Source of the DNA: a bacterium
GTDB lineage: Bacteria > Patescibacteriota > Minisyncoccia > Phycocordibacterales > UBA2100
Assembly: GCA_038128225.1 (NCBI GenBank)
Contig: JAYPJF010000002.1
Coordinates: 39,451 to 103,450, forward strand
DNA: 64,000 nucleotides
Reading direction: 5' to 3'
Numbering within the stretch: position 1 is the first letter of the stretch; each line of letters starts with the position of its first letter. Positions 1 through 64,000 of the stretch are shown piece after piece. The notes beneath the pieces are model-generated. The model was not told where the DNA came from. It saw only the letters and a list, made by a program, of their open reading frames with translations, and made no database searches. Position numbers and translations under genes: made by a program.

Positions 1-141
1 GTATGGCTCTCCCGAAAAGCGTTTCTGTCCCTCGTGTGCACGCTGTGCACATTCATACGCCTTGGTGACTAGTGCAACTGCATCACCGTCACGGTCGCGC
101 ATGTGTTGCACAATCTCGTTAAGCGATTTGATTGCGGTCAT
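1..141 (-). CDS. Partial CDS: N-terminus of a RelA/SpoT-family (p)ppGpp synthetase/hydrolase; continues beyond the left window edge
   Basis: Minus-strand ATG at 139-141. Translation reads MTAIKSLNEIVQHMRDRDGDAVALVTKAYECAQRAHEGQKRFSGEPY, matching the conserved HD-domain opening (AH.GQ.R.SGEPY) of RelA/SpoT homologues. Not in the ORF track because it is truncated by the window edge. Confidence 0.55.
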   Translation of the reverse strand, partial: MTAIKSLNEIVQHMRDRDGDAVALVTKAYECAQRAHEGQKRFSGEPY

Positions 142-263
142 CTTGTCATCATACTGCGCGGTGGGGTACCTATGCAAAGAAAATCTATTCGTAGTGACAT
201 ACGGTATGATACACTCAAAAATGGACCCTTGAAGGGGTTCGGCAAAGAGAGAAGGAGTTGCCA

Positions 264-683
264 ATGTCAACAGCAACGGCGCGCATGCAAGCGCCACGGG
301 TCGCGGTGGCTCTCGAGACCACCGAAGAGGTGCTCGGCCGGCTCGGGTATTCCCCGGACCAGAAAAGGGCCCGGTGCATGATGGAGGCCGGCCTTCTTGG
401 CCTTGATCCGAACAGGGCGCACTGGTCGAAGAACCTGATCACCAGAATGCTCTCCGGCGGACAGGTGCGCGAGCAGTTTGCGTACGACAAGTACGCCGCG
501 ACCGCCCCTCTTTGGGAAGTGTACGGAGAAGTTCCCGACACCATCAAAAGTGCGGTTGCGCGCATTCGGGCGGCACTTCCGAACGCGAGGGTCGTGGTGC
601 ACACTGCGCGGTCCGATCCGTGGATCACAGTTGACGAACTCGTCGTCTTCGGCTGGGATTCCCGAGGCTCCTATTTGATCTGA
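264..683 (+). CDS. Hypothetical protein of about 139 aa, with high GC (about 60%+) relative to its neighbours
   Basis: The ORF-track frame 258..683 has GGAG 8 nt upstream of the ATG at 264 (MSTATARMQ...). A rho-independent terminator follows immediately. No family recognised. Confidence 0.4.
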   Translation: MSTATARMQAPRVAVALETTEEVLGRLGYSPDQKRARCMMEAGLLGLDPNRAHWSKNLITRMLSGGQVREQFAYDKYAATAPLWEVYGEVPDTIKSAVARIRAALPNARVVVHTARSDPWITVDELVVFGWDSRGSYLI

Positions 684-697
684 GCCTCAACGACTTT

Positions 698-733
698 GCG
701 GCGGCCGGTTCTTCCGGCCGCCGTTATTTTTTG
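698..733 (+). terminator. Rho-independent terminator after the 264..683 ORF (hairpin plus T-run), abutting the topA stop
   Basis: GCGGCGGCCGG-TTCTT-CCGGCCGCCG hairpin at 698-723 followed by TTATTTTTTG. Confidence 0.5.
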
Positions 734-2892
734 TGCGGATTATGATTGGGGCAGATTTTACTACTGCACCGCTCGGGAATTGTTTTTGTGCCCGCCATCA
801 TCAGAGATCCGCACATGGAGCAGAGTTCACCTGTAGGGCGAGCTTTAATTGCAAGTTTGCAATCAGGATAGTTTGAGCAAGAGAAAAATGGGCCAAAGCG
901 ACCACGTCGCTCAACCATCTCTCCGTTTGCACGACTCGCTTTGAGGCAGTCTGGGCATGTAACCCCCGTTGAATTTAGAAGGGCGTCACGTTTTATGTAC
1001 TTACACTTCGGGTAGCGAGAGCAGGCAATAAACTTCCCAAATCGTCCCTCGCGCTCAATCAGCTGCCCACCATGTTTTTCGTTGCATTCTGGACATGGCT
1101 CACCGATTTCTTTCGGGGGTTCAATTATTGAACCATCTTCTTTGCGCGAACCACTACACTCGGGGAATTTTTTACAGCTCATAAATTTTCCCGTGCGTGA
1201 AAGTTTATACTCCATGGGGCCACCGCAGAGGGGACATACGAATTCCTCAGGAACATCACCGAGCGAGGTAAGTTTCGGTACGTCTTTTTTACTTTTCACT
1301 TCTTTAGTGAACGGCCCATAAAACTCTTTGAGTGTTTTGCCATATTCGCGCTTTCCGTCTGCAATTTCATCAAGTTCGTCTTCCATTTCTGAAGTGAACG
1401 AGTCGCTGATGTAGTCAGCAAAATGTTTTTCTAAAAATGAGGAAACCACGTCGCCGGTATCGGTGGGGAAAAGCGTGCGGCCTTCGCGTGTCACGTACCC
1501 CCGATCTTGCAGAGTCTTAATGATTGATGCGTACGTTGATGGGCGACCAATGCCGCGTTTTTCAAGCTCTTTCACCAGTCCTGCTTCGGTGTATCGAGGA
1601 GGTGGTTGTGTTTGTTTATGTTCACTCTCTGCGTGCATGAGAGTAAGCGGGTCGTCGGGGCTCATTTTGGGTAACTCAACTTCTTCGCCGCGTGCTGCGG
1701 GGTCTGCTTTGAGCCAGCCTTCAAACATGATGCGTGAACCGTGCGCAGCAAATACCGGCGCGGTTCCAGAGTGGGCAGTGCTGGTTGTTCTCATAACGCG
1801 CGCGTCTGCCATCTGGGACGCAAGTGCTCGTGCGCGAATGAGCGAATAGAGTTTCTTCTGCTCTTCATTTGTTCCCGCTGATGCTTTGCCTGGGTTTGTG
1901 GGGCGGATTGCTTCGTGTGCTTCTTGGGCGGATTTGCTTTTTGTTTTAAAAGTGCGCGGCTGTGCAAAAGATTCTCCAAATTCTCGGTGTACCGTTCCTA
2001 AGAGTGCGGCGCGGGCTTCTTTTGCGAGGTTTGTTGAATCTGTACGCATATAGGTGATGTGGCCTGACTCATACAGTTTTTGGGCGATGCCCATGGTGCG
2101 TGAAGGCGAGAATCCGAATCGCGTTGACGCAACTTGTTGAAGAGTTGATGTCGTAAACGGCGCCCGGGGTGCGCGTGCCTGCTCTTTTTCTTCTACCGAA
2201 AGGACGCCCCAAGGTTTCGCCCGTACCTCTTCGAGAATTGAAAGAGCTGTTTTTTCATCCTTCGGCTCTTCACTACAGGTAAACGTAACCACGTGCCCAT
2301 CTTTTGTTTTTACGTCAGCAGTGAGCACCCAAAAATCTTCAGGTACAAAGGCGCGAATCTCTCGCTCCCGTTCCATGAGGATTCTCAATGCGGGGGATTG
2401 CACACGGCCTGCGGAAAGGCCGTAGCGTACTTTTTGCCAGATGAGTCCCGACAAATCATACCCAAACAGACGATCGAGCACACGGCGGGCTTCCTGCGCT
2501 TCCCGCAATTTGGTGTCGATTGCACGCGGATGCGTGAGCGCTTCTTTTATGGCGTTCTCGGTTATTTCGTGGAACACAATACGGTGTGCTTTTTTGAGGT
2601 GCAGTGTTTGTGACAAATGCCACGCGATCGCTTCTCCTTCGCGATCGGGGTCGGTTGCCAGAATAACGTTGTCTGCTTTTTTCGCTGCTTTTGACAGTTC
2701 TTCGATAACCGCTTCTTTGCCTTTTACAATCTGGTAGTTTGGTGCAAAGTCATTTTTTATATCGATTGCGTTTTTGTTACTTTTCGGCAAATCGCGAATA
2801 TGGCCGACTGACGCGCGAACGACATACCCCTTGCCGAGGTATTTCTCAATCGTCTTTGCTTTTGACGGTGACTCAACAATAACGAGCTCCAT
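724..2892 (-). CDS. topA: DNA topoisomerase I with C-terminal zinc-ribbon repeats
   Basis: 722-aa ORF. N-terminal Toprim motif (MELVIVESPSKAKTIEKYLG...GHIRDLP), TOP1A core, and multiple C-terminal CxxC...CxxC zinc-ribbon modules. Confidence 0.95.
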   Translation of the reverse strand: MELVIVESPSKAKTIEKYLGKGYVVRASVGHIRDLPKSNKNAIDIKNDFAPNYQIVKGKEAVIEELSKAAKKADNVILATDPDREGEAIAWHLSQTLHLKKAHRIVFHEITENAIKEALTHPRAIDTKLREAQEARRVLDRLFGYDLSGLIWQKVRYGLSAGRVQSPALRILMEREREIRAFVPEDFWVLTADVKTKDGHVVTFTCSEEPKDEKTALSILEEVRAKPWGVLSVEEKEQARAPRAPFTTSTLQQVASTRFGFSPSRTMGIAQKLYESGHITYMRTDSTNLAKEARAALLGTVHREFGESFAQPRTFKTKSKSAQEAHEAIRPTNPGKASAGTNEEQKKLYSLIRARALASQMADARVMRTTSTAHSGTAPVFAAHGSRIMFEGWLKADPAARGEEVELPKMSPDDPLTLMHAESEHKQTQPPPRYTEAGLVKELEKRGIGRPSTYASIIKTLQDRGYVTREGRTLFPTDTGDVVSSFLEKHFADYISDSFTSEMEDELDEIADGKREYGKTLKEFYGPFTKEVKSKKDVPKLTSLGDVPEEFVCPLCGGPMEYKLSRTGKFMSCKKFPECSGSRKEDGSIIEPPKEIGEPCPECNEKHGGQLIEREGRFGKFIACSRYPKCKYIKRDALLNSTGVTCPDCLKASRANGEMVERRGRFGPFFSCSNYPDCKLAIKARPTGELCSMCGSLMMAGTKTIPERCSSKICPNHNPHKK

Positions 2893-3040
2893 AGGTCAAT
2901 AGAAGTACCTCATTAGCCTACCATGTGTCAAGAGAGAAGGCGGGGACGGGCCTGCATGGTACCCATAAGAAACAGCAGTTCATTGACATCTCGCGTTTCT
3001 GTGGAATCATATAGCTAGTTACAGAGGACAGGAGGACTGT

Positions 3041-3148
3041 ATGGAAATTTTAGTTATTAAGTCGCTGGTTGCGATTGCGATTGGCGGTGGCATCGGTTTA
3101 TTCGCGTTCTGTCTGGGGCTCGCCGTGAGCCCTAAGAAGGAACGGTGA
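3041..3148 (+). CDS. Putative 35-aa hydrophobic micro-protein
   Basis: GGAGGA RBS 7 nt upstream of the ATG at 3041. Translation MEILVIKSLVAIAIGGGIGLFAFCLGLAVSPKKER forms a single TM helix. A perfect palindromic terminator follows. Confidence 0.3.
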   Translation: MEILVIKSLVAIAIGGGIGLFAFCLGLAVSPKKER

Positions 3149-3155
3149 CAAGTTT

Positions 3156-3181
3156 GAAACCGGCAGCATGCTGCCGGTTTC
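3156..3181. terminator. Bidirectional hairpin terminator between the micro-ORF (+) and dprA (-)
   Basis: Perfect palindrome GAAACCGGCAGC-ATG-CTGCCGGTTTC lying directly between the two convergent stop codons. Confidence 0.5.
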
Positions 3182-4048
3182 TCATTTCATGCGAACCACC
3201 CCGAGTTCTTCAGCGATGAGTCCTTTGATTTCCATCATGGAAAGGAGCGCGTTTGCCTCTGCTGCTTGTTTCTGAAGCGTTTTGATTAATACGTCACGCT
3301 CGGTAGGCTGGCCTCCAAGAATATCGAGCACCATGCGCTCATCTGGGGTGAGACTACTCCAGTCAATCGAGTGATTTTTCGCTTCGTGTTCAAACCCGAG
3401 TGTATCGAGAATGTCCTGGGGTGAGGTAACTAGCGTTGCGCCGAGCTTTAGAAATTGATGCGCGCCTTTGGAGGCGGCGCTAAAAATCGACCCGGGCACC
3501 ACCAAAAGCTCTCGATTGTAGTCACTCGCTAATCGCGCAGTAATGAGCGTGCCTGATCGTTCTTCTGCCTCAATCACAAGCACGGCGTGACTCAGGCCAA
3601 CCATGACCCGATTACGTTGCGGAAAAGTCCAGGGAGCTGCGCGTAACTTCGGTTCGAATTCAGAAACAAGTGCGCCTCCGCGGTCGAGTATTGTACGCGC
3701 AAGGTTTACATTCGTGCGTGGATATAAAACATCCCAGTCAAGCCCCGAGCCAGGCACGGCTACACAGGTAAGATCGGCATGCAAAGCTGCCTTATGTGCA
3801 CACGCATCAATACCAAGCGCCAGCCCCGAGACAATAACGATGGGAAAACCTCGCAGACCCTCAATGAGATGTTCACATACTTGCTTGCCGTACGGTGTGT
3901 ACTTGCGAGATCCAACCACGGCAAGCCAACGCGCCTCAGTGCTTTGAGGTAATGAACCGCGGATCCATAACTGCTCCGGAGGTTTTGGAATCTCGTGCAG
4001 TAAAGGTGGAAAAGCACTTTTTGGGCAGCGGGTGATTTCATCGCTCAT
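3182..4048 (-). CDS. dprA: DNA processing protein DprA (Smf)
   Basis: 288-aa ORF with a Rossmann-like DprA core (VVGSRKYTPYGKQV..., SGLALGIDACAHKAAL) and a C-terminal winged-helix-like tail. Confidence 0.85.
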   Translation of the reverse strand: MSDEITRCPKSAFPPLLHEIPKPPEQLWIRGSLPQSTEARWLAVVGSRKYTPYGKQVCEHLIEGLRGFPIVIVSGLALGIDACAHKAALHADLTCVAVPGSGLDWDVLYPRTNVNLARTILDRGGALVSEFEPKLRAAPWTFPQRNRVMVGLSHAVLVIEAEERSGTLITARLASDYNRELLVVPGSIFSAASKGAHQFLKLGATLVTSPQDILDTLGFEHEAKNHSIDWSSLTPDERMVLDILGGQPTERDVLIKTLQKQAAEANALLSMMEIKGLIAEELGVVRMK

Positions 4049-4195
4049 ACTGCAAGCCTAACACCTGGGTGCGCCAGTATAGTATTAGTTTTTCTTTTCT
4101 GGTGGTACAAGTCCAATTCACAACTGAAAAGAAGAACCTCGCGCGCTTGTGTGTAGCGCATTGCGAAGCGGCAAGATGCGTATACAATCACGTCT

Positions 4196-5467
4196 ATGCT
4201 CGATATTAAATTCATACGCGAAAATAAAGAACTCATAGCGGCTGGCGCACAAAAGAAACGCATGCAAGTCGATCTTGATCGCTTAGTCGCTGTTGACGAC
4301 CAGCGGAAAGAATTGCAGGCTCGCATTGACGAAAAACGGGCACAACAAAATGAAGCGAGTACGCGTGTGGCGAGCGCAAAGGACGATGCAACAAAACAGG
4401 CGATCATTGCTGACATGCAGCGCATTAAGGATGCGCTTAAGAGTGAAGAAGAAGAGCTGAAACCGATTATGGAAGAGTGGCGCGCCTTAATGGTGCGTGT
4501 TCCTAATATTCCCGACATGTCCGTACCGGAAGGAGATAGTGATGCTGACAACCAAGAAGTGAAAGCGTGGGGCGAAAAAACGAAATTTTCATTCACACCT
4601 AAAAGTCACATCGAGCTTATGACCGCGCTCGATATGGTGGACCTTGACCGTGGTGCAAAAGTTTCCGGATTTCGTGGGTACTTTCTCAAAAACGACGGAG
4701 CGATACTGAGCTGGGCGATCTGGCGCTATGCGCAGGATTTCTTTTTGAAAAAACAATTCACTCCCATGATCGTTCCTTCACTGGTGCGCAAGGAATCATT
4801 CTTTGGGACTGGATATTTGCCACAAGGAGAGGAGGATTTGTATAAAACACAAGACGGTGAATATCTAGCCGGTACCGCGGAGGTGGCGACCATGGGCTAC
4901 TACATGGACGAAGTTGTCGATGCCGCGGCGTTGCCCATAAAATTTATTTCGTTTTCTCCATGTTTTCGCCGGGAGGCAGGAGCGCACAGTAAAGATGTAA
5001 AAGGATTGATTCGCGTGCACGAATTCTACAAATGGGAGCAAGTCGTTTTGTGTGAGGCGAGCCACGAAGAGTCGGTGCGCTGGCATGAGTGGATTAACCG
5101 CAACACTGAAGAGTTCATTGAGTCGCTCGGCATTCCGTATCATACGGTAGCAAACTGCGGTGGTGATTTGGGACAAGGCCAGGTAAAAAAATACGATATT
5201 GAATTGTGGGTACCTGGGGAAGAAAAGTATCGAGAAATCAGCTCCGCGTCGTATTTTCATGATTTCCAAACGCGTCGTCTTAATATTCGCTACAAAGACA
5301 AAGAAGGCAAGATGCGTTTTGTACACTCATTGAACTCAACTGCTGTACCAACGCCTCGCGTGCTTGTCTCTTTGGTAGAAAACTTTCAGCAGGCGGATGG
5401 CTCGATTATGATTCCGGAAGTGCTCCGGCCATACGTTGGGAAAGATGCCATCACATCGAAGTCATAA
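4196..5467 (+). CDS. serS: Seryl-tRNA synthetase
   Basis: 423-aa ORF with an N-terminal coiled-coil arm (MLDIKFIREN...) and class-II aaRS core motifs (FRREAGAHSKD, GGDLGQGQVKKYDIELWVP). Confidence 0.95.
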   Translation: MLDIKFIRENKELIAAGAQKKRMQVDLDRLVAVDDQRKELQARIDEKRAQQNEASTRVASAKDDATKQAIIADMQRIKDALKSEEEELKPIMEEWRALMVRVPNIPDMSVPEGDSDADNQEVKAWGEKTKFSFTPKSHIELMTALDMVDLDRGAKVSGFRGYFLKNDGAILSWAIWRYAQDFFLKKQFTPMIVPSLVRKESFFGTGYLPQGEEDLYKTQDGEYLAGTAEVATMGYYMDEVVDAAALPIKFISFSPCFRREAGAHSKDVKGLIRVHEFYKWEQVVLCEASHEESVRWHEWINRNTEEFIESLGIPYHTVANCGGDLGQGQVKKYDIELWVPGEEKYREISSASYFHDFQTRRLNIRYKDKEGKMRFVHSLNSTAVPTPRVLVSLVENFQQADGSIMIPEVLRPYVGKDAITSKS

Positions 5468-5483
5468 AACAAAGAGAAGTGAC

Positions 5484-6338
5484 GTGTGGCAGGCGTCCCT
5501 TCCTTTGACTGAACGTCCAAAAAAGAAGCGGTCGCTTGCCGTGGAGAGGCGTCGTCGCCGAGTTTTCATGGCCGGCATTGCAAGCGTGCTGCTTTGTGTT
5601 GGTGTAGGTTTGCTCGCGTACGCTTCGCATCATCCGTGGATAGTAATTCGGCACATTACCGTTGAAGGCACTGCGCGCATTGATCCGAAGCGTATTGAGG
5701 CGGACATTGCATTGCAGCTCCAGGCGCACGCGCAGCACCTATTTTCTCGCAGTACGGTATTCTTTTTTGGTGGCTCAACACTCGCTTCGAATATTGAACA
5801 AAGCATCCCCGCGATTAAAGAAGCGCAAGTAGCACTTGTATCGATCACTGACCCTGCGATTCGCGTGCGAGTCGAGGAACGCACCGAGTATGCGCGGTGG
5901 TGTAATGATGGTAACGAATGTTTCGTCCTTGACGATACGGGGTTTGCATTCGCTCCATACCACGAGCAGGTGTATACGAGCGGGGTAACGTTCCGCGGCG
6001 GTTTTGAGGGGAGCCAAAATCCGATTGGCATGCATTTTGTGGTACCGGCGTTTCGAGAGATTAAAAAGATTCTCACGGCGTTTAAAAACGAAACGTATCC
6101 GATCGCCGAGTTTGAAATAGTAAACGAGCGGGATGCGCGCCTTGTGCTTCAAAACGGCATCACGATCTACGTTACTCTCGGGCAAGTTCCTGAGGAGGCC
6201 GCAAGCATTTTTAAAACTGCACTCACCGCCTCTACTCTCGAAAAGCGATTGCTCGATCTGGAGTATGTTGATTTGCGATTTGGAAACCGCGTTTACTATA
6301 AATACAAAAGGGAGGCGTCAGTACCGTTACAAGACTAA
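5484..6338 (+). CDS. FtsQ/DivIB-like cell-division protein (TM anchor plus POTRA-like domain); start uncertain (GTG 5484 or ATG 5568)
   Basis: N-terminal basic stretch, a TM helix (MAGIASVLLCVGVGLLAYA) and a beta-rich periplasmic domain (IRHITVEGTARIDPKRIEADIALQ...), as in FtsQ. The listed ORF start at 5436 overlaps the serS end. Confidence 0.5.
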   Translation: MWQASLPLTERPKKKRSLAVERRRRRVFMAGIASVLLCVGVGLLAYASHHPWIVIRHITVEGTARIDPKRIEADIALQLQAHAQHLFSRSTVFFFGGSTLASNIEQSIPAIKEAQVALVSITDPAIRVRVEERTEYARWCNDGNECFVLDDTGFAFAPYHEQVYTSGVTFRGGFEGSQNPIGMHFVVPAFREIKKILTAFKNETYPIAEFEIVNERDARLVLQNGITIYVTLGQVPEEAASIFKTALTASTLEKRLLDLEYVDLRFGNRVYYKYKREASVPLQD

Positions 6339-6358
6339 GAGCGGCCAATGGCCGCTCT
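6338..6358. terminator. Hairpin between the ftsQ-like gene (+) and the 6363..6668 gene (-)
   Basis: AGAGCGGCC-AAT-GGCCGCTCT. Confidence 0.4.
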
Positions 6359-6362
6359 TGTG

Positions 6363-6668
6363 TCATGGTGTTCCCGCTTCTGCGTCTGACGCCACTTCCA
6401 CGAGGGCGAACTTGGTGAGAAAGGCTGAACCCGCATCGGGGCTCAAGAGAACCAGGAGCCGCAGCGCGTTCGTGTGAACTGGCTCTGCGGATTTTGCTGT
6501 TGCAAGAACCAGCGCTTCTGCAAGAAGCACGTGCCTCTCGAGTGTTCTCGGGTTGGCTAGCAACTTCTCCACAAGTGCATCCAACTCATTCTCGAGAACT
6601 CCACGTGAATGCGGCGCGGCGTTTTGGCCGGCAAAAAACCCTACGAATCCTTGCAGACTCATGCCCAT
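6363..6668 (-). CDS. Hypothetical 101-aa protein
   Basis: AGGAGG RBS 6 nt upstream of the ATG (minus strand, 6675-6680). Alpha-helical, Leu/Ala-rich translation. Flanked by terminator hairpins. Confidence 0.45.
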   Translation of the reverse strand: MGMSLQGFVGFFAGQNAAPHSRGVLENELDALVEKLLANPRTLERHVLLAEALVLATAKSAEPVHTNALRLLVLLSPDAGSAFLTKFALVEVASDAEAGTP

Positions 6669-6740
6669 AGCGTTCCTCCTGGAAGCGGTGTATCTACGTG
6701 CAGCTTAACGCTGCAATTTTTATTGCGCAAGTAACATAGA

Positions 6741-6761
6741 GCCGCGGCCAAAGGCCGCGGC
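6741..6761 (-). terminator. Hairpin terminator downstream of the 6766..7059 gene
   Basis: GCCGCGGCC-AAA-GGCCGCGGC, followed on the minus strand by an A/T-rich stretch. Confidence 0.4.
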
Positions 6762-6765
6762 GGAA

Positions 6766-7059
6766 TCATTTGAAAACATAGATGCGGCTACCACCGGTGA
6801 CAGCCGCTTTTACCAGTGCCAAATCGACGACAATACCTGGCCGCACCTGAACGGTGCTACTGGGGTGTTGCAGGGCAAAAACTTTGTGCAATGGGGCGTT
6901 TTTAAAGAATCGCCTTTTGACAAACAACACCCACTGGTACCCTTTGCCATTTTCAGCATCTACGCAGTGCACAACTTGATATTCACCAGTAAGTGGCTCC
7001 TGAGGCGACGGCCGACTCTTCGTTTTGGGTGTGCTAGGAAATGTGATCACTTTCGCCAT
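6766..7059 (-). CDS. Hypothetical 97-aa protein
   Basis: Internal ATG at 7059 preceded by AGGAGGGA (revcomp of 7061-7068). Translation MAKVITFPSTPKTKSRPSPQEPLTGEYQVVHCVDAENGKGYQWVL... The longer listed ORF would overlap the dus promoter region. Confidence 0.45.
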   Translation of the reverse strand: MAKVITFPSTPKTKSRPSPQEPLTGEYQVVHCVDAENGKGYQWVLFVKRRFFKNAPLHKVFALQHPSSTVQVRPGIVVDLALVKAAVTGGSRIYVFK

Positions 7060-7152
7060 GCGTCCCTCCTTTGGGCACGTTCTATTTCCAACAAAAAAAT
7101 AGAATGAACATGCTATGTAGTCAAGGAGTGTAACTGTTGCTATAGTCGCCGC

Positions 7153-8106
7153 ATGCAATCGTTTTGGGATAAACTCCAAAAGCCATTTTTTGTGCTTGCG
7201 CCCATGGAAGATGTTACCGATACAGCATTTCGTCGGATCATTTGTGAGCATGGAAAACCGGATGTGACCTGGACCGAGTTTACTTCTGCGGATGGACTCA
7301 TGTTGGCCAATCCAAAAGGTAAAAAGAAATTATTGAGAAAACTTTCTTTTGGAGAAGGGGAGCGACCAATTGTTGCGCAGCTTTTTACTTCACAGTGCGA
7401 ACGCATGGAACAGGCAGCGGCGCTCTGTGAACAGCTTGGCTTTGACGGTATAGATATCAACATGGGTTGTCCCGACAATGCAGTGGAGCGCCAGCGGTGT
7501 GGTGCTGCACTCATTAAATATCCAGAGCAGGCGGTTGCGCTCATTCGTGCGGCGAAAAGCGGCGCACCTCGTACTCCTATTTCAGTGAAAACACGCGCAG
7601 GATACAAAAGTGATAGTGAACTCGAGAAGTGGATTACGACATTACTCCAGGAAAAACCGGCGGCGCTGACACTACACGCGCGCACACGCAAAGATATGTC
7701 GAAAGTGCCAGCACGGTGGCACTTGGTGGCTCAGACGGTCGCACTTCGGGACGCACTGAGCCCACACACGCGTGTGATCGGCAATGGCGACGCGCTTACT
7801 CTAGAGGATGCCCGGCAAAAAGCTGAGGCGAGTGGGGCCGACGGCGTGATGCTCGGCCGTGCTATTTTTGGCAACCCGTGGCTTTTTTCAGAACATATAC
7901 CCACGCCAGAAGAGCGTCTCAGGGCTCTCGAAAAACATATTCGCTATTTTGAAGAAATGATGGCTGACGTGGCCGCGTATGCAGTCATGAAAAAGCACTT
8001 CAAAGCATATATAACAGGATGGGACGGTGCGAAAGATTTACGCGCGCAGCTTATGGAAACAACTAATGCTCGGGAAGCACTTGCATTACTTGCCAAAGCG
8101 GCATAG
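7153..8106 (+). CDS. dus: tRNA-dihydrouridine synthase
   Basis: 317-aa ORF with the Dus TIM-barrel signature (LAPMEDVTDTAFRRI..., VAQLFTSQ..., DINMGCP, HARTR). Confidence 0.85.
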   Translation: MQSFWDKLQKPFFVLAPMEDVTDTAFRRIICEHGKPDVTWTEFTSADGLMLANPKGKKKLLRKLSFGEGERPIVAQLFTSQCERMEQAAALCEQLGFDGIDINMGCPDNAVERQRCGAALIKYPEQAVALIRAAKSGAPRTPISVKTRAGYKSDSELEKWITTLLQEKPAALTLHARTRKDMSKVPARWHLVAQTVALRDALSPHTRVIGNGDALTLEDARQKAEASGADGVMLGRAIFGNPWLFSEHIPTPEERLRALEKHIRYFEEMMADVAAYAVMKKHFKAYITGWDGAKDLRAQLMETTNAREALALLAKAA

Positions 8107-8145
8107 GGTAGCGCAAGTTAATTACGGTAGAGGAGCAAACAAGTC

Positions 8146-8889
8146 ATGCCGCGTGCGGCCAATTCTCGAACTGCAGTGCGTCGCTTTATGATCGACGGCA
8201 GTGTTCCGTCAACACATGATGTGGCGTATGTGACTAACGACGGTTACGACACTGCTCGACGGGGTTTGCGTCGAGTCGGAGTGCATATGCGCACACAGGA
8301 AGAAGTGCTGTTATTGAAGTATCGTGCTGCTGTGCTTTTGGCGCAAGTTGCGCATCCACAAAAAATTGCAACTTTTGAAGGGATTGCGCGGGTACGAAAA
8401 GTAAGGCTTGGGACGGTACACAAATTCTTCAGTGACCCAAAGCGAGAAGAGCTCTGCGAAAAGTGGGGTGTCGTATGCGAGAAAGAGGTAACAAGAATCA
8501 TACTTGAGCGAGCAGCGCGTCGGTGGCGCAAGAAAAATCCCGGCAAAATACTAACGCGCAAAAGACTTGCGTATGAAAGCAAGCTGTCATACGCGTGTGT
8601 TTCTGAACGATTGCACGCACACCCAGATTTGTGTCAAGAAATTGGTGTTGTGTATACCTATAGTGGCTATGAAAAGACTGATAGCGCACATCTAAAAAGC
8701 AAAGAAACGTTGTGGCGTTCGAAAAATCCAGGGGTTGCCCTGACGAGAAAAAAGTTCGCGTGTGCCCTGAACTGGGAGTACGACCGGTTGGTCTCTGTTT
8801 TGCGTCGGCACCCCAGGCTGCTTGATGAATTAGGAATTGTGGGGCGTGTGACAAGGCGACGCAAGAAACTCCAGCTGCCGTGCACGTAA
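8146..8889 (+). CDS. Hypothetical basic protein with 3 internal ~45-50 aa repeats each ending HPxLxxE(I/L)G(V/I)V
   Basis: Repeats KNPGKILTRKRLAYESKLSYACVSERLHAHPDLCQEIGVV and KNPGVALTRKKFACALNWEYDRLVSVLRRHPRLLDELGIVG, plus a degenerate N-terminal copy (HPQKIATFEGIARV). Followed by a terminator hairpin. Confidence 0.55.
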   Translation: MPRAANSRTAVRRFMIDGSVPSTHDVAYVTNDGYDTARRGLRRVGVHMRTQEEVLLLKYRAAVLLAQVAHPQKIATFEGIARVRKVRLGTVHKFFSDPKREELCEKWGVVCEKEVTRIILERAARRWRKKNPGKILTRKRLAYESKLSYACVSERLHAHPDLCQEIGVVYTYSGYEKTDSAHLKSKETLWRSKNPGVALTRKKFACALNWEYDRLVSVLRRHPRLLDELGIVGRVTRRRKKLQLPCT

Positions 8890-8894
8890 TGCCG

Positions 8895-8921
8895 GACCGC
8901 GCGAATCTTCGCGCGGTCTTT
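8895..8921 (+). terminator. Hairpin terminator after the 8146..8889 gene; abuts a TATAAT box (8924-8929) 7 nt before the dnaX ATG
   Basis: GACCGCGCG-AATCTT-CGCGCGGTC followed by TTT, then TATAAT. Confidence 0.45.
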
Positions 8922-8935
8922 GCTATAATCCGGCC

Positions 8936-9973
8936 ATGCAAAAAACTGGACTTGCGCTCTACCGTACCTATCGGCCGCATACCTTTAAAGAAGTGAGAGG
9001 ACAAGAACATATTACTGACGTGCTTTCAGCTGCAGTGAAAAATAAAACGATCGCGCACGCGTATTTATTTGCGGGTACGCGAGGCACAGGGAAGACATCA
9101 GTTGCGCGTATTTTAGCGCGAGAAATCGGTTGCACCGACAAAGATTTATACGAAATGGATGCGGCATCGAACCGTGGTGTAGACGACATTCGAGAGGTGC
9201 GCGAAGGCGTGTACTCACTTCCGTTTGAGTCGCCATACAAAGTGTATATCGTGGATGAGGCGCATATGCTCACCAAGGAGGCATGGAATGCGCTCCTCAA
9301 AACGCTCGAAGAACCGCCTTCGCATGTGGTTTTTATACTTGCGACTACCGAGCTTCATAAAGTACCCGACACCATTCAATCTCGCTGCGAGACATATATT
9401 TTCCGAGAACCATCACGTGATGTAATTGCTGATGCGGTTGAAGCGGTTGCAAAAGCAGAAAAATGCACGCTTGAACGATCTGCTGCTGATCTCATTGCCA
9501 CTCTTGCTGAAGGATCGTTTCGCGACGCGCTTAGTATCCTGCAAAAAGTACTTACGATTTCGAAAGACAAAAAAGTTGATGTCGAGGAGGTTGAGCGTGT
9601 GACCGGAGCTCCAACGGGGGAACTGCTGCGCCGAGTGCTGAGCGCACTCGCTTCGCGCGATTACGAAACTGCGTTAGCCTCAGTGCGTAACGCACAAGAA
9701 GTGAGCGCCGATGCAAAATTGTTTACCCGATTTCTAATACAGCGAGTCCGAAACACACTCCTGCTTCGTCTTGCTCCAAAAATGAAAGAATCGCTCGCGC
9801 AAGAACATACTAAGGCCGATTTCGAATTACTTGAGCGATTGGCGACAGAGAAGGATAATGGAATCACGCTTGTACTTTTGCGCGGATTGTTGCGCGCGTA
9901 TGAAGATATAACACTCGCTGCAGTTCCGTATCTTCCGCTCGAAATTGCGCTGATGGAAAGTACAACATCGTAG
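8936..9973 (+). CDS. dnaX: DNA polymerase III subunit gamma/tau, short form (345 aa)
   Basis: AAA+ clamp-loader motifs (AYLFAGTRGTGKTS Walker A, IVDEAHML, SRCE sensor). Lacks the tau C-terminal domains. Confidence 0.9.
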   Translation: MQKTGLALYRTYRPHTFKEVRGQEHITDVLSAAVKNKTIAHAYLFAGTRGTGKTSVARILAREIGCTDKDLYEMDAASNRGVDDIREVREGVYSLPFESPYKVYIVDEAHMLTKEAWNALLKTLEEPPSHVVFILATTELHKVPDTIQSRCETYIFREPSRDVIADAVEAVAKAEKCTLERSAADLIATLAEGSFRDALSILQKVLTISKDKKVDVEEVERVTGAPTGELLRRVLSALASRDYETALASVRNAQEVSADAKLFTRFLIQRVRNTLLLRLAPKMKESLAQEHTKADFELLERLATEKDNGITLVLLRGLLRAYEDITLAAVPYLPLEIALMESTTS

Positions 9974-10024
9974 TTGTGCACGCGTAGAGATTGAGCTGTT
10001 GGCACCGGATGGTAAGGTGTTTTT

Positions 10025-10552
10025 ATGAATAATCCTTGGATGTGGGTTTTGCTTATCATTATCGTTGGCATGTTCTTCTATTATCAAGGCGGTGCATTAT
10101 TTAACTCGCAGATGTCTGGCCCTGATACGCAGGCGACCACGACTGATGGGATGATAGAAGAAGACTCCGCAGCTTTTGAAGAAAAGCCCGCTGCCACCCC
10201 GGCAGCAACCGCCCCGCGCACGAGCACGCCGCAGCGACCGGCCGCGGCATCTGTTCCTGCGAATACTGTGTGGTATACCGACACAGGGTTCGTTCCGAAT
10301 CTTTTCGAGGTGCGCGCGGGTACGTCAATCACCTTTGTGAACAAGAGCAGCAAGACGATGCGTGTCACTTCGGACAAACAGTACACAGGCGCGGACCAGT
10401 ACTATCCTGAATTTGGGCAGACTTCGACCGTTGCCCCCGGCGGTACATTTGTATTCTTGTTCACTAAAACAGGTTCATGGGTGTACGCAAACCTCAACTA
10501 CCAACAGCATAAAGCGACCGTTGTCGTATTGCCGCAAAAACTTCAACAATAA
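10025..10552 (+). CDS. Membrane-anchored cupredoxin-like domain protein lacking Cu ligands
   Basis: N-terminal TM helix, a Pro/Ala/Thr-rich linker, and a C-terminal beta-sandwich resembling cupredoxin-fold proteins (VWYTDTGFVPNLFEVRAGTSITFVNKSS...). No Cys/His/Met copper-site residues. Confidence 0.5.
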   Translation: MNNPWMWVLLIIIVGMFFYYQGGALFNSQMSGPDTQATTTDGMIEEDSAAFEEKPAATPAATAPRTSTPQRPAAASVPANTVWYTDTGFVPNLFEVRAGTSITFVNKSSKTMRVTSDKQYTGADQYYPEFGQTSTVAPGGTFVFLFTKTGSWVYANLNYQQHKATVVVLPQKLQQ

Positions 10553-10569
10553 AAACCTAAGCACAAAAA

Positions 10570-10589
10570 GGGCGGCCCAGTGGCCGCCC
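10570..10589. terminator. Bidirectional hairpin between convergent genes
   Basis: GGGCGGCC-CAGT-GGCCGCCC. Confidence 0.45.
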
Positions 10590-10595
10590 AGCAGA

Positions 10596-11087
10596 TCAAA
10601 TTCCGAAATACGCATCGAGCATTGTGAGAGTTTCTTCGATGCCCTCGTCGAGTGTATCGAAGATTGGTGCGTCGGGGTACCGCATGCGAAGCAGTCTCTT
10701 GATTGCTTCAGCGGCTTTGAGTGCATGACCACTGAGTTCGGTGGTGTCGATGACGATAACTGTTTTCCCCGGATGCTGCGCGAGCGTGATCGCTGCCTCA
10801 ACATACGAGTACGATGAATCCTCGTTTCCACCCTGTTTTGGGTCACCGATGTAGAACACATAGTGCGTTGCGTGCTCCTTTGCTTTATTTTCCTCAATCT
10901 CACGTTCCGCACCCCATTGACCAGGATTTACCTGTGGATTAAAAAAGTAACTAGAAAGTATGCCAGCCTCGGTCATCTCATCGAGAAACAGCAAGCGCCA
11001 GTAGTTGTTCCCGCACGTTCCTGCGAGGAAAACGAGCGGTTCTTTCCTCTTGCGACCGAAAAGTCCCTTCAGCATTGTGATCTCCAT
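10596..11087 (-). CDS. Nucleoside 2-deoxyribosyltransferase-like (flavodoxin-fold) protein
   Basis: 163-aa ORF. LVFLAGTCGNNYW...YFFNPQ pattern and length are typical of the Nuc_deoxyribosyltransferase-like/DUF4406 fold. Family-level assignment only. Confidence 0.4.
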   Translation of the reverse strand: MEITMLKGLFGRKRKEPLVFLAGTCGNNYWRLLFLDEMTEAGILSSYFFNPQVNPGQWGAEREIEENKAKEHATHYVFYIGDPKQGGNEDSSYSYVEAAITLAQHPGKTVIVIDTTELSGHALKAAEAIKRLLRMRYPDAPIFDTLDEGIEETLTMLDAYFGI

Positions 11088-11126
11088 GACTGATATTCCG
11101 GCAGCATTCTACAATTGGTGTTCTTT

Positions 11127-11154
11127 TTGTCAAAGTTCGATAAATCTGTATACT
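11127..11154 (+). promoter_or_regulatory. Sigma70-like promoter for tRNA-Gln
   Basis: TTGTCA -16 nt- TATACT, ending 8 nt before the tRNA 5' end. Confidence 0.5.
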
Positions 11155-11162
11155 GGGCCCAT

Positions 11163-11236
11163 TGCCGGATCGTCTAATGGTAGGACAGCAGCCTTTGAAG
11201 CTGTTTATCTTGGTTCGAATCCAAGTCCGGCAGCCA
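11163..11236 (+). tRNA. tRNA-Gln (anticodon UUG), CCA encoded
   Basis: Manual cloverleaf: acceptor TGCCGGA/TCCGGCA, D-arm GTCT-AATGGTA-GGAC, anticodon stem GCAGC/GCTGT with loop CTTTGAA (U33, UUG, A37), T-arm CTTGG-TTCGAAT-CCAAG, discriminator G, CCA. Confidence 0.85.
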
Positions 11237-11266
11237 GTTTGAGATAGGTTCGGACTCCGAGGAGCA
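11231..11266 (+). repeat. 36-bp direct repeat copy 1 (att-like), overlapping the tRNA-Gln 3' end
   Basis: CAGCCAGTTTGAGATAGGTTCGGACTCCGAGGAGCA. Matches 12631-12666 except for one C/T difference (35/36). Confidence 0.75.
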
Positions 11267-11301
11267 TCCTATTTATATAGTTTTTAAAAAGTAATAAAAT
11301 T

Positions 11302-11490
11302 ATGGATATGCAAAATTTATCATGGATATTTGATGGAATTGGCACAGCGGGAGTAACTTTCGTACTCGGCTTACTGGTCGGTGGTACTGCTGGTTATAAA
11401 ATTGCGATCAGGAAAACTATAAAACAAAAGCAAAAAGCTGGCGATAATTCTAGTCAGTTCCAGATCGGTGAGATTAAAAATGACCGATAA
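11302..11490 (+). CDS. 62-aa single-TM peptide, probably the detached N-terminus of the downstream gene
   Basis: MDMQNLSWIFDGIGTAGVTFVLGLLVGGTAGYKIAIRK... has a TM helix. The C-terminal KQKQKAGDNSSQFQIGE duplicates the N-terminal motif KQTQKAGDNSQLIQAG of the next ORF. Confidence 0.4.
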   Translation: MDMQNLSWIFDGIGTAGVTFVLGLLVGGTAGYKIAIRKTIKQKQKAGDNSSQFQIGEIKNDR

Positions 11491-11539
11491 ACAGACACAA
11501 AAAGCTGGCGACAATTCTCAACTTATCCAAGCAGGGACT
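11421..11539 (+). repeat. Diverged tandem duplication (about 51 bp units, 67-bp period) spanning the junction of the two cassette-1 ORFs
   Basis: The core CAAAAAGCTGGCGA(T/C)AATTCT occurs at 11431-11451 and 11498-11518. The 67-bp offset is not a multiple of 3, so the reading frame changes by +1. Confidence 0.7.
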
Positions 11540-12535
11540 GTTATTGTTGGTATTGATGAAAAAAGAGCACGCGAAATTGTTGATGAGAAATTAAATTCGG
11601 TCTTAAAGAGTTTTACGGCAGAAGCAACGGAAGAAGCAAATAAACGAAATAGGCTTTTCGAAGACTCACTCATTCCAAGAATGATTAAAGAAAATGCTCT
11701 GTCGGCTTTTTCAGACCCTTCATTTCAAATGCTACTTATTGAAGCACAAAAAAGAGCAGCTTCAACCGAAAGAAAAGAGGATTATGATTTACTTTCAGAA
11801 TTGATGGTTCATCGTTTTGAAAAAGGTTCTAATAGGACTATTAGGGCAGGTATTTCCAGAGCAGTTGAGATTGTGGATCAAATCTCAGATGAAGCACTGC
11901 TTGCAATAACTGTCTTTCATTCGGTTGCACAGTTTGTACCTGTTACAGGTAATATGTCAGATGGCTTACAGGTCTTAGATGGTTTATTTAGTAAGGTTAT
12001 TTATGGCACTTTACCCACAAATGATAGTTGGCTTGATCATCTAGATATTCTAGATGCTATAAGAGTAACTACCTTTGGAAGTACTAAGTTATTGGAAGAC
12101 TATTGGTATGAACAATTTGATGGATATGTAAAAAATGGAATTGAAGAAAATCACGAAAAACATACCGAAGCAAAAGAGTTGCTAGTAAAAGCTCGTCTCG
12201 ACCAAAACTCTTTGGTGAAAAATCCATTTAATGAAAAATATGTAAAACTTTTAGTATTAAACAAACGCCGAATACCAAAGCTTACTTTTGTAAGTGGTCA
12301 CTCGATCACTGATGATGAAAAAGATGCTCTTGAAAAGATATACGACTTATATGATGGCACTTCAATGTCTAAAGAAGATTTTATTAAAGAAATAGAAAAA
12401 TACCCTAATCTTAAAAAACTTCGGGAATGGTGGAATAAGTTGAACAAACAATCAATTCAAATTACCTCTGTTGGTAGAGTCTTGGCTCATTCTAACGCTC
12501 AACGAGTCGATAAAACTCTACCGCCGCTCGATTAA
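11480..12535 (+). CDS. Hypothetical 352-aa protein (alternative GTG start at 11468); possibly an LPO_1073/Vpar_1526-like family member, low confidence
   Basis: Long ORF in low-GC DNA. N-terminal QKAGDNSQLIQAGTVIVG motif and C-terminal IQITSVGRVLAHSNAQ motif. I vaguely recall similar end motifs from an uncharacterised family seen in mobile or defence contexts, but cannot confirm this without a search. Confidence 0.55.
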   Translation: MTDKQTQKAGDNSQLIQAGTVIVGIDEKRAREIVDEKLNSVLKSFTAEATEEANKRNRLFEDSLIPRMIKENALSAFSDPSFQMLLIEAQKRAASTERKEDYDLLSELMVHRFEKGSNRTIRAGISRAVEIVDQISDEALLAITVFHSVAQFVPVTGNMSDGLQVLDGLFSKVIYGTLPTNDSWLDHLDILDAIRVTTFGSTKLLEDYWYEQFDGYVKNGIEENHEKHTEAKELLVKARLDQNSLVKNPFNEKYVKLLVLNKRRIPKLTFVSGHSITDDEKDALEKIYDLYDGTSMSKEDFIKEIEKYPNLKKLREWWNKLNKQSIQITSVGRVLAHSNAQRVDKTLPPLD

Positions 12536-12543
12536 AAATTGTT

Positions 12544-12607
12544 ATTCCGAGGAGCGTCGAAATGGTAGACTAAAAAGCGTCAGGAAAGCCTTGTAGGGCT
12601 TGATGGG
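12544..12607 (+). repeat. 63-bp element-associated repeat, copy A
   Basis: ATTCCGAGGAGCGTCGAAATGGTAGACTAAAAAGCGTCAGGAAAGCCTTGTAGGGCTTGATGG. Repeated at 12958-13020 with about 90% identity. Confidence 0.7.
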
Positions 12608-12630
12608 TAAATTTACGAGACCGAAGAGAC

Positions 12631-12666
12631 CAGCCAGTTTGAGATAGGTTCGGATTCCGAGGAGCA
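12631..12666 (+). repeat. 36-bp direct repeat copy 2 (att-like), preceded by a degenerate copy of the tRNA 3' acceptor/T-arm
   Basis: CAGCCAGTTTGAGATAGGTTCGGATTCCGAGGAGCA. The upstream CCGAAGAGACCAGCCA resembles the tRNA sequence CCAAGTCCGGCAGCCA. Confidence 0.75.
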
Positions 12667-12711
12667 GAGGAAAAGTGATATATTGCGGCCACTTTTGTTT
12701 ATATTCTACCT

Positions 12712-12930
12712 ATGAGTAAATATGATCCACTGTGGAAGTTCATTCGAAGGAAAGGCAGCCCATCACTCACGCTGACGTTCGACGAAATACATAAGATTGC
12801 AGGAGTCAAATTGGATCATTCGTTTCTGAACTACAAAAAGGAGTTGCTTGAATATGGGTATCAAGTCGGGAAGATTTCTTTGAAAAAACATACAGTACTA
12901 TTCTCTGTGGCAAAGAAGCAAAGAAAATAA
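12712..12930 (+). CDS. Hypothetical 72-aa protein
   Basis: MSKYDPLWKFIRRKGSPSLTLTFDEIHKIAGVKLDHSFLNYKKELLEYGYQVGKISLKKHTVLFSV. A small alpha/beta protein that may be a standalone copy of a domain seen at N-termini of larger accessory proteins. Family not identified. Confidence 0.45.
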   Translation: MSKYDPLWKFIRRKGSPSLTLTFDEIHKIAGVKLDHSFLNYKKELLEYGYQVGKISLKKHTVLFSVAKKQRK

Positions 12931-12957
12931 TTGAGGGGTTAATGTCGCATTTTGATC

Positions 12958-13020
12958 ATTCCGAGGAGCGTCGAAATGGTAGACTAAAAAGCGTCAGAGA
13001 AACCTTGCGGGGCTTTATGG
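12958..13020 (+). repeat. 63-bp element-associated repeat, copy B
   Basis: ATTCCGAGGAGCGTCGAAATGGTAGACTAAAAAGCGTCAGAGAAACCTTGCGGGGCTTTATGG. Confidence 0.7.
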
Positions 13021-13112
13021 AGATTTATCCGAATCCGAAGAGGCCAGCTGGCTAAAAATCTAAGCGATGTGATCGTCTTGGGTGTTCAGTTACTCGAAGT
13101 AATGATAGGCGT

Positions 13113-14576
13113 ATGGGGAAAGAAGAAGCACTAATCCGATTCGAAGATGTTTCGTTTGAATACAGTTCTACAAAACCAATACTCCACGAGGTAAATTTTG
13201 CGGTACGCCGTGGCATGAAGTTGGCCATCATGGGCCAGAACGGCGCCGGAAAGAGCACCATCTTGTCTTTAATTACTGGCGAACACATGCCTGAGTCGGG
13301 ATCGATTCATACACAGTCGCACCTTTTGATAGCAACTGCAAAGCAAGTGATACCGCGCGATCAGTTAGACCTTACGGTCCGAGAGTTTTTTGAAAAATGC
13401 TTTGTCGAAAAAATATACAATATTGATCCGCGTATCAACGAAGTGTTAGACATCGTGCATCTGACAGCACCGCACGATCGCATTGTCCGGTCATTTTCGG
13501 GTGGCCAGCAGGCTCGACTTTTGCTTGCCTCGGCATTGATCCAAGACCCCGACCTTCTTCTGCTTGATGAGCCGACAAATAACCTCGATGCGGCCGGTGT
13601 CGAACATCTCACAAAGTTTCTCGTCGAGTACACCAAGACCGTCATAGTTATTTCGCACGATACGGAATTTTTGAACGCGTTTACGCACGGCGTGTTGTAT
13701 CTCGACGTTCACACGCGACAAGTGGAGCGGTATCCCGGCAATTACCACACGGTTCTCCGGCACATCGCTGCACGCATCGAAACAGAAAACCGCAAGAACG
13801 CTCAACTCGCTAAAGAGATCCAAGCAAACAAAGACAAAGCAAACTTTTTCGCACAGAAAGGTGGCAAGATGCGCTTGGTCGCAAAGAAAATGCGTACCAA
13901 GGCGGAGGAGATGGAAGAGGAAAAAGTGAATGTTAAAAAAGAAGATCGAACGATCCGTGCATTCACAATTCCGGTGCAGGAAGATCTACCAATCGAAATC
14001 GTCAGAATCAGCTCAGTGACAGTGATTAAGGACCACACTCCGAGGCATAAAAAAGTCGTGCTGCGACTGAAAAAAAACCAACACCTGCTCCTCAAAGGTC
14101 CGAACGGTATCGGGAAATCTACCTTGTTACAATCGATTGTCGATCGTACTGCGCGAGGCGTGACGGTGCCGGGTGAAGTGCGGGTCGGCTACTATCGTCA
14201 GGATTTTTCGACACTTGATTTCGAAATGACTGTTTTTGAATCACTCATGTCGGTACAGAAAGTCAAAAACGAAGAAGCGATGCGCGCAACTGCCGCAGGG
14301 CTCCTCCTTACTGCGGATATCATGCAGGCGAAAGTGGGAAACCTCTCGGAAGGTCAAAAAGGACTCTTGTCATTCGCGCGACTTATTATTGAACGTCCCG
14401 GCCTTCTTATTCTCGACGAACCAACCAACCATATCAATTTTCGCCACGTTCCTGTCATCGCGAAAGCACTCGATACTTATCAGGGTGCCTTGATTCTCGT
14501 CTCACACGTTCCAGAGTTTGTAGCACAGATTCGCATCGACGAAACTCTTGATTTGGGAAAGCTGGTGTCACAATGA
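13113..14576 (+). CDS. ABC-F family ATPase (two tandem ABC domains, no TMD), short form
   Basis: Two Walker A motifs (GQNGAGKST, GPNGIGKST), two ABC signature motifs (FSGGQQARL, LSEGQKGLL) and two Walker B motifs (LLLLDEPTN, LLILDEPTN), separated by a charged linker. Confidence 0.85.
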   Translation: MGKEEALIRFEDVSFEYSSTKPILHEVNFAVRRGMKLAIMGQNGAGKSTILSLITGEHMPESGSIHTQSHLLIATAKQVIPRDQLDLTVREFFEKCFVEKIYNIDPRINEVLDIVHLTAPHDRIVRSFSGGQQARLLLASALIQDPDLLLLDEPTNNLDAAGVEHLTKFLVEYTKTVIVISHDTEFLNAFTHGVLYLDVHTRQVERYPGNYHTVLRHIAARIETENRKNAQLAKEIQANKDKANFFAQKGGKMRLVAKKMRTKAEEMEEEKVNVKKEDRTIRAFTIPVQEDLPIEIVRISSVTVIKDHTPRHKKVVLRLKKNQHLLLKGPNGIGKSTLLQSIVDRTARGVTVPGEVRVGYYRQDFSTLDFEMTVFESLMSVQKVKNEEAMRATAAGLLLTADIMQAKVGNLSEGQKGLLSFARLIIERPGLLILDEPTNHINFRHVPVIAKALDTYQGALILVSHVPEFVAQIRIDETLDLGKLVSQ

Positions 14577-14801
14577 TCGGTATTAAGAACCAGGAACGTG
14601 GTCCTGGATCCTCATCGGGGATCAACCCAGTTTTACAGATCTCCTTGCACGCACAACAAGATGTCAAACAGCGCACTTTAGCGCAATGGAGGTAGGGAAA
14701 GCGAAGAAGCATCGGCTTGAAATAGGGTCCGCGCCCAGATATTGACATGTCCTAATATACGTGATCTGATTACCGCAGACCATGTTCGAGAGGAGGTGAT
14801 T

Positions 14802-15458
14802 ATGAAAGCGGTTTTTATAGACGGACCGTCCTTATATCATTTGGGGCGGGTACTCGGCATTGCGCAATTTGATCTTTCTGCACTCAAAAAGTTTCTAACA
14901 GAAAGTACGGGGGAAGAGAAGGAGCTTGTGCAACCCATCTTTGTTACCGTGACAGCGGTGATGGGAAAAGGAGCAGCTTACGCATGGAGAGCCGCCGGTT
15001 TCGACGTTCTCGAAACCGTGAGCACCGGTAGCATTGACGACCAGGAGCTCATTAAAAAAATCGCCGCGCTCGACCCTGACAAGGTCAGCGAGGTAGTCTT
15101 GGTAAGTACGGATCAAGATTATCTCACGGTCCTCCGTCAAAAGGCTTCCCAAGGGCTCAGTGTGTGCTGGGTTGGGTCCCTCGTGAAGGGGGGAAACAAC
15201 ACCCCGTTGATGAGCACGAGTCTAAAACCCCTTTTGGGTTCGGAGTTCGACTTCGTCGATCTAGAACCTCATAAAGAGAAACTCATGCTCGTGCCAAAAA
15301 AAATGCCGCCGGTGCCTAACCCCGATGCGCCTAACAACAGGCATATGAAGATTGAATTGATCGGACCGATTGGACCTAAAGAGCGCAATACGTTTCTTCG
15401 GGCACTTGATCGAGTCCTCACAGAAAATCCTCGCCTGAGGTACAAGATTGAGGGTTAA
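14802..15458 (+). CDS. NYN-domain (LabA-like) protein
   Basis: GAGGAGG RBS upstream of the ATG at 14802. MKAVFIDGPSLYH... and the downstream acidic residues are typical of NYN/LabA-like predicted RNases. Confidence 0.6.
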   Translation: MKAVFIDGPSLYHLGRVLGIAQFDLSALKKFLTESTGEEKELVQPIFVTVTAVMGKGAAYAWRAAGFDVLETVSTGSIDDQELIKKIAALDPDKVSEVVLVSTDQDYLTVLRQKASQGLSVCWVGSLVKGGNNTPLMSTSLKPLLGSEFDFVDLEPHKEKLMLVPKKMPPVPNPDAPNNRHMKIELIGPIGPKERNTFLRALDRVLTENPRLRYKIEG

Positions 15459-15540
15459 GGGTTCGGCTTTCTGCCCCGGCATACACTGCTGGGGCTTTTC
15501 ATTTCAAAAATAACCACAACAGCCAAGATAAAATTTTATG

Positions 15541-15567
15541 CATGAGTTTGCTCAAAATAAACTCATG
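15541..15567. promoter_or_regulatory. Perfect 9-bp inverted repeat (candidate operator) upstream of the 15600 gene
   Basis: CATGAGTTT-N9-AAACTCATG. TATACT lies 8 nt upstream of the ATG at 15600. Confidence 0.3.
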
Positions 15568-15599
15568 ATTTCTACACAATACACTGTATACTAGACACT

Positions 15600-15941
15600 A
15601 TGAAAAAATATCTAGCGGTTTTTGTGGCACCCATTGAAGCGTACGATGCGATGAAAACTACGATGAAAAACAGGACTGCAGAAGATCGGCAAAAAGAAAT
15701 GGACGCATGGATGCGGTGGATGAAAATACATGAAGGAAATATTGTGGATCATGGCGGCGGCGTAGGTGCAGCAAAGAGAGTTTCGGAAGGCGGTGAAATT
15801 ACTGATGTGCGTAATGAGATTGGTGGCTACATGATTATTCAAGCAGGAAGTGCTGATGAAGCGGCGGCCATTTTTACGGACAGCCCGCATTTTGGTGTCG
15901 AGGGTGGGGCGATCGAGGTAATGGAAATTATTGACATGTAA
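15600..15941 (+). CDS. Small alpha+beta protein, YciI-like/dimeric alpha-beta-barrel candidate
   Basis: 113-aa ORF with a MKKYLAVFVAP... ferredoxin-like pattern. Weak family call. Confidence 0.35.
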   Translation: MKKYLAVFVAPIEAYDAMKTTMKNRTAEDRQKEMDAWMRWMKIHEGNIVDHGGGVGAAKRVSEGGEITDVRNEIGGYMIIQAGSADEAAAIFTDSPHFGVEGGAIEVMEIIDM

Positions 15942-15956
15942 ATAGTAGTAAAACGT

Positions 15957-16355
15957 ATGGTTAAGAAAAACGAGGTGAAATACGTGGACGGGTTTGTGCT
16001 TGTGATTGCGAAAAATAAGGTGGCAGCATACCGCAAGATGGCGAGCGAGGCGGGCACATTTTGGATGAAGCATGGGGCGCTCGGGTACAAAGAGTGTATC
16101 GGTGACGATCTTAAGCCGAACACTGGTGGGTTTCCGATACTTCTTTTCCCAACATTGGTGAAGTTGAAACCGACTGAAACAGTGTGGTTTTCATATATCG
16201 AATATAAATCGAAAGCGCATCGCAATTCGGTAAACAAAAAAGTGATGAAGGAAATGGAGAAGGCGCAAAAGAAAAACCCCGATCATATGAAAGACATGCC
16301 GTTTGATATGAAGCGCATGTCATTTGGTGGATTTAACGTCGAAGTCGGGTATTAG
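15957..16355 (+). CDS. DUF1428-family (YbaA-like) protein
   Basis: 132-aa ORF. The N-terminal VDGFVLVIAKNKVAAYRKMA pattern matches my recollection of DUF1428 proteins. Confidence 0.5.
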   Translation: MVKKNEVKYVDGFVLVIAKNKVAAYRKMASEAGTFWMKHGALGYKECIGDDLKPNTGGFPILLFPTLVKLKPTETVWFSYIEYKSKAHRNSVNKKVMKEMEKAQKKNPDHMKDMPFDMKRMSFGGFNVEVGY

Positions 16356-16417
16356 TCTCGCTCTTGCGTCTTGCGGCGTGACTTTGGCGGCGCTTGTTTC
16401 ATTGCTATACTGCGCTC

Positions 16418-16990
16418 ATGAAGAAGAGCACTCGCGGCTTAGCCGCATTGTGGATACTTATTGGCATTGTCGTTGTGGCGGCACTCTATGTTGCTGTGAC
16501 GTACAACTCACTCGTGCGCACAAACGAGAGCGTGGATGCGCAGTGGGCACAGGTTGAAACACAGTATCAGCGACGCCTTGATCTTATTCCTAATCTGGTT
16601 TCGAGTGTACGGGGCGTACTCACCCAAGAGCAAGAAGTTTTTGGACGGATTGCCGATGCGCGCACTAGATACGCAGGTGCACAAACAGTAGAAGAACGTG
16701 TGCAAGCAGTGGGTGAAGTAGAATCAGCACTCGCACGTCTTCTGGTGGTGATGGAAAATTATCCGCAGTTGCGTTCGGTGGAAGCGGTACAGAGTCTCAT
16801 GGCGGAATTGGCTGGAACGGAAAATCGTATTTCAGTGGAGCGTGGAAGATATAACGAGATTGTTCGTGATTACAACGTGTCGGTAAAAACATTTCCCGGC
16901 GCATTAACCGCGTCGCTATTTGGCTTTGAGCCGCGCACCATGTTTGAATCTGTAGAAGGGGCAGCTGTTCCTCCGTCAGTAGAACTATAG
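16418..16990 (+). CDS. lemA: LemA family protein
   Basis: N-terminal TM helix followed by YNSLVRTNESVDAQWAQVETQYQRRLDLIPNLV and RYNEIVRDYNVSVKTFPG, which are classic LemA motifs. Confidence 0.8.
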   Translation: MKKSTRGLAALWILIGIVVVAALYVAVTYNSLVRTNESVDAQWAQVETQYQRRLDLIPNLVSSVRGVLTQEQEVFGRIADARTRYAGAQTVEERVQAVGEVESALARLLVVMENYPQLRSVEAVQSLMAELAGTENRISVERGRYNEIVRDYNVSVKTFPGALTASLFGFEPRTMFESVEGAAVPPSVEL

Positions 16991-16992
16991 TC

Positions 16993-17874
16993 ATGAAGCA
17001 CGTACTCGTGCTTTTAGGGTTTTTGCTTTTGCCGAGCTTCGCGCTGGCGTACGTATCGCCCGGAACTCCCGGCGGGTATGTAAATGACTTTGCCGGAGTC
17101 CTCACGGAGGAAACGCGAACACATCTAGAAGAAACACTTCTCGCATACAGCGCTTCGACAACCAACGAAATTGCGGTGGTTACCGTGCGCTCACTTGAGG
17201 GAGATTACATTGAGCACTACGCGGTCGAGCTTTTCGAAGAATGGGGAATCGGTAAAGAAAAAAGTGACAACGGCGTACTACTGTTGCTGGCGATCGAGGA
17301 CAGGGCGGTGCGGATCGAAGTCGGGTACGGACTTGAAGGCGCGATCCCGGACAGTGTCGCCGATCGCATTATTCGCGAAGAAATGATCCCGTTACTTAAA
17401 GAGAGTGCGTATGGTATGGCGGTCAGTAATGCTGTCGCGCGCCTTCAGGAAGCTGCGGCAGGTGAGTATCAGGCAAAGCCAGATGTTGGCTTCTCGTTCA
17501 CATTTTCCGATACATTTATTGCGGTGTTTATTTTTGTGACGCTTGTCGTGCAATGGATCGCTTCGATTTTGGCACGCACCAAGTCGTGGTGGCTCGGCGG
17601 CATCGTAGGTGCGGCCGTTGGAGTACTGGTGAGTACGTTGTTTTCTTGGTGGGTCTTGCTTGGGGGCGTTGTTACGGTAGGGTTATTTTTATTTGGGCTT
17701 TTTCTTGATTTTGTTGTTTCGAGTACCTATTCGCATAGTAAAAAATATAATGTAAGTCCGCCGTGGTGGGCGGGCGGTTCGAGTGGCGGGAGTTTTGGGG
17801 GTAGCTCAGGAGGAGGTTTTGGGGGGTTTGGTGGCGGGTCTTCAGGAGGAGGCGGTGCTTCAGGAAGTTGGTAG
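16993..17874 (+). CDS. TPM-domain (YgcG-like) protein with a Gly/Ser-rich C-terminal tail
   Basis: Signal peptide, then YVNDFAGVLTEETRTHLEETL...NEIAVVTVRSLEG (TPM phosphatase-like domain), TM helices, and a GGSSGGSFGGSSGGGFGG tail. Lies immediately downstream of lemA, which is a conserved pairing. Confidence 0.75.
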   Translation: MKHVLVLLGFLLLPSFALAYVSPGTPGGYVNDFAGVLTEETRTHLEETLLAYSASTTNEIAVVTVRSLEGDYIEHYAVELFEEWGIGKEKSDNGVLLLLAIEDRAVRIEVGYGLEGAIPDSVADRIIREEMIPLLKESAYGMAVSNAVARLQEAAAGEYQAKPDVGFSFTFSDTFIAVFIFVTLVVQWIASILARTKSWWLGGIVGAAVGVLVSTLFSWWVLLGGVVTVGLFLFGLFLDFVVSSTYSHSKKYNVSPPWWAGGSSGGSFGGSSGGGFGGFGGGSSGGGGASGSW

Positions 17875-17961
17875 TGGTCAGTGAAAGGTGAGCCAAGCTC
17901 TTGAAAGAGTGTGGTATTAGTAACTTTCTCTTCTCTGGTGCGTCGTTGTTATACTGGCCAT

Positions 17962-18990
17962 ATGAAGATACTCACAGTAGTTTTGATACTCGGGGCCGTA
18001 CTTTTTGGAGGCTTTTTTCTCCTTAATAATTATATTTACAACGAGAAGCAGGCGGTGACTGCGTCTGACCCTCGCGATGCGCAGTACAGTATCGCGGGAA
18101 AGGAAGTACCGCTTACTAATGGTACGGGCGTACTTCAGGTAGAAGGTGGGTCTCATATAGTGCGTTACTTTGGTAACGAGGCGCGAGGTGACTTAAACGC
18201 GGATGGAATAAGTGACGTCGCGTTTTTGCTTGTACAAGAAATTCCGGAAGGGGAGCGTTTTTTCCTTGCCGCAGCGATTCAAAATACAGAAGCACGATTT
18301 CAAGGGACGCAGGCAATGATGATTGGTGACAATATCGCTCCACAAACCACGGCGTTTAAAGACGGGAAAGTAGTTGTGTACTATGCAGAGCGCAGAGCAG
18401 ATGGCGTGAGTGTTGGGAAAAATCTTTATGCGCTGTACGATCCTGTTGCGATGGAATTTGGAGAGGCAGTGCAAGATTTTGAAGGAGAGACCGGTGTTGT
18501 GGATGGGGAAATGAAGACGTATACCCTAGATCCGGGACTTAGCTTTTCATACCGCAATGAACCCGAAGGGTATCGCATAAGCGCATATCCGGAAAATAAC
18601 GACGCAGCTTTTGTAGACGGCGCAATACTTATGCTCAAAAGCGACGCGGCAGCGCTCGGCGAACGACAAAACGCAGAAGGTCCGCCGACAATTACCATCG
18701 CAGCGTATACAAATACCCAGAATTTGAGCGCAGACCTGTGGGCAGACCAGTACAGTATGCTCTCTCATAAAAATCTTCTGCGCGGCAATAGTATGAAAAC
18801 AAAACTCGCGGGGGTTGACGCGCTTCGCTATGGTGCCGACGGACTCTATCAAATGGATGTGGCAGTGATTGTGTATGACGGGTTTGCGTATGTGCTTTCA
18901 GGTTCGTACATGGAGTCACAGGCGCTCATTCGGCGCGATTTCGAAGCATTGCTCGAATCACTCACGTTTGCCCACGAAAAGAAACCATAA
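17962..18990 (+). CDS. Hypothetical membrane-anchored secreted protein (343 aa)
   Basis: The ATG at 17962 gives MKILTVVLILGAVLFGGFFLL (TM/signal). The remainder is beta-rich and matches no recognised family. Confidence 0.5.
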   Translation: MKILTVVLILGAVLFGGFFLLNNYIYNEKQAVTASDPRDAQYSIAGKEVPLTNGTGVLQVEGGSHIVRYFGNEARGDLNADGISDVAFLLVQEIPEGERFFLAAAIQNTEARFQGTQAMMIGDNIAPQTTAFKDGKVVVYYAERRADGVSVGKNLYALYDPVAMEFGEAVQDFEGETGVVDGEMKTYTLDPGLSFSYRNEPEGYRISAYPENNDAAFVDGAILMLKSDAAALGERQNAEGPPTITIAAYTNTQNLSADLWADQYSMLSHKNLLRGNSMKTKLAGVDALRYGADGLYQMDVAVIVYDGFAYVLSGSYMESQALIRRDFEALLESLTFAHEKKP

Positions 18991-19054
18991 CCGCGATTCG
19001 TTGGTATAAGAAGTCTTTGCTATACTTGGAGTTCTAGTAGTTAGCAAGCCACGT

Positions 19055-19558
19055 ATGCACACAATCTATACATTTACACTGCCGGTGTTTGCAAAAATGT
19101 TGGGAGGTCTAAAAAATGTACTCCAAAAAGCAAAAGAACACGGGCTCGACGAGAAAAAGCTTCTCGAAGACAGTTTAGCAGCTGACATGTTCCCGTTTGT
19201 GCGCCAAGTGCAGATTGCCTGTGATAACGCAAAAGGTGCAGCGGCTCGGCTTTCGGGCACCGAAGCGCCAAAATACGAAGATGCCGAAGCGAGCATTGAT
19301 GAACTTCTCGCGAGAATTGATAAAACTATCGGCTATATTCAAGGTTTTTCAGAGAGTGATTTTGAAGGAGCGGAAACACGACAGGTTACTTTGCCGTATT
19401 TTCCAGGCAAGTTCATGAGTGGATTTGATTACGCACGCGAGTATGCGATTCCCAACTTCTTCTTTCACACGGCAGTTGCGTACGCGATTGTTCGCAAGAA
19501 CGGAGTCTCAATAGGGAAAGCAGATTACATCAACGGGCTCCCGCTCCAAGACATGTAG
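19055..19558 (+). CDS. DUF1993-family protein
   Basis: 167-aa ORF with MHTIYTFTLPVFAKMLGGLKNVLQKA...GAETRQVTLPYFPGKFMSG, consistent with DUF1993 as recalled. Confidence 0.55.
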   Translation: MHTIYTFTLPVFAKMLGGLKNVLQKAKEHGLDEKKLLEDSLAADMFPFVRQVQIACDNAKGAAARLSGTEAPKYEDAEASIDELLARIDKTIGYIQGFSESDFEGAETRQVTLPYFPGKFMSGFDYAREYAIPNFFFHTAVAYAIVRKNGVSIGKADYINGLPLQDM

Positions 19559-19612
19559 GATTTCTCCACACGTCTGTCGTGCGGTTGCTTCGCAGCCGAT
19601 TATTATGAGGAC

Positions 19613-20668
19613 ATGGATTTTCTTCGTACAATTCAGTGGACGCCCATTAAAGTATTAAAAGCGCTTGGTGCAGTGTTTGCGGTGCTCATCATCCTTTCGG
19701 TTGCAACATACACATTGAAGCCAGTGGCTTCGATGATGGAGTATGGATCGTACTCGTATGATTCGTATCGATCAGGAATGGGAGGCGGCATGATGGCAAT
19801 TGAGCCGGGGTATGCATTTGATGAGGCGCAAGGATATGGAGGTAAAGACATGAGCCTGTCAGTGCGAAACGTTGCGGGTACGATCGCACCGGCCCCTTCG
19901 TATCCATCGAGCGTGGGTGGGGATGCAGAAGAATACGAAACAATGCAGTACAGCGTGAGTATTGAGGCGCGCACTGATGAAACATGTACTCAGATCGCAA
20001 AACTCAAAGAACACGCGTATGTGGTGTTCGAAAACGCCAATACGTACGATGCGGGTTGCTCATTCTCATTTAAAGTCGAACTTGCACATGTTGATGAAGT
20101 ACTCAGTATTCTTAGAAAATACGGGCCGAAGGAGTTGATTGAAAACACGCAAACTATCAAGCAGCAGATTGATGACTTTACTTCCGAAACTGAAATCCTT
20201 GAAAAGAAACTCGAATCAATTGACGAAACGCTACAGAGTGCACTCACTGCCTATAGTGAGATTACGGGAATCGCGACACGAACAGGAAATGCCGAGGCGC
20301 TCGCCAAGATTATTGAAAGTCGCCTCGCAATCATTGAACGTCTTACACAAGAGCGTATTACGGTGGCAGCCCAACTTGAACGGCTTGCCCGTAGCAAAGA
20401 GCAGCAACTCGATCGCCTCGTATACACATACTTCAGCGTTTCAGTGTACGAGCATCGGTATATTGACCCAGAGCAGATCAGTGATTCATGGAAGCAGGCG
20501 CTGCAAGAATTCGTCTATAGAGTAAATCGTGCCGTGCAAGACATCACTATTAATCTTGTGGTGTTTGTGCTTGCGGTAATCAAATACGGTCTCTACATAT
20601 TTGTGGTGCTCATCGCTTTGCTTGCCGCGTGGCGCGTGGTGAAGCGGGTGTGGCAGCGAATACTCTAG
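19613..20668 (+). CDS. DUF4349-like membrane protein (N-terminal and C-terminal TM, central coiled-coil)
   Basis: N-terminal TM helix, the YVVFENANTYDAGCSFSFKVELAHVDEVLSILRKYG region, coiled coils, and a C-terminal TM pair. Confidence 0.55.
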   Translation: MDFLRTIQWTPIKVLKALGAVFAVLIILSVATYTLKPVASMMEYGSYSYDSYRSGMGGGMMAIEPGYAFDEAQGYGGKDMSLSVRNVAGTIAPAPSYPSSVGGDAEEYETMQYSVSIEARTDETCTQIAKLKEHAYVVFENANTYDAGCSFSFKVELAHVDEVLSILRKYGPKELIENTQTIKQQIDDFTSETEILEKKLESIDETLQSALTAYSEITGIATRTGNAEALAKIIESRLAIIERLTQERITVAAQLERLARSKEQQLDRLVYTYFSVSVYEHRYIDPEQISDSWKQALQEFVYRVNRAVQDITINLVVFVLAVIKYGLYIFVVLIALLAAWRVVKRVWQRIL

Positions 20669-20727
20669 TATTTGACGTAGCTTTTCTCAAGTGGCATGCT
20701 CCTGTCGGGTAATAACAGGAGGTACGT

Positions 20728-21138
20728 ATGCCTGTACGAAGCGCGGGTTCATGGACAGTCATTATGGTTCGAAAAGGACCGGGAATGGTTAGTGATGACG
20801 TGCGGCATACTCTTGAAACTGCCGCGTACAAACTTACTCTTGACCGGCAAGATAAAAACCATTTTAAAAGCCGCACGTGTGAAGGGTATCTCGAAACTGG
20901 GTGGAGATCCGTGACCGTCGGGACTCGTACAGGGATACTTTTCAAAAGTGTTGTTGATAGTGGCGATGGGCCGTTCTCGGTCAACTTTCTTGTCAACAGT
21001 AAAGATCTTGATCGTGGCGCTGAGGTGCTCCGCGAAATCGAAAACGGGCGGAATGAATCAGTGAGGGTTTCGGAAGACGCGAAGCTTCCCGATGAGATGT
21101 ATGACTTCATAACGTTCTCCTCGGTACGCTCGAATTGA
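20728..21138 (+). CDS. Hypothetical 136-aa protein
   Basis: ORF with a strong downstream terminator. More protein-like than the overlapping antisense Ser-rich ORF. Confidence 0.35.
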   Translation: MPVRSAGSWTVIMVRKGPGMVSDDVRHTLETAAYKLTLDRQDKNHFKSRTCEGYLETGWRSVTVGTRTGILFKSVVDSGDGPFSVNFLVNSKDLDRGAEVLREIENGRNESVRVSEDAKLPDEMYDFITFSSVRSN

Positions 21139-21149
21139 AGATATGTACA

Positions 21150-21178
21150 AGGCCGGCTTTTGCCGGCCTCAGTTTTTT
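21150..21178 (+). terminator. Rho-independent terminator
   Basis: AGGCCGGC-TTTT-GCCGGCCT followed by CAGTTTTTT. It overlaps the listed start of the xfp ORF, which supports a later xfp start. Confidence 0.5.
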
Positions 21179-21213
21179 ACACAGCGGTAGTTGTAATGCG
21201 GTACAATAAATAC

Positions 21214-23568
21214 ATGGACAGATCACGGATCGAAGCAATCCAATCATACATTCGTGCCGCCGACTACATTTCCGCAGCGCAGATTTTTCTCAAAAAGAAC
21301 GCGCTGCTTACCGAACCGCTCAAGCGGGATGATTTGAAACCGCGACTGCTTGGTCATTGGGGTACGTGCCCGGGCATTAACTTCACGTATGCACATCTTA
21401 ATGAATATATTCGAACTCACGACGATGCAGATCTTTTATTTGTGCTCGGACCAGGGCATGGGTTTGCGGCACTGCAGGCGAATTTATATATTGAAGGAAC
21501 ACTTGCCCGATACTACCCTGAAGCAGCGCTCAACGCCCAGGGATTACAGTATGTTGTCCACGGTTTTAGTTGGCCGTATGAGTTTCCAAGCCATTCGAGC
21601 CCAGCCACTCCAGGGGTGATTCTCGAGGGCGGAGAACTCGGGTATGCGCTCGCAACTGCCTATGGAGCAGCGCTCGACAATCCGCACATGACCATCGTGT
21701 GCATGATTGGTGATGGAGAAGCGGAAACAGGACCCACCGCAACAGCGTGGCACTTGAATAAAATCGTCAACCCCGCCGACAACGGTCACGTACTCCCCAT
21801 CCTTCATCTCAATGAGTACAAGATCTCCGGCCCAACACTTTACGGGCGCATGAGCGATAGAGATCTCAAGGCTCTTTTTAAAGGGTACGGATACGAACCT
21901 ATTTTCGTCGAAGGCGTACGCATTCATCAGAAAATGGCGGCAGCGCTTGCGGTAAGCCGCACCCTTTTTGAGGCACGGCGCAAAGAAGCAGCACAGATTT
22001 CATCTGCAGGAATTTCGTCACGTCCCCCAATAATTATTCTTCGTACTCCAAAGGGGTGGGGTGGGATCAAGCGTCTCCACGGAGAAAAGATCGAAGGAAA
22101 CGCGCTCGCGCATCAAGTGGTCGCAACTGAGGCGCACACTGACGAGTTGCAGTTTAAGGCAGTAGCACAATGGCTTGCGTCGTATAAATTTCATGAGTTG
22201 TTTGACCCCGAACATGGGTTTGCCCGTGCGGTCTTGAGCGTTCTTCCGGAACCGAATCGACGCATGGGTTCTAACCGCCAGTGCTTTGGCGGGAAAAGTG
22301 TTTGTGTTGATTTGCTTGTTCCTCCAACGGTGCGGTATGTAAACAAGCAAATAACACGGGGTGTCTCGAAGGCGAGCTCGATGCTCGCCGCAGGAGAGTA
22401 CTTGCGCGACACGAGCGCACTGAATGCGCAAAATAAGAATTTTAGGTTTTTCTCACCTGACGAAACGTACTCAAATAAACTTCAGGCGATCTTCGAGCAC
22501 ACGCCGCGTGCATGGATGCAAAAAATCGAACCGTGGGATAAAGATCTTTCTCCGAGCGGGCGCGTGATTGAAATGTTGAGTGAGCATACCCTGCAAGGTC
22601 TTTTGCAGGGCTATGTACTTACGGGGCGGCACGGCGTTTTTGCTTCATACGAAGCGTTTTTACAGATTATCGCCAGCATGGCGGATCAGTACACGAAGTT
22701 CATACGAGTCGCAACCGAGATTCCGTGGCGAGGAAGCGTTTCGTCACTAAATTACATTTTGACCTCCCCAGGCTGGCGACAGGAGCATAATGGGTTCTCG
22801 CATCAGAATCCCGGGTTCATTGACGCAATGCTTCAGAAACATGGATGTTTTGTTCACGTTTATTTTCCTGCGGATCGGAACAGCACTATTCTTACACTTG
22901 AGCGCTGTTTGTCTTCAAAAAACCAAGTGAACCTTATTGTGGCAGGGAAGAGTATGGAGCCTGAGTGGCTTACACCCAAAGAAGCGGAAGAAGCCATGAA
23001 GCGAGGTGTGCTGGTATGGCATTTCGCAAGCGACGAAGACCCGCACGTGGTTCTTGCTGCTGCGGGCGACTATCTTACCGCTGAGACGCTTGCGGCACTT
23101 GAGCTTATTAAGCGTGACGCACCAGAAATCCGCGTACGTTTTGTAAATATTCTTGAGCTTTCGGCGCTTGGTATAGGGAATGAAGAATGCCGTGCCGAAT
23201 TTACGGAGTTTTCTGACTACTTCACTCCTGACAAGCCGGTAATTTTTAATTTTCATGGATACCCAGAAACGCTCAAACAAGCGTTGTTTGACCATCAGGA
23301 CGGGCAGCGCCGATTTCGTGTGCACGGATACCGAGAAGTGGGGAGTACCACGACGCCGTTTGACATGCATGTTCGAAATGGCACAAGCAGGTATCAGATC
23401 GCTAAAGAAGCGTTTGAGCTTATGAGTGAGCGCGGTGTTATTACGAAAGAAAAAGCGACACACAATATTGAACAAATCGAGACGTTACTCACTCGGCACC
23501 GTGCCTACATTAAAGAGTATGGTGTCGATATGGAGGATGTACAAACATGGCAATGGAAACAATCATAG
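21214..23568 (+). CDS. xfp: Phosphoketolase (xylulose-5-P/fructose-6-P phosphoketolase)
   Basis: Hallmark motifs GHWGTCPGINF, GPGHG and EGGELGYAL with a TPP-binding fold. About 785 aa from MDRSRIEAIQSYIRAADY. Confidence 0.9.
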   Translation: MDRSRIEAIQSYIRAADYISAAQIFLKKNALLTEPLKRDDLKPRLLGHWGTCPGINFTYAHLNEYIRTHDDADLLFVLGPGHGFAALQANLYIEGTLARYYPEAALNAQGLQYVVHGFSWPYEFPSHSSPATPGVILEGGELGYALATAYGAALDNPHMTIVCMIGDGEAETGPTATAWHLNKIVNPADNGHVLPILHLNEYKISGPTLYGRMSDRDLKALFKGYGYEPIFVEGVRIHQKMAAALAVSRTLFEARRKEAAQISSAGISSRPPIIILRTPKGWGGIKRLHGEKIEGNALAHQVVATEAHTDELQFKAVAQWLASYKFHELFDPEHGFARAVLSVLPEPNRRMGSNRQCFGGKSVCVDLLVPPTVRYVNKQITRGVSKASSMLAAGEYLRDTSALNAQNKNFRFFSPDETYSNKLQAIFEHTPRAWMQKIEPWDKDLSPSGRVIEMLSEHTLQGLLQGYVLTGRHGVFASYEAFLQIIASMADQYTKFIRVATEIPWRGSVSSLNYILTSPGWRQEHNGFSHQNPGFIDAMLQKHGCFVHVYFPADRNSTILTLERCLSSKNQVNLIVAGKSMEPEWLTPKEAEEAMKRGVLVWHFASDEDPHVVLAAAGDYLTAETLAALELIKRDAPEIRVRFVNILELSALGIGNEECRAEFTEFSDYFTPDKPVIFNFHGYPETLKQALFDHQDGQRRFRVHGYREVGSTTTPFDMHVRNGTSRYQIAKEAFELMSERGVITKEKATHNIEQIETLLTRHRAYIKEYGVDMEDVQTWQWKQS

Positions 23569-24683
23569 TACTTAATCCAGGGAGCGCCTCACATAAATTT
23601 GCGCTCTATCGAGGCTCCAGCTGCTTGTTGTCTGTGCATTACGAACGTACGGAACATGGATTTGCGCGCACGATACACGGTGCGCTGCCTGAGGCAATCA
23701 CCGAGGATGTTTTTTTGCACGCGCGGCAGGACATGATGAATTATCTCGAAGAGAGAGGTTTTTCGTGTGACATATATGTAGTGCGCGTTGTGGCGCCGGG
23801 CACGTACTTTACCGAACACCACCTTGTCGACGATTATTTTATCGAAAAACTCTCACAGGTTGCGCAGTATGACCCTGCACACACAGAGCCTACTCTGGCA
23901 CTTGTGCGCACGTTGCAGACCGAGTCTCCGCAGATTCCCATAGTTGCGGTTTCTGATAGCGCATTTCACACGTCGTTGCCAGAGTACGCACGGCGGATTC
24001 CGCTGCCGGAGTCACTCGTGGCAGAGTATGACATGGCACGATTTGGATATCATGGCATTGCGCTTTCGGCGCTTGCGGAAGATCCGGAACTTCCTTCGCG
24101 TGCAGTGGTGTGCCATTTAGGAAGCGGCTCAAGTGTCACAGGACTCAAGGATGGAAAAAGTATTGAAACTTCGATGGGGTACTCTCCTCTTGAAGGAGTT
24201 CCGATGAGCTCGCGCAGTGGCTCGGTGGACCCCGCGGTTATAGCCCGCCTGTCTCACCACATGACGCCAGAGGAGTTGATCGCACTCATGTATCAGAAAA
24301 GTGGTTTTCAAGCGTTGTGCGGTACTGATGATATGAGAGTAATGCTTCAGGCAGAAGCGACTAATTCGAGCGCGGCGCTTGCGATCGACATGTTCGTACG
24401 TCGTGTCGCGCAGTATGTTGGGGCGTACGCGATGATGCTCGGGGGGATCGATGCGATAGTATTTTCAGGGACGATTGGCGAACGCTCAGCGCCTATTCGC
24501 AGCAAAGTGTGTGCGTTACTTGCGCCATTAGGGGTTGTGCTTGACGCGACTAAAAATGAAAAAGCACAACCGCCTACGGAGGTCGCACATACAGATTCGC
24601 GTGTGCGCATACTAGTTCGTCACGCTGACGAAACAAGGGCAGCGGCACGCATTGCAGCACATACGGCACAACGTCTGGACTAG
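23547..24683 (+). CDS. ackA: Acetate kinase
   Basis: IIVLNPGSASHKFALY opening, CHLGSGSS, and length typical for the ASKHA fold. Confidence 0.9.
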   Translation: MAMETIIVLNPGSASHKFALYRGSSCLLSVHYERTEHGFARTIHGALPEAITEDVFLHARQDMMNYLEERGFSCDIYVVRVVAPGTYFTEHHLVDDYFIEKLSQVAQYDPAHTEPTLALVRTLQTESPQIPIVAVSDSAFHTSLPEYARRIPLPESLVAEYDMARFGYHGIALSALAEDPELPSRAVVCHLGSGSSVTGLKDGKSIETSMGYSPLEGVPMSSRSGSVDPAVIARLSHHMTPEELIALMYQKSGFQALCGTDDMRVMLQAEATNSSAALAIDMFVRRVAQYVGAYAMMLGGIDAIVFSGTIGERSAPIRSKVCALLAPLGVVLDATKNEKAQPPTEVAHTDSRVRILVRHADETRAAARIAAHTAQRLD

Positions 24684-24723
24684 TAAAGTTGCCCCACTTC
24701 TGTGCGCGTGTGATACTTGCGCT

Positions 24724-25716
24724 ATGCGCGTACTCGTAACTGGCGGAGCGGGATTTATTGGACACCACGTTGTTTCGTACATTCTTGAAACCACTGATTG
24801 GGATGTGGTCGTTCTTGATCGCCTTGATACTTCAGGGAATCTCAACAGGCTTGTCGATATACCGCAGTGGGAAACGCATAAAAAGCGGGTCTCGTTTGTT
24901 TTTCACGACCTCAAAGCGCCGCTTAATGAAGGTGTTGTCAATCGGATTGGTGCTGTTGAATATATTTTACATCTCGCAGCTTCAACACATGTTGATCGTT
25001 CTATTACAGATCCGATGCTCTTTGCGATGGACAATGTTATAGGAACGGTCACCATACTGGATTTTGCGCGATCACATGCACCTCTGAAGCGCTTCATTAA
25101 TTTCTCCACTGACGAAGTGTTTGGTCCGGCGTCAGTAGGATATGCGCACACGGAAGACGACCCGTACAAGCCATCGAATCCGTATTCGGCGGGGAAAGCC
25201 GGGGCTGCCTCGTTCGGGCATTCATATTTTGTGACGTACGGTACGCCAATAGTAACTGCGTATACGATGAACAATTTTGGTGAACGACAACATCCTGAAA
25301 AACTTGTGCCGAAGACCATTCGCTCGGTCGTGCGAGGCGAGCGGGTGCCCATTTTTGCGAGTCTCGATGCCTCCGGAAAACTCATGGCGGTGGGGAGTAG
25401 ATACTGGTTGCATGCGCGCAACACCGCTTCAGCAATCATGTTTATGCTCAATCATGGCGTTGTTGGCGAAGGCTACAATGTCGTGGGATTTGATGAATTG
25501 ACCAATCTTGAAATGGCGGAAAGAATCGCGGCGGTTCTTGGAAAGCCGCTTTTGTATGATCTGGTAGATTTTCACGCGATGCGTCCAGGGCACGATATGC
25601 GCTATGCACTTGACGGAGCGAAGCTCAGGGCGCTTGGTTGGAAACCTGAAGTTGATTTTGATGAATCTTTGAAGCGCACGGTGAAATTTTGTGTAGACCA
25701 TCCTGAATGGGTGTAA
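24724..25716 (+). CDS. NAD-dependent epimerase/dehydratase (dTDP-glucose 4,6-dehydratase / UDP-sugar epimerase family)
   Basis: MRVLVTGGAGFIGHHV (GxxGxxG Rossmann motif), STDEVFG, and a YSAGKAG (YxxxK) catalytic motif. Confidence 0.75.
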   Translation: MRVLVTGGAGFIGHHVVSYILETTDWDVVVLDRLDTSGNLNRLVDIPQWETHKKRVSFVFHDLKAPLNEGVVNRIGAVEYILHLAASTHVDRSITDPMLFAMDNVIGTVTILDFARSHAPLKRFINFSTDEVFGPASVGYAHTEDDPYKPSNPYSAGKAGAASFGHSYFVTYGTPIVTAYTMNNFGERQHPEKLVPKTIRSVVRGERVPIFASLDASGKLMAVGSRYWLHARNTASAIMFMLNHGVVGEGYNVVGFDELTNLEMAERIAAVLGKPLLYDLVDFHAMRPGHDMRYALDGAKLRALGWKPEVDFDESLKRTVKFCVDHPEWV

Positions 25717-25768
25717 GTTATACCCACGGTAAGCGCCTGCCGGAATTCTCTGCACGGTATACTGAAAG

Positions 25769-27343
25769 ATGATGCGTGTTTTCCATCTTGTACTCAAAGG
25801 AGGTGCTTTTTTGCTCGTATTTTTTGTTGTCGCGGTTTTTGTTCGATTAGCAACGCGCGGTGATATTGCGCAAGCCGACTCGGCTCTGTATAACCCTTCG
25901 TATTGTCTCGGAGCGTGGGGAAATCCAACGGGAGCAAGCGGGGCGCCACAGGCAAAAACAGGGGACCCCCTTCACCAATTTCCTCCTGAACAGGCCGCCT
26001 ATCTCGCGCCGGACTCTGTGTCACTTATTTTCTGCGGGTATTTCAATGTGGAAGCGAAGGATAATGCACCAAAAAGTGCGCGAGTTTCTTTTGTGTGGGC
26101 GCACGATGGGTCCTCGGCAAGCGCTCCGGTTTCCGAACATGAAGACCCGATCATAAACACAGAAGAGACCATAGAGATACAAAGCGAGACCCACACTGTC
26201 TCTGATCCTGCGACGGAACCATCTCAAGCGGATAGCGCAGATGCACAATCGTCAGAAACAGTAACAGTCGATGAAACTACAATTCAGCCGCCCGAAGAAA
26301 GTGACACTGAAAAGGGCGGTGTCGAGGAATCAGTGTCATCGCCGGAGATGCAATCAGAAACACATGAGCCTGGGCCAGCACCACAACCTTCCTCGCCAAC
26401 CGGAGAGAGTCCTTCTCAGACGGATACGCCCGCGCCTGTAGTTGAGTCCGCACCAGCCGCGTGGCTCACGATAATCGGGAACATACTCAGCCTGACTGCG
26501 ACAGAAGCGTACGCGACCGAAGAGGCGGAGCACGCATTTCTTAAAGTGAGTTACAGCTTTGATGGAGTGCGTTGGTTTACTGCGGGACAAGCACATACGG
26601 GTAATTGGGACACGTTTTCTGTCGATATTCCTGCGACGTCGTGGGAGGATTTGCATAATCTTCAAATAATGATCCTACCTTTGCCGGGCGAGCGACCATC
26701 GATTTATCTTGATGCGATTGAGCTTTCGGTGGAGAATGACCTTACACTCATAGAAACTGCCCTTGAGGGTGCAGAGGCAACGCTTGCTGTTGTTGATGCT
26801 GTGGCAGACTCGCTCATCGCAGTCACTGAAGACTTAACACACGTCTTCGTAACGGAAGAAACGAATCAACTAGCGGCGGTAGATGTCTCACAAACTCAGG
26901 AGAGTATAGAAGAGCCGCCTGTACCCGCACACAAGGAAACGCGGCTCGCGTTTTCGCTGGCGGGGCCATCAATAAAAGCCACACGAAATCTGGCATGGTA
27001 CGATCCTGAGTTTGCGGCGACACTTACTGACGAGCCGGAGTTGGTTGATCCAAAAGTTTCTATCACCGACGGTGTGATGACGGTCTCGGGTCAGTGCACG
27101 CGTGAATTTTTTGTAGTGCTTTTCACTAAGAACGTGGATGATTATACGGCACTTCCTCCTCGGCTTGCGTCGAATTACGCTGCTTCCTGCGTGAACAACT
27201 CGTTTTCATACACGGTTACACACCTACCGGCGAATACGCACGAAGGGCCGTATTACCTTTTGCTCGCCGAACAGGACGCAACGACTCCGTGGGTACCATT
27301 ATCGAACTTGCAGCCAGTCACCTTATCGCGGGTTGATTTGTAG
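25769..27343 (+). CDS. Hypothetical secreted/membrane-anchored protein with an acidic low-complexity region
   Basis: N-terminal TM helix, an E/S/T/P-rich acidic linker (aa ~130-220), then a beta-rich domain. Confidence 0.5.
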   Translation: MMRVFHLVLKGGAFLLVFFVVAVFVRLATRGDIAQADSALYNPSYCLGAWGNPTGASGAPQAKTGDPLHQFPPEQAAYLAPDSVSLIFCGYFNVEAKDNAPKSARVSFVWAHDGSSASAPVSEHEDPIINTEETIEIQSETHTVSDPATEPSQADSADAQSSETVTVDETTIQPPEESDTEKGGVEESVSSPEMQSETHEPGPAPQPSSPTGESPSQTDTPAPVVESAPAAWLTIIGNILSLTATEAYATEEAEHAFLKVSYSFDGVRWFTAGQAHTGNWDTFSVDIPATSWEDLHNLQIMILPLPGERPSIYLDAIELSVENDLTLIETALEGAEATLAVVDAVADSLIAVTEDLTHVFVTEETNQLAAVDVSQTQESIEEPPVPAHKETRLAFSLAGPSIKATRNLAWYDPEFAATLTDEPELVDPKVSITDGVMTVSGQCTREFFVVLFTKNVDDYTALPPRLASNYAASCVNNSFSYTVTHLPANTHEGPYYLLLAEQDATTPWVPLSNLQPVTLSRVDL

Positions 27344-27367
27344 TCGGTGACCCGGTAGGCTTTCACA

Positions 27368-27988
27368 ATGGCGATCGTTGCACGGAATCTTGAGGGGATT
27401 AATGCGGTGGCGGTATCTCCGGCACAGAGGCTTGCACTCCCGGAGCCGCAGCATGTTTTCGCGCTTTTTCCAGGCGCGGCATCGAAAGGCTCTCGGCTTC
27501 TTGATGATGCGGCACTTCATATGCGTGCATTTACATTTCCCGAACTATCGCTGCAGCTCATTTTTGAACCCACGCGTATTCGTCTTGAAGCTACGACCGC
27601 ACATAAGCCTGCGGAATTGCGTCTTGGCGAAATTTTACACACTGTCGAAAAAACGATATTTCCAAAAAACACGTTCGAACGACACGGGTTTAATTACGAC
27701 ATTGCGTATCAGTACGACGCTATCATCCCGCAAAGAGCGTTGTGGGAGCGTTTTGTTTCTAAGGATGTGCTGGAGAACATGACCCATTTCGGTTGGCAAA
27801 TGACTCTCCAAAAAGGGAAAGGGGAACAGAAAGAAACGTACTTCTTTAAGGTGGTCTCACCACTCGAGCTCCGGGTACTTGCTAACATCGAAATTGACCA
27901 CAAACACGGGGATTTTGATGCACAGCGGAAGTTTGAAGAGTGTTATACTTCATCTCAAGAGATCGTGAATCACCTCACGTTCTCTTAG
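27368..27988 (+). CDS. Hypothetical protein (206 aa)
   Basis: ORF only. No recognisable family. Confidence 0.4.
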   Translation: MAIVARNLEGINAVAVSPAQRLALPEPQHVFALFPGAASKGSRLLDDAALHMRAFTFPELSLQLIFEPTRIRLEATTAHKPAELRLGEILHTVEKTIFPKNTFERHGFNYDIAYQYDAIIPQRALWERFVSKDVLENMTHFGWQMTLQKGKGEQKETYFFKVVSPLELRVLANIEIDHKHGDFDAQRKFEECYTSSQEIVNHLTFS

Positions 27989-27991
27989 TCG

Positions 27992-29491
27992 ATGACGCTC
28001 TCACATAATGGGATAAAATTTCGGAGAACGACCCGGCGATCTGTCGCTGTGTTTTTCATTTTGTGTGTTGAAATAGTTCTTTCGTTTTTCTTATACGTAA
28101 CATTAACCGCGCACATGCTGTGGCCTGAAAAGTCAGGCGCAGCGGTTGGTGTTGCCAACATACTTTCATATGAAGGTCGGCTCATGGATGAAAACGGTTC
28201 GCCGCTGGGCGGAACAGGCGAGCCGTATTGTTTTCGATTCTCGATTTACGACGCGCAGTCTTCCGGTACTAAATTGTGGCCATCAGGAACACCCGCAACC
28301 ACCACTGCAACCACTACCGACGGAGTATTCACTGCACTCATCGGCCAAGCAGACACGCTCGATTACAATTTTTATTCAAGCGACACGGTGTTTCTGAATG
28401 TTGACGTATACACGGCGACATCAACAAACGGCACTAATTGTTTTAATGGATCGTGGGAAACGCTCGCGCCGAGGCAGCGGGTTGCGGCAACGGGATACGC
28501 ACGCGCCGCGGAAAATGTCTATAGTTCACTTTTCTCAACCAACGTCGCTTCGGGTATCGTACAAGTGGGGACCGGCGTTGGCGGGGCGTCACCAAAATTT
28601 CTCGGACTTGATGTAAAAAACACTAATGACTATATCGGGCAATCGTGTGCTACTTCAGGAACCGTATGGTACAACTCTGCGATCTCGAAGGCGCTCGTGT
28701 GCGAAAACGGCGTGATCCAAGCAATCAGTAACTCTTCGGCCACTACCACTATCGCGGCGTTAACAGCAAATGGAGGCACGCCCGTAACCACGGGCACGGT
28801 CGTATTTTCAAATTCGAACGGTGTCACTTTTGGCATCAACGGAAACACGATCACGGCAAGCGTAAATGCGGGGGGCGGCGGCACCACCTATAGTGGATAT
28901 GCACCAGAGTATCATGGAAAAGAGCAGGTCGCGGGGCAGCAGGGGCAAGGAACGTTTTTTGTTCAGCCAATGTGGAATGCTCCTTCATTTCAATTTGATC
29001 GATTTGTGATGCCGATCAACTTTTCCAATACATCAAACTCTTCGGGTAGCGCAACCCTTTCATTTTGGGTGGGAGTGTACTCAAAAAATGTTTCAACACT
29101 TTCACTGGTCATGAGCAGCTCAGTTTCGACGAATGTGACTATGTCGGGAACTGCAGGGAGTTATTCACTCTACGCGGGCCCAAGAAACTTGACTATACCG
29201 TGGACGAGCACTCTTAGCGGAAGTGATTATTGGATTGGCATTGGATCGCGCACCACGACTGGCGGCGCAAACATGTCGATTTCGCAATTTTTGGCATCAC
29301 AACCAAACTCAGTGTATTCAGGAAACTTTGGTGTCGCGAGTAACGCGACGAAAGGAGGCATCCTCGGGCAAGGGTTTTATAGCGCAACAACTTCCGCCGT
29401 GCCGGCATCGATTGCGTTTACTCAAATCAATGCCTCAGGTTCCCTAAACCGCAGGCCGCCCGTGTATTTTTTCATGAGTGACTCTATATGA
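27992..29491 (+). CDS. Thr/Ser/Gly-rich secreted surface protein (499 aa) with an N-terminal TM/signal anchor
   Basis: N-terminal hydrophobic helix. Extended T/S/G/N-rich beta-rich sequence (PATTTATTTDG, SNSSATTTIAALTANGGT...). Its end overlaps the next gene's start (ATGA), suggesting translational coupling. Confidence 0.55.
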   Translation: MTLSHNGIKFRRTTRRSVAVFFILCVEIVLSFFLYVTLTAHMLWPEKSGAAVGVANILSYEGRLMDENGSPLGGTGEPYCFRFSIYDAQSSGTKLWPSGTPATTTATTTDGVFTALIGQADTLDYNFYSSDTVFLNVDVYTATSTNGTNCFNGSWETLAPRQRVAATGYARAAENVYSSLFSTNVASGIVQVGTGVGGASPKFLGLDVKNTNDYIGQSCATSGTVWYNSAISKALVCENGVIQAISNSSATTTIAALTANGGTPVTTGTVVFSNSNGVTFGINGNTITASVNAGGGGTTYSGYAPEYHGKEQVAGQQGQGTFFVQPMWNAPSFQFDRFVMPINFSNTSNSSGSATLSFWVGVYSKNVSTLSLVMSSSVSTNVTMSGTAGSYSLYAGPRNLTIPWTSTLSGSDYWIGIGSRTTTGGANMSISQFLASQPNSVYSGNFGVASNATKGGILGQGFYSATTSAVPASIAFTQINASGSLNRRPPVYFFMSDSI

Positions 29492-30216
29492 AATCCGCAG
29501 TCATTATCGAAAACCTTGGTCTCGGCGTTCATAACACTGATCTTCAGGCAACGGTCGCACGTTTGGAAAAGGGAAAAACGTATCAAAATCTTTCAACGAT
29601 CATAGTGTGTCCGACGCGCGGTATGATTCCGGATCGTGTCGTGCAGTCATGGATGGGGCTCATAAAGCCCATGAATCAAAAGATCGTTGGCCCCATATTC
29701 TTTCGTGGATATGAAGTGGGGGAAGCGTATAACATGGCGGTGAATTTTATTCTCTCCAACCCCGAACTCAGTACTTGGAAATACATGCTCACGATTGAAG
29801 AAGATAACTTACCCCCGCAAGATGGGCTCATGCGTCTGTATGAGAACATGGATACCTATGATGTTGTCGGTGGTTTGTATTGGACAAAAGGCGAAGGTGG
29901 TCAACCTATGATATATGGGGATCCAACTGTCGAGCCACTGAACTTTATTCCCCAAAAACCTGTTCCAGATACTTTGGTGCCTGCACGGGGACTCGGAATG
30001 GGATTCAATCTTTGGAAGATTGAGATGTTCAAAGATGAACGTATTCCGAGGCCGTGGTTTAAGACGTGGAATGACATAACCCCGGGGCAGGGTGCACGCG
30101 TGTATACACAAGACCTCTATTTTTACGAGAACGCGGGGAAAGCAGGGTATCGATTTGCGTGCGATACGCGGGTCAAAGTGGGGCATCTCGATGTTACAAC
30201 TGATGTTGTTTGGTAG
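29488..30216 (+). CDS. Putative GT-A-fold glycosyltransferase
   Basis: 242-aa ORF with a TIIVCPTRG opening, an acidic EED motif (TIEEDNLPP) and size consistent with a single-domain GT-A enzyme. Family not resolved. Confidence 0.4.
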   Translation: MKSAVIIENLGLGVHNTDLQATVARLEKGKTYQNLSTIIVCPTRGMIPDRVVQSWMGLIKPMNQKIVGPIFFRGYEVGEAYNMAVNFILSNPELSTWKYMLTIEEDNLPPQDGLMRLYENMDTYDVVGGLYWTKGEGGQPMIYGDPTVEPLNFIPQKPVPDTLVPARGLGMGFNLWKIEMFKDERIPRPWFKTWNDITPGQGARVYTQDLYFYENAGKAGYRFACDTRVKVGHLDVTTDVVW

Positions 30217-30219
30217 TAT

Positions 30220-31176
30220 ATGAAAAAATACATTTTCGCTCTCTGTGCACTCGTGTTTGTAGCGATAGGCGGATTTTTTGCAGGTGCGTATCCGCACAAT
30301 TCTGCGGGAGCAGAAAGCGCTCTTGCGGTGAAGAAGTCGAGTGGACACCCACTCATAAACCCCACTGTAACCGCTGGGCTTGAAAAACACTTCATCATCA
30401 ATGTGCAACCGTTGAAAGAACAATTTATGAGTATACAAAAACAATACGCACATAAAACGTATCTGTATTTTGCCTATCTTAATAATGATTCATGGGTGGG
30501 GTTGAGCGAGCGAGAGTATTTCACCGCCGCATCGACAATCAAAATTCCTCTTGCGATGAGTGTTATGCGTGCTGTGGAAACAGGAAAACTCTCACTCGAA
30601 GACAAATACACTATTACCTTTGACGATTTGGACGTGGGTTTTGGCACGTTCCACGAGCGTGCGGAAGGGAAAACGGTGAGTATTCGAGAATTAGTACGCA
30701 TCATGCTTGAGGAATCTGACAATACTGCAATGCAGTCATTAATTCATGTATTGCAAAACAGTGGCAGCACCGATCCTTTCGAACAAGTTTACGCGTTTAT
30801 GGGATGGGACAATTATCCTGGGCTTGGGGAGGCACCGGAATACTTCGCCATCAATCTCAAAGTACTTTCCAATATGTTTCTTGCACTCTACAATGCACGG
30901 TACGTAAACGCTGATCATTCTCAAGAAATACTACACTATCTCGATAATGCGAATTTTAACGAACAAATTGTTGCAGGGGTTCCGCATTCGATTGCGGTTG
31001 CGCATAAAAGCGGCGTGCAGACAGAGTCTCAAACGTATTCAGATTGTGGGATAGTATATGTCCCAAACCGGCATTATCTCCTCTGTTTGGGTTCGGAGGG
31101 CTCGTCAAAAGATATTGCCGACGCATTCATGAAAGAAGCATCGAAGGCGGCATATGAGTTTGTCATCAATAACTAG
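30220..31176 (+). CDS. Class A beta-lactamase-like serine hydrolase (secreted)
   Basis: Signal peptide plus the three class-A motifs in the right order: S-T-I-K (AASTIK), S-D-N (EESDNTAMQ), K-S-G (AHKSG). Confidence 0.65.
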   Translation: MKKYIFALCALVFVAIGGFFAGAYPHNSAGAESALAVKKSSGHPLINPTVTAGLEKHFIINVQPLKEQFMSIQKQYAHKTYLYFAYLNNDSWVGLSEREYFTAASTIKIPLAMSVMRAVETGKLSLEDKYTITFDDLDVGFGTFHERAEGKTVSIRELVRIMLEESDNTAMQSLIHVLQNSGSTDPFEQVYAFMGWDNYPGLGEAPEYFAINLKVLSNMFLALYNARYVNADHSQEILHYLDNANFNEQIVAGVPHSIAVAHKSGVQTESQTYSDCGIVYVPNRHYLLCLGSEGSSKDIADAFMKEASKAAYEFVINN

Positions 31177-31247
31177 GACAGGATTCTCGTCACCGCGGGA
31201 TACAAGCACCAGTGGAAGGGTGTCGAAAGCACTAGTATACTGGCGCG

Positions 31248-31760
31248 ATGAAGTTAGATATCGCGTGCGGACAAAATAAGCGTGAGGGATTTATGGGAGT
31301 CGATATTGCGCCAGGACCTGGCGTTGATTTTGTGTGGGACTTAGAACAATTTCCCTGGAAACCGTTCGCGGACAATTCAGTGGAAGAAGCGCATGTGTCG
31401 CATTATGCGGAACACACTAAAGACCTGATGTCATTTATGAACGAAGTGTGGCGAATTTGCGAAGATGGCGCAAAAGTGACAATTATCGGGCCGTACTACA
31501 CGTCTATTCGTGCGTGGCAGGATCCTACTCATACGCGCGCGTTGAGTGAGGCAACGTGGCAGTACTTTCAAAAACCGTGGCGAGAGGTGAATAAACTCGA
31601 CCATTACCCAATTAGGTGCGATTTCGAAGTTACAAACATGCTTCTGTTTTTTAATGAACCGTGGAATCAAAAATCGGAAGAGGCGCGCGCGTTTGCGGCG
31701 CAACACTACTTTAATGTAGTCTCCGATATACTGGTTGAACTGAAAGTCAAAAAAGCGTGA
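31248..31760 (+). CDS. Small class I SAM-dependent methyltransferase
   Basis: LDIACGQNKREGFMGVDI resembles MTase motif I, with a downstream acidic motif II-like DLEQFP. 170 aa. Confidence 0.4.
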   Translation: MKLDIACGQNKREGFMGVDIAPGPGVDFVWDLEQFPWKPFADNSVEEAHVSHYAEHTKDLMSFMNEVWRICEDGAKVTIIGPYYTSIRAWQDPTHTRALSEATWQYFQKPWREVNKLDHYPIRCDFEVTNMLLFFNEPWNQKSEEARAFAAQHYFNVVSDILVELKVKKA

Positions 31761-31772
31761 TACCCTTACGCT

Positions 31773-32219
31773 GTGTCGCCTCGAATAATTCATATCGGAG
31801 CATTATGCGCGGCACTCCTCGCCTCTGGTGCGGCGTTTCTTTATCTGCACCCGTTCGGATCGGAATCAGTTGTGTATGAGCGCATCGCATCTATTCCTGC
31901 GGCGCCGACGTTGCCACCGTCACCGCTTATGACCTATCCAGATCCTGATACCTACCAGCAGTTCGTGTTTGCTGCGCGCGCTGAGGCGGTGGTCGATATA
32001 ACGTGTGAGGATGCCTACGCGACGGTTCTGATCTATCCGCGCGACGTTGATTATCGGAAAAATCCCACGGGCGCAAAACACAACATCGCGTATCTGTGTG
32101 AAGAAAAAGGGGATACAGCGTTGTCGATTGATCTCCATGGCAAACCATTTACCGTGGGCGAGACCTACTACATTGTTCGCGCGCACCAAGGTAGCGGTGA
32201 ATGGTATAATCCCTATTAA
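31773..32219 (+). CDS. Hypothetical secreted protein (148 aa)
   Basis: Signal peptide (MSPRIIHIGALCAALLASGAAFLY), then a Pro-rich stretch. Confidence 0.4.
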   Translation: MSPRIIHIGALCAALLASGAAFLYLHPFGSESVVYERIASIPAAPTLPPSPLMTYPDPDTYQQFVFAARAEAVVDITCEDAYATVLIYPRDVDYRKNPTGAKHNIAYLCEEKGDTALSIDLHGKPFTVGETYYIVRAHQGSGEWYNPY

Positions 32220-32221
32220 GT

Positions 32222-32611
32222 ATGTGGCACTGGGTACAGTCATTCGTTTGGATATTTATTTTCGTGATGGTTTTTGGTGTCTTTGTGCTGTGGGGGCCTG
32301 CGCTAGGGCCGTTTCTATCTCTTCACACCGCGCCGTATACGCATGATGTATATGGAGTGTACTTAGAAAGTGGTCACGTGTTCTATGGAGAAATCAGATC
32401 AGTAGGATGGCACTCATTAGTGCTCGAAAATGTCCACTCGTTCCAGAATGTTACCGTGGGCGAAACTTCGACAAGTAATTTCCAGGCACAAAAAGATAAT
32501 CCGCTCACGCGGCCTGAAAACTGGTTGGTGATCGAACGAGACGCGATTCTTTTTTACGAGAAACTCACTCCTGCTGCAAAAATAATGTCGCTTATTCGTG
32601 GGGAATCATGA
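32222..32611 (+). CDS. Hypothetical membrane-anchored protein (129 aa)
   Basis: N-terminal TM helix. 4-nt overlap with the next gene. Confidence 0.4.
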   Translation: MWHWVQSFVWIFIFVMVFGVFVLWGPALGPFLSLHTAPYTHDVYGVYLESGHVFYGEIRSVGWHSLVLENVHSFQNVTVGETSTSNFQAQKDNPLTRPENWLVIERDAILFYEKLTPAAKIMSLIRGES

Positions 32612-34218
32612 ACTATGTAGTCGGTTTTATACTCGCAGGGTGCGTAGTGCCAACGATTGTGTTTGGATTCACCGCAACATCAACAAATTTTCACGTAAAT
32701 CAGGCAATTGTTTCGATCGGCGGCGGAAACCCCACAAGCTCAGTAAGTACATCGACCAACTTCCAGCTTTTTGGCGCTGGCGGGCAAACAGGCACGGGGA
32801 CGTCAACAATCGGTTCGTCATTTACGTTGTACGGTGGCTTTCTGCGCTCGATGTTCAAAAGTGTTCGTCCAACGTATACGCTCGAGCATTTTCATTGGCG
32901 CAATGATGATGGCACGGAAACATCAGCGACCTCGGGAACGTTGGGTGTGCAAGATACGGCAACGTCGTCGGTGCCAAAATCGGCAGCAAAACGATTGCGC
33001 ATTGCAGTTTCAAACGAAGGTGGGACTCAGGCAAACTACAGTGCTACCCAGTTTCGACTTGAGTACGGCCTTAAATCAACAACGTGTGGAGCGATAAGCT
33101 CGTGGAGTGATGTTGGTGCCGGTGCAGGGGATTGGGATATGTCAGATTCGAGCAATGTAACCAATGGAGGAAATACAACCAATATCGCGCTAGGTAGTGG
33201 AGGCGTCGGTGACGAGAACAAATACTTTATTGGAGATGGAGGTGTTCGCGATACCGCAAGCGAAACGAGCGCACAATTTGTTGAGAGTCACTCGTTTTAT
33301 GAAATCGAATATTCCATTCAGGCGCTCGCTGCTGCAACCGACAGTGGTACATATTGTTTTCGAGTGACCGCATCGGGTACCGATACGCTCTTTGTGTATG
33401 ACGTATACCCTGAAGCAACTCTTGCGGCAGGAGCGGGAACGCGGCCGATTGCTTCTGCGGTTTCGATTGACTCCGGTGCTGCCGCGGTGACACTCACCGA
33501 AAACACGATAAAAAACGTATCGTGCGTAGGCACGGTAACTGATACTGACGAATTTGCTGACATCACTTCGGTAACTGCAGATTTGTATCGAACTTCGGTG
33601 GGAGTCGGCGGGGGAGAGGATGACAATAACTACTACCAACTCGCAGGAGATGCGGAATGTGTTCCTTCAGGGGGCTCTGGAAACTCTGAAACATATACGT
33701 GTACATTTGCCGTGCAATATTTTGCCGACCCGACCGATACAGGTTCTCCAAATGCGAGTGACACATGGACGTGCACGATGACTCCTTCTGACGGCGTGGG
33801 AGCAGGAACTGCCGCGTCAGACACAATCGAAATGAATTCTCTCATGGCGCTCACGGTGACTGCGACGATTGCGTACGGAAGCGTGAATGCAAATGCCGAC
33901 ACGGGGAGTGTGAACCAAACGACAACGGTCACTAATACCGGCAATCGCGACATGGATCCAGAACTTTCAGGCGTCACCATGGCGGACGGAGGGAACTCCA
34001 TCGCCGTTGGTCAACAAAAGTACGCGGACGCTGCATTTACCTACACATCCGGAGGTGTCGCGCTTTCTACTACGCCGACAGCGATCAATGTAACTTTGCC
34101 TCAGCGGACCGGAGGAGCAATTAGCGACGATGTACTCTGGGGTCTTGGAGTTCCTAACGGTACACCGATCGGAAGTTACACAGGAACAAATACATTTACC
34201 GCAGTAGCGGGGTTGTAG
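32608..34218 (+). CDS. Thr/Gly-rich secreted surface protein, paralogue A (536 aa)
   Basis: N-terminal hydrophobic anchor. Shares with the 34273 gene the domain signatures TLTENT..., (I)A(Y/F)G(S/T)V(N/S)ANADTG..NQ..T.TNTGN, and a C-terminal (W)G(L/I)..PNG...G.YTG.NTFTAVA(G/D) motif. Confidence 0.55.
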   Translation: MNYVVGFILAGCVVPTIVFGFTATSTNFHVNQAIVSIGGGNPTSSVSTSTNFQLFGAGGQTGTGTSTIGSSFTLYGGFLRSMFKSVRPTYTLEHFHWRNDDGTETSATSGTLGVQDTATSSVPKSAAKRLRIAVSNEGGTQANYSATQFRLEYGLKSTTCGAISSWSDVGAGAGDWDMSDSSNVTNGGNTTNIALGSGGVGDENKYFIGDGGVRDTASETSAQFVESHSFYEIEYSIQALAAATDSGTYCFRVTASGTDTLFVYDVYPEATLAAGAGTRPIASAVSIDSGAAAVTLTENTIKNVSCVGTVTDTDEFADITSVTADLYRTSVGVGGGEDDNNYYQLAGDAECVPSGGSGNSETYTCTFAVQYFADPTDTGSPNASDTWTCTMTPSDGVGAGTAASDTIEMNSLMALTVTATIAYGSVNANADTGSVNQTTTVTNTGNRDMDPELSGVTMADGGNSIAVGQQKYADAAFTYTSGGVALSTTPTAINVTLPQRTGGAISDDVLWGLGVPNGTPIGSYTGTNTFTAVAGL

Positions 34219-34272
34219 GTGTGGATAACTACAGAGAGCGGCGACGCTTCACTATATACTTGATGAGTAACT

Positions 34273-35244
34273 ATGATGCGCCGTGCACGATCGCTCAACT
34301 TCAACGCGTGGACAATTTCCGCGGTAGTTTTTGCAGCAGGCGTTTTGGTCTCTGCAACTATCGTGCTCGCGGATACTGCATCAACTTCGGTTACGGTAGG
34401 TAACTCATCTCCTACCGTGAGTGCTGTGTCGATGAATGGCGGCACAAACATTACTCTTACCGAAAACACGTTTGTGAATGCCACAACAACGTTTACGGTA
34501 ACTGATGGGAACGGATGCAGTACGATTTCAAGTGTCTCGGCGCAGTTTGCCTTTGCTTCAACGAGCGCGGCGCTCTACGGAGCCAATTGTTCCTACAATG
34601 CGCAAGTGTGTTATTTCCCAACACTCTGTGCAGCAACAACGACAGGAAATACATGCACTGGTGGTTCTGATACTTCAGTACAGTATGATTGTGGCTACAA
34701 AATTTGGTATCCTGCGCGACCCACCGACGGCTCCTCCCCGGGTCTTTCGAGTGCGCAGTGGTACGTCTCAGCAACCGCGACGGACGCAAGCGCAGCAACA
34801 GGAAATGCAACAAATACCGGCGAAACCATTGAGGTTGTTACTTTGAATGCACTTAATGTGAGCGGATCCATTGGCTTTGGAACCGTCTCCGCAAACGCAG
34901 ACACTGGCGGCACGAATCAAAGCGTCACCCACACCAATACTGGAAATACCGCGATTGATAATCAGGTGTCTGGTGACGTAATGTGTACTGACTACTCGAC
35001 GTGTGTTGGTGGTGTACTGCAGCCATCGCAGCAGAAGTTTGGATTGAGTGACGTAACGTACGCTTCACTCACGAGTACACTCGCTGCAACCACATCGCCT
35101 GCATCAATTGAATTTGATCTGGCGACTTCCTCAGCAACCACCACTGCAATCACTGATTTGTCATATTGGGGTATTGCGATTCCAAACGGTCAGACCACTG
35201 GCGCGTATACGGGACAAAACACTTTTACCGCGGTTGCTGACTAG
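34273..35244 (+). CDS. Thr/Gly-rich secreted surface protein, paralogue B (323 aa)
   Basis: Signal peptide, the same motif set as paralogue A, and the C-terminal ...IPNGQTTGAYTGQNTFTAVAD. Confidence 0.55.
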   Translation: MMRRARSLNFNAWTISAVVFAAGVLVSATIVLADTASTSVTVGNSSPTVSAVSMNGGTNITLTENTFVNATTTFTVTDGNGCSTISSVSAQFAFASTSAALYGANCSYNAQVCYFPTLCAATTTGNTCTGGSDTSVQYDCGYKIWYPARPTDGSSPGLSSAQWYVSATATDASAATGNATNTGETIEVVTLNALNVSGSIGFGTVSANADTGGTNQSVTHTNTGNTAIDNQVSGDVMCTDYSTCVGGVLQPSQQKFGLSDVTYASLTSTLAATTSPASIEFDLATSSATTTAITDLSYWGIAIPNGQTTGAYTGQNTFTAVAD

Positions 35245-35276
35245 GTTTCCTGTCGCGCTCGTGTACACTTAAGCGC

Positions 35277-36167
35277 ATGTATCGAGGCTTACTTTTTTCA
35301 CTGGTACTGGTAGCCTTAACTGTCCCTTGGATTGCGGATGCCGGATTTGGTGTTTCGCCCCCACTTGTTAAAGAAGACCGCCTTGTTCCAGGTATTACGC
35401 TTGAGCGAATTGTGTACTTGGTCCAGGGTAGCCCTGAGCGCGATCTGCAAGTTGAGTTGTTTGTTGAATCTGATATCAGCGACTGGATACGCTTTCCGCA
35501 AGGTAACCCGATCACGATTCCAAAAGGTGTGCAACAATTTCCTCTTGCTGTGCAGGTGAGTGTGCCCGCTGACGCGCAGCTCGGTGTATATAAAGGCTCT
35601 ATTCGCATCACCACGGTACCTGAAAAAGCTGACGAGGCAGGTGAAGTAGCGATCGCGATTGGCGGATTGGTTGAACTGGATCTCACGGTTGGTAATGACG
35701 TTATTGTCGATTTGAAAGTGCGTACGATTAAGATTTTGAATGTGAAGGAAGGCGATGACGCTGAAGCAGATGTCACTATCGTTAATAGCGGCAACGCACC
35801 GGCTGCACCAGACGCGGCGACGTTTGAATTATTCAACAAATTTGGTGAGCTACGACTAGCGTATGGTGAGACGCAAGAGTTCAAGCTTGTGCCCGCGTTT
35901 GGCGAGCTCGTTGAACATCTTTCGTTTCCTATCGATATTCATCTTGCTCCTGGAGAATACTGGGGCCACGTTAAAGTGTACAAAGATAAGGAGTTAATTG
36001 GAGAGTTGCGTACGGTGTTTAATGTTACGGAAAAAACCTTTTTGGAAAAATACCAGTGGTATCTCGTGGGTGCATTGGGGCTTCTTGCATCCATACTCCT
36101 CCTTGTATTTGTTGTCATGATGCGGCGCCAGAACAGACCCGTATACTACGAGCAACCTATACGATGA
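35277..36167 (+). CDS. Secreted protein with a C-terminal TM anchor (architecture reminiscent of DUF916/DUF3324-type cell-surface proteins, low confidence)
   Basis: Signal peptide, a GFGVSPPLV... beta-rich ectodomain, then a C-terminal TM helix (WYLVGALGLLASILLLVFVVMM) plus a basic tail. Confidence 0.45.
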   Translation: MYRGLLFSLVLVALTVPWIADAGFGVSPPLVKEDRLVPGITLERIVYLVQGSPERDLQVELFVESDISDWIRFPQGNPITIPKGVQQFPLAVQVSVPADAQLGVYKGSIRITTVPEKADEAGEVAIAIGGLVELDLTVGNDVIVDLKVRTIKILNVKEGDDAEADVTIVNSGNAPAAPDAATFELFNKFGELRLAYGETQEFKLVPAFGELVEHLSFPIDIHLAPGEYWGHVKVYKDKELIGELRTVFNVTEKTFLEKYQWYLVGALGLLASILLLVFVVMMRRQNRPVYYEQPIR

Positions 36168-36170
36168 AAC

Positions 36171-37265
36171 ATGCGCGTTGCAGCATTGCTACTTATTGTG
36201 TGCTTCATAAGCACGTGGGTGTATGCGGACACGGCGTCGATAACGGTAACGGTGATTATCGCACAGTGTACTGACGGGTCTGATAATGATGGCGATACGC
36301 TGATTGACTACCCTTCTGACCCAGGGTGTTCTTCGACTGGGGATAATGATGAATCAAACGCTGCCCCGCACTGCTCGGACACTCTGGATAATGATTCTGA
36401 CGGTCTTACTGATTACCCCGCAGATCCTGGGTGCTATAAAACCAGTTATATTTCCGAGGCAATGGCTGCGGGGGGCGGCGGTGGTGGCGGGGGGGGTGGA
36501 GGAGGCGGAGGTGGGGTGGTATCGAGTGGGTCAGCGGTGACTCTAACCGGGTACGCCTATCCAAATAGCGTTGTGCACGTATACCAAGACGGACGACGGG
36601 TATTAGAAGTGTATGCGGGTTCCGATGCGCGCTTTACTGCAACGATACAAAATCTTTCTGCGGGTATTTATACGTTTGGTGTAAGTGCGCAAGATGAAGA
36701 CGGAAGACGTTCGGCGCTGTTTAATATTCCACTCTCCGTCTCTGTTTCATCACAAACAAGTATTGGCGGCACCGTACTCGCACCAACGATAACATCGGAT
36801 TACGAAAAAATTCGTCACGGTGACACTTTGACGCTTTTTGGAGCAACGATTCCGAACGCGCAAGTGACTGTTGAAGTCAATTCTGAGACACAGCTCTTTG
36901 TTCGCGCTGAATCAAATGCTGATGGCGCGTATCTCGCGAGATTTGATACGTCACAGATCGAGCGCGGAGATCACGTCGCGCGCGCGAAAGCCGAGTCTGA
37001 AACTCTTTCGATTCCGTATGGGACGGCGATAGGGTTTGTTGTTGGCGATGTAAACGTGCCGCGTGTTGAGGCGTCTGGTTCGGTGCGTAAAGGCGATCTC
37101 ACAAGTGATGGAAAAGTTGATATTCGAGATTTTTCAGTTGCTGCGTACTGGTATCGACGAACACTTACCGCCGAGTTTGCGCTCATCGAGTCTGAAAGGC
37201 TCAATGGCGATGGAAAAATTGATCTGAAAGATTTTAGTATCATGGCGTATTATTGGACCTCATAA
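36171..37265 (+). CDS. Secreted dockerin-domain protein with two Cys/Asp-rich Ca-binding-like repeats and a Gly15 linker
   Basis: Signal peptide. Two copies of C(T/S)DxxDNDxDxLxDYPxDPGC (thrombospondin-type-3-like DxDxDG). GGGGGGGGGGGGGGG linker. Beta-rich domain. C-terminal duplicated dockerin-like segments GDLTSDGKVDIRDFSVAAYWY / LNGDGKIDLKDFSIMAYYW. Confidence 0.55.
   Translation: MRVAALLLIVCFISTWVYADTASITVTVIIAQCTDGSDNDGDTLIDYPSDPGCSSTGDNDESNAAPHCSDTLDNDSDGLTDYPADPGCYKTSYISEAMAAGGGGGGGGGGGGGGGVVSSGSAVTLTGYAYPNSVVHVYQDGRRVLEVYAGSDARFTATIQNLSAGIYTFGVSAQDEDGRRSALFNIPLSVSVSSQTSIGGTVLAPTITSDYEKIRHGDTLTLFGATIPNAQVTVEVNSETQLFVRAESNADGAYLARFDTSQIERGDHVARAKAESETLSIPYGTAIGFVVGDVNVPRVEASGSVRKGDLTSDGKVDIRDFSVAAYWYRRTLTAEFALIESERLNGDGKIDLKDFSIMAYYWTS
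36468..36525 (+). repeat. Poly-glycine codon tract containing G6 and G8 homopolymers
   Basis: GCGGGGGGCGGCGGTGGTGGCGGGGGGGGTGGAGGAGGCGGAGGTGGGG, with G8 at 36489-36496. Confidence 0.8.
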
Positions 37266-38113
37266 CTATGCGTATCTGTTTTCGACCATTTCTCTTCGCC
37301 GCGTTAATAGCTGTGTTTGTTATAGTCCCAGACCAGGCGATTGCCGCATCAGTTGAAGCACGTGTCGCTCGAGACGGGGCCCTGTGGAGAGTCACATATA
37401 TTTTGCACGCAGAGGGGGCTGCGTTAAACGTACTTGCGGGGACGTTTCCTTTTTCTTCTGATCTAAAAGTAGAGCGCATAGAAACTGGACGTAGTATCAT
37501 CCAGCTTTGGGTTACTTCTCCCAAAAATGACCGTGCTGGCGTAACGTTTGAAGGAGTTGTTCCGGGCGGATTTTTGGGGAGCGCAATCCCGTCCCGAGGA
37601 TTGACTGGCTCGGGAGAAATAATGACTGCCGTCTTTTCATCAGAAAAGGATCATGGGATATTGGCGGGTGGTTCTATTAGAGGGTATCTTCACGATGGCA
37701 GTGGGACGGAGGTTTCGCTTCCGTTTGCTGAAGTCACGTTTGATGCACGAACTCCTGAAGAAAACGTTTCTGATGACCGTACACCTCCCGCACGTATTTT
37801 TTTTGAAATTCTAAACGAGCCTTCAATGCTCGTGCTTGACGCTCAAGATAAAGAAACAGGCATCGATCGCTACGAGGTGAAGATAGGGCGCACTGAATGG
37901 AAGACTGTCGAGCCGCCGGTGCCGCTTTCGCAGGCGGAGCGAGATGCGCGCATTGCCGTGCGTGCATTTGATAACGCCGGAAATTTTCGTGAAGCCCTTG
38001 TTCAGGAATCATCTCCGAACGAAACATACAAGCGCATCTTAGGTATTATTGGCATACTCGTGATCGTCCTCGTACTGGCGGCGGTATATATGCGCGTGAT
38101 GCACAGGGAGTAG
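37253..38113 (+). CDS. Hypothetical secreted protein with a C-terminal TM anchor (286 aa)
   Basis: Signal peptide (FLFAALIAVFVIVPDQAIA), a beta-rich ectodomain, and a C-terminal TM helix (ILGIIGILVIVLVLAAVYM). Confidence 0.45.
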   Translation: MDLITMRICFRPFLFAALIAVFVIVPDQAIAASVEARVARDGALWRVTYILHAEGAALNVLAGTFPFSSDLKVERIETGRSIIQLWVTSPKNDRAGVTFEGVVPGGFLGSAIPSRGLTGSGEIMTAVFSSEKDHGILAGGSIRGYLHDGSGTEVSLPFAEVTFDARTPEENVSDDRTPPARIFFEILNEPSMLVLDAQDKETGIDRYEVKIGRTEWKTVEPPVPLSQAERDARIAVRAFDNAGNFREALVQESSPNETYKRILGIIGILVIVLVLAAVYMRVMHRE

Positions 38114-38137
38114 TTTCAGAACTTCTCTATACCGTCT

Positions 38138-39115
38138 ATGATACGTTTTATGAAGCACGCATTATTCTCTGGGATGCTCGGTGCGCTCTACTTCTGTGTA
38201 GGGGCGCTACCGTTAGTTGCAGATGCTGCAACACTCCAATTTGGTGGCGCAACGCAGGGGACTGTTGGAAGCACGCTCACGATTCCGATTACCGTGAGCG
38301 CAGCACAAGGAGAATCGGTTAACGCGGTTTCTGCAACAGTGCGTTTTCCCGCTGCGCTACTTGAGGCGACCTCAATGTCTTCTTCGGGGAGCATCGTAAA
38401 TTTTTGGGTGCAGCAACCAAGTTTTTCAGCCTCAGCGGGGACAGCAGAACTTGAGGGGGTAATACTCAATCCAGGTTTTAGCTCTCAGCAAGGAATAGTT
38501 GCAACACTGACGTTTCGAGTTCGCGCTGCTGGAGCAGCAACACTCTCATTTTCTTCGGCTTCAGTTTTAGCGAATGATGGGGCGGGGAGTAACATACTCA
38601 CCGCGTCTCCGTCAAAAACACTCACCCTTACTGCTCCTGAGGTAAAGAAAGAAGAGCAAAAGAAGATCGAGCCGACGACAGGAAGCGCTGAAGAGAAAAA
38701 ACCAATCGAGGTTGTGCCGCCACCACTACGTGAAGCAACAAGCGCTCTTGAGATTTCGCCGATACAGGACGATGTCCCCGCGACGTCGACTTACCAGACG
38801 CATCCGGCACCGTCGTTCGGGTATGCACTTCCTTTAGCAACGGGGCTCGCGATCCTTGGCTGGCTCATAATACTTGCACGGTTCCTTTTCGATCGGAGAG
38901 CTAAGGTGCCGCCTTTGAAACGTATCGCTGCAGCCGACCGCGCACTCCACCAAGCGCTTAAAGACCTACGATCTGACCTCTCGCACGAACTGAAACATTT
39001 GCGCGCAAAAGAGGGCGCAGGCACGCTAACGGTCGAGGAACGGCATATTTTGAAGCGTTTTGCAGGAGCGATGAACGAATTTGATAAAATTGACTCCGAC
39101 TCGGAGCGAGCGTAA
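38138..39115 (+). CDS. Membrane-anchored cohesin-like domain protein with a cytoplasmic coiled-coil tail
   Basis: Signal peptide. ATLQFGGATQGTVGSTLTIPITVSAAQGESVNAVSATVRFPAALLEATS...GIVATLTFRVRAAGAATLSFSSASVLANDGAG matches the cohesin beta-sandwich pattern (GxT(V/L)xIPVx(V/F)S...VNAxxxx(V/I)xF(D/P)..LE...). Then a Pro/Glu linker, a TM helix (LATGLAILGWLIILARFLF), and a basic/coiled tail. Confidence 0.55.
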   Translation: MIRFMKHALFSGMLGALYFCVGALPLVADAATLQFGGATQGTVGSTLTIPITVSAAQGESVNAVSATVRFPAALLEATSMSSSGSIVNFWVQQPSFSASAGTAELEGVILNPGFSSQQGIVATLTFRVRAAGAATLSFSSASVLANDGAGSNILTASPSKTLTLTAPEVKKEEQKKIEPTTGSAEEKKPIEVVPPPLREATSALEISPIQDDVPATSTYQTHPAPSFGYALPLATGLAILGWLIILARFLFDRRAKVPPLKRIAAADRALHQALKDLRSDLSHELKHLRAKEGAGTLTVEERHILKRFAGAMNEFDKIDSDSERA

Positions 39116-39150
39116 GAAGACCACTTGCTTTTGGAAGAAGAGCGAGTAGA

Positions 39151-39528
39151 GTGCCGTACATGAAATACAAATACACAGCCATCGTCGGGGCGATTCTTAT
39201 TCTTGCGGGATTGTTTGTATGGGGTTCTTTTGGGCGTGCTGCACAACCACAAGCAGAAGAGCCAGTGCGCCACCTGGTCGAGGTATCAGGTAACATTGTT
39301 CATGGTGAGCCGCAGAGAACTAAGCATGGGTGGCGTTTTAAAGAAAATGGCAACGTATTTGAGCTCGCTTTTTCTTCTCAAAGCATATGTGCAGGAAAAA
39401 CATCTTCTGGTATTTGTAACCCCACAAAGTTTATTGATGGACGTGCGGCGGATCTAGAAGGAGAACTTGTTGATGGGCTTTTGCGTGTGTACAAGCTTAC
39501 ATTTACTGAACCAGTAACGACTCAATAA
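39151..39528 (+). CDS. Hypothetical membrane-anchored small protein (125 aa)
   Basis: N-terminal TM helix. Two Cys residues in the ectodomain. Confidence 0.4.
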   Translation: MPYMKYKYTAIVGAILILAGLFVWGSFGRAAQPQAEEPVRHLVEVSGNIVHGEPQRTKHGWRFKENGNVFELAFSSQSICAGKTSSGICNPTKFIDGRAADLEGELVDGLLRVYKLTFTEPVTTQ

Positions 39529-39529
39529 T

Positions 39530-39970
39530 ATGCGCCTCCGCGTCGTTTTGAGCATTCTCGCGGCACTACTCATATGTACGGGAGTGTACTTGTTGCTTCT
39601 GAAACCTGATCACGATGGTGTGCAAAAGACCTCTTCTGTCATCATGCCGCCGACGGTTACGTGGCTTTTTGCAGAAAGTGCTGCCGCTGGTCCGGAAACT
39701 CCACCCAAAACGAAAGTGATTATCCGAACAGAACGAGGCCTTAAAGATGTAGGCATGTATGACGGAACATGTTTTGATGTTGCAGGCTCGAACTGGGAAT
39801 TAGTCAGTGGAGAAATATCCGCCGTGATTTGTTATTGGGCAGGAGGCGGCACGGAAATTGGTGTGTTTGAAGAAAATGGAGAGTATGTGGTGAAAGAAGG
39901 GGTTATTGAGGAGCCCACCGAAGAAACCGACGGCATTCGAGGTGTATTTAAGACACTCTTTGTGCTTTAA
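39530..39970 (+). CDS. Hypothetical membrane-anchored small protein (146 aa)
   Basis: N-terminal TM helix and an acidic C-terminus. Confidence 0.4.
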   Translation: MRLRVVLSILAALLICTGVYLLLLKPDHDGVQKTSSVIMPPTVTWLFAESAAAGPETPPKTKVIIRTERGLKDVGMYDGTCFDVAGSNWELVSGEISAVICYWAGGGTEIGVFEENGEYVVKEGVIEEPTEETDGIRGVFKTLFVL

Positions 39971-39997
39971 AGGGAATGGGTAATTGAACTGAAAACA

Positions 39998-40024
39998 AAA
40001 ACACCCAGCAGCGCTGGGTGTTTT
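39998..40024. terminator. Bidirectional hairpin terminator between the surface operon (+) and the LTD gene (-)
   Basis: AAAACACCCAGC-AGC-GCTGGGTGTTTT followed by T. Confidence 0.5.
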
Positions 40025-40037
40025 TGGTACGAGTCGT

Positions 40038-41717
40038 TTATAAACCTGGTGTCGGTGTTTCTCGGTCTACCCAATCACTTGCGGTATTGGTGTCAGTAGT
40101 TACTGACGATCGAGCAATCGAGTGACCGTCTGCGACTGACGCGGTTGATGGATCAAACGCTGTTGTATTTGACCCCCACGAAACTGCGTCAACCACAGTG
40201 TCTCCGCTTTTTAGAAACACTCCGTCGCTCGAATTACTCAAACCGTTGCCGATTGAGCCGCCCAGAACAACTACCGGTACACCCCCGGGGAAACTCCAGA
40301 AGTTCGCGGTTGTGCTGGTGCCGGTGACAATGAGGTATCCTCCTGCTGCGATCGTTGTTGTTGCAGGGAAGGCATCAGTTGAAGTAGCGTCCATGATAGA
40401 CCATCCGCTTATGTCGACAGGGGAAGCTGTGGGGTTATAAAGTTCCACCCACTCATTTCCGGGGTCGTCACCGTGAGCCGTGTCAGGATTATAGTACGCC
40501 TCACTGATAATGACATGAGCAACTTGCGGCGCGGGTTCAAGTACCGTCACCACGACGCTGTCCGCCGCTTCACCGCCCAATCCAGAGCACGTGAGCGTGT
40601 ATGTGCTTGTAGTCGCTGGACTTGCTGCAATCGAACTGTTGAGCGGAACTGCGCCACTCCATGCTCCTGAGCCTGTGCAGGTTGTTGCCTGTGTTGACGC
40701 CCACGAAAGCGTCGTAGTTCCGCCACGGGTAATAGTTGTTGGGTTGGCCGTCAAATCCACCGTCGGCATTGGGTGTGGACTTACGGTCACGGTTTCCGAT
40801 TCAGATACTGAACCTCCCGCGCCCGTACAGGTGAGCGTGTACGTTGTTGTCGTTGCAGGGGTAACTACCATGGAGCCTGAGGTGTCTTTTGACCCCGACC
40901 AGCCATCTGAGGCGGTGCACGCGGTGGTGTTTGTTGAACTCCAGCTGATAAGCGAGCTTGTGCCTACAAGGATACTCGCCGGGTTAACGGTAAGCGAAAG
41001 AGTTGGTGTGGGCGCTGGTGTAACCGTAACCGTTGTTGTGCCCGAAACCGATCCTCCGTTTCCTGTGCACGTAAGAACATACTGCGCGGTTGTGGTAGGA
41101 GAGACGCCCTCGCTGCCTGAAGTTGTTTTTAACCCACTCCAATTGCCTGATGCGGTGCAGCCGTTTGCGTTTGCAGCAGTCCATGAGAGTGTCGCGCTGT
41201 TGCCGGACACTATCGTTGTTGGGCTAGCGCCGAAGGTAAGAGTTGGCTGCGAGGGCGGCGCCGCGTTTACGGTAACCGTTGCGGAATCGCTTGTGGATCC
41301 AGTCGCATTACTGCAGGTGAGTGTGTATGTAGTCGTTGTTGCTGGGGAGACACTCAGAGAGCCATTTTTTTCTTGAGCGCCACTCCAACCACCGGAAGCC
41401 GTACACGTTTCGGCGTTTGCACTTGACCAGGTAAGTAACGATGAGCTGCCCACAGTAATCGACTCTGGGTTACTTACGTGAGATACGGTAGGTACAGGCA
41501 GCGGCGGAGTCTCACGACACATCCATAACTGCACGTGACTCGGGAACCGTTGTTTCAGCGGTTTAAGACCTTCGCACACTTGATCGTAAATATGGTTACG
41601 CAGATCATCGTATCGAAGTGGCGAATGATACGCGGAGCCAGCCTCAAGGACACCGACTCCTGCCGATAAAAACACAAGAGTTAATAAACCAAGCCAAGAA
41701 GCACGAAGTAATGCCAT
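40038..41717 (-). CDS. Secreted protein with 4 tandem Ig-like repeats and a C-terminal lamin-tail domain (LTD)
   Basis: Signal peptide. Four repeats of ~90 aa (T(L/V)T.NP..I..G.S..L.W.S.NA..CTASG.WSG.K..SGS..VSPATTTTYTLTC.G.GGS.S.S.TVTV). C-terminal HVIISEAYYNPDTAHGDDPGNEWVELYNPTASPVDISGW...SNSSDGVFLKSGDTVVDAVSWG is the LTD signature. Confidence 0.7.
   Translation of the reverse strand: MALLRASWLGLLTLVFLSAGVGVLEAGSAYHSPLRYDDLRNHIYDQVCEGLKPLKQRFPSHVQLWMCRETPPLPVPTVSHVSNPESITVGSSSLLTWSSANAETCTASGGWSGAQEKNGSLSVSPATTTTYTLTCSNATGSTSDSATVTVNAAPPSQPTLTFGASPTTIVSGNSATLSWTAANANGCTASGNWSGLKTTSGSEGVSPTTTAQYVLTCTGNGGSVSGTTTVTVTPAPTPTLSLTVNPASILVGTSSLISWSSTNTTACTASDGWSGSKDTSGSMVVTPATTTTYTLTCTGAGGSVSESETVTVSPHPMPTVDLTANPTTITRGGTTTLSWASTQATTCTGSGAWSGAVPLNSSIAASPATTSTYTLTCSGLGGEAADSVVVTVLEPAPQVAHVIISEAYYNPDTAHGDDPGNEWVELYNPTASPVDISGWSIMDATSTDAFPATTTIAAGGYLIVTGTSTTANFWSFPGGVPVVVLGGSIGNGLSNSSDGVFLKSGDTVVDAVSWGSNTTAFDPSTASVADGHSIARSSVTTDTNTASDWVDRETPTPGL
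40400..41495 (-). repeat. Tandem ~270-bp coding repeats (4 copies) encoding the Ig-like modules
   Basis: Visible protein-level periodicity, and recurrent DNA blocks (e.g. GTGAGCGTGTA...GTTGTCGTTGCAGG, ACGGTAACCGTTG...). Confidence 0.65.
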
Positions 41718-41827
41718 ACGGGGACTTGCCTAGCTTAATAATAGGTCGTTTAAGACCAGAAACTCTATTGGTAAGTATCGCACGAGTATATGAAAACAAC
41801 GTGTGGACATGGGTTATGATGTAAAAC

Positions 41828-42451
41828 ATGAAGCTTGTCTACTTCGTGCGCCATGGACAAAGCGAGGCAAATGTCGGGGCGGTATTTCAAGGAGCCGAAT
41901 CGCCGCTTACGGCGACTGGAAGAAAACAAGCGTCTCGGATTGCGGCACGCGTGGCGAGACTGCCTGTCGAAGTGGTGATTGTAAGTCCTCTGAAGCGAGC
42001 ACAGGAAACCGCAGAATGTATTAAAGCACATACTACGGCCCCGATCATTACAAGCCCGTTATTCCAGGAACGAAAGAAACCTCGTGGTCTTGAAGGGAAG
42101 TCGCTCCATGACCCGAAAGCGCAGCATGTATACCACGCGTGGGTGCGAACATTGTTTGCACGCAACCGAGAGCTTCACAGTGGCGAAAATTACGAACGCT
42201 TAGTAAAGCGAGCTCAACAGGCGCTGCGTTTTCTCGAGAAACGCTCTGAGCAGCATATCGCTGTGGTGACCCACGGTTTCTTTATGCGAATACTCGCTGC
42301 GATAGTGATACATGGGAAGGCAAACCCCGACATTGTGCGTGTGTTTGCCAAAGGGCTTGAGATGGAAAACACAGGTTTAACCGTATTTCGCTTCACTCCT
42401 GAACGCGGGTGGCAGCTATGGATTTGGAATGACCATTCACACCTCGGCTGA
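41828..42451 (+). CDS. Histidine phosphatase family protein (phosphoglycerate mutase-like)
   Basis: VRHGQSEAN catalytic RHG motif near the N-terminus, and a downstream HG (VTHGFFMR). Confidence 0.75.
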   Translation: MKLVYFVRHGQSEANVGAVFQGAESPLTATGRKQASRIAARVARLPVEVVIVSPLKRAQETAECIKAHTTAPIITSPLFQERKKPRGLEGKSLHDPKAQHVYHAWVRTLFARNRELHSGENYERLVKRAQQALRFLEKRSEQHIAVVTHGFFMRILAAIVIHGKANPDIVRVFAKGLEMENTGLTVFRFTPERGWQLWIWNDHSHLG

Positions 42452-42538
42452 GTTGTACACAGAACCTGCTGGCAGTGGGGTGTGAGTGCGTTAGCATTAA
42501 CCCAAGGTCGATTTTATGCCTTTTCTAAAGGAAAAAGT

Positions 42539-42769
42539 ATGAATACGAAAATGCTCCACATGGCCGCGTTTCTGTTGGTGATTGTAGGCGCCCTCAATTG
42601 GCTCCTCGTCGGCCTTGCTGGATGGGATATTGGCCAGATCTTCGGCGGCATGGATGCGGTAATTTCTCGCATCGTGTATGTGCTCGTTGGTCTCTCAGGC
42701 ATTTATCTCCTTGTTACCCACAAAAAAGATTGCAAACATTGTGGTAGTAACAATACTGCGATGATGTAA
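42539..42769 (+). CDS. DUF378-family small membrane protein
   Basis: The ATG at 42539 has the A-rich RBS AAAGGAAAAAG upstream. MNTKMLHMAAFLLVIVGALNWLLVGLAGWDIGQIFGG is the DUF378 two-helix signature. Confidence 0.55.
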   Translation: MNTKMLHMAAFLLVIVGALNWLLVGLAGWDIGQIFGGMDAVISRIVYVLVGLSGIYLLVTHKKDCKHCGSNNTAMM

Positions 42770-42833
42770 TGCATCGAACGCTTTGGGAACAACACGGCCC
42801 TCTGCGGCCGTGTTGTGCTATGCTTTGAATACC

Positions 42834-43904
42834 ATGTCAATATTTCGGATGCCGAAAGCACCTTCGTGGTTTGAGCCATACGTGCGCTACATCCCAACTG
42901 TTGCGCTTGTTTGGGGTATTATTTGGGACTCGCTCACACTGAGCCGCCCGGATCGCATTTTTGATAATCTTGTCGTACTTGCATACCTCACGCTTTCCGC
43001 GGGGATAATAGTACTCCTCAACATGGAACATAAGCGGCGCAGCATAGAACCGCTACTTCTTTTAGGCGTTCTTCAGTTTAGTTTTGGCAACCTGACAAGT
43101 GCACTCCTAATTTTGTACACAAAAAGTGGCACTATCATCGGAGGGGCGCTTTTTCTCGGGTTACTTGCACTTCTTTTGGTGAGTAACGAAGTGTTGCGTG
43201 AACGATATCAGCGCCTTCAGGTTCATATTGCGGTATGGTACCTTCTTGTACTTGCATACGCCGTTCTTATTGTGCCGGTACTCGTGGGCTCGATCGAATG
43301 GTATATGTTTTTTATGAGTCTTGGGGTTGCCCTCGGTGCCGCCATCGGACTTTTAAGTGTTGTGCACGCGGTAAGCCCGACAACAGTATGGAATCGTGTG
43401 CGGAATGTCGGTCCTTCAATAACTGCAGTTTCAATTGCGGTTATCGGACTCTACGCATTTAACTGGATTCCACCGGTCCCTCTCGCGCTTAAACATGTTG
43501 GTGTATATCACGCGGTGACTCGCACGGCAGAGGGATATGAGCTTACATACGAGGCGCCTTCGCGGCTCGCTTTTTGGCGATCCACAAGCGCAACGTATAA
43601 CCATCAAGGACAGCCAGCTTTTTGCGTCAGTGCCATATTTGCTCCAAAAAATCTGTCGCTTACGATCTACCATCGGTGGGAAAAGTGGAGTGAGGAACGA
43701 GAAGATTGGGACACCGTAAGCCTGATTCCATTTTCTATGAACGGGGGACGTGATGAGGGTTACCGTGGCTATTCTGAAACGAACCGTCTTACTCCAGGGT
43801 TGTGGCGCTGCGATGTTGAAACAGAACGGGGAGCCCTTATCGGCCGGGTAAAATTTTTTGTTCAGGAGGGTACTCCGACAGAATTATTTACCCGAGCGCT
43901 ATAA
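42834..43904 (+). CDS. Polytopic membrane protein with a C-terminal soluble domain (DUF2914-like, low confidence); start uncertain
   Basis: 5-6 TM helices, then a ...TIYHRWEKWSEE...TPGLWRCDVETERGALIGRVKFFV beta-rich domain. Confidence 0.4.
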   Translation: MSIFRMPKAPSWFEPYVRYIPTVALVWGIIWDSLTLSRPDRIFDNLVVLAYLTLSAGIIVLLNMEHKRRSIEPLLLLGVLQFSFGNLTSALLILYTKSGTIIGGALFLGLLALLLVSNEVLRERYQRLQVHIAVWYLLVLAYAVLIVPVLVGSIEWYMFFMSLGVALGAAIGLLSVVHAVSPTTVWNRVRNVGPSITAVSIAVIGLYAFNWIPPVPLALKHVGVYHAVTRTAEGYELTYEAPSRLAFWRSTSATYNHQGQPAFCVSAIFAPKNLSLTIYHRWEKWSEEREDWDTVSLIPFSMNGGRDEGYRGYSETNRLTPGLWRCDVETERGALIGRVKFFVQEGTPTELFTRAL

Positions 43905-45053
43905 AGGTTGTTCGATACCCACTTCAATCTGGAGGTGGGTCTCGACAGATGTCGTAGCGGTCGTAGTTGCAGTGCTTGTGGCTGTGGGCAATGTATCATC
44001 GTCCGCCTGCTCAGACACTTCGCTCTCACCGTCTTCTTGTACTGCGAGCATAAGATCAAGCGATCGCTCGAAACGGGTTTCAGCTTCCTCGAGGCGTCCT
44101 TCCGCAAACGCTGAGGCTCCAACGATACGTTCTCGTTCAGCTTCGTTGAAGCGTTCGCGCGCCGATTGTGCGACATCGCTTCCTAAACGTTTCTCGAGGC
44201 GCGATACGACACGGTCAGTATTTTTTGAACGTTCATGGGCCGTTTCAATGAGTCCTGCAACTCGGCCGCGCAATTCTTCGCGTGGCGGTTCTGATGCGGT
44301 AAGCGTGCTAAGTTCCGCGGCATTTGGTGCGGTGTCGGTTGCGGTGGGCGGCTCGATAGTGAGCGCCATTGTTCTTACCTCAGCCGCGTCCTCGGTGCTC
44401 GCTTTTGCCTGGGCCATCTCTGCGTGAGGTGTAGCGGAGAAGGCAAGGCGGACGGAAGAGCGTATGATGCGGTCACGTGCTTTTTCAGCAGCCAAGATGC
44501 GTGACTGGATATGTGCTTGTAGCTCTCGGGTGCCCGTGTCGGCCATACGTGATTCGGATGTTTCTGGTGTGGTTTCCACGTTATCTACAGCGCGGTGGGC
44601 GTCTTCTGCGTGTGCAGTAATATGTGCGTCGAGCTCGGTGCGGATTTCTGGTGTGAGGCGGTCCTCTGCCATGAGAAGTGTTGCTTCCGCGATCCTTCGC
44701 TCTGCGCGCTCAACCGCCCATAACGCTTGTTTTTCGCTCGAGACAATGAGTGCCGCGCGCACTTCTTCGGTGATAGAGACCTTGATTGGATACAGGGCGT
44801 CGCCAGGCAGTGCGTGTTCTGCAGCAAAAACAGTTCCACCAGACAATAGGATAATGAGAGAGAATGCGATGAGCGGAAGAGGGCGCAAGAAAGCAATGCC
44901 GATGAACCATGGAGACCGCTCTATAGCTTTGGTACGTATAGGTTTGTGCGCGATGTACGAAGTAAGAAACGTGTACATTCTCTCTTTTTCAGCGCTGGTC
45001 AACTGCTCGCGGCGCGCTTGGTCAAAAAATGTATCCGTGTGATCGTACTTCAT
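43899..45053 (-). CDS. Anti-sigma factor-like membrane protein (DUF5667-like periplasmic domain)
   Basis: Overlaps the upstream ECF sigma gene by 4 nt. Cytoplasmic N-terminus, TM helix, then LPGDALYPIK (the DUF5667 hallmark as I recall it) and a long helical/charged region. Confidence 0.55.
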   Translation of the reverse strand: MKYDHTDTFFDQARREQLTSAEKERMYTFLTSYIAHKPIRTKAIERSPWFIGIAFLRPLPLIAFSLIILLSGGTVFAAEHALPGDALYPIKVSITEEVRAALIVSSEKQALWAVERAERRIAEATLLMAEDRLTPEIRTELDAHITAHAEDAHRAVDNVETTPETSESRMADTGTRELQAHIQSRILAAEKARDRIIRSSVRLAFSATPHAEMAQAKASTEDAAEVRTMALTIEPPTATDTAPNAAELSTLTASEPPREELRGRVAGLIETAHERSKNTDRVVSRLEKRLGSDVAQSARERFNEAERERIVGASAFAEGRLEEAETRFERSLDLMLAVQEDGESEVSEQADDDTLPTATSTATTTATTSVETHLQIEVGIEQPL

Positions 45054-45550
45054 ATGATGTGTAATTTTGTTCGTAGTTGCGCGAGGCCACGATTAATACG
45101 TACTGAAACGACGTTCGGTGTCAGTGAAAGCACTCGCGCAATCTCCGCAGGCGTTAACCCTTCCATATAGCGTAAGGTGAGCGGCACGCGGTACGTTTCA
45201 TCGAGGGAAGACAACACGGAGCGGATATGCGCAAACTCAGCGGTGGTGTGTTGGGCCTCATTGGTTGAGGGTTCGAACCCGCTTTCCTCGAGCACGTCGA
45301 GAGAAACGCTTTTCTTTTTCCGATAAAAATCAATAATTGCGTTATGGGCCGTACGGTACAAAAACGCCTTCCACGAGTCGATAGCCCCTCCTTCGCGGAC
45401 GTAGTCCCATGTCTTTGCGAATACATCTTGAGTGAGGTCAAGCGCCTGCTCGCGCGCGCCCACACGGCTTAAACAAAAGCGGAAAATGCCATCGGCGTGT
45501 TCTTTGTGTGCTGCCAGGAATGCTTCTTCACTCTGAGACGGTTTACCCAT
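45050..45550 (-). CDS. ECF-type RNA polymerase sigma factor (sigma-70 family, regions 2 and 4)
   Basis: 166-aa ORF. Region 2 (DLTQDVFAKTWDYV) and region 4 HTH (LTPAEIARVLSLTPNVVSVRINRGLAQLR). Confidence 0.8.
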   Translation of the reverse strand: MGKPSQSEEAFLAAHKEHADGIFRFCLSRVGAREQALDLTQDVFAKTWDYVREGGAIDSWKAFLYRTAHNAIIDFYRKKKSVSLDVLEESGFEPSTNEAQHTTAEFAHIRSVLSSLDETYRVPLTLRYMEGLTPAEIARVLSLTPNVVSVRINRGLAQLRTKLHII

Positions 45551-45598
45551 ACATTCCTTACCATCCTACGTGAAATATTACATGCTACAATCCCCCCG

Positions 45599-46435
45599 AT
45601 GCGTATCGTAATCGGCGTTCTCTGTATAGGGTGTATCGTTTTCTCGTTTTTTGCCGTTGAGTCGTTGCGACGTGATCTTGAGTGGGAAACCACAATGGTG
45701 CGTACACAACACGCAGAGGAGCCGAGTGTCGTTACTGGAGTTACTACAGAAACAGACGCACGGATCCCAAAAAGTCTCGGTGTTCAAGAAGTGATCGTTG
45801 ACGAGGAGCATAAAACTTCAGAAAACACATCGCAGACACCCATAATGCAACAAGCCGAAAAGGGCGAATCATTTGCGAGCGCGTGGAAACATGCAAAAGC
45901 GACCATGTTTTGGGTTGGCGAGGATGCAACTTCTGACAATGGGTTTATTCACAATAGCGCGAGTGCGTGGGATGAAATCTGGGAGACGCATTTTGGGGGC
46001 GTTGATGACCCAGAGACCCGTTGTGGGTATCATCCGTGCGGGTTCACGCCAAAACAAAACCCTTTCTACGTTGCGCTTCCTTATAATGATTTTGATGATG
46101 AGGGGAATCGGAAGGCAAACGCGTCACGCGTGCCGTGGTTTGATGATAGGTCATCGGGATCATTGCTTGAAAATCGATGGGTTGAGGTACGCCGAAATGG
46201 CGTCTCGTGTTTTGGTCAGTGGCAGGATGTTGGACCGTTTGAGGAAGACGACGTTGAGTATGTGTTCGGTGATGCGGCTGCGCCGAAAAATACCACCATT
46301 GTTGGGGCGGGCATCGATCTCTCCCCGGCGCTTTCAGATTGCCTAAGCCTTGGCGGTTTGGGCGAGGTGGAATGGAGGCATGTGGCCACAGAGCGTGTAG
46401 TTCGTGGACCTTGGACCGACATCGTCACCCATTAA
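45599..46435 (+). CDS. Hypothetical secreted protein (278 aa from the internal ATG)
   Basis: The start at 45599 gives the signal/TM MRIVIGVLCIGCIVFSFFAV. Divergent from the ECF sigma gene, so possibly part of its regulon. Confidence 0.45.
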   Translation: MRIVIGVLCIGCIVFSFFAVESLRRDLEWETTMVRTQHAEEPSVVTGVTTETDARIPKSLGVQEVIVDEEHKTSENTSQTPIMQQAEKGESFASAWKHAKATMFWVGEDATSDNGFIHNSASAWDEIWETHFGGVDDPETRCGYHPCGFTPKQNPFYVALPYNDFDDEGNRKANASRVPWFDDRSSGSLLENRWVEVRRNGVSCFGQWQDVGPFEEDDVEYVFGDAAAPKNTTIVGAGIDLSPALSDCLSLGGLGEVEWRHVATERVVRGPWTDIVTH

Positions 46436-48572
46436 GGGTAAATGGTGCGATGCGGAGTCGCATGAGCGCGACATGGCAATCACCGTGGCGCTTTTGTACA
46501 CCCCAATGGAAGAGCGAGCCAGTGAGTGCAAGCCACACACTTTTGAGTACGATCGCGGCGATAAGGTATCGATAAAAAAGACGCTGTAACAAGAGTGTTG
46601 TGAACAACAGTCGGTAATGAGGGTGTTTTTCATCGCGTAGCGCAACTGCAGCAATGAGCATGTCGAAAAGTGTATAAGCCAGAAATGGGATGAGTATCAG
46701 CGATATATAAGACTGAGTAACAATTCCAATAATGAGCGCGATATCCAAAAGCGGGAGACACATCGGAAGGAGGACATTGAAGGTTATGGTGTATGGAAGT
46801 ACTAGAAAACCTAGCCACGGCCGAGAAGTCGAGGCAAACCAAGGGAGATACTTCCATACACACTGCACGGTTCCATACATCCAGCGCATCCGCTGCTTGA
46901 AAAATGCGCGAACCGTATGGGGCGTTTCAGTAAACGCATACGCGCGCGCATCATAACGAACCGAATATCCTTCCGAAAGCAGCTTGAATGTAAGATCCTG
47001 GTCTTCCACCACCGTGTCGGTCGAGTATCCTCCAAGACGCTCGATTACGTCCTTGCGCCATGCGCCGAGGGCTCCGGGCACGATATGAACTGCGTTTCCA
47101 AGTGCAAAAACCGTTTTATCAATGTTCTGTCCTTGTGTGTACTCAAGATACTGGAACGCACTCAAAAGGGTTTTGATTGCAGCAGGGTAGATTTTTCCGG
47201 ATACGGCGCCAACATGAGGGTCGCTGAAATGCGTCACCAGGTGTGTGATTGCGTCAGGGGCAACGATTGTATCGGCATCAATGCAGACGACGATGTTGTG
47301 TTGCGCATGGGGAAGTGCAAATGAAAGCGCTTTTGCTTTCGCCCCCTCGTTTTCTTTCTGAAGTAGTCGCAAGTGCGAGCCGATGAATGGAATTAGTGCA
47401 AGTACCCGAGCGCTGGTTTCATCGGTCGAACCGTCGTCGACGACAATTATTTCGTCGCCAGGGCGGATCGCTTTCGCTGCCGAGTGAATGGTCGCCTCGA
47501 TGTTGAGTGCCTCGTTGAAGGCTGGGATGAGCACTGACACCGGCTCGGTATGTGCTTCAAGGGGGGCGCGGCGAGCTCGTGCCCATGGCACATAGAGAAA
47601 ACGTAGAAGGAGAACCGTCCACATACGGGTAAGTCCGAGAATCACCAAAATACCGATAATACCCCAAAGAAGGGATGATCCTTGTGTGTATGCAACAGCG
47701 GCCCCAGCAAGAAGCGCATCCCGCCCAATGCCAAGTGGTGCGGCTGGCATGACATCGGCTTTAGTTAGACCGAGTTGCTGAGAAATTGGCACGAAGGTGT
47801 ATCCTTCAGCTTTCATTGTTGCAATGAATCCAGGGAGCGCCTCAAGTGTCGTTCCGCTTCCAGCCTCTTCGTGAAGAAGCACTACGTTATGTTTGCGATT
47901 TGATTGATTGTACACACCTTCTATAAGGCGTCGCTCGAGGCGCGCTTTCCCAGTTTTCGGGTCCGACTCCAACCAATCAAGTGAATCGATTGTGGTACCA
48001 ATAACAAGAAAACCCGCTTTCTCTGCCCAGCGGAACGCCTCTGCGTTTTGGGTGCTGCCATCGAGTTCCCATGATTCAAAGTCAATCAAAAAAGGAGGGC
48101 GGTATAGATATGATGTATGCCCAGTAATATTCCTCAATACTCGGTCTGCGGCACTTAATTCCGCACGGAGCCGGCGTTCATTGGCATGCACCTCACGAGA
48201 GTGGGTAAATGTGTGGTTCCCGATTTCAAAAAGAGGCGAAGTAGCAACACGGCGAACGATATCCGGATGCTTCACCATATACTCTCCTATGAAGAAAAAA
48301 GTCGCAGGCACGTGTTCGCGTTCGAGAAGGTCGAGAAGCTGTGGCGTATACACTTCGTGTGGGCCGTCATCAAAAGATAACGAGATCCATTTATCGGAGT
48401 TTTCCGCAGTAGTATTTGCGGTGAGTTGTGGCGCAACATGAGTATCGCGCACCACCGCTTCCATTGAATAGGGAATTGAAACTAAAAACAGTATGGTGAT
48501 TCCGATGACCGCACACGCACTAAGGCCGTACACAAACCATTTTCTCCATCCGTGACGGTCATAAAAAATCAT
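46425..48572 (-). CDS. Fusion protein: polysaccharide deacetylase (NodB/CE4) plus processive family-2 glycosyltransferase (PgaB/PgaC- or IcaB/IcaA-like)
   Basis: N-terminal TM. The CE4 motifs ISLSFDDGP and FFFIGEYMVKHPDIVRRV...GNHTFTH. TM segments. The GT2 motifs VLIPAFNEA, VVDDGSTDETS, and QxxRW (QRMRWMYG). A C-terminal TM bundle. Confidence 0.8.
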   Translation of the reverse strand: MIFYDRHGWRKWFVYGLSACAVIGITILFLVSIPYSMEAVVRDTHVAPQLTANTTAENSDKWISLSFDDGPHEVYTPQLLDLLEREHVPATFFFIGEYMVKHPDIVRRVATSPLFEIGNHTFTHSREVHANERRLRAELSAADRVLRNITGHTSYLYRPPFLIDFESWELDGSTQNAEAFRWAEKAGFLVIGTTIDSLDWLESDPKTGKARLERRLIEGVYNQSNRKHNVVLLHEEAGSGTTLEALPGFIATMKAEGYTFVPISQQLGLTKADVMPAAPLGIGRDALLAGAAVAYTQGSSLLWGIIGILVILGLTRMWTVLLLRFLYVPWARARRAPLEAHTEPVSVLIPAFNEALNIEATIHSAAKAIRPGDEIIVVDDGSTDETSARVLALIPFIGSHLRLLQKENEGAKAKALSFALPHAQHNIVVCIDADTIVAPDAITHLVTHFSDPHVGAVSGKIYPAAIKTLLSAFQYLEYTQGQNIDKTVFALGNAVHIVPGALGAWRKDVIERLGGYSTDTVVEDQDLTFKLLSEGYSVRYDARAYAFTETPHTVRAFFKQRMRWMYGTVQCVWKYLPWFASTSRPWLGFLVLPYTITFNVLLPMCLPLLDIALIIGIVTQSYISLILIPFLAYTLFDMLIAAVALRDEKHPHYRLLFTTLLLQRLFYRYLIAAIVLKSVWLALTGSLFHWGVQKRHGDCHVALMRLRIAPFTLNG

Positions 48573-48654
48573 GCAACATCAGCCTATCATAAGCGCCACC
48601 ACGAAACGTCAATCACAACACGGGTTTGGTATCAGGCAATGATTGTTGTACTAT

Positions 48655-48993
48655 ATGCAGATGATCATAAAACAGCTCTTGGTGTCGGTCGTAGCAATTT
48701 TTCTTGGTGCATACCTCATTCCCGGTGTCAGTATTACCGTTGCGGGTGCGCTAGTGCTTTCGCTTGTTTTAGGAATCATCAACATGTTCATTAAGCCTAT
48801 CGTGCAGCTTGTGGCTTTGCCGCTCACCATCATGACATTCGGGCTTTTTGCACTCGTCATTAATGCGCTTTTGATCATGCTCGCCGATTATTTTGTGGCA
48901 GGCTTTGCGGTTTCTGGTTTTTGGGTGGCGCTCTTGTTTGCGCTGCTTATATCAGTTGTGACCGCATTGTTCGGCTCCTTCATTCGCGGGTAA
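48655..48993 (+). CDS. Phage-holin-family-4 / DUF360-like small membrane protein
   Basis: 3-4 TM helices in ~113 aa (IIKQLLVSVVAIFLGAYLIPGVSI..., ...NALLIMLADYF...), typical of the YvlD/DUF360 holin-like family. Confidence 0.5.
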   Translation: MQMIIKQLLVSVVAIFLGAYLIPGVSITVAGALVLSLVLGIINMFIKPIVQLVALPLTIMTFGLFALVINALLIMLADYFVAGFAVSGFWVALLFALLISVVTALFGSFIRG

Positions 48994-49057
48994 TAAATCT
49001 CAGTTCATTCACTGCGCTCTAATTGCTGGAGTGCGCTAGAGGTGATACGGTTTAGCT

Positions 49058-49966
49058 ATGCAAAAAACGATTATAGGCGTACTCGTTCTTGGAATCATTG
49101 CAGGCGGAATATACGTTGCGCTCAAGAACGCGTCCCTCGTGGAAAACGTAGACTCTTCTCGAAGCGCTGAGACTGCACTGAAACGTACAACTATCGACAT
49201 GTCCGAATTTGGCGCTGGCATGGTTACACTTACCGACGGGGAAGCCACATTCAAAGTGGATGGTCAGGAGACCCCCACCGGATATGTTTCAGTGAACGGC
49301 GCGCGCGGGGAGATTCGCAGTGGCGACGACAGTGAATTTTTTGTGCCGATGAGTGTGAGTGGTGGCGGTACTGGAGTGTTTCAATTTCTCGTTCACTTTA
49401 CATATGAACATGACACTGATCAAGTTGTCGAACGGCAGCGCATACTACTCGGAGATCGAATTTTGGTAACCGCAATCAATGTTGAACAAACTGCACCGAC
49501 CGCATACGAAGTCTTAGTTTCGGTGAAGGATCGTGGCGTGTTCGACGCAATGGCTTCAGTGCCATCACAGGATCGGGTATTACACTTTAAGAGAGGAAGT
49601 GACGGGCAGTTTGAACTTGCGCACGTCATTTACGGAACGCTCGAAGACTACACTATAGTTGTCGTGTGGCCCTTGCCCAATGCACAAGTCGGCAAATCGT
49701 TTACGGTGCAGGGGGCAGCGCGCGGGCCGTGGTATTTTGAGGCTAGTTTTCCGGCGGTGGTAAAAAATGCGGAGGGAGACATTGTCGGACAAGGTATTGC
49801 CCAAGCTGAAGGAGAGTGGATGACTGAAGAACTTGTTCCTTTTGTGGCGCCGGTCACTTTGCCTGACGATGCCCACGGCGTATACGCGCTTGTACTCCAA
49901 AAGGACAACCCTTCCGGATTGCCTGAGAACGAGGCGTCAATCGAGTTTCCAATTTTCGTACAATAA
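49058..49966 (+). CDS. Secreted protein with a C-terminal Gmad2-like Ig-fold domain
   Basis: N-terminal TM/signal. The C-terminal FTVQGAARGPWYFEASFPAVVKNAEGDIVGQGIAQAEGEWMTEE matches the Gmad2/GerM-associated Ig-like domain pattern. Confidence 0.5.
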   Translation: MQKTIIGVLVLGIIAGGIYVALKNASLVENVDSSRSAETALKRTTIDMSEFGAGMVTLTDGEATFKVDGQETPTGYVSVNGARGEIRSGDDSEFFVPMSVSGGGTGVFQFLVHFTYEHDTDQVVERQRILLGDRILVTAINVEQTAPTAYEVLVSVKDRGVFDAMASVPSQDRVLHFKRGSDGQFELAHVIYGTLEDYTIVVVWPLPNAQVGKSFTVQGAARGPWYFEASFPAVVKNAEGDIVGQGIAQAEGEWMTEELVPFVAPVTLPDDAHGVYALVLQKDNPSGLPENEASIEFPIFVQ

Positions 49967-50132
49967 CCCAAGGAAACTTGTCCTATTGACCTACCGCTTT
50001 CCAAGCGGTACGTTTTCAATAGCCGCGGCGTCTTTCTCGTTTTCCTGGCGCCCGGCCCTCTCTTAGGAGAGGTTCCTCCCACAACTTGGGCCGTCTGTGC
50101 GACGGCCCATTTTTTCGTGATATAGTCAGCGT

Positions 50133-51371
50133 ATGCAGCTTTCTGAAATACTTACTGCACGGGGTTTTGTGCACCAGTATTCAACTAAAACACTTGGTGA
50201 AATTACCGACGGTGACGCACGTGTTGTCTATTTGGGAGTTGATCCAACGGCGGATTCAATACATGTGGGAAACCTTGCGGGGTTTATGATGCTCCGTCAT
50301 TTTGTTGAACATGGGCACAGGATAGTTCTTTTGATCGGCGGAGGAACAGGAATGATTGGAGACCCAAAACCCGATGTTGAACGCCCGCTCACGCCACCTG
50401 AAGAAGTTGCGGGGCGAGCTGAAAAAATAAAAAAACAAGCGCAACGCCTTTTTGGGGGAGTGGAAGTTGAAGTGGTCAACAATCATGATTGGCTCTCGAA
50501 ACTTGACCTCATTTCATTTCTACGCGACATCGGCAAGCACTTTACCGTGAACGCGCTCATGAAAAAGGACGCAATCGCGGCGCGCCTAAAAAGTGAAGAA
50601 GGGATCTCGTACACGGAGTTCGCGTACCCACTTTTGCAGGCATACGATTTTTGGCACCTCTTTAAAGAAAAATCATGCACCGTACAAATTGGCGGATCAG
50701 ATCAGTGGGGGAATATCACTGCGGGGGTTGAGCTTATCAGACGAAAAGAAAACGCCGCGGCGTTTGCGCTCACCCTGCCTCTTATTGTGGATAAAAGTGG
50801 AAAAAAGTTTGGAAAAAGTGAAGGAAATGCCGTGTGGCTGGATGCGACAAAAACAACCCCATTTGCTTTCTATCAGTTTTGGCTCCAAGTTGATGACGAC
50901 CAAGTAGAGGCACTCTTGAAACAATTTACATTGCTTTCGCTTAGCGACATTGAACATATGATTGCCGAGCATGTAAAAGATCCAGGAAAGCGCGCAGCTC
51001 AGAAAGCTCTTGCGCATGCAGTTACTGAGCTCGTGCACGGCAAACCAGAAGCGGATGCAATTGCGCGCGCGTCGGAAATTTTGTATAGTACGGACACAAT
51101 TCAAGTTACCCCTGTGGAGCGAGAAGTGTTGCTCGCACAAGCGCCTAAAACACATGTTGCAGAAGGGGATTCAATTGTCGACGTGCTTGTTGCAGTAGGA
51201 TTTGCAACTTCGAAACGAGAAGCACGCGAGTTTCTTGATAATGGCAGCGTGACCTTGCAAGGAAAAAAAATAGGCAGTGAGTACGTGCTTACCGATAAGG
51301 ACTTTGTTGAAGAGTTTGCGATTTTGCGGCGTGGCAAACGCAACTCGTGTCTACTTACAACGGTGTTATGA
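50133..51371 (+). CDS. tyrS: Tyrosyl-tRNA synthetase
   Basis: HIGN (HIGH-class motif), KFGKS (KMSKS), and a C-terminal S4-like domain. 412 aa. Confidence 0.9.
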   Translation: MQLSEILTARGFVHQYSTKTLGEITDGDARVVYLGVDPTADSIHVGNLAGFMMLRHFVEHGHRIVLLIGGGTGMIGDPKPDVERPLTPPEEVAGRAEKIKKQAQRLFGGVEVEVVNNHDWLSKLDLISFLRDIGKHFTVNALMKKDAIAARLKSEEGISYTEFAYPLLQAYDFWHLFKEKSCTVQIGGSDQWGNITAGVELIRRKENAAAFALTLPLIVDKSGKKFGKSEGNAVWLDATKTTPFAFYQFWLQVDDDQVEALLKQFTLLSLSDIEHMIAEHVKDPGKRAAQKALAHAVTELVHGKPEADAIARASEILYSTDTIQVTPVEREVLLAQAPKTHVAEGDSIVDVLVAVGFATSKREAREFLDNGSVTLQGKKIGSEYVLTDKDFVEEFAILRRGKRNSCLLTTVL

Positions 51372-51838
51372 GACAAGAGCGACCGGCTCCACAGGACCCT
51401 GGAGTTTCAGGTCCTGGTGACGTGACGCACTCCGAAATCATTCTTCCGCGCTCTGGTGAGAATAAAGAACAAACAGAGGAGCGACGGCGTTTGCTCAAAC
51501 TACTCAGCGTTTTCAGAACGCAGGCACCAGACTATATTCCGCAAACGCACGGGAAAACGATGCCGCGCGAAAATTTCATTCACGGTTTGCAAACGCTCAT
51601 AGCACAGGAACCGGCAGAGGTGGGGAAGTTTGTATTGTATCGATGGTTCTCTTTTTGGAGTAACAACGCAGATCAGGAAGTGTGGCACAGCATGATCGAT
51701 AAGTTGGGTATTCCTGTGGATAGTCGAAAGGTGCTGGATGAGGCAATCAGTAAAAAGCTGAGTAATAGAGAGACCCTGGAATGGGTCAGCAAAAATTACC
51801 CTCGTCTCGATTTCGGATCGGTTCCGCTAGAACAGTAA
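51347..51838 (+). CDS. Hypothetical protein (start uncertain)
   Basis: ORF only. Overlaps the tyrS end by 25 nt. Confidence 0.3.
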   Translation: MSTYNGVMRQERPAPQDPGVSGPGDVTHSEIILPRSGENKEQTEERRRLLKLLSVFRTQAPDYIPQTHGKTMPRENFIHGLQTLIAQEPAEVGKFVLYRWFSFWSNNADQEVWHSMIDKLGIPVDSRKVLDEAISKKLSNRETLEWVSKNYPRLDFGSVPLEQ

Positions 51839-51898
51839 TTCTTGACTCGCACACTGTTCGTCATAGAATGTGAGTGTTAAAAGCTAACAAAACATTGT

Positions 51899-52321
51899 AT
51901 GTCGTCACTTATCAGGTGGGAACCATTCGATGAATTTGATCGCTTTTTTAACGATCGTTTGCCTAGCATGATGCAACAGTTTCCGTCGGTCAGCTGGGAT
52001 TTGGCAGTAGATCTCTACGAAGAGGGTGATGTGCTGATCGCAGAGATGCAAATTCCGGGGATGGACAAAGAATTGATTAAAGTTGCGATTAAAGATGGAC
52101 ATCTGCGTGTTTCCGGCGTTCGCGAAGAGAAAAAAGAAGAGAAGAAGAAAAATTATTTCCATCGCGAAATGCGACGCGGTTCGTTCGAGCGCACAATCAA
52201 GCTCCCGGTTTCGGTAGATAAGAAAAAAGTGAAAGCAGAGTACAAAGGGGGTATATTAAAAGTAATGATGCCTAAAGCCGACGCGAAAGAAGATGAGGTA
52301 AAGGTATCGGTAGCAGAATAA
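51899..52321 (+). CDS. Hsp20/alpha-crystallin family small heat-shock protein
   Basis: The alpha-crystallin domain pattern (AVDLYEEGDVLIAEMQIPGMDKELIKVAIKDGHLRVSG..., FERTIKLP, GILKV). Confidence 0.8.
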   Translation: MSSLIRWEPFDEFDRFFNDRLPSMMQQFPSVSWDLAVDLYEEGDVLIAEMQIPGMDKELIKVAIKDGHLRVSGVREEKKEEKKKNYFHREMRRGSFERTIKLPVSVDKKKVKAEYKGGILKVMMPKADAKEDEVKVSVAE

Positions 52322-52323
52322 GT

Positions 52324-52788
52324 ATGATGAACTGGTACATGATTGGAGGGGCTGTAGTCCTTGCGTTGATCGTGTTCGGAACGTGGTTTTATTCAAAAAA
52401 TTCAAACCTCATGGCAAACAGTGATGTGAACGCTCAAGTTGCAGCGGCAGCTGCACAAGGCTTAAAGCTCGAAGATGTAACCGTAGGAGCAGGTGACGAA
52501 GCGCAAACAGGGCAAACTGTCGCGGTACACTATGTGGGCAAGCTTCAAGACGGCACGGTGTTTGATTCTTCCGTTGCGCGCGGTACACCATTTACATTCA
52601 CGCTGGGCACGGGGCAAGTGATTAAAGGATGGGATCAGGGTGTTGCCGGCATGCGGGTCGGTGGCGTTCGTAAGTTAGAAATTCCACCCGAGCTTGGATA
52701 TGGCGATCGTGACTTGGGCGCAATTCCTCCTAATTCAACGTTGTTCTTTGACGTTGAGCTTTTGGGCGTCGTTGATTCAAAAGGATAA
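52324..52788 (+). CDS. FKBP-type peptidyl-prolyl cis-trans isomerase, membrane-anchored
   Basis: N-terminal TM helix, then VAVHYVGKLQDGTVFDSS...FTLGTGQVIKGWDQGVAGMRVGGVRKLEIPPELGYG...LFFDVELL. Confidence 0.8.
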   Translation: MMNWYMIGGAVVLALIVFGTWFYSKNSNLMANSDVNAQVAAAAAQGLKLEDVTVGAGDEAQTGQTVAVHYVGKLQDGTVFDSSVARGTPFTFTLGTGQVIKGWDQGVAGMRVGGVRKLEIPPELGYGDRDLGAIPPNSTLFFDVELLGVVDSKG

Positions 52789-52812
52789 TTCTTCAAGAAG
52801 AAACGCAAACAG

Positions 52813-52836
52813 AAACGGCGGCCTTGGCCGCCGTTT
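52813..52836. terminator. Bidirectional hairpin terminator
   Basis: AAACGGCGGCC-TT-GGCCGCCGTTT between convergent genes. Confidence 0.5.
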
Positions 52837-52843
52837 CGCGTGA

Positions 52844-53257
52844 CTATTCGTCGCAGTCGTCGTCGAAGTTGACTGCGGCGAATGCGCGTGTCGCTATACA
52901 CTCCGCGCATGACTCGGGGACCTCAAGCTCATGCAGTGCCCTCACAGCGCTTGCGCGCGCTTCGTCGATTGCGTCGCCAGCATCGTGAGTTCCGCACTCC
53001 CACAAGCTGTCATCATCCAAAAAGGTGTATGCAACCGAAATACCGGTTTTCACGCAATTCTTCAGACGCTCGAGCCGTTCTATGACCGCGACCGGCGCTT
53101 TCCTAAGCGCAAGTTGTGCCGCACGCTTGGGGCGCTTCTTTTCGGGGGCCCATGCATGGAATATCAAACTCGCCGAAGGCAGAAGCCCGCTGATGGGGTT
53201 TGTTTCCACACAGCGCTTGTTCCCGCACGGGCGATTGATTTTTTCGAGCCTCATCAC
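52844..53257 (-). CDS. Hypothetical Cys-rich acidic protein (137 aa)
   Basis: ORF with 8 Cys (CGNKRC, WECGTHD, CAEC) and an acidic C-terminus (DDDCDE). No confident family. Confidence 0.35.
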   Translation of the reverse strand: MMRLEKINRPCGNKRCVETNPISGLLPSASLIFHAWAPEKKRPKRAAQLALRKAPVAVIERLERLKNCVKTGISVAYTFLDDDSLWECGTHDAGDAIDEARASAVRALHELEVPESCAECIATRAFAAVNFDDDCDE

Positions 53258-53380
53258 ACCCTCCTCTTTTACCCAAAATCACTATACAATCGAAACAAGA
53301 TTTGGCAATGACGGACCATACTCACGTAGTTGATAAGTGAAAAAGTTGCATTTTAGAGGTTTTCTCAGCACACTGGGTAT

Positions 53381-55405
53381 ATGAATTTTAAGCTTGAGTC
53401 GTCGTATGCGCCGGCAGGCGACCAGCCAAAGGCGATCGAATCCCTAGTTGACGGACTGCATGCAGGTAAAAATCACCAAACATTGCTTGGCGTGACTGGT
53501 TCAGGGAAAACATTCACGGTTGGAAATGTCATTGCGCGCATTGATAAACCCACCTTGGTTATCGCGCACAACAAGACGCTTGCGGCGCAACTTGCTGCAG
53601 AGTATCGGGAGTTCTTTCCGCACAGTGCAGTGCACTATTTTGTTTCCTACTATGACTACTATCAGCCGGAGGCGTATGTGCCGGTTTCAGATACTTACAT
53701 CGAAAAGGAGGCAATGGTGAACGAAGACATTGAGCGACTTCGGCACGCGGCGACGCAGGCACTACTTACGCGCAAGGATGTGATCATTGTGGCGTCAGTT
53801 TCGTGCATTTATGGCCTCGGATCGCCCGAGGAATATGAGAAAGTAAATCTAAAGCTTGTAGTGGGAGAAAAACAATCGCGCTCAGATTTAATTCGTGCGC
53901 TTGTCGGGATATATTTTGAACGCACCAATGCGGACCTTTCTCCTGGCACATTCCGCGCTCTCGGAAACACTGTTGAAGTGATGCCTGCGAACGAGCGCGC
54001 ACTGTATCGCATCCAGCTCAGTCCGGCAGGTATCGCGCGCATCGAAGAACAAGACCCGCTTACGCGAAAGACGACGGTGGAACATTCTTCACTTTTTATT
54101 TTTCCCGCGCGGCACTACGTAACACCAAAAGATATACAAGATGCAGCTGTAAGCGACATTGAAGCCGAGCTTGCTCAACAGCTTTCGCTGTTCGAAAAAC
54201 AAGGAAAGTTACTGGAAGCTGACCGTCTAAAACGTCGCACCAAGCAAGATATTGCAATGATTCGCGAATTTGGGTATTGCAACGGCATTGAAAATTACTC
54301 GCGGCACTTTGATCGGCGCAAATCAGGGGAGCCGCCCTACACCTTGCTCTCGTATTTTCCGCGCACTAAAGAGGGGGGCGCCGATTTTCTTACGGTCATC
54401 GATGAGTCTCATGTCACCGTACCGCAAATTGGGGGTATGTATGCAGGTGATCGCTCGCGCAAAAACGTGCTTGTGGAACACGGATTTCGGCTGCCCAGTG
54501 CCGTTGACAACCGGCCGCTCACGTTTGATGAATTTTCTGCGCGTGTAGGGCAAGTAATTTATACGAGTGCCACACCTGCAGAGTACGAACGCATTAAAAG
54601 TGGCAAGCCAGTCGAAATGATTGTACGGCCAACAGGACTTGTTGACCCTGAAATATGCGTGCGCCCCGTGATCGAAAAAGGAAGTTATCCAGGACAAGTA
54701 CATGACTTTATCAACGAGGCTGACGCAACAACAAAGCGCGGCGCTCGCTCAATGGTAACGGTACTAACCAAAAAGATGGCGGAAGACCTCGCTGCATTTC
54801 TGATTGAGCGGGGTATTAAAGCAAAATATTTACATAGCGATGTTAAAACGGTTGAGCGCATAGAAATTCTTACCGACTTTCGCAAAGGGGTGTTCGATGT
54901 GCTTGTCGGAGTGAACCTGCTGCGCGAAGGACTTGATTTGCCCGAAGTTGAATTAGTGGGCATTCTTGACGCCGACAAAGAAGGATTCTTGCGGAGTGAG
55001 ACATCACTGATTCAAACTATCGGCCGCGCGGCGCGAAATGTACACGGACGGGTATTGCTGTATGCCGACACAATGACTGGTTCGCTTGAGCGCGCGATTG
55101 GTGAGACAGAGCGACGTCGCGTGCTGCAGAAAGCGTACAATGAAAAACATGGCATCACGCCGCAAACTATCAAAAAGAAAATCGCAGACATTACCGGAGA
55201 TATTCAAAAAGCGCGCGCCAAGGCTATAACAAAACTTTCCGAACTTGACCAAAAGGCGTATGAAGGAAAATCGCTTGCTCAAATCATTGAGGCAAAGCGA
55301 CGCGAAATGCATGATGCCGCCGACGATCTCGACTTCGAGACCGCAGCGATTCTTCGAGATGAGATTCATGAGCTGGAAAAGCGTGCTCCGAAATCAAAAA
55401 AGTAA
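53381..55405 (+). CDS. uvrB: Excinuclease ABC subunit B
   Basis: 674-aa ORF with helicase motif I (GVTGSGKT), a beta-hairpin region, and a C-terminal UVR domain (ADDLDFETAAILRDEIHELE). Confidence 0.95.
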   Translation: MNFKLESSYAPAGDQPKAIESLVDGLHAGKNHQTLLGVTGSGKTFTVGNVIARIDKPTLVIAHNKTLAAQLAAEYREFFPHSAVHYFVSYYDYYQPEAYVPVSDTYIEKEAMVNEDIERLRHAATQALLTRKDVIIVASVSCIYGLGSPEEYEKVNLKLVVGEKQSRSDLIRALVGIYFERTNADLSPGTFRALGNTVEVMPANERALYRIQLSPAGIARIEEQDPLTRKTTVEHSSLFIFPARHYVTPKDIQDAAVSDIEAELAQQLSLFEKQGKLLEADRLKRRTKQDIAMIREFGYCNGIENYSRHFDRRKSGEPPYTLLSYFPRTKEGGADFLTVIDESHVTVPQIGGMYAGDRSRKNVLVEHGFRLPSAVDNRPLTFDEFSARVGQVIYTSATPAEYERIKSGKPVEMIVRPTGLVDPEICVRPVIEKGSYPGQVHDFINEADATTKRGARSMVTVLTKKMAEDLAAFLIERGIKAKYLHSDVKTVERIEILTDFRKGVFDVLVGVNLLREGLDLPEVELVGILDADKEGFLRSETSLIQTIGRAARNVHGRVLLYADTMTGSLERAIGETERRRVLQKAYNEKHGITPQTIKKKIADITGDIQKARAKAITKLSELDQKAYEGKSLAQIIEAKRREMHDAADDLDFETAAILRDEIHELEKRAPKSKK

Positions 55406-55480
55406 ATTTGGCGCTGAGGCATTTCTTCAAACAACGGTGCTCTTGATGTTTTTTGATGCCGTGTGCTAAGCTAGCGCCTC

Positions 55481-56614
55481 ATGCGAATTGTAATGGTTGC
55501 ATCGCCATGGTTAGGGGGAAGCGGAACCGTCGCCTCTCGTTTGGCTCGCGCCCTTGCGAGAAACGAACATGTGGTGCGGCTTGTTACGTATCCAACGGCG
55601 AGCTCCGCACAAACTAATGCGGAAATGCCTGCAAGTCTTGTTGAGCCGTTTGAATTTCCCTTGTTTCCGTTCCCGTTATACGAGCTTGCGCTTGCGGAAA
55701 AAATTGCGGAGGAAGTGCTTTCAATTAACGCCGAAGTTATCCATGCGCATTACGGGATACTTTTTGGTCACGCGGCCTTTTTAGCACAACAGAGTTTGCG
55801 GATTCGAGGCTACGAAGTACCGATTGTGCTTACATTGCACGGAACAGATGTGCTCGGGCTTGATCTCGCTCGCCCTGGCGCAGTTGCTCCCAAGCATCTT
55901 AATACGCTCATCATTCGCTCCGCCGATGCAGTCTCGGCGGTGTCAGATAATTTGGCAGCGTACGCAAAAGATCTTTATGGGGTCGCCAACTCACATATAC
56001 ATGTAGTACACAACGCTATAAATACAAAGGTTTTCTCGCCACAATTTGATGTTGAGCGCTCGTGCGAGAACCCAATAGTAATCCACGCTTCTAATTTTCG
56101 CTCCGTCAAACGCCCGCTGCTTGTTCTTGAGGTGTTTGAACTTCTGCGAAAAAAGCGAGCAGTTCAGATGCGGTTTGTCGGCGAAGGTCCAGAACTCAGC
56201 GCGGTAAAAGAACAAGTACGCATTCGTTCAATTCCCGATGTAAGTTTTTCTGGGGTCCTTTCTGAGCGCGAACTTGCAAAAAGTTTTGCGCGCAGCCGAG
56301 CGCTTATTTTGCCGTCAACTTATGAAAGTTTCTCCCTCGTAGCACTTGAAGCACACGCGACCGGTACGCCTGTTGTTGCGTCACGGGTAGGAGGGATCGA
56401 TGAGGTTGTGCGCCATGAAGAAACAGGTTACTTGGTTGATCCTTGCGCGCCTGCATCAGTGTACGCTGCTACTGTAGAACGAATCCTCTCAGCTTCTCCA
56501 CATGAGTATCAGCGCATGAGCGACGCGGCATGGGAACATGCGCGGAAATTTGATGAAGAGATAATTACCGCACAATATCTCTCATTGTATCAACGTACGC
56601 TTAAAAAAGATTAG
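55481..56614 (+). CDS. GT4-family glycosyltransferase, BshA/MshA-like (N-acetylglucosaminyl transferase type)
   Basis: MRIVMVASPWLGGSGTVASRLARALARNEHVVRLVTYP mirrors the BshA/MshA N-terminal signature. The C-terminal GT-B half contains E...E motifs (EGPEL..., ESFSLVALEAHATGTPVVAS). Confidence 0.65.
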   Translation: MRIVMVASPWLGGSGTVASRLARALARNEHVVRLVTYPTASSAQTNAEMPASLVEPFEFPLFPFPLYELALAEKIAEEVLSINAEVIHAHYGILFGHAAFLAQQSLRIRGYEVPIVLTLHGTDVLGLDLARPGAVAPKHLNTLIIRSADAVSAVSDNLAAYAKDLYGVANSHIHVVHNAINTKVFSPQFDVERSCENPIVIHASNFRSVKRPLLVLEVFELLRKKRAVQMRFVGEGPELSAVKEQVRIRSIPDVSFSGVLSERELAKSFARSRALILPSTYESFSLVALEAHATGTPVVASRVGGIDEVVRHEETGYLVDPCAPASVYAATVERILSASPHEYQRMSDAAWEHARKFDEEIITAQYLSLYQRTLKKD

Positions 56615-57329
56615 GGAGAAATTGGAAAGGATCCGCCAAACCGATTGGTGAATATACTGAACGGTACGCTTCCCCAAACGTCCGATTAATTAGAAAACCG
56701 TTTCGACGCGCGCGCGCCTCCCACATTTTTTTTACTGAATCGCTTGTGTCTACTGTTTGCACCGTATCTGGGCGAGTGCTGAATTGTGATTCGTGTGCAA
56801 GCAATGCTTTCATTTTTGTTTCCCACACGTCAGAAATATCAAGAATAAAGGAGGGCTCAAATTCCTGCCACATTTCATAATAGAGAATATGGGTAGGGCG
56901 GTGGCGCTCCTGCCCGGTTTCATACTTGCGCAACCCAGCAGTAAAAACTGCTTCTCGCACCAACTTGGGTGTGTTCTCATGATCTGGATGTCGATCAAAT
57001 TCATGGGGGATCAATATCATCCGCGGTTTGTGTTTTCTTATTGTTCGTATGAAAACATCTTGTGTTTCTCTCGAGTTAAAAAGAAAATTGTTAGGGAGGC
57101 CCAAGTTTTCTCGGACCGATACGCCAAGGATTTCCGCTGCACGCGCTGCCTCTGTCTGGCGTTCGTCTACGGTTCCGTTTGTAGAAAGTTCTCCTTTTGT
57201 TACGTCGATAATGCACGTCGTGTATTCGAGTTTGTGCGCGAGTGCGAGTAGGCCACCACAACCAAACTCGACATCGTCAGGATGGGGGCCGATTGCCATT
57301 ATGTCGACATCGTCGGGACTGTCTCTCAT
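56601..57329 (-). CDS. PIG-L/LmbE family N-acetylglucosaminyl deacetylase (BshB-like)
   Basis: AIGPHPDDVEFGCGG and a HxxH-type metal-binding motif (HPDHENT), which define the PIG-L family. Confidence 0.65.
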   Translation of the reverse strand: MRDSPDDVDIMAIGPHPDDVEFGCGGLLALAHKLEYTTCIIDVTKGELSTNGTVDERQTEAARAAEILGVSVRENLGLPNNFLFNSRETQDVFIRTIRKHKPRMILIPHEFDRHPDHENTPKLVREAVFTAGLRKYETGQERHRPTHILYYEMWQEFEPSFILDISDVWETKMKALLAHESQFSTRPDTVQTVDTSDSVKKMWEARARRNGFLINRTFGEAYRSVYSPIGLADPFQFLPNLF

Positions 57330-57364
57330 AAACGCAGTCTGCCTAACTGTTACATAAAAAGCAA

Positions 57365-57386
57365 GAGAGGCGCCGAAGCGCCTCTC
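57365..57386 (-). terminator. Terminator hairpin directly after the stop of the 57390..58391 gene
   Basis: GAGAGGCGC-CGAA-GCGCCTCTC, followed on the minus strand by TTGCTTTTTATG. Confidence 0.5.
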
Positions 57387-57389
57387 GAA

Positions 57390-58391
57390 TTACAGCTCGT
57401 GATGAGTGAACCGCGGACGCAGTTCGCCACCAAGGATTGCGTATGAAACATCAGTGGGCCGACTGTTCCAGTATCGTGCGATTGAGTCTACAACAGCGTG
57501 CGAAATATCAGGCGGCTGTTCACCGCGTCGCCGTTTGCGCTCATCATATGCACGGATCATCGCTCGGATAGGATTCACGGCGACTCGCCAATCGAACTCG
57601 ACTTGCAGTACATGCACTTTCATACGCGGCAAGTACCGATCCCTCAACTCAAGAGACTGAGCAGTGTATCCAAGCATAGTGCACGCGACATGATAGCCTC
57701 GTGCATTGTACTCAAGCAAGAGAAACATTCCTCGTGGCACAAGAACGTCCCGTTTCGAGATGGTCTCACCATGGTACGGGTGTCTCTTATAGTCTTCGTC
57801 AATCCTCCAGAACCCGTTTCTAGCGGTACGGAGGTCACGAAACAAAACGGGGGGACTCTCGCGGAAAAACTCGATAAGACCCCGGTCGACGCCTGCGTTT
57901 GAATGGAGCATTTCTCGTACACTTCGGGCTTTCGGCATGTCTGACGGTTTAACGTGGGGAGTAACTCCGCATGTCTCAGCAACACGCATCGCCCATGAGC
58001 ACTCCATATCGTGGATGCTTTGAACTAGTGGACCCACGATTGTTGAATCATCGTAGCAGGCTTTGATGGTCGCTTCTGTAGGAGGACCACTGAGATATGC
58101 GAGTTCTCTCGGGCTCTTGAAGGTTCCGGCAATGTTTGGCAACTGATGTCCAGGAGCATATAAGGTCCAGGGAATGCGACATCCCAGAGACCAGTAGTCA
58201 GTCCACTTGTTGATAACACGAGGCTCACTGAGTCCCGTGCTGATCCATGGAGTATCGGCATCTTGTGCAAGGTACATCACGTCTGCTGACGGGAACGCGC
58301 TCCTCACCGCTTTCGCGCGAAGCAGCCCTCCGCCAGCAGGCCATTGATCACCGAGCACGATCTTTCGCGGCGCGGCCTGTGTTTCGGTCAC
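57390..58391 (-). CDS. Hypothetical conserved-looking protein (333 aa)
   Basis: Long ORF with ordinary codon usage and its own terminator. No family recognised. Confidence 0.5.
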   Translation of the reverse strand: MTETQAAPRKIVLGDQWPAGGGLLRAKAVRSAFPSADVMYLAQDADTPWISTGLSEPRVINKWTDYWSLGCRIPWTLYAPGHQLPNIAGTFKSPRELAYLSGPPTEATIKACYDDSTIVGPLVQSIHDMECSWAMRVAETCGVTPHVKPSDMPKARSVREMLHSNAGVDRGLIEFFRESPPVLFRDLRTARNGFWRIDEDYKRHPYHGETISKRDVLVPRGMFLLLEYNARGYHVACTMLGYTAQSLELRDRYLPRMKVHVLQVEFDWRVAVNPIRAMIRAYDERKRRRGEQPPDISHAVVDSIARYWNSRPTDVSYAILGGELRPRFTHHEL

Positions 58392-58461
58392 AATTTAGTT
58401 CCTTTCTCATTATGGCACCATGTGTGACGTTACTATATACAGCGATTCTTGGCAAAGGGTT

Positions 58462-59631
58462 TCAAAACGCCTGCGTCACATGCCGACGCACCAGCGCAAG
58501 CCAGAGTGGAGAAAAAGCGAGCGATAACGCGATTACGGAGAGTGCAATTTGGTAATCAGTGTTCTTGATAAAGCCATTAGCTGCACCTAGGGTAATTAGC
58601 ACAAACGAAAACTCTCCAATTTGTCCCAACACGGCGCTCAATATCAAAGCGGATTTGAAAGGTATGTGAAGCGCACGGAGAATGATCGTGTTACACAATG
58701 TTTTCATAATAAGCACGATACCGAGTATGGCGGAAATTGTGAGTATGTTTTCGAGTATGAATGAGGGGTTGAGCATCAAGCCAATCGAGAGAAAGAACAC
58801 CATGATCAGCAGATCGTGAATAGAGTGGATGGCGTTTCGATAGGCAACACCGAGCGTGCCCACGTTTCCTAAGAGGAGTCCCATTGAAAACGCACCGTAT
58901 GCAGCGGAGAGTCCAACAGCACCACTTACCGCCGCGGCGCCGAAACAAAGTGCCATGCCGGCGACCACCGGCTGTGCGTGGCCTATACCGAGAACGCGTT
59001 CTGCACGGGTAAGCAGTCCCGGATGTTTTTGTATGTAGCCGATGGCAACGATGCTTCCTACGATGACAACAATTGCAAAAATAATGCGCAGACTATCTTC
59101 AAAGGTGACACTATCGCCTCCAAGCGTTGCGACAATTAGGAGCATCGGAATTACTGCAAGATCTTGCGCGATTAAGATTGCCGTAGCAAGTCTACCGGCA
59201 GAAGATTGGCTCGCGCGGAGCTCCCACAGCATACTCATCGCAACTGCTGTGGACGAAAGAGAAACAACAAAGCCCAATAGAATGCCCAATTGCCAACTCC
59301 ACCCCAGTAGCGAGCTAAACCCCAACATAAACATGAGGCCAATACTGATTTGGAGTCCAGTGATGATTAGTGCCGGGCGCATAGAGCGCCTAAACTGCTT
59401 GATATCAAGTTCGAGACCGAGCATGAACATCAACAAGATCACGGCGAGCTCTGCGAGCTCGTGGACCAGCGGGTCGTTTCCTTGAAGGCCTAAAAGTCCG
59501 GGCCCAATAAGCATACCGACAACGATGTATCCGACCAGCGTTGGCTGGCGGAGTCGCTGGAGGAATAGCCCACCAACAAAGGCGAGGAAAAGAATGAGTG
59601 CCAAGTGTGAAAGTGTAAACACATGTTCCAC
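58462..59631 (-). CDS. Cation:proton antiporter (CPA2/KefB-like Na+/H+ exchanger membrane domain)
   Basis: About 12 TM helices and the typical N-terminal LALILFLAFVGGLFLQRLRQPTLVGYIVVGMLIGP. Confidence 0.75.
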   Translation of the reverse strand: MEHVFTLSHLALILFLAFVGGLFLQRLRQPTLVGYIVVGMLIGPGLLGLQGNDPLVHELAELAVILLMFMLGLELDIKQFRRSMRPALIITGLQISIGLMFMLGFSSLLGWSWQLGILLGFVVSLSSTAVAMSMLWELRASQSSAGRLATAILIAQDLAVIPMLLIVATLGGDSVTFEDSLRIIFAIVVIVGSIVAIGYIQKHPGLLTRAERVLGIGHAQPVVAGMALCFGAAAVSGAVGLSAAYGAFSMGLLLGNVGTLGVAYRNAIHSIHDLLIMVFFLSIGLMLNPSFILENILTISAILGIVLIMKTLCNTIILRALHIPFKSALILSAVLGQIGEFSFVLITLGAANGFIKNTDYQIALSVIALSLAFSPLWLALVRRHVTQAF

Positions 59632-59741
59632 AAATGCACTATACTAGGCACATTTTGAGTTATCCCCACATGCGCGCGCCGTTGACTTGCCGCGCATTAA
59701 AAAGTAAAAGAGAGGAAGGCGTGTGAATAGGGAGAACGGGA

Positions 59742-60038
59742 ATGAACGCCAATCTGTTCGACTATCTGTCGGAGGCCGCGCGGCGCGCAGGTCGGTATTG
59801 CTGGATGGTCCACACGGATGTGCCTGGGATCATCGTTACATTTTCGATCGCGCTCTTTTTTGTAGTGAAAGGAGGAGGCGCCTTTCCCGAGTTACCGCTT
59901 TTCGCCGACAGTCTTTGTACAGCACTGCTGTCACTCTACCTGATGTGGCTTTTGGTGGCACTTGTCTGGATGATACTTCCCGACGCCGCCAAAATCTACC
60001 TCATGGGATCTCAGGATACTCAAGACGACGATGAGTAA
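59742..60038 (+). CDS. Small membrane protein (98 aa) with an acidic C-terminus
   Basis: Two predicted TM helices. Followed by a terminator hairpin. Confidence 0.4.
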
Positions 60039-60046
60039 GCGTCTCC

Positions 60047-60070
60047 AGACCGCGGCTTCGGCCGCGGTCT
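60047..60070 (+). terminator. Rho-independent terminator
   Basis: AGACCGCGGC-TTCG-GCCGCGGTCT followed by TCTGTGTG. Confidence 0.45.
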
Positions 60071-60125
60071 TCTGTGTGCTATAGTGCACAGGTACCCCCA
60101 CAGGAACATACGGGGGTTCGTTTCT

Positions 60126-62708
60126 ATGGAAGACGTGATTGTTGTAAAAGGCGCGCGCACGCACAATCTGAAAAATGTGTCGGTAGAGATGCCGCGTAAT
60201 AAATTAGTTGTCTTTACAGGCCTCTCCGGCTCGGGCAAATCGTCGCTCGCCTTCGATACGATCTTTGCGGAAGGGCAGCGCAAGTATGTCGAGTCACTTT
60301 CAGCGTACGCGCGACAGTTTTTGAATAAGATGCAAAAACCTGATGTCGACGAGATCAGCGGGCTCTCCCCAGCAATTTCGATTGATCAGAAGAGCCGTTC
60401 GAACAACCCACGCTCAACCGTTGCCACTATCACCGAAATCTATGATTATCTCCGTGTTTTGTACGCCCGTGTAGGCAAACCACATTGTCTTGCCTGTGGG
60501 CATGAAGTGCGCAAGATGTCGAACGAAGAAATTCTTGGCTCGGTACTCGAGATTGTAAAAGAGGCGCGCAAGACAGGAACGAAAAAAGTAATGGATGTGG
60601 CAATTTCAGATGCAAAAATTGCGATTGTCTCTCCAGTGGTTGTCGGACGCAAGGGAGAATACTATCAGCTCTTGTACGACATGCTTGGGAAAGGGTATGA
60701 GGCCGCCTATGTTGATGGAGAGCGCAAGTCACTCCGCGAGCGCGTTGTTCTTGAGAAACAAAAAAAGCACACGATCGATATCGTGGTCGACGAAATATTT
60801 CTGACCGAGTTTAGCGATGATCCAAAAAACTCACACGAACGCGCGAGCGAAGCGATCGAGCGGGCACTTCATGAATCGGATGGGCTTGTTAGAATTATCG
60901 GTCCTGACGGTGGCGCAAAAACTGTATCGAGCAAATTCATGTGCCCACATGACGGCTTCTCTTTTCCTGAAGTTGAGCCGCGACTTTTCTCATTCAATTC
61001 TCCGTATGGCGCCTGTCCTGTGTGTAACGGCATCGGGACCAAATTCTTGTACGGTGACGAGCCGTGTGAAGCATGCGGCGGGGCGCGACTTCGCCCCGAG
61101 GCGCTTAATGTTTTTCTCGGCGGGGGCCCTACTGAAGGCAAAAACATCGTGGCAGTAAGCTCGATGTCAATCGAAGAAGCGAGTAATTTTTTCAAGAAGT
61201 TGAAGTTAACGAAGAAGGAGCAGGAAATTTCACACGCGGTTGTTAAGGAGATAACCAATCGCCTTACGTTTATGCTTGATGTCGGGATCGAGTATCTTAC
61301 CCTTGATCGGCGCGCGAATACGCTTTCAGGAGGAGAAGCACAGCGCATTCGACTCGCGTCGCAACTTGGTTCTGGTCTTGTGGGCGCATTGTATGTTTTA
61401 GATGAGCCAACTATCGGACTCCATCAGCGCGATAATGATCGCCTGATCACGACACTTAAGAATTTGCGCGATCTCGGCAACACCGTAATTGTTGTTGAGC
61501 ATGACGAAGACACTATTTATGCAGCGGATTACATCGTCGACATCGGACCCGGTGCCGGCGTGCATGGCGGTACGATTGTGGTTTCTGGGTGGCTCGAGAA
61601 ACTTCTGACTGCAAAAAAGAACGAATCAGGATCGGAGACACTGGCGTATCTGCGCGGCGAAAAAAGTATAGAGTTGCCCGAAAAACGACGCACGACAGAC
61701 AAAGGGAAAATCAAAATCCGCGGTGCAAATAAATTCAATATAAAGAATCTCTCAGTTGATGTCCCGTTGGGGAAACTCGTCTGTGTGACGGGTGTTTCCG
61801 GCTCAGGCAAGTCCACGTTTTTATACGAAATTCTTGATCGCAATTTGCGTGCGAAACTTGATCGGCGTTACCGAACCGCAAAAGTGTACAATGTAGGCAC
61901 ATTTGAGGGTACGGAGTATCTTGGCCGCACAATTTTGATAGATCAGTCGCCCATTGGCCGCACGCCCCGCTCGAATCCAGCAACGTACACGGGCGCGTTT
62001 ACCCACATTCGCGATATGTTTGCAATGACCGAAGAAGCGCGCGCGCGAGGTTGGTCTCCTGGACGCTTCAGTTTTAACGTAAAAGGCGGGAGGTGTGAGT
62101 CGTGTGAAGGCAATGGCCTCATCGCGGTTGAAATGCACTTTTTGCCCACAGTCTATGTGACCTGCGATGTGTGCAACGGAAAGCGTTTTATGAAAGAAAC
62201 GCTCGAAGTAAAGTATAAAAAGAAAAGCATTCACGATGTCCTCTCGATGACCATCGAAGAAGCACTCGCGTTTTTTGAAGATATTCCTGCGATTTCAGAT
62301 CGTCTGCAAACACTTGCCGATGTGGGACTTGGATACCTTGAGCTTGGACAAAGCGCGACGACGCTTTCTGGCGGTGAGGCCCAACGAGTCAAAATTGCTT
62401 CCGAATTGTACCGACCGCACACAACAAAGACGATGTATCTTTTGGATGAGCCAACCGTCGGGCTTCACTATGAGGACGTTCGTAAACTGATCGAAATACT
62501 TCAAAAATTGGTTGACCGCGGTAATACGGTGGTGGTTATCGAACACAACCTTGACCTGATTAAATGCGCCGACTACATCATCGACATGGGACCTGAAGGC
62601 GGTGTTGGTGGTGGCTCAATTGTCGCGAAAGGAACACCAGAAGATGTTGCCCGCGCCAAAGGATCGTTTACTGCCACTTATCTTGCACGTGCACTTAAAA
62701 AGAAGTAA
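60126..62708 (+). CDS. uvrA: Excinuclease ABC subunit A
   Basis: Two ABC ATPase modules ([25 protein letters not shown]), zinc-finger CxxC pairs, and signature motifs [12 protein letters not shown] / [12 protein letters not shown]. 861 aa from MEDVIVV. Confidence 0.95.
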
Positions 62709-62717
62709 CGTCCACCT

Positions 62718-63182
62718 ATGCGAATATACACGATTGTCGGAATTATTCTTTTCGTAATCATTGGACTTTTTGCGTGGGGCCAATTTAACGCAGCGCAAAA
62801 ACCTGTTTCGTACTGGGAAAGCACGCCGATCGCATGCCTCTCAAATGGGCACGAAAATCTCTCGCTTCATATACACCAAGAATTATTTGTGCTTGTTGAT
62901 GGAGTAGAAGAGACAGTTCCGGCGAATATCGGCATTACTCCTTCATGCATGGCGGAAGTGCACACACACGACACAACGGGGAAACTACACGTAGAGGCAA
63001 CTCGCAGCGACAAAAAGTTTACTCTTGAAGATTTGTTCACCATTCAGCACATGCCGATAGAACGGAGTGGGTATTCACTTGCGATTGACGTTGATGGAAA
63101 GAAAGTCTCATCCGCGAAAGAAGTTGAACTCAGGGACGGGCAGCGCATTGTTATGGCGTATACCTCTGTCCCCACGCAATAG
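62718..63182 (+). CDS. Hypothetical membrane-anchored protein (154 aa)
   Basis: N-terminal TM helix. 2 Cys in the ectodomain. Confidence 0.45.
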   Translation: MRIYTIVGIILFVIIGLFAWGQFNAAQKPVSYWESTPIACLSNGHENLSLHIHQELFVLVDGVEETVPANIGITPSCMAEVHTHDTTGKLHVEATRSDKKFTLEDLFTIQHMPIERSGYSLAIDVDGKKVSSAKEVELRDGQRIVMAYTSVPTQ

Positions 63183-63243
63183 TTGCCGGCTTTGTAACGC
63201 TTGGTACAGTCAGAGTCTAGAGTGTCACGCGGAGGAAGAAGTG

Positions 63244-63645
63244 ATGGGTGAAAACCACAGGCTGTCTCTGGCGGAAATTTGTGAGCGAGTCGAGGTGATC
63301 AATGCTTCGATAGAGCGGTGGAAAGGGCGGCCGCATGTACCGACTTTGCACACAAGTCGCGGACGAGAACGCAAAACCAGCGAATATTACGCTGGGCGCT
63401 TTTATGCGCGGAAGGACGTGTTACTGTACCTTGAAATACATTTTGGTGTTGCCGATCTCGGGGCGCTGTTTCTTTTGTGCCAGCGGCATATGAGCGGGCC
63501 GTTAAGTGTGCGCACGAGGCGCATGGTAGCGCAAACGCTTGCCGACTACCATAACGGGAGTGCGCTACCGTGTTTTGTGCTCGCAACATATGTCATGCTT
63601 CGGGAAGAAGGGCAAAAAATCCCTGCGTTGGCAGCAGCGGAGTAG
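63244..63645 (+). CDS. Hypothetical protein (133 aa from the internal ATG)
   Basis: GGAGGAAGAAGTG RBS-like sequence before the ATG at 63244. The upstream part of the listed ORF overlaps the preceding gene. Confidence 0.35.
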   Translation: MGENHRLSLAEICERVEVINASIERWKGRPHVPTLHTSRGRERKTSEYYAGRFYARKDVLLYLEIHFGVADLGALFLLCQRHMSGPLSVRTRRMVAQTLADYHNGSALPCFVLATYVMLREEGQKIPALAAAE

Positions 63646-63731
63646 TTGCGGCCTTCACGCGAAAACTTCTTGCCTTTTTCATGTTTTATCCTATAGAATT
63701 AGGGCAGCTGGGGAAAACAGATGAGGCTAGT

Positions 63732-64000
63732 ATGAGACTGCGTCGCAAGCATCCGTCGGCGCTGAGGGCGTCGACGTCACCTATTGCCGTGTTGTATGTA
63801 GCGTATGATACGGCGTCGGCGCCCGAGATATTCAATCGGGCGTATGAGCATTCGACTGGGTGTTCGAGATGGCGCAAAGGCGCGCAGCCTCGGATCCACC
63901 AGGATCTCGATGTCTTTTACGAGGAAGGCGTGTTGCCAGACTACGTGGAGGCACAGCGTCTGCTCCACTGTGAGAAACTGCTCTCGCGGCGAATGCAAAC
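63732..64000 (+). CDS. Possible partial CDS running off the right edge
   Basis: The ATG at 63732 is preceded by GAGG. The open frame MRLRRKHPSALRASTSPIAVLYVAYDTASAPEIF... reaches the window end with no stop. Confidence 0.25.
   Translation, partial: MRLRRKHPSALRASTSPIAVLYVAYDTASAPEIFNRAYEHSTGCSRWRKGAQPRIHQDLDVFYEEGVLPDYVEAQRLLHCEKLLSRRMQ

What the first reader, a model, noticed from the sequence alone, without database searches (positions are those of the whole stretch)
32608..35244. Two paralogous Thr/Gly-rich secreted proteins share internal domain signatures and a conserved C-terminal ~25-aa motif ending NTFTAVA(G/D)
Both proteins contain TLTENT..., (I)xFGxV(S/N)ANADTGxxNQxxTxTNTGN and end with WG(L/I)(G/A)(V/I)PNGxxxGxYTGxNTFTAVA. 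A conserved extreme C-terminus on secreted beta-rich proteins suggests a sorting, anchoring or donor-strand-type assembly signal. The FG.V...T.TNTGN pattern is faintly reminiscent of SCPU/Csu-type pilin subunits, but that is a loose impression and not an assignment. The 499-aa protein upstream at 27992 is similar in composition but lacks the C-terminal motif.
Basis: seen in the sequence. Interest (0 to 1): 0.6.

Follow-up and report, generated by a model that had tools for sequence, protein, structure and literature searches.

The report
Shared docking module of CPR surface proteins
The two proteins are a large/small pair that share a 270-residue, two-domain C-terminal module found in thousands of uncharacterised surface proteins of tiny Parcubacteria, and they open a conserved six-gene operon that most likely builds a non-covalently assembled attachment structure on the cell surface.

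Summary
ORF A (32608-34218, 536 aa) and ORF B (34273-35244, 323 aa) are paralogues: 38% identity over 277 residues, E=1e-30.

The similarity covers a whole two-beta-sandwich module of about 270 aa, not scattered motifs. The "WG(I/L)..P.G...G.YTG.NTFTAVA" motif is that module's last beta-hairpin. It is not a detachable tail.

The module defines an unannotated family of about 2,100 clusters at 50% identity, and every named source is Parcubacteria/Paceibacteria. It sits at the extreme C-terminus of proteins from 300 to 4,157 aa.

A large member and a small member lie side by side in 22 of 23 loci. They are followed by four conserved genes:
- C: two Ig domains plus a TM helix. Its best whole-chain PDB matches by TM-score are WxLIP, then the FimC chaperones.
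- D: dockerin-like.
- E and F: cohesin-like with TM anchors.

A new point: the mature N-termini of small B and of D carry the same strand motif (DT[AS]S.SVTV), and the large proteins lack it.

My best reading is a non-covalent surface assembly built by beta-strand docking, with A as a variable adhesin. Profile tests found no homology to WxL, WxLIP, SCPU, DUF11 or TasA. The gene-cluster architecture mirrors Firmicute WxL clusters. The mechanism is inferred, not shown.

The parts
32608..34218 (+). ORF A, 536 aa. This is the 'large' member: a signal peptide, a variable N-terminal region (aa ~21-279) and the shared C-terminal module (aa 280-536).
   Evidence: ORF list. Single N-terminal hydrophobic segment. 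The A1 profile matches aa 278-534 at E=5.7e-68. The N-terminal region has no significant Pfam hit at E<=1.
33445..34215 (+). The shared two-domain module within A. It includes the C-terminal hairpin motif WGLGVPNGTPIGSYTGTNTFTAVAGL at 34138-34215.
   Evidence: BLASTP alignment A 280-534 to B 47-322, E=1e-30. Coordinates.
34273..35244 (+). ORF B, 323 aa. This is the 'small' member: signal peptide (aa 1-33, predicted cleavage VLA|D), a conserved N-terminal strand motif, beta-sandwich domain 1 (aa 48-180) and domain 2 (aa ~185-323).
   Evidence: AlphaFold2 model on 50 homologues, mean pLDDT 83.5: helix 7-29, then seven strands in each of two domains. Alignment A1.
34372..34413 (+). Mature N-terminal motif of B, DTASTSVTVGNSSP. 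I read it as a candidate donor or docking strand. It is unstructured in the monomer model.
   Evidence: D34, T38, V40, V42, N44 and P47 are invariant or at least 90% conserved. DSSP assigns no strand to residues 30-47, and the 31-40 block has pLDDT 60. The regex is specific to small B and to D: 19/29 and 20/29, against 0/19 large proteins and 1/1377 other ORFs.
35167..35241 (+). C-terminal motif of B, WGIAIPNGQTTGAYTGQNTFTAVAD. It forms the last beta-hairpin of domain 2.
   Evidence: Strands 293-303 and 316-322 in the model. It is the most conserved stretch of the family.
35277..36167 (+). ORF C, 296 aa: signal peptide, two Ig-like domains, a C-terminal TM helix (aa 263-281, nt 36063-36119) and a basic tail. 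It is the membrane-anchored partner.
   Evidence: AlphaFold2 mean pLDDT 93.2. Foldseek against PDB: WxLIP 9i1y/9i25_C at E about 2e-8 with TM 0.43-0.50, the best TM in the list; FimC chaperones reach TM 0.34 (query) / 0.43-0.46 (target). A B-module gene lies within 300 bp upstream of C in 23 of 26 loci.
36171..37265 (+). ORF D, 364 aa, in order:
- signal peptide;
- the same N-terminal strand motif (DTASITVTVI, nt 36228-36257);
- two acidic disulfide repeats (36267-36329 and 36372-36434);
- a 15-Gly run (36471-36515);
- Big_6 Ig domains;
- a C-terminal dockerin-like duplicated Ca-loop segment (37089-37256).
   Evidence: Pfam Big_6 at E=7.9e-9; Dockerin_1 at E=0.001, below the gathering score. 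NCBIfam acid_disulf_rpt. Weak PDB dockerin matches over 307-362. N-terminal motif conserved in D orthologues.
37253..38113 (+). ORF E, 286 aa: signal peptide, a cohesin-like N-terminal region, an OmpL47-type barrel-like segment and a C-terminal TM helix (38036-38092).
   Evidence: NCBIfam barrel_OmpL47 at E=3.4e-8, below cut-off. Local similarity to F's cohesin region, BLASTP E=0.002. TM helix. Conserved downstream of C in 17 of 20 loci.
38138..39115 (+). ORF F, 325 aa: signal peptide, a cohesin domain (38237-38581), a linker, a TM helix (38834-38890) and a cytoplasmic tail.
   Evidence: Pfam Cohesin at E=2e-7, 31.7 bits, above the gathering score of 24.1. TM helix. Conserved in 16 of 20 loci.
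39996..40026 (.). Strong bidirectional terminator-like hairpin (14-bp stem). It closes the + strand gene string that contains A-F and the two small genes after F.
   Evidence: No comparably long-stemmed terminator-like hairpin lies between the A-F genes (the other listed sites have 5-8 bp stems and fall inside ORFs). Gaps between A-F are at most 54 bp or the genes overlap.

Best explanation
A and B are the large and small members of a Parcubacteria-specific family. The family is defined by a C-terminal module of about 270 aa made of two beta-sandwich domains. The NTFTAVA(D/G) motif is the module's final beta-hairpin.

The pair opens a conserved six-gene operon (A-B-C-D-E-F). I think this operon builds a non-covalent, multi-protein structure on the surface of a cell that has no outer membrane.

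Proposed working:
- All six proteins are exported by Sec.
- C, E and F stay in the membrane through C-terminal TM helices.
- A, B and D have no anchor of their own and are held by protein-protein docking.
- D's dockerin-like end binds the cohesin of F (or E).
- The shared module of A and B is a docking (acceptor) module. Its partner is a short beta-strand. The most likely candidate is the conserved mature N-terminal strand DT[AS]S.SVTV, carried by B and by D but not by the large proteins.

That gives a chain: A (variable adhesin, module only), then B (strand plus module, possibly repeated), then D (strand plus dockerin), then F/E (cohesin plus TM). C would be a membrane-tethered two-Ig assembly or holding factor of the WxLIP / PapD kind.

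What is shown: paralogy, the fold class, family size, C-terminal position of the module, synteny, the TM and signal pattern, and the distribution of the N-terminal motif.

What is inferred: every physical contact, and the strand-complementation mechanism.
For: Paralogy:
- E=1e-30 between A and B.

Fold:
- The model shows two seven-stranded sandwiches, with the motif as the last hairpin.

Family:
- The A1 profile finds 2,100 clusters at 50% identity with E<=1e-3, and 910 with E<=1e-30.
- Every named source is Parcubacteria, Paceibacterota, Lloydbacteria and relatives.
- The module ends within 12 aa of the C-terminus in 110/114 large proteins (403-4,157 aa) and 147/148 small ones.

Synteny across 26 non-redundant loci:
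- A B-module gene lies within 300 bp upstream of C in 23/26.
- At least two module genes lie upstream in 23/23 loci with enough flank, one of them large in 22/23.
- D is downstream in 19/20, E in 17/20 and F in 16/20.

Anchors and docking pairs:
- TM anchors are present only in C, E and F.
- F has a cohesin domain above the Pfam threshold, and D has a dockerin-like C-terminus.

The N-terminal motif:
- It is shared by B and D and is specific to them: 19/29 and 20/29, against 0/19 large proteins and 1/1377 other ORFs.
- In the wider family it occurs in 82/129 small members but only 2/114 large ones.
- It precedes unrelated domains in B and in D, so it behaves as an independent module.
- It is unstructured in the B monomer model.
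- In L020 the D-position gene is motif + B domain 1 + dockerin, lacking domain 2.

Protein C:
- Its best whole-chain PDB matches by TM-score are WxLIP and the FimC/CsuC chaperones.

Precedent:
Against: - No contact is therefore demonstrated.
- Both domains of B are predicted as complete seven-stranded sandwiches. There is no obvious missing-strand groove of the chaperone-usher type.
- The conserved N-terminal segment of B could simply be an A strand of domain 1 that the model failed to place.
- Foldseek hits for B are generic tandem-Ig matches (best E=6e-5, TM<0.3).
- Dockerin_1 in D and the barrel match in E are below curated thresholds.
- C's Foldseek E-values are similar for many unrelated two-Ig proteins.
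- No expression or localisation data exist.
Confidence: 0.5

Rival explanations
1. A WxL-type display without a chain. A and B each dock independently, through the shared module, onto the membrane-anchored protein C and/or onto peptidoglycan. This is how small and large WxL proteins are thought to sit on WxLIP in Firmicutes. A's N-terminal part is the host-binding end, and D/E/F form a separate cohesin-dockerin unit.
For: - The minimal architecture is the same as a WxL cluster: one two-Ig + TM protein plus a small and a large paralogue sharing a C-terminal domain (PMC9772566 and PMC10599100).
- The gene order is also the same. In Listeria it is large, (LPXTG), small, WxLIP. Here it is large, small, C.
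- C's best-TM PDB matches are WxLIP 9i1y and 9i25_C.
- There is a short look-alike of the second WxL motif..VP.G...G.Y..LTWTL.DAP against ..IP.GQ..GsYtG.NTFTAv.D.
Against: - No Pfam WxL, DUF916 or DUF3324 hit for any of 50 B or 48 C family members at E<=10.
- hhalign of B, or of its domain 2 alone, against a 45-sequence WxL profile gives probability <1% and E=0.25-0.5. Against large-WxL domains it gives E=0.27.
- C against WxLIP ectodomains scores 12.6, which equals the shuffled null of 13.7 +/- 2.5.
- The solved WxL domain 9i25_A is not among the top 50 Foldseek hits of B.
- This model leaves the B/D shared N-terminal motif unexplained.
Confidence: 0.25
2. The conserved C-terminus is a sorting or processing signal. 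On this view it is recognised by a transpeptidase or protease, for example a sortase-like enzyme or the neighbouring beta-lactamase-fold protein, which covalently anchors or matures the proteins.
For: - The motif is at the extreme C-terminus in more than 95% of members.
- The last residue is usually Asp.
- A class-A beta-lactamase / DD-peptidase-like gene lies just upstream of the large gene in several loci: immediately adjacent in at least five of the nine loci that carry one.
Against: - The motif is two core beta-strands of domain 2 with high pLDDT. Removing it would unfold the domain.
- There is no hydrophobic helix or basic tail after it.
- No NCBIfam or Pfam C-terminal sorting-domain model matches.
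- No sortase or exosortase gene is in the conserved neighbourhood.
- The tail after the last strand varies: AD, AGL, YSSN, TH.
Confidence: 0.05
3. The proteins are SCPU/Csu-type or other classical chaperone-usher pilins, or TasA/camelysin-type fibre subunits.
For: - The FG.V...T.TNTGN pattern is typical of Ig-like pilin-type strands.
- There are weak Foldseek hits of B to CfaE, Saf, FimH and AggA (E=1.5e-3 to 2.5e-2).
- TasA homologues are known in Patescibacteria (PMC9245690).
Against: - No SCPU, DUF11 or Peptidase_M73/TasA hit in 50 members at E<=10.
- No usher and no SipW-type peptidase in the conserved operon.
- The host lineage is monoderm, so there is no outer membrane for an usher. This rests on established knowledge of CPR bacteria.
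- Both domains are predicted as complete sandwiches.
- No TasA or AbpA structure appears in the top 50 Foldseek hits.
Confidence: 0.04

Closest known systems
WxL / Csc cell-surface clusters of Firmicutes (small WxL, large WxL, and WxLIP = DUF916+DUF3324+TM)
   Same: - A secreted small protein and a secreted large protein share a C-terminal domain, and in the large one it is always the last domain.
- The N-terminal parts of the large protein are variable and adhesin-like.
- The adjacent gene encodes a two-Ig-domain protein with a C-terminal TM helix.
- The gene order is large, small, two-Ig protein.
- Attachment is thought to be non-covalent and to involve beta-strand complementation.
- C's best PDB match by TM-score is WxLIP.
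   Different: - No detectable sequence homology of B to WxL or of C to WxLIP.
- The shared module has two domains (about 270 aa), not a single WxL domain.
- There is no dual Trp-x-Leu motif at 68-106 residue spacing.
- There is no LPXTG partner.
- There are extra conserved partners: a dockerin-like D and cohesin-like E and F.
- B and D share an N-terminal strand motif.
- The phylum is different (Patescibacteria).
Chaperone-usher pili (Fim, Pap, Csu): donor-strand exchange
   Same: - The logic of parts matches. A tip protein has a variable N-terminal domain, a C-terminal subunit module and no N-terminal extension. A small subunit has an N-terminal extension plus the module. A two-Ig-domain protein resembles PapD-like chaperones (FimC TM 0.34 query / 0.43-0.46 target, CsuC 0.30/0.37).
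   Different: - There is no usher and no outer membrane.
- The chaperone-like protein is membrane-tethered.
- The subunit domains are predicted complete rather than lacking a G strand.
- No sequence match to any pilin or SCPU family.
- The basal link would be dockerin-cohesin.
Cohesin-dockerin surface scaffolds (cellulosome-type anchoring)
   Same: F has a Pfam-significant cohesin domain and a membrane anchor. D ends in a duplicated Ca-loop dockerin-like segment. This suggests non-covalent tethering of a secreted protein to an anchored scaffold.
   Different: No glycoside hydrolases or carbohydrate-binding modules were detected. The A/B module is neither a cohesin nor a dockerin. The dockerin match is below Pfam's threshold.
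TasA / archaeal bundling pili (donor-strand fibres of monoderms and archaea)
   Same: Both are Sec-exported subunits whose conserved mature N-terminal strand could be donated to the next subunit. Both are encoded with an accessory anchoring protein. TasA-like proteins are reported in Patescibacteria (PMC9245690).
   Different: No PF12389 match. The fold is two Ig-like sandwiches rather than a single jelly-roll. There is no dedicated SipW peptidase.

Membership tests
WxL domain proteins (Pfam PF13731) | Sequence match to the WxL domain model or profile. | tested here: not met
   No PF13731 hit for A or B at E<=1, nor for any of 50 family members at E<=10. hhalign against a 45-sequence profile of genuine PF13731 proteins gives probability <1% and E=0.25-0.5. 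Against large-WxL C-terminal domains it gives E=0.27.
WxL domain proteins (Pfam PF13731) | Two Trp-x-Leu motifs 68-106 residues apart on adjacent strands at the C-terminus (PMC9772566). | tested here: not met
   The family has W-G-[IL] and F-T-A only about 19 residues apart, in a single hairpin. Only the last roughly 20 residues look like the second WxL motif.
WxL domain proteins (Pfam PF13731) | Fold similarity to a solved WxL domain (9i25_A). | tested here: inconclusive
WxL gene cluster (at least one WxLIP plus two WxL genes, adjacent; PMC10599100) | Cluster architecture: a small and a large paralogue sharing a C-terminal domain, next to a gene for a two-Ig + TM protein. | tested here: met
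   Large + small + C are adjacent in 22-23 of 23 loci with enough flank. The module is C-terminal in 110/114 large proteins. This holds at the level of architecture only, not of component homology.
WxLIP (DUF916 + DUF3324 + TM) | Sequence match to DUF916/DUF3324, including the conserved NQIDKxxxYFDLK motif. | tested here: not met
   No such Pfam hit in 48 C-family members at E<=10. The hhalign ectodomain-only score of 12.6 equals the column-shuffle null of 13.7 +/- 2.5, n=100. The earlier E=0.006 came from the signal peptide and TM helix. The motif is absent from alignment A2.
WxLIP (DUF916 + DUF3324 + TM) | Two tandem Ig-like domains followed by one TM helix, with fold similarity to the solved WxLIP. 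| tested here: inconclusive
   The architecture is met. Foldseek to 9i1y and 9i25_C gives E about 2e-8 and TM 0.43-0.50, the best TM in the list. However, rmsd is 7.6 A, and many unrelated two-Ig proteins have similar E-values.
Chaperone-usher pilins, including SCPU/Csu (PF05229) | Match to a pilin or SCPU model, an incomplete Ig fold lacking the G strand, and an usher gene in the operon. | tested here: not met
   No SCPU or fimbrial Pfam hit in 50 members. Seven strands are predicted in each domain. No usher-like gene in 26 loci.
Chaperone-usher pilins, including SCPU/Csu (PF05229) | An N-terminal extension present on polymerising subunits and absent from the tip adhesin. | tested here: met
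   The conserved mature N-terminal motif occurs in small B (82/129) but in only 2/114 large proteins. This is an analogy of logic, not proof of donor-strand exchange.
TasA / camelysin (PF12389) | Match to PF12389, a jelly-roll fold, and a SipW-type peptidase nearby. | tested here: not met
   No hit at E<=10 in 50 members. No TasA or AbpA structure in the top 50 Foldseek hits. No signal-peptidase gene in the conserved neighbourhood.
DUF11 / CARDB-type repeats | Pfam model match. | tested here: not met
   No DUF11 or CARDB hit among 50 members at E<=10. The only recurrent weak hit is fn3_5 (5 members, best E=0.039).
C-terminal sorting signals (LPXTG, PEP-CTERM, GlyGly-CTERM and similar) | A short motif followed by a hydrophobic helix and a basic tail, with a cognate sortase or exosortase. 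| tested here: not met
   The proteins end 2-4 residues after the last beta-strand, and there is no C-terminal hydrophobic segment. No NCBIfam sorting-domain hit.
Cohesin-dockerin pair (context genes F and D) | A cohesin domain (PF00963) and a dockerin (PF00404), each above the gathering score. | tested here: inconclusive
   The cohesin in F scores 31.7 bits against a cut-off of 24.1, so it is met. Dockerin_1 in D scores 19.6 bits against a cut-off of 22.9 (E=0.001), so it is below threshold, although the duplicated DxDGxxD loops are visible.

The most novel reading that the evidence does not exclude
The operon encodes a previously unrecognised donor-strand-type fibre of monoderm CPR bacteria. 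The proposed parts are:
- Tip: a variable adhesin of up to about 4,000 aa (A-type, module only).
- Shaft: B subunits polymerise head-to-tail. The mature N-terminal strand DTASTSVTV of one subunit inserts against the conserved C-terminal hairpin of the next module.
- Base: D caps the base with the same strand and ties the fibre to the membrane through a dockerin-cohesin link to F/E.
- Assembly: C is a membrane-tethered, PapD/WxLIP-like chaperone.

This would be the host-attachment organelle of episymbiotic Parcubacteria. It would be an usher-free solution to strand-exchange assembly.
Probability: 0.25. Interest if true: 0.85.

Novelty: new variant of a known kind. Interest (0 to 1): 0.6.

Why it matters
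Parcubacteria/Paceibacteria are among the most abundant uncultured bacteria, and they are thought to live attached to other cells. How they attach is largely unknown beyond type IV pili.

This family is large: about 2,100 clusters at 50% identity, with members up to 4,157 aa. It is confined to that lineage, has no Pfam or NCBIfam model, and is annotated 'hypothetical' wherever a source names it at all.

The work here gives it a concrete, testable structure:
- a conserved six-gene operon;
- a clear split into anchored and anchorless parts;
- one Pfam-significant cohesin (F) with a dockerin-like partner (D; the dockerin match is below Pfam's threshold);
- two shared 'connector' elements, the C-terminal module and the N-terminal strand.

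If the strand-docking chain is right, it would be an independent invention, or a very remote relative, of WxL-type display or of chaperone-usher logic in a cell without an outer membrane. The variable N-terminal parts of the large proteins would then be prime candidates for host-specificity determinants.

Tried and rejected
1. Pfam, NCBIfam and PDB-sequence searches of A, B and the neighbours gave no informative hit for A, B or C.

3. I tested WxL homology in several steps.
   - OCR'd CscB alignments from Siezen 2006 were too noisy to use directly.
   - Fragments taken from them found nothing in the PDB.
   - The same fragments did pull genuine WxL clusters from plasmids.
   - Real WxL and WxLIP profiles then showed no significant similarity to B or C.

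4. The first hhalign result for C against WxLIP (E=0.006, 151-237 columns) came from the signal peptide and TM helix. After trimming, the score fell to the shuffle null.

5. The search for related loci with the B alignment failed because no stretch was conserved enough. The C alignment worked.

6. The apparent C-D fusion in L013 is a run of N in the assembly.

7. The 499-aa upstream protein is unrelated to the family.

8. Literature searches for Parcubacteria with cohesin/dockerin, for WxL in Patescibacteria, and for donor-strand pili in Patescibacteria found no description of this system.

Full report
**1. Observation**

The window carries two adjacent + strand ORFs: A at 32608-34218 (536 aa) and B at 34273-35244 (323 aa). 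BLASTP aligns A 280-534 with B 47-322 at 38% identity, E=1e-30. So the whole mature part of B is homologous to the C-terminal half of A.

A six-frame scan finds the C-terminal motif only in these two ORFs of the window. The 499-aa protein at 27992 is unrelated (hhalign probability 1.1%).

**2. What the shared region is**

Neither protein matches Pfam, NCBIfam or any PDB sequence. B has at least 218 homologues in the 5.8-billion-protein collection. All are unnamed or 'hypothetical', and the named sources are Parcubacteria, Paceibacterota or Lloydbacteria.

An exhaustive profile search of 1.84 billion representatives finds 2,100 clusters at E<=1e-3 and 910 at E<=1e-30. Lengths run from about 300 to 4,157 aa.

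AlphaFold2 on a 50-sequence alignment (mean pLDDT 83.5) gives the following layout:
- An N-terminal helix (7-29), which together with the VLA|D site reads as a Sec signal peptide.
- An unstructured but highly conserved segment (30-47).
- Two beta-sandwich domains of seven strands each (48-180 and 194-322).

These form the last hairpin of domain 2, and the chain ends one residue later. It is the most conserved stretch of the family: W299, Y312 and G314 are invariant. So it is a structural element of a domain, not a tail. Nothing resembling a sorting signal (hydrophobic helix, basic tail) follows it.

Among 262 family members, the module ends within 12 residues of the C-terminus in 110/114 large proteins (403-4,157 aa, median 936) and in 147/148 small ones.

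**3. Genomic context**

Contexts of distant B homologues, plus 25 loci from GTDB species representatives found with the C protein, show a conserved gene string:
- A large module-bearing protein, 471-2,070 aa, with a variable N-terminus.
- A small B, about 300-350 aa.
- Then C, D, E and F.

The counts are as follows:
- A module gene lies within 300 bp upstream of C in 23/26 loci.
- At least two module genes are upstream in 23/23 loci with enough flank, and one of them is large in 22/23.
- D follows in 19/20 loci, E in 17/20 and F in 16/20.

In the window the six genes are separated by at most 54 bp or overlap. The + strand string ends at a strong bidirectional terminator at 39996-40026.

**4. 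The partners**

- C (35277-36167) models at pLDDT 93 as a signal peptide, two Ig-like domains and a TM helix.
- D (36171-37265) has a signal peptide, two acidic disulfide repeats, a 15-Gly run and Big_6 domains. It ends in a duplicated Ca-loop segment that matches Dockerin_1 at E=0.001, below the gathering score.
- E (37253-38113) and F (38138-39115) both start with a cohesin-like region. F is Pfam-significant (E=2e-7), and E resembles F locally (BLASTP E=0.002). Both end in a TM helix.

So C, E and F are membrane-anchored ectoproteins, and A, B and D are secreted without an anchor.

**5. A second shared element**

The mature N-terminus of B (DTASTSVTVGNSSP, 34372-34413) recurs at the mature N-terminus of D (DTASITVTVI, 36228-36257) and of their orthologues.

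A regex for it hits 19/29 small B ORFs and 20/29 D ORFs. It hits 0/19 large module proteins and 1/1377 other ORFs in the loci. In the wider family it hits 82/129 small members with complete N-termini, against 2/114 large ones.

In B the strand precedes an Ig domain. In D it precedes Cys-rich repeats. It therefore behaves as an independent module.

In Liptonbacteria (L020) the D-position gene is motif + B domain 1 + dockerin, without domain 2.

The distribution is: A has the module only, B has strand plus module, and D has strand plus dockerin. That is what a head-to-tail docking code would predict. This step is inference.

**6. Tests against known families**

*WxL clusters.* Firmicute WxL clusters are defined as one WxLIP (two Ig domains + TM) plus a small and a large WxL protein sharing a C-terminal domain (PMC9772566 and PMC10599100). 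In those clusters WxLIP is predicted to complete the WxL sandwich with a donated strand. The architecture here is the same, and so is the gene order in Listeria.

Foldseek of C against PDB ranks WxLIP (9i1y, 9i25_C) at positions 2-4, with the best TM-scores (0.43-0.50). FimC chaperones (TM 0.34 query-normalised / 0.43-0.46 target-normalised) and CsuC (0.30/0.37) come next among whole-chain matches.

To test homology properly, I recovered genuine WxL clusters from plasmids and 120 PF13731 proteins. The results were negative:
- hhalign of the B family, or of domain 2 alone, against WxL profiles gives probability <1% and E=0.25-0.5.
- C against WxLIP looked promising at first (E=0.006). After removing the signal peptide and TM helix, the score of 12.6 equals the column-shuffle null of 13.7 +/- 2.5.
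- The solved WxL domain 9i25_A is not among B's top 50 Foldseek hits.
- Only a look-alike of about 20 residues to the second WxL motif remains.

So membership in WxL or WxLIP is not supported, and the resemblance is architectural.

*SCPU, DUF11 and TasA.* None of 50 members hits these models at E<=10. There is no usher and no SipW gene in the neighbourhood. Both domains are predicted complete.

**7. Interpretation**

The best-supported reading is a Parcubacteria-specific, non-covalent surface assembly. The shared C-terminal module is a docking element, and the variable N-terminal parts of the large proteins are displayed, probably as adhesins.

The specific contacts I propose are inferred from the distribution of parts and from precedent:
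- the module with the N-terminal strand of B or D;
- D's dockerin with the cohesin of F or E;
- C as a tethered assembly or holding factor.

None of these contacts has been shown. The main rival is independent WxL-like docking of A and B on C.

Models based on a sorting signal, classical pilins or TasA are unlikely.

**8. Novelty**

No paper in the searchable library describes this system. I rate it a new variant of a known kind: non-covalent surface display and assembly by beta-strand and cohesin-dockerin docking. It is built from families with no detectable homology to the known ones.

Noticed in passing
window 30220-31176 (+): A class-A beta-lactamase / DD-peptidase-like protein (Beta-lactamase2, E=5.9e-38) with an N-terminal hydrophobic segment. 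A homologue lies upstream of the large module gene in nine other loci, and it is immediately adjacent in at least five of them (L005, L009, L010, L026, L029). It may be functionally linked, for example through cell-wall remodelling or processing.
   Followed up: partly
window 31248-32611 (+): Three small genes sit directly upstream of A, and the last one overlaps A's start codon:
- a 170-aa protein with weak methyltransferase similarity;
- a 148-aa protein with one hydrophobic segment;
- a 129-aa protein with one hydrophobic segment.

All or part of the trio is conserved upstream of the large gene in L007 and L008 (170+148 in L007, 148+129 in L008; the 129-aa homologue in L007 is inferred from size and position only). 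They may belong to the same operon.
   Followed up: partly
window 36471-36515 (+), inside D: An uninterrupted run of 15 glycines forms a linker between the acidic disulfide repeats and the Big_6 domains. Similar Gly runs occur in D orthologues and in the L020 chimera.
   Followed up: no
L020 9983-10846: In a Liptonbacteria genome the D-position gene is a chimera: the B-type N-terminal motif, B domain 1, a Gly run and a dockerin-like end. This is domain shuffling among the operon's components.
   Followed up: partly
L009 4343-7930 and L021 1732-7944: In two large proteins the profile match to the module is split (L009 aa 641-892 + 1163-1193; L021 aa 1165-1404 + 1727-1780). In L009 the sequence shows an insertion of about 270 aa, largely Gly-rich, just before the final hairpin, which is retained at the extreme C-terminus. 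L021's intervening sequence was not inspected, and its protein (2,070 aa) continues ~290 aa past the last match and does not end in the motif.
   Followed up: partly
window 25769-27343, 27368-27988 and 27992-29491 (+): Further upstream lie a 524-aa acidic protein with an N-terminal TM segment, a 206-aa protein with no signal, and a 499-aa Thr/Ser/Gly-rich secreted protein. Relatives of the 524-aa protein lie immediately upstream of the large module gene in L020, L022, L024 and L025. In L007/L016 all three genes recur, in the same order, about 5 kb upstream of it. The 499-aa protein is not related to the A/B family.
   Followed up: partly
window 40038-41717 (-): A convergent 559-aa protein with a Lamin Tail Domain (E=3e-17) lies just beyond the terminator. 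It is another probable surface protein.
   Followed up: no
family-wide (P0001-P0120, P0361-P0502): The very last residue of module proteins is most often Asp (VAD, TAD, VSD, VTD and so on). The predicted mature N-terminus of B and D also starts with Asp. The significance is unknown.
   Followed up: no
window 35225-35884 (-): A 219-aa ORF lies antisense to C. It has a low-complexity Ser/Thr/Pro-rich translation and is most likely spurious.
   Followed up: no

Follow-up and report, generated by a model that had tools for sequence, protein, structure and literature searches.

A dockerin-cohesin gene triad conserved across Patescibacteria and its possible role in membrane tethering

Three adjacent genes (referred to as A, B and C) on a 64-kb stretch of DNA from a Patescibacteria (CPR) bacterium encode one secreted dockerin-bearing protein and two cohesin proteins, and together constitute a cassette that is conserved across many Patescibacteria rather than a one-off arrangement. 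The entire analysed stretch is referred to below as the window. We consider it probable that A, B and C form a non-cellulosomal cohesin-dockerin system that tethers A to the cell membrane. The domains of the three proteins, their operon arrangement and the A-B-C order across related genomes were observed directly, and the membrane topology of A, B and C was predicted. A preliminary description of this DNA had proposed a cohesin/dockerin pair consisting of A and C; both domains turned out to be real, but the pair was incomplete, as the intervening gene B is itself a cohesin paralog, making the system a triad of one dockerin and two cohesins.

Table 1. Coordinates of the A-B-C cassette, its modules and its surroundings in the window.
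Feature	Position	Strand	Description or basis
Four upstream co-directional genes recurring with the triad	32222..36167	+	ORFs, recurrence in related loci
Small TM protein (upstream gene)	32222-32611	+	
Two paralogous secreted proteins (upstream genes)	32608-34218 and 34273-35244	+	
Protein with signal peptide and C-terminal TM helix (upstream gene)	35277-36167	+	
Gene A, secreted dockerin-bearing protein	36171..37265	+	ORF, 364 aa
Variable head at the N-terminus of A, with two acidic repeats bounded by Cys	36267..36434	+	Sequence reading and sub-threshold NF033662 match
15-Gly run (residues 101-115) joining the A head to the Ig stalk	36471..36515	+	Sequence
Dockerin module of A, residues 305-364	37083..37262	+	Pfam PF00404 (E 1e-3), family profile, family HMM
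Gene B, second cohesin paralog	37268..38113	+	281 aa from ATG 37268
Gene C, cohesin protein	38138..39115	+	ORF, 325 aa
Cohesin domain of C, nine-stranded beta sandwich	38225..38635	+	AlphaFold2 pLDDT 87-97, Foldseek
Strong hairpin terminator, 14-bp stem and T-run	39996..40026		Consensus scan only

Domain composition of the three proteins

The A protein is composed of a signal peptide, two acidic disulfide repeats, a glycine run, two Ig domains (Big_6; Pfam E 7.9e-9) and a C-terminal dockerin. The acidic repeats (residues 33-53 and 68-88) follow the pattern C.DG.DNDGD..D.P.DPGC and scored 37.1 bits against the NCBIfam model acid_disulf_rpt (NF033662), under its cut-off of 41; they probably bind Ca. 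This head differed among family members, across lineages as well as strains, whereas the Ig-Ig-dockerin base was nearly invariant, and most of the differences between the window gene and that of a 96%-identical strain fell in the head. The glycine run counted 13 residues in sister strain L085, and the family alignment revealed a Gly-rich run at the same position across the A family. No catalytic domain or CBM was found in A with Pfam and NCBIfam, and the head presumably serves as an adhesin or a structural surface element. A hydropathy scan of A revealed the N-terminal hydrophobic segment only, without a TM anchor, and a TM segment past the N-terminal signal occurred in just 1 of 31 family members.

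The C-terminus of A reads GDLTSDGKVDIRDFSVAAYWY...LNGDGKIDLKDFSIMAYYWTS, and the duplicated dockerin-type segment that the preliminary description had placed there was indeed present; the sequences quoted in that description for A and C were both recovered where it had located them. It comprises two Ca-loop-plus-helix segments (DLTSDGKVDIRD-FSVAAYWY and (R)LNGDGKIDLKD-FSIMAYYW), corresponding to the type I layout of two tandem 12-residue EF-hand-like Ca2+ loops, each followed by a helix (FS(V/I)(A/M)AY(W/Y)(Y/W)). With the ligand positions taken as 1, 3, 5, 9 and 12, loop 1 reads D-L-T-S-D-G-K-V-D-I-R-D and loop 2 reads R-L-N-G-D-G-K-I-D-L-K-D. Position 1 of loop 2 is thereby an Arg in the window instead of the usual Asp (this position is variable in the family), and position 3 of loop 1 is a Thr, versus Asn in the family. 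The two segments are ~70% identical to each other (DFSIAAYWY vs DFSIMAYYW), and the helix residues F, S, W, F, S, I, A and W are invariant across the A family.

Taken alone, the window dockerin scored 19.6 bits against Pfam PF00404 (Dockerin_1; E 1e-3), under the gathering score of 22.9, meaning that of the two Pfam searches proposed in the preliminary description the one for Cohesin succeeded (see below) and the one for Dockerin_1 failed for this protein. Nevertheless, PF00404 was matched by 29 of 31 A homologs at E<=0.01 (best 6.8e-9), and a profile of the C-terminal 62 residues of the family matched solved dockerins in the PDB over both repeats (2y3n_B, E 4.9e-7; also 5nrm_B, 2mte and 1daq). 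Because of this family-level evidence, we accepted the module as a putative type I dockerin despite its sub-threshold Pfam score. A family dockerin HMM yielded gene A as its sole match in the window (E 1.1e-32), and the dockerin loop motif occurred a single time in all six frames of the 64 kb. Scanning IMG/VR with the family-specific dockerin revealed no relatives, on which ground a phage link of this dockerin family was rejected.

The C protein, which after its signal peptide starts TLQFGGATQGTVGSTLTIPITVSAAQGESVNAVSATVRFP...., contains a cohesin (~residues 30-166), a disordered Pro/Glu/Lys linker (178-227), a predicted TM helix and a helical cytoplasmic tail. Its sequence scored 31.7 bits against Pfam PF00963 (Cohesin; E 2e-7), over the gathering cut-off of 24.1, and phmmer matched it to the C. 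cellulolyticum cohesin 2vn5_A (E 3.5e-4). The AlphaFold2 model (pLDDT >90 for ~residues 30-170) displayed a nine-stranded beta-sandwich (jelly-roll) fold that can be superposed on solved cohesins, and the best 39 Foldseek matches in the PDB were all cohesins (5nrm_A, E 2.2e-9; 2vo8, TM 0.80). The model further placed the TM helix at residues 230-256 and a helical hairpin at 261-324, in agreement with the hydropathy scan, so that the cohesin-like N-terminal domain, the TM helix and the cytoplasmic tail earlier ascribed to this protein were all recovered. Within the C family, Pfam Cohesin was matched by 23 of 71 orthologs at E<=0.01, and a C-terminal TM helix was predicted in 68 of 71 members, with a median of 83.5 residues following it; the tail of the window protein matched the C-family profile with E 1.2e-8. 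Compared with most orthologs, the window C is shortened: their middle domains are missing from it, among them the second beta domain that B has.

The B protein is organized as a signal peptide, a cohesin-fold domain (~28-159), this second beta domain (178-245; common to most C orthologs) and a C-terminal TM helix (252-280) with a very short tail. Pfam Cohesin did not match the window B protein and matched 9 of 70 B orthologs at E<=0.01, while hhalign revealed homology of B to the C family with E 1.6e-48. A C-terminal TM helix was predicted in 64 of 70 B family members. Applied to the window, the family HMMs together returned one dockerin and two cohesin-like domains.

Gene order and genomic surroundings

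The three genes are located on the same strand in the order A-B-C, with gaps of 2 nt (A-B) and 24 nt (B-C). We defined the cassette as a same-strand series of an Ig-Ig-dockerin protein and two cohesin-TM proteins, the first of them short and the second longer and equipped with a cytoplasmic tail, and this is the series found in the window. In 78 of 80 non-duplicate related loci, a cohesin-family gene followed A on the same strand (in the remaining two, the contig ended first or the call was ambiguous). Typically, the gene next to A was of the B type and the one after it of the C type (median gaps 5.5 and -26 nt), and loci carrying the cassette spanned many Patescibacteria lineages, including a cultivated relative, Candidatus Microsyncoccus archaeolyticus (locus L039). 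Exactly one dockerin ORF was present in each of 84 related loci (84/84), while two cohesin paralogs were kept in nearly all loci and three were present in some. In the literature on cohesins and dockerins in Patescibacteria, CPR, Parcubacteria and epibionts, we found no description of this cassette.

Upstream of A, the genes are tightly joined, the stop of the gene at 35277 being separated from the A start by 3 nt, and no Pfam, NCBIfam or PDB assignment was found for any of the upstream genes between 32222 and 36167. Some 30 related loci displayed the order K3-K3-K4-A-B-C, and others had the small TM protein upstream of A. These upstream families were delineated by BLAST clustering; an iterated HMM of the 35277 gene was set aside as it had drifted to 218 matches by round 3, and the regular expression written for the S.NF motif common to the N-termini proved overly strict and added no information. 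The triad was always preceded by genes for further large secreted proteins, arranged in one of two unrelated architectures (K3/K4 or giant-protein), whereas A-B-C was constant. Downstream, the hairpin terminator closes off the genes running on the plus strand as well as convergent gene 40038-41717. The scanned ORFs of the window comprised housekeeping genes and glycosyltransferases, and no glycoside hydrolase or CBM was found among those scanned over the 64 kb, in line with the earlier remark that the setting lacks a cellulolytic context.

Tethering of A and competing explanations

In the proposed tethering mechanism, A would be exported via its signal peptide and consist of a variable head, a Gly linker, two Ig-like stalk domains and the C-terminal dockerin. 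B and C would be type I membrane proteins, each exposing its N-terminal cohesin on the outside and crossing the membrane by a C-terminal TM helix, B being nearly devoid of a cytoplasmic part and C carrying a conserved helical cytoplasmic tail of ~70-85 residues. The dockerin of A would then dock non-covalently, and presumably Ca2+-dependently, on the cohesin of B and/or C, which would keep A, head included, on the cell surface. Both the binding of the A dockerin to a B or C cohesin, and which of the two it binds, are what we infer. Tethering receives strong, if indirect, support from the dockerin gene being followed on the same strand by membrane-anchored cohesin genes in 78 of 80 loci, from the exact count of one dockerin per locus, and from the complementary topology of the proteins, with TM helices at the C-termini of the cohesin proteins and no membrane anchor in the dockerin proteins.

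It is further supported by the concentration of conservation on the strands of the canonical dockerin-binding sheet. Near-invariant residues of the C cohesin (N62, A63, W90, P94, E106, G107 and L144-G148) were located on strands 3, 5, 6 and 8. With surface-facing and core-facing residues pooled and strands numbered from the predicted model, conservation on strands 3, 5, 6 and 8 versus strands 1, 2, 4, 7 and 9 amounted to 2.97 versus 2.49 bits in C (p 0.006) and 2.43 versus 1.50 bits in B (p 0.0002). As mapped on this model, the pattern is consistent with the canonical 8-3-6-5 dockerin-binding sheet. Covariation between dockerin and cohesin (MI with APC) remained within the range of shuffled pairings, both for C (77 pairs; maximum 0.350, shuffled maximum 0.357) and for B (73 pairs; 0.306, shuffled maximum 0.363), in an analysis that had too few sequences and nearly invariant interface candidates.

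A chance match of the domains was rejected by the combined HMM, profile, fold and synteny evidence. The domains might be genuine and the A dockerin nevertheless bind another partner (for instance a glycan, a ligand on the host cell or an upstream protein), with A, B and C being co-expressed and joining the upstream secreted proteins in a single surface structure, and the cohesin folds acting as adhesin or structural modules. The null covariation would fit this explanation, as would the resemblance of the cohesin-like sandwiches to adhesin and CBM folds (lower-ranked matches included Als adhesins, pilins and CBM2) and the constant position of the triad downstream of large secreted proteins, which could be the real partners. 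Nevertheless, we regard it as rather unlikely, given that a single dockerin gene with downstream cohesins (78/80 loci; one dockerin per locus in 84/84) is most simply read as a cognate pair, that the upstream genes switch between two unrelated architectures while A-B-C stays constant, that both paralogs are preferentially conserved on the canonical binding sheet, and that all solved cohesin-dockerin precedents among the structural matches are protein-protein pairs.

Simple tethering leaves the constant retention of two cohesin paralogs unexplained. The three proteins might instead assemble into a three-part complex, in which B and C act together, for instance as a heterodimer (via the shared second domain or the TM helices) or as alternative receptors for the two near-identical halves of the dockerin (dual binding mode), coupling A to the cytoplasmic coiled coil of C and thereby forming a link across the membrane rather than a passive anchor. 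Retention of two, sometimes three, cohesin paralogs per locus, the ~70% identity of the dockerin halves, and the conserved C tail that was modelled as a helical hairpin (median 83.5 residues after the TM helix; profile E 1.2e-8) would all agree with such a complex. However, the two dockerin binding modes in solved complexes use overlapping faces, making them alternatives rather than simultaneous (PMC8063739), and the second beta domain, present in B and in most C orthologs, is missing from the window C; we consider this complex improbable.

Cohesins and dockerins are hallmarks of the cellulosome, and the best sequence and structure matches were cellulosomal, which could point towards a minimal scaffold for polysaccharide-degrading enzymes, akin to a cellulosome or amylosome. 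This we deem highly implausible, and membership of either system was rejected, as no enzymes, CBMs or multi-cohesin scaffoldin were found: A is without a catalytic domain or CBM, each protein carries one cohesin and there is no scaffoldin, the window and each related locus contain one dockerin, no glycoside hydrolase was present among the scanned ORFs of the 64-kb window, and the host lineage belongs to the reduced-genome Patescibacteria.

Relation to known systems and significance

A close parallel to the tethering proposed here is offered by the cell-surface anchoring scaffoldins of the cellulosome (C. thermocellum OlpA/OlpC and SdbA; PDB 3ul4 and 4dh2), where likewise the two-repeat C-terminal dockerin of a secreted protein docks on the one cohesin of a protein anchored to the cell. 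These structures and those of cellulosomal type I/II pairs (1ohz, 2vn5 and 5nrm) share the same fold and were among the best matches. In contrast to scaffoldins, which are anchored by SLH domains or a sortase signal, the A-B-C anchor would be a C-terminal TM helix, and the cargo is non-enzymatic, with an Ig stalk and a variable head. The A-B-C cassette also differs in encoding two cohesin paralogs beside one dockerin gene and in its lack of a cellulolytic context. Compared to cellulosome dockerins, its dockerin helices carry a lineage-specific and almost invariant DFSI(A/M)AYW motif where variable recognition residues are usual.

Cohesin-dockerin modules outside cellulosomes include the A. fulgidus cohesin 2xdh, the C. 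perfringens GH84C/GH33 cohesins (2w1n, 2jh2, 2vo8 and 2ozn) and the R. bromii amylosome. Whereas these modules join enzymes or toxins to each other, A-B-C encodes two membrane proteins alongside a surface protein that is non-catalytic, in a fixed three-gene cassette that extends across a large share of Patescibacteria. A survey of non-cellulosomal modules is that of Peer et al. 2009, as cited in PMC10066038. Within the Patescibacteria, the dockerin-domain envelope protein SEML1_0315 of Southlakia epibionticum (Saccharibacteria) was reported to be essential (PMC10633639). It resembles A in being a dockerin-annotated envelope protein in a member of this group, which suggests that dockerins matter for Patescibacteria surface biology. 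Equating SEML1_0315 with the present cassette was rejected, as it measures 927 aa and is flanked by unrelated genes and a tRNA, without adjacent cohesin genes (PMC10633639).

The A-B-C cassette is compact, widely conserved and built from well-understood interaction modules. The Patescibacteria account for a large part of the diversity of bacteria, with few of them in culture, and to our knowledge how they build their surface and attach to host cells is largely unknown beyond type IV pili. For these organisms, the cassette offers the hypothesis that a variable head is displayed by a dockerin-cohesin anchor dependent on Ca2+. More tentatively, A-B-C might be a core, lineage-defining envelope module of Patescibacteria, in which one invariant dockerin joins a fast-varying head (and perhaps the upstream giant or K3 proteins) to two membrane cohesins, one of them with a conserved cytoplasmic coiled coil, and which would couple host-cell contact physically, and possibly functionally, to the cell interior of these episymbiotic bacteria; this would be a previously undescribed use of cohesin-dockerin modules, unrelated to polysaccharide degradation. 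If the anchor hypothesis is true, the cassette would supply a natural, orthogonal cohesin-dockerin pair whose recognition helix, DFSI(A/M)AYW, is unusual and highly conserved, and cohesin-dockerin biology would reach from enzyme scaffolding to general envelope architecture.

Domain identity of the three proteins

The dockerin protein A comprises, in order, a signal peptide, two Cys-bounded acidic repeats (37.1 bits against NCBIfam acid_disulf_rpt, under the cut-off of 41), a 15-Gly run, two Ig domains (Pfam Big_6, E 7.9e-9) and, closing the C-terminus, a module of two segments. The window protein scored 19.6 bits against Pfam Dockerin_1 (E 1e-3) and thus, taken by itself, misses the curated threshold of 22.9. 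A homolog search yielded 277 homologs, and alignment of 31 of these revealed the last 60 residues to be the best-conserved part of the family (consensus GDLNxDGRVNLVDFSIAAYWYKR...LNGDGKIDLxDFSIMAYYWTG). Dockerin_1 was matched by 29 of the 31 (best E 6.8e-9), and a tail-only profile matched solved dockerins over both repeats (led by 2y3n_B with E 4.9e-7, followed by 5nrm_B, 2mte and 1daq). At the sequence level, this family-wide evidence settles the dockerin identity of A.

Whereas the textbook dockerin has Asp at position 1 of its second loop, A lacks Asp there, and the helices of the A family differ further in bearing an almost invariant aromatic motif, DFSI(A/M)AYW, with the residues F, S, W, F, S, I, A and W invariant in the family alignment. 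The Ca-loop pattern occurs only once in the six frames of the 64-kb window. The head of A, unlike its base, varies by lineage, being replaced with FN3 or other modules. Compared with a 96%-identical strain (locus L085), A differs only in the signal peptide, where the second acidic repeat ends, in the Gly run and at one Ig residue; because this run counts 13 Gly in that strain, it constitutes a length-variable linker.

The cohesin protein C scored 31.7 bits against Pfam Cohesin (cut-off 24.1), and plain phmmer matched it to the C. cellulolyticum cohesin 2vn5_A (E 3.5e-4). Its AlphaFold2 model, computed from an alignment of 22 sequences, predicted a nine-stranded sandwich at approximately residues 30-170 (pLDDT 87-97), a disordered Pro/Glu/Lys linker (178-227), a TM helix (230-256) and a helical hairpin tail (261-324), in line with the membrane helix and cytoplasmic tail described earlier. 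Foldseek comparison of this model with the PDB returned cohesins for all of the best 39 matches (5nrm_A, E 2.2e-9; 2vo8, TM 0.80).

A Pfam search of window protein B yielded no match. However, phmmer queries with B and C converged on common downstream ORFs in related loci, and profiles of 70 B-type and 71 C-type proteins aligned with a probability of 100% (E 1.6e-48) over the cohesin domain plus a further beta domain, which is present in most C orthologs and missing from the short C of the window. The B profile moreover matched R. flavefaciens cohesins (5aoz, E 1.6e-4), and Pfam Cohesin was matched by 9/70 B and 23/71 C members. The preliminary description, both of whose quoted peptide strings occur exactly in the window, is confirmed in its observation and supported in its interpretation, including the cohesin and dockerin assignments; it was incomplete in overlooking that the intervening gene B is a cohesin paralog.

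An N-terminal hydrophobic segment was found in 24/31 A, 55/70 B and 57/71 C family members, and a later TM helix in 1/31, 64/70 and 68/71, respectively. Beyond this helix, B proteins carry only few residues (median 9) and C proteins a median of 83.5.

Gene order in the window and in related genomes

The plus-strand genes are tightly packed from 32222 to 39970, with 3 nt separating the 35277 gene from A, 2 nt between A and B, and 24 nt between B and C. The start of B is TTG at 37253 in the ORF list and ATG at 37268 in independent gene calls.

Features of the window (gene positions from the ORF list, with B from its ATG)
Feature	Position	Strand	Length or content
Phosphoketolase (XFP), then directly acetate kinase	21160-24683	+	compact fermentative ATP-yielding pair
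Small N-terminally anchored protein	32222-32611	+	129 aa
Secreted protein	32608-34218	+	536 aa
S.NF.[LV]...GG...S.NF.L...GGF repeats	32608-32800	+	N-terminus of the 536-aa protein
Secreted paralog	34273-35244	+	323 aa
'GFGVSPP'-start protein	35277-36167	+	296 aa
A	36171-37265	+	364 aa
Glycine run of A	36471-36515	+	15 Gly
B	37268-38113	+	281 aa
C	38138-39115	+	325 aa
Downstream gene	39151-39528	+
Downstream gene	39530-39970	+
Predicted strong hairpin terminator	39996-40026		parts the gene run from the convergent gene
Convergent secreted protein	40038-41717	-	559 aa
Multi-TM DUF2914 protein	42783-43904	+
Deacetylase/glycosyltransferase fusion	46425-48572	-	715 aa

A pattern scan using one genome per species revealed more than 599 matching stretches, at least 528 of which were confirmed as A relatives. 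Among the listed matches these were mostly Patescibacteria (Paceibacterota, Uhr-, Falkow-, Wolfe-, Taylor- and Magasanikbacteria, further Zambryski-, Campbell-, Vogel-, Nomura- and Veblenbacteria, and Microsyncoccus archaeolyticus); the few labelled as other phyla are probably mis-binned. Searching 1.84 billion representative proteins exhaustively with HMMER gave 1,407 clusters at E<=1e-30, a count that takes in some giant Ig-repeat proteins matched via their Ig domains. An IMG/VR scan for phage relatives of the dockerin found none.

Comparison of 80 loci and four others (80 non-duplicate in all) showed a same-strand cohesin-family gene following A in 78/80, usually B-type and then C-type, with median gaps of 5.5 and -26 nt. 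The two exceptions were L079, whose contig ends before C, and L016, where the call is ambiguous and one 866-aa cohesin-family ORF is called after A. Exactly one dockerin-bearing ORF was present per locus (84/84). A third cohesin paralog (~420-440 aa) sometimes follows C (L028, L032, L035, L038, L044, L051, L061, L066, L077), and L071 and L073 carry an extra cohesin protein between A and B. Upstream genes recur in two arrangements, either two K3-family proteins with one of the K4 family, the arrangement of the window (32608, 34273 and 35277), or a giant ~2000-aa protein with small TM proteins related to the 32222 product, leaving A-B-C as the constant core.

Neighbouring genes

The two K3 proteins share a C-terminal domain (ending NTFTAVAGL or NTFTAVAD), had no match in Pfam, NCBIfam or PDB, and belong to a family that recurs just upstream of A-B-C in ~30 related loci. 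The S.NF motif of the 536-aa protein also forms the N-terminal head of many A-family proteins elsewhere (P0046, P0052, P0083, P0086, P0105, P0112, P0127, P0129), suggesting from sequence that modules may be exchanged between A and upstream proteins. The K4 protein has a signal peptide, a C-terminal TM helix and a basic tail; its family search gave weak matches only and no assignment, and the family occurs in 28 loci, in 16 directly upstream of A. Relatives of the 32222 protein (K6, possibly also K5) immediately precede the dockerin gene in many 'giant protein' loci, while the three K3/K4 genes intervene in the window.

The convergent protein combines four Ig-like repeats rich in Thr and Ser with a Lamin Tail Domain at its C-terminus (PF00932, E 3e-17). 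The DUF2914 protein, also near the cassette in L001 (1748-2866) and L086, possibly recurs as a neighbour, with 6 loci in the clustering. The 715-aa protein, in which a polysaccharide deacetylase domain is fused to a family-2 (chitin-synthase-like) glycosyltransferase, is a candidate exopolysaccharide synthase/deacetylase.

A predicted surface tether and its alternatives

Cohesin strands 3, 5, 6 and 8 form the canonical dockerin face. With strand boundaries taken from models, column information on these strands exceeded that on strands 1, 2, 4, 7 and 9 in both C (2.97 vs 2.49 bits, p 0.006) and B (2.43 vs 1.50 bits, p 0.0002), and the near-invariant C residues N62, A63, W90, P94, E106, G107 and L144-G148 sit on them. 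The comparison pools exposed with buried residues; its outcome fits a conserved binding sheet without proving one. Paired columns of dockerin and cohesin shared no more mutual information than shuffled pairings did.

Given the identified domains, the topology predicted for the proteins, the layout of the operon and its phylogenetic linkage, we consider it reasonably probable that secreted A is held via its dockerin on the cohesin of B and/or C. The leading alternative, that the three proteins share one surface structure and the dockerin's partner is elsewhere, appears unlikely, and a variant in which B and C act as joint receptor or couple across the membrane slightly more so. A cellulosome-like role is effectively excluded, since neither A nor the ORFs scanned contain a catalytic or CBM domain, there is no scaffoldin, and the neighbours are housekeeping genes (TopA, DprA, SerRS, DnaX, phosphoketolase, acetate kinase, TyrRS, UvrA/B, glycosyltransferases), which agrees with the non-cellulolytic context noted earlier.

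The modules are members of known cohesin and dockerin families, and the closest working analogies are single-cohesin cellulosomal anchoring scaffoldins (OlpA/OlpC type) and the pairs found outside cellulosomes in A. fulgidus and C. perfringens. In contrast to these, A-B-C has a TM-helix anchor, a non-enzymatic cargo, one dockerin with two adjoining cohesin paralogs, a C protein with a conserved cytoplasmic tail, an almost invariant dockerin helix motif specific to the lineage and a synteny fixed across many Patescibacteria. A full-text literature search found no description of the cassette; the dockerin-annotated essential protein of Southlakia (PMC10633639), which is monocistronic and 927 aa long, was ruled out as the same system.

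In the tethering mechanism, A would be exported and its dockerin would dock onto the cohesin that B and/or C, anchored in the membrane, expose outside the cell, to which C would add a conserved cytoplasmic coiled coil; the binding, its Ca2+ dependence and the choice of cohesin are what we infer. Docking would then show the variable head on its Ig stalk at the cell surface, where it might help the cell adhere to a host or substrate or form a structural part of the envelope.

Follow-up and report, generated by a model that had tools for sequence, protein, structure and literature searches.

The gene at 40038-41717 of the window (the whole 64,000-nt stretch of DNA that was analysed) raises the question of what a protein that joins four tandem repeats to a lamin-tail domain (LTD) might do, and of whether the locus is, as the earlier note held, an unstable member of the surface island beside it. 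The gene is complete and can be divided into an export signal, a Cys-helix region, four Ig-like repeats and the LTD:

40038..41717, minus strand: complete gene of the LTD protein, 559 aa plus stop (list of open reading frames)
41631..41717, minus strand: putative Sec-type signal peptide, about aa 1-29 (sequence reading)
41493..41630, minus strand: conserved, mildly basic helix/loop with two Cys (C48, C67), aa 30-75 (homologue alignment and AF2 helix)
41247..41492, minus strand: Ig-like repeat 1, aa 76-157, 82 aa (repeat alignment; AF2 pLDDT about 90-93)
41007..41246, minus strand: Ig-like repeat 2, aa 158-237, 80 aa (repeat alignment, AF2)
40767..41006, minus strand: Ig-like repeat 3, aa 238-317, 80 aa (repeat alignment, AF2)
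40527..40766, minus strand: Ig-like repeat 4, aa 318-397, 80 aa (repeat alignment, AF2)
40041..40532, minus strand: lamin-tail domain, aa 396-559 (PF00932, domain-only AF2 model and Foldseek)
40173-40532, minus strand: PF00932 match within the LTD, aa 396-515 (Pfam HMM)

The exact 559-aa protein is found in a public collection (P0001, NCBI+Logan), and a 45%-identical relative, MBL8157953.1, has already been named 'lamin tail domain-containing protein' at NCBI. The protein belongs to a known class of LTD-containing secreted repeat proteins, here from an uncultivated small-genome bacterium. A search of genome contigs returned no self or close match (best identity 45-52%); for this gene, the searched collection thus contains no close relative of the source species. 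By its TyrRS, whose nearest named relatives belong to Candidatus Kaiserbacteria (58-61%), the organism can be placed roughly, as a Kaiserbacteria-like member of the Patescibacteria. The whole protein is acidic (pI 4.4, against 8.0 for aa 30-75) and rich in Ser+Thr (31%), and its ten Cys make up five conserved pairs. Pfam found the LTD as its sole domain and NCBIfam gave 0 hits, while PDB sequence searches with a full-length profile and a repeat profile gave marginal matches only (9ncf_S, E 0.05; titin, E 0.03). Across the window, Rfam and tRNA searches detected a single tRNA-Gln, far from this locus.

The C-terminal domain, which the earlier note had called a clear LTD, was confirmed as such: PF00932 matches with 63.4 bits (gathering cutoff 34.3, E=3e-17) over profile positions 2-108 of 109, and the domain carries a NEWVELYN-type core motif. 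Modelled on its own with AF2 it reaches a pLDDT of 95.7 and a pTM of 0.91, and in a Foldseek search of the PDB the top 11 matches of this model are Ig-folds of lamin A/C or B1, all with probability 1.00 (target-normalised TM 0.62-0.69 for the four best lamin chains). The role of bacterial LTDs has been stated as not elucidated (PMC6085458); a literature search for the domain in papers on Saccharibacteria/Patescibacteria gave no mention of 'lamin tail' among the top 20 papers, and one CPR paper names an LTD gene merely as a landmark.

By analogy with lamin tails, which bind chromatin, and with LTDs that accompany extracellular nucleases, the domain could bind DNA, the protein serving to capture it outside the cell, either for competence or to let a bacterium that cannot make nucleotides scavenge them. 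ExeM indeed contains an LTD, as does a nuclease-domain protein from DNA-degradation loci of Izemoplasmatales MAGs (PMC6085458, PMC8289736), and deletion of the ExeM LTD slowed DNA degradation in vitro, although the domain was dispensable in vivo for extracellular DNA degradation (PMC6085458). Against this role, the LTD described here has a net charge of -15, with only 3 Lys+Arg, and is acidic in 20/20 homologues (-11 to -24); moreover, no nuclease or OB domain, whether EEP or YhcR/OB, was matched in the protein by Pfam or NCBIfam, and no competence genes are adjacent to the gene. DNA capture is, on these grounds, quite unlikely.

The region preceding the LTD contains four repeats in tandem, each with a pair of Cys, as had been proposed, although their period is 82/80/80/80 aa and not about 90 aa. 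Every repeat carries its Cys pair in the pattern C[TS][AG]S..WSG ... Y.LTC, and their similarity is far above chance even when the S/T-rich composition is allowed for (z=17.6-28 in local alignments, relative to shuffled sequences). The Ig-like fold suggested for them also held, since AF2 models the repeats as all-beta units of 7-8 strands each, with a pLDDT of 92-96, and the best Foldseek matches of the full model are multi-Ig arrays (probability 1.00).

The repeats had, however, been described as near-identical, and from this high DNA identity the locus was expected to be prone to recombination. Both claims are refuted by the low identity between the copies (44-60% in protein and 50-57% in in-register DNA), by the length of the longest exact DNA word that they have in common (8-11 nt) and by Tandem Repeats Finder, which reported no arrays in 39500-42500. 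A repeat search of the locus recovered only imperfect matches of 12-33 nt at a spacing of 240/480 nt, and in columns with the same amino acid the same codon is used in just 29-42%. Identity between repeats is equal within and between proteins (about 50%), and no signal of positional orthology was found when each repeat was compared with the repeat of the same rank in homologues, all values being about 45-56%. We read the array as an ancient modular stalk that gains or loses entire domains on a long evolutionary time scale, and not as a recombination hot spot.

The number of repeats does vary, as seen in 49 LTD-type homologues with three (n=8), four (n=22), five (n=14) or six (n=5) of them, and the pth-adjacent positional orthologues of Saccharibacteria-type genomes have four or five at the same syntenic site. 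This variation, together with the greater likeness of the internal repeats in some relatives (up to 74-77% protein identity), could point to a contingency-type locus, at which recombination between near-identical repeats would alter their number and so vary the cell surface rapidly. Close copies of the gene tell otherwise: in two other samples (L001 and L002) it shows 0 mismatches over 1680 nt, with flanks that differ by 0.06-0.6% in these independent samples, and cluster member P0121 carries 4 substitutions and is likewise 559 aa long. Among these few copies, which are the scope of the close-strain comparison, there is no polymorphism in repeat number; the comparison that the earlier note had called for thus supports variation among distant relatives and not among close ones. 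Given the established minimal processing segments, the words common to the repeats, of 11 nt at most, are too short for homologous recombination between them. A contingency locus is extremely improbable here, and the variation in repeat number is slow evolutionary gain and loss of domains and not recombinational instability.

The 80-aa two-Cys module is not restricted to this gene. It was found in 23,499 representative (cluster) proteins, with as many as 47 matched stretches per array and joined to many different partner domains, with a spread that includes Patescibacteria, Gammaproteobacteria, Acidobacteriota and others. Taken singly, the four repeats of the LTD protein matched no Pfam family at E<0.01, and among 45 diverse copies of the repeat 2/45 weakly matched K319L-like_PKD (PF22352, E about 0.008). 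Judged by sequence, the module appears to lie outside the curated Ig-like Pfam families (PKD, Big_x, fn3, DUF5979 and others). Because neither Pfam nor NCBIfam has a model for it, many large surface proteins remain unannotated.

The genes around the locus were considered next to the claim of a functional island. One further feature separates the LTD gene from the convergent gene at 39530-39970:

39996..40026, both strands: strong palindromic hairpin between an A-run and a T-run, probable bidirectional intrinsic terminator (terminator scan and folding)

This hairpin has 14 pairs, with a dG of -24.8 kcal/mol on the plus strand and -23.5 kcal/mol on the minus strand (z -4.4 and -5.5; 0/200 shuffles fold as well), and was called on the minus strand by the terminator scan, in agreement with the proposal that a bidirectional terminator is common to the two convergent genes. 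The convergent operon (31248-39970) includes genes for a cohesin-domain protein and for a Big_6 protein that bears a dockerin-like motif, and the LTD protein might therefore be part of a cohesin/dockerin surface assembly, docking on the products of the operon or working with them. Besides the adjacency and the common terminator, such an association is favoured by two related genomes that lack both the LTD gene and the operon at the syntenic site, and by L087 (Saccharibacteria), in which a dockerin/unknown/cohesin trio lies 1.7 kb from a protein with the same repeats. That protein, however, has no LTD, and L087 is the only one of 87 other loci, searched with the operon proteins, where homologues of the trio occur near a repeat protein (1/87). 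In the LTD protein itself Pfam detected neither a dockerin nor a cohesin, and convergent genes are separate transcripts, not co-transcribed. Five LTD-type relatives adjoin pth in a housekeeping block (ftsZ, ftsA, lepB) with no cohesin/dockerin operon there, and one further relative is located between ftsH and recG. Membership in this assembly is thus unlikely, and what is left of the island is adjacency and a common terminator, a link that is not conserved in relatives.

The idea of an island with two defined borders was also rejected. Synteny with L090 and L091 begins at 41828 and runs rightwards, and the left-flank genes of these two loci (CYTH, Lactamase_B) are absent from the window, which indicates a synteny breakpoint at the LTD locus and not a delimited insertion. 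The neighbourhood gives no functional hint, being formed by housekeeping genes in relatives and by a synteny breakpoint here.

The N-terminus, as read from the sequence, has the make-up of a signal peptide, with a basic n-region, a hydrophobic core (WLGLLTLVFLSAGVGVL) and small residues at -3 and -1. Cleavage would probably take place after G-S-A, and the homologues have A-x-A at the aligned site (20 aligned); aa 1-34 are modelled with a pLDDT below 50. The region that follows contains a predicted helix (aa 34-57, AF2) in which R46, C48 and R57 are kept by at least 90% of the 20 aligned homologues, and C67, beyond the helix, is invariant. The protein is probably extracellular. No LPXTG or TM segment is present at the C-terminus (...DWVDRETPTPGL) and no lipobox was seen, aa 1-47 being devoid of any Cys, so the protein, for which no anchor was found, might simply be released.

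The reading that we favour, with a probability of about 0.6, is that of a Sec-exported extracellular rod, made of a disulfide-stabilised stalk of four Ig domains and an acidic LTD head for contact with an envelope or cell surface. After the signal peptide, a short basic helix/loop with its conserved Cys pair would lead into four Ig-like beta-sandwich domains, each with one probable disulfide, that would form a rigid, fixed-length stalk. The strongly acidic C-terminal LTD would be the part likeliest to make a specific contact, and its target would presumably be a cell-envelope component or a partner cell's surface, not DNA. We infer in this way the cleavage, the disulfides, the extracellular location, the division of labour between stalk and head, and the class of ligand.

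Alternatively, the protein could be a structural element of the cell's own envelope, tethered by its LTD or by the basic N-terminal helix to the wall, S-layer or membrane, with the Ig array acting as a spacer or coat and not as an adhesin. Such a role would suit the conserved place of the gene beside ftsZ, ftsA, lepB and pth in Saccharibacteria-type relatives, and LTDs have been proposed to direct proteins to membrane-associated structures (Mans et al. 2004, as cited in PMC6085458). The protein has no recognisable anchor, so tethering of this kind would need to be non-covalent, and Pfam and NCBIfam scans detected neither an S-layer homology, LysM or SH3 domain nor any other domain for wall binding in it. 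The evidence called upon is the same as for the extracellular rod and does not separate own-envelope from partner-cell targets; an own-envelope role is regarded as fairly unlikely.

The LTD locus itself matters little, and the instability claimed for it is absent. In Saccharibacteria-type genomes, on the other hand, genes for the Ig-stalk plus LTD architecture have a conserved place next to housekeeping genes. Some Saccharibacteria are by now genetically tractable (PMC10633639), so the function of a bacterial LTD could in principle be tested there. A more speculative proposal, held to be fairly doubtful, is that the N-terminal Cys-helix, a variable number of 80-aa Ig domains and the acidic LTD form a conserved component of a surface organelle of Patescibacteria (mainly Saccharibacteria), encoded beside pth/ftsZ/ftsA in many genomes, in which the LTD would recognise the host envelope during episymbiosis and the stalk of three to six domains would be tuned to the envelope that is bridged. 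If this were true, the 80-aa module would be a major, still uncurated family of bacterial Ig-like domains.

Several known systems resemble the protein in part. K319L-like_PKD (PF22352) and DUF5979 (PF19407) give weak, sub-threshold or patchy matches to the repeat in some relatives and match 0/4 repeats of the 559-aa protein. ExeM of Shewanella oneidensis (LTD, YhcR/OB and EEP nuclease) is likewise exported with one LTD, although the LTD of ExeM sits at the N-terminus as an auxiliary of two nuclease-related domains, whereas here it is C-terminal in a protein with no catalytic domain. The bacterial secreted LTD proteins surveyed by Mans et al. (2004), as cited in PMC6085458, have in common with it an LTD and a secretion signal; here the LTD has no hydrolase, nuclease or sugar-binding domain as a partner and is preceded by four Ig-like modules. 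The best structural matches to the bacterial LTD are the tail Ig-folds of eukaryotic nuclear lamins (PDB 1ifr, 3gef, 3jt0), at 15-21% identity and with a length of about 115 aa against about 164 aa; unlike them, the bacterial domain is highly acidic and probably extracellular. For the whole model, the best Foldseek matches in the PDB are to GhpA, the grappling-hook protein of Aureispira (PDB 9flv, 9flu, 9flx; E 6e-14 to 3e-12, probability 1.00), a likeness at the level of the fold only (20-23% identity, global TM-score 0.20-0.30). GhpA is several thousand aa long, against 559 aa, and has a different terminal domain, but both proteins are built around an elongated tandem array of Ig-like beta-sandwiches.

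The LTD gene is an uninterrupted ORF (40038-41717, minus strand) that codes for a 559-aa protein, an exact match of which (P0001) is present in public collections, in NCBI and Logan assemblies, with a longest contig of 345 kb. The lamin-tail domain (LTD, PF00932) is the sole Pfam family in this protein, scoring 63.4 bits (E=3e-17) where 34.3 is the gathering score; an NCBIfam scan gave no match. Modelled alone with AlphaFold (residues 396-559, 46-sequence alignment), the LTD reached a pLDDT of 95.7 and a pTM of 0.91, and among solved structures it best resembles the human lamin A/C and lamin B1 Ig-folds (3gef, 3jt0, 1ifr; probability 1.00, target-normalised TM 0.62-0.69). The C-terminal LTD proposed in an earlier note is thus confirmed both by the profile match, above the gathering score, and by the fold of the model; HMM, fold and core motif all place the domain in this family, and a 45%-identical relative had already been named "lamin tail domain-containing protein" by NCBI. 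The LTD and the four repeats that precede it are located as follows.

41247-41492, minus strand: repeat 1, residues 76-157, 82 aa
41007-41246, minus strand: repeat 2, residues 158-237, 80 aa
40767-41006, minus strand: repeat 3, residues 238-317, 80 aa
40527-40766, minus strand: repeat 4, residues 318-397, 80 aa
Residues 396-515 of the same protein: PF00932 match, profile positions 2-108 of 109 (Pfam)

Every repeat contains a Cys pair (pattern C[TS][AG]S..WSG ... Y.LTC), and 25 columns are invariant across the four copies. The four tandem repeats are genuine despite their Ser/Thr-rich composition (35-42% Ser+Thr): local alignment scores between repeats lie 17.6-28 SD above shuffles. The earlier note had described near-identical units of ~90 aa: four tandem units with two Cys each do exist, with a period of 82/80/80/80 aa and not ~90, and near-identity has to be abandoned, because the repeats share 44-60% identity as protein and 50-57% as DNA (in register, as set by the protein alignment), and no exact DNA word longer than 8-11 nt is common to any two of them. 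The same codon is used at only 29-42% of the columns with the same amino acid. Tandem Repeats Finder reported no array in the repeat region and a seed-based repeat finder only imperfect matches of 12-33 nt. The repeats are thus old duplications, saturated at synonymous sites. The opposite strand of this region carries a Val-rich, 261-aa antisense ORF (40591-41376, plus strand), a mirror image of the Thr/Ser-rich repeats that is most likely not a gene.

Repeat number changes over evolution by whole domains: 49 LTD-bearing matches contain three (8 proteins), four (22), five (14) or six repeats (5), and among homologues linked to pth there are four in P0032, P0041, P0050 and P0083 and five in P0006. 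Within the species of the window no such variation was seen in the available copies (two other sequencing runs and one cluster variant). The gene shows 0 mismatches in 1680 nt in loci from the runs DRR685533 and SRR26337526, where the surrounding 20 kb are 99.44% and 99.94% identical, and the sole other member of its 90% cluster differs by four substitutions, with unchanged length. Recombinational instability of repeat number, expected earlier, is therefore refuted for this locus: inter-repeat DNA identity is low and the gene invariant, a combination that the earlier note itself took as contrary to it. Repeat-to-repeat identity is similar within proteins (mean 0.42-0.64) and between them (0.44-0.56), and this comparison gave no signal of positional orthology; such values fit an old family that would be held at the level tolerated by the fold, rather than concerted evolution.

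Downstream of the LTD gene, on the opposite strand, lies a tightly packed operon (~31248-39970, plus strand) in which most genes are unannotated. A similar gene trio was found in L087, a locus from a Saccharibacteria MAG.

36171-37265, plus strand: Big_6 protein with a Gly15 linker and a sub-threshold dockerin-type motif (Pfam)
38138-39115, plus strand: cohesin-domain protein (Pfam)
110-3494 of L087: cohesin/dockerin trio

The gene of an unannotated 286-aa protein stands between the first two (trio 36171-39115, plus strand). No Pfam family was found in the other scanned operon genes (31248-36167 and 39151-39970, plus strand; 536, 323, 296, 125 and 146 aa), and none is on record for three smaller operon ORFs (170, 148 and 129 aa). 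In the gap between the convergent genes lies a hairpin of 14 pairs (39996-40026) with A5 on one side and T5 on the other; its stability on the plus and minus strands (-24.8 and -23.5 kcal/mol; z -4.4 and -5.5) makes the postulated shared bidirectional terminator plausible. A functional island with the operon is unsupported: Pfam found no dockerin in the LTD protein, its relatives lie among housekeeping genes, and both gene and operon are absent at the syntenic point in L090 and L091, two loci from related genomes (TyrRS 67-68% identical) whose synteny with the window starts at 41828, with the histidine-phosphatase gene, and continues to the right. The left-flank genes of these loci (CYTH, metallo-beta-lactamase) occur nowhere in the whole 64-kb window; a delimited island was therefore rejected, and the LTD gene lies where synteny breaks off, at a rearrangement breakpoint. 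The dockerin/unknown/cohesin-like trio was found near a module-built protein in only one of 87 other loci searched, L087, where that protein has no LTD and is separated from the trio by a yceG gene. The recurrence of the trio in this Saccharibacteria MAG suggests that Patescibacteria have a conserved surface cassette of the cohesin-dockerin type.

Three further loci were observed. In L090 a gene with RVT_1 (reverse-transcriptase) and DnaG zinc-ribbon matches (3081-4310) occupies the place of the histidine phosphatase of the window and L091. A 715-aa polysaccharide deacetylase and family-2 glycosyltransferase fusion with weak chitin-synthase-like matches (46425-48572, minus strand) is inserted, with a 278-aa ORF, between a sigma-factor gene and a holin-like gene, and is absent there in L090 and L091. 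A full-length phosphoketolase (XFP) gene (21160-23568, plus strand) is of relevance to central carbon metabolism in this Patescibacteria genome.

The tyrosyl-tRNA synthetase (50133-51371) is closest to metagenomic proteins (65-69% identity) and, among named relatives, to Candidatus Kaiserbacteria (58-61%), so that the window is assigned to Patescibacteria/Parcubacteria. For the LTD protein, the nearest full-length relatives come from MAGs labelled Candidatus Saccharibacteria, with only 45-52% identity. Five LTD-type relatives share one neighbourhood, whole or as far as the available sequence reaches (trxB-like, ftsZ, ftsA, ybeY, S21, hisS, lepB and pth, then the LTD gene, facing a small ORF and an S1 protein gene); another lies between ftsH and recG. 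The small ORF (81-93 aa, no Pfam match; L003, L006, L007, L008 and L010) stands between the LTD gene and the S1-domain gene, in every case convergent with the former, and is the conserved partner of the LTD gene in Saccharibacteria-type relatives. The conserved pth-linked position of this Ig-stalk and LTD architecture in Saccharibacteria-type genomes is of some wider value.

At its N-terminus the LTD protein is hydrophobic and carries small residues at positions -3 and -1 (G-S-A|Y, against A-x-A in aligned homologues); it would be exported by Sec with cleavage of the signal peptide. The 46 residues after the signal peptide are mildly basic (pI 8.0), and AlphaFold predicts a helix at residues 34-57. 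The ten Cys of the protein fall into five conserved pairs. In 20 homologues the eight repeat Cys and C67 never vary, and conservation of C48 is at least 90%; C30 and C60 of the module likewise reach at least 90% in 45 diverse copies. A disulfide would lock each Ig-like unit, the four units probably building a stiff stalk, some four domains in length, that presents the LTD as a specific binding head, whose target may be either the envelope of the cell itself or a partner cell. According to one report (PMC6085458), no role has yet been established for bacterial LTDs, they have been proposed to direct proteins to membrane-associated structures, and the LTD of ExeM is dispensable in vivo and helps in vitro. 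The main functional rival is direct binding of DNA by the LTD, as suggested by LTD-nuclease fusions; it is disfavoured because the domain is strongly negative (net charge -15 with only 3 Lys+Arg; -11 to -24 in 20/20 homologues). The whole protein is also acidic (pI 4.4).

A four-unit profile, searched against 1.84 billion cluster representatives, matched 23,499 proteins at E<=1e-3 and 10,329 at E<=1e-10, with 47 module stretches in one protein of 4,314 aa. The 120 best full-length matches contain runs of 3-11 modules, and LTD, fasciclin, fn3, an apiosidase-like domain with Collagen_bind_2, and DUF5979 are among the partners. By genome title, the hosts are Patescibacteria, many Gammaproteobacteria (Steroidobacteraceae), Acidobacteriota, Gemmatimonadales and Planctomycetales. 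The module is a promiscuous stalk module, not peculiar to the LTD gene, and the size of this uncurated 80-aa family is itself of some wider value.

Compared with known systems, the LTD gene was rejected as a contingency locus and its product as an LTD nuclease, the defining feature of each having failed, as a cohesin/dockerin component, for want of a dockerin, and as a sortase substrate, since neither LPXTG nor a C-terminal TM segment was read in its sequence; a lipobox Cys is absent too. None of the four single repeats matched Pfam at E<0.01, K319L-like_PKD was touched by only 2/45 diverse module copies (E ~0.008) and profile searches of PDB sequences gave marginal matches only; the module lies outside every curated sequence family and within the Ig-like fold class. 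In the full-length AlphaFold model (mean pLDDT 85.1; repeats 92-96, signal-peptide region <50) each repeat is all-beta, with 7-8 strands. Foldseek against the PDB returned arrays of Ig-like domains, so that the description of the repeats as Ig-like holds at fold level: the top matches are three cryo-EM fragments of the Aureispira grappling-hook protein GhpA (E 6e-14 to 3e-12, 20-23% identity), followed by titin, contactins, RPTPs and macroglobulins.
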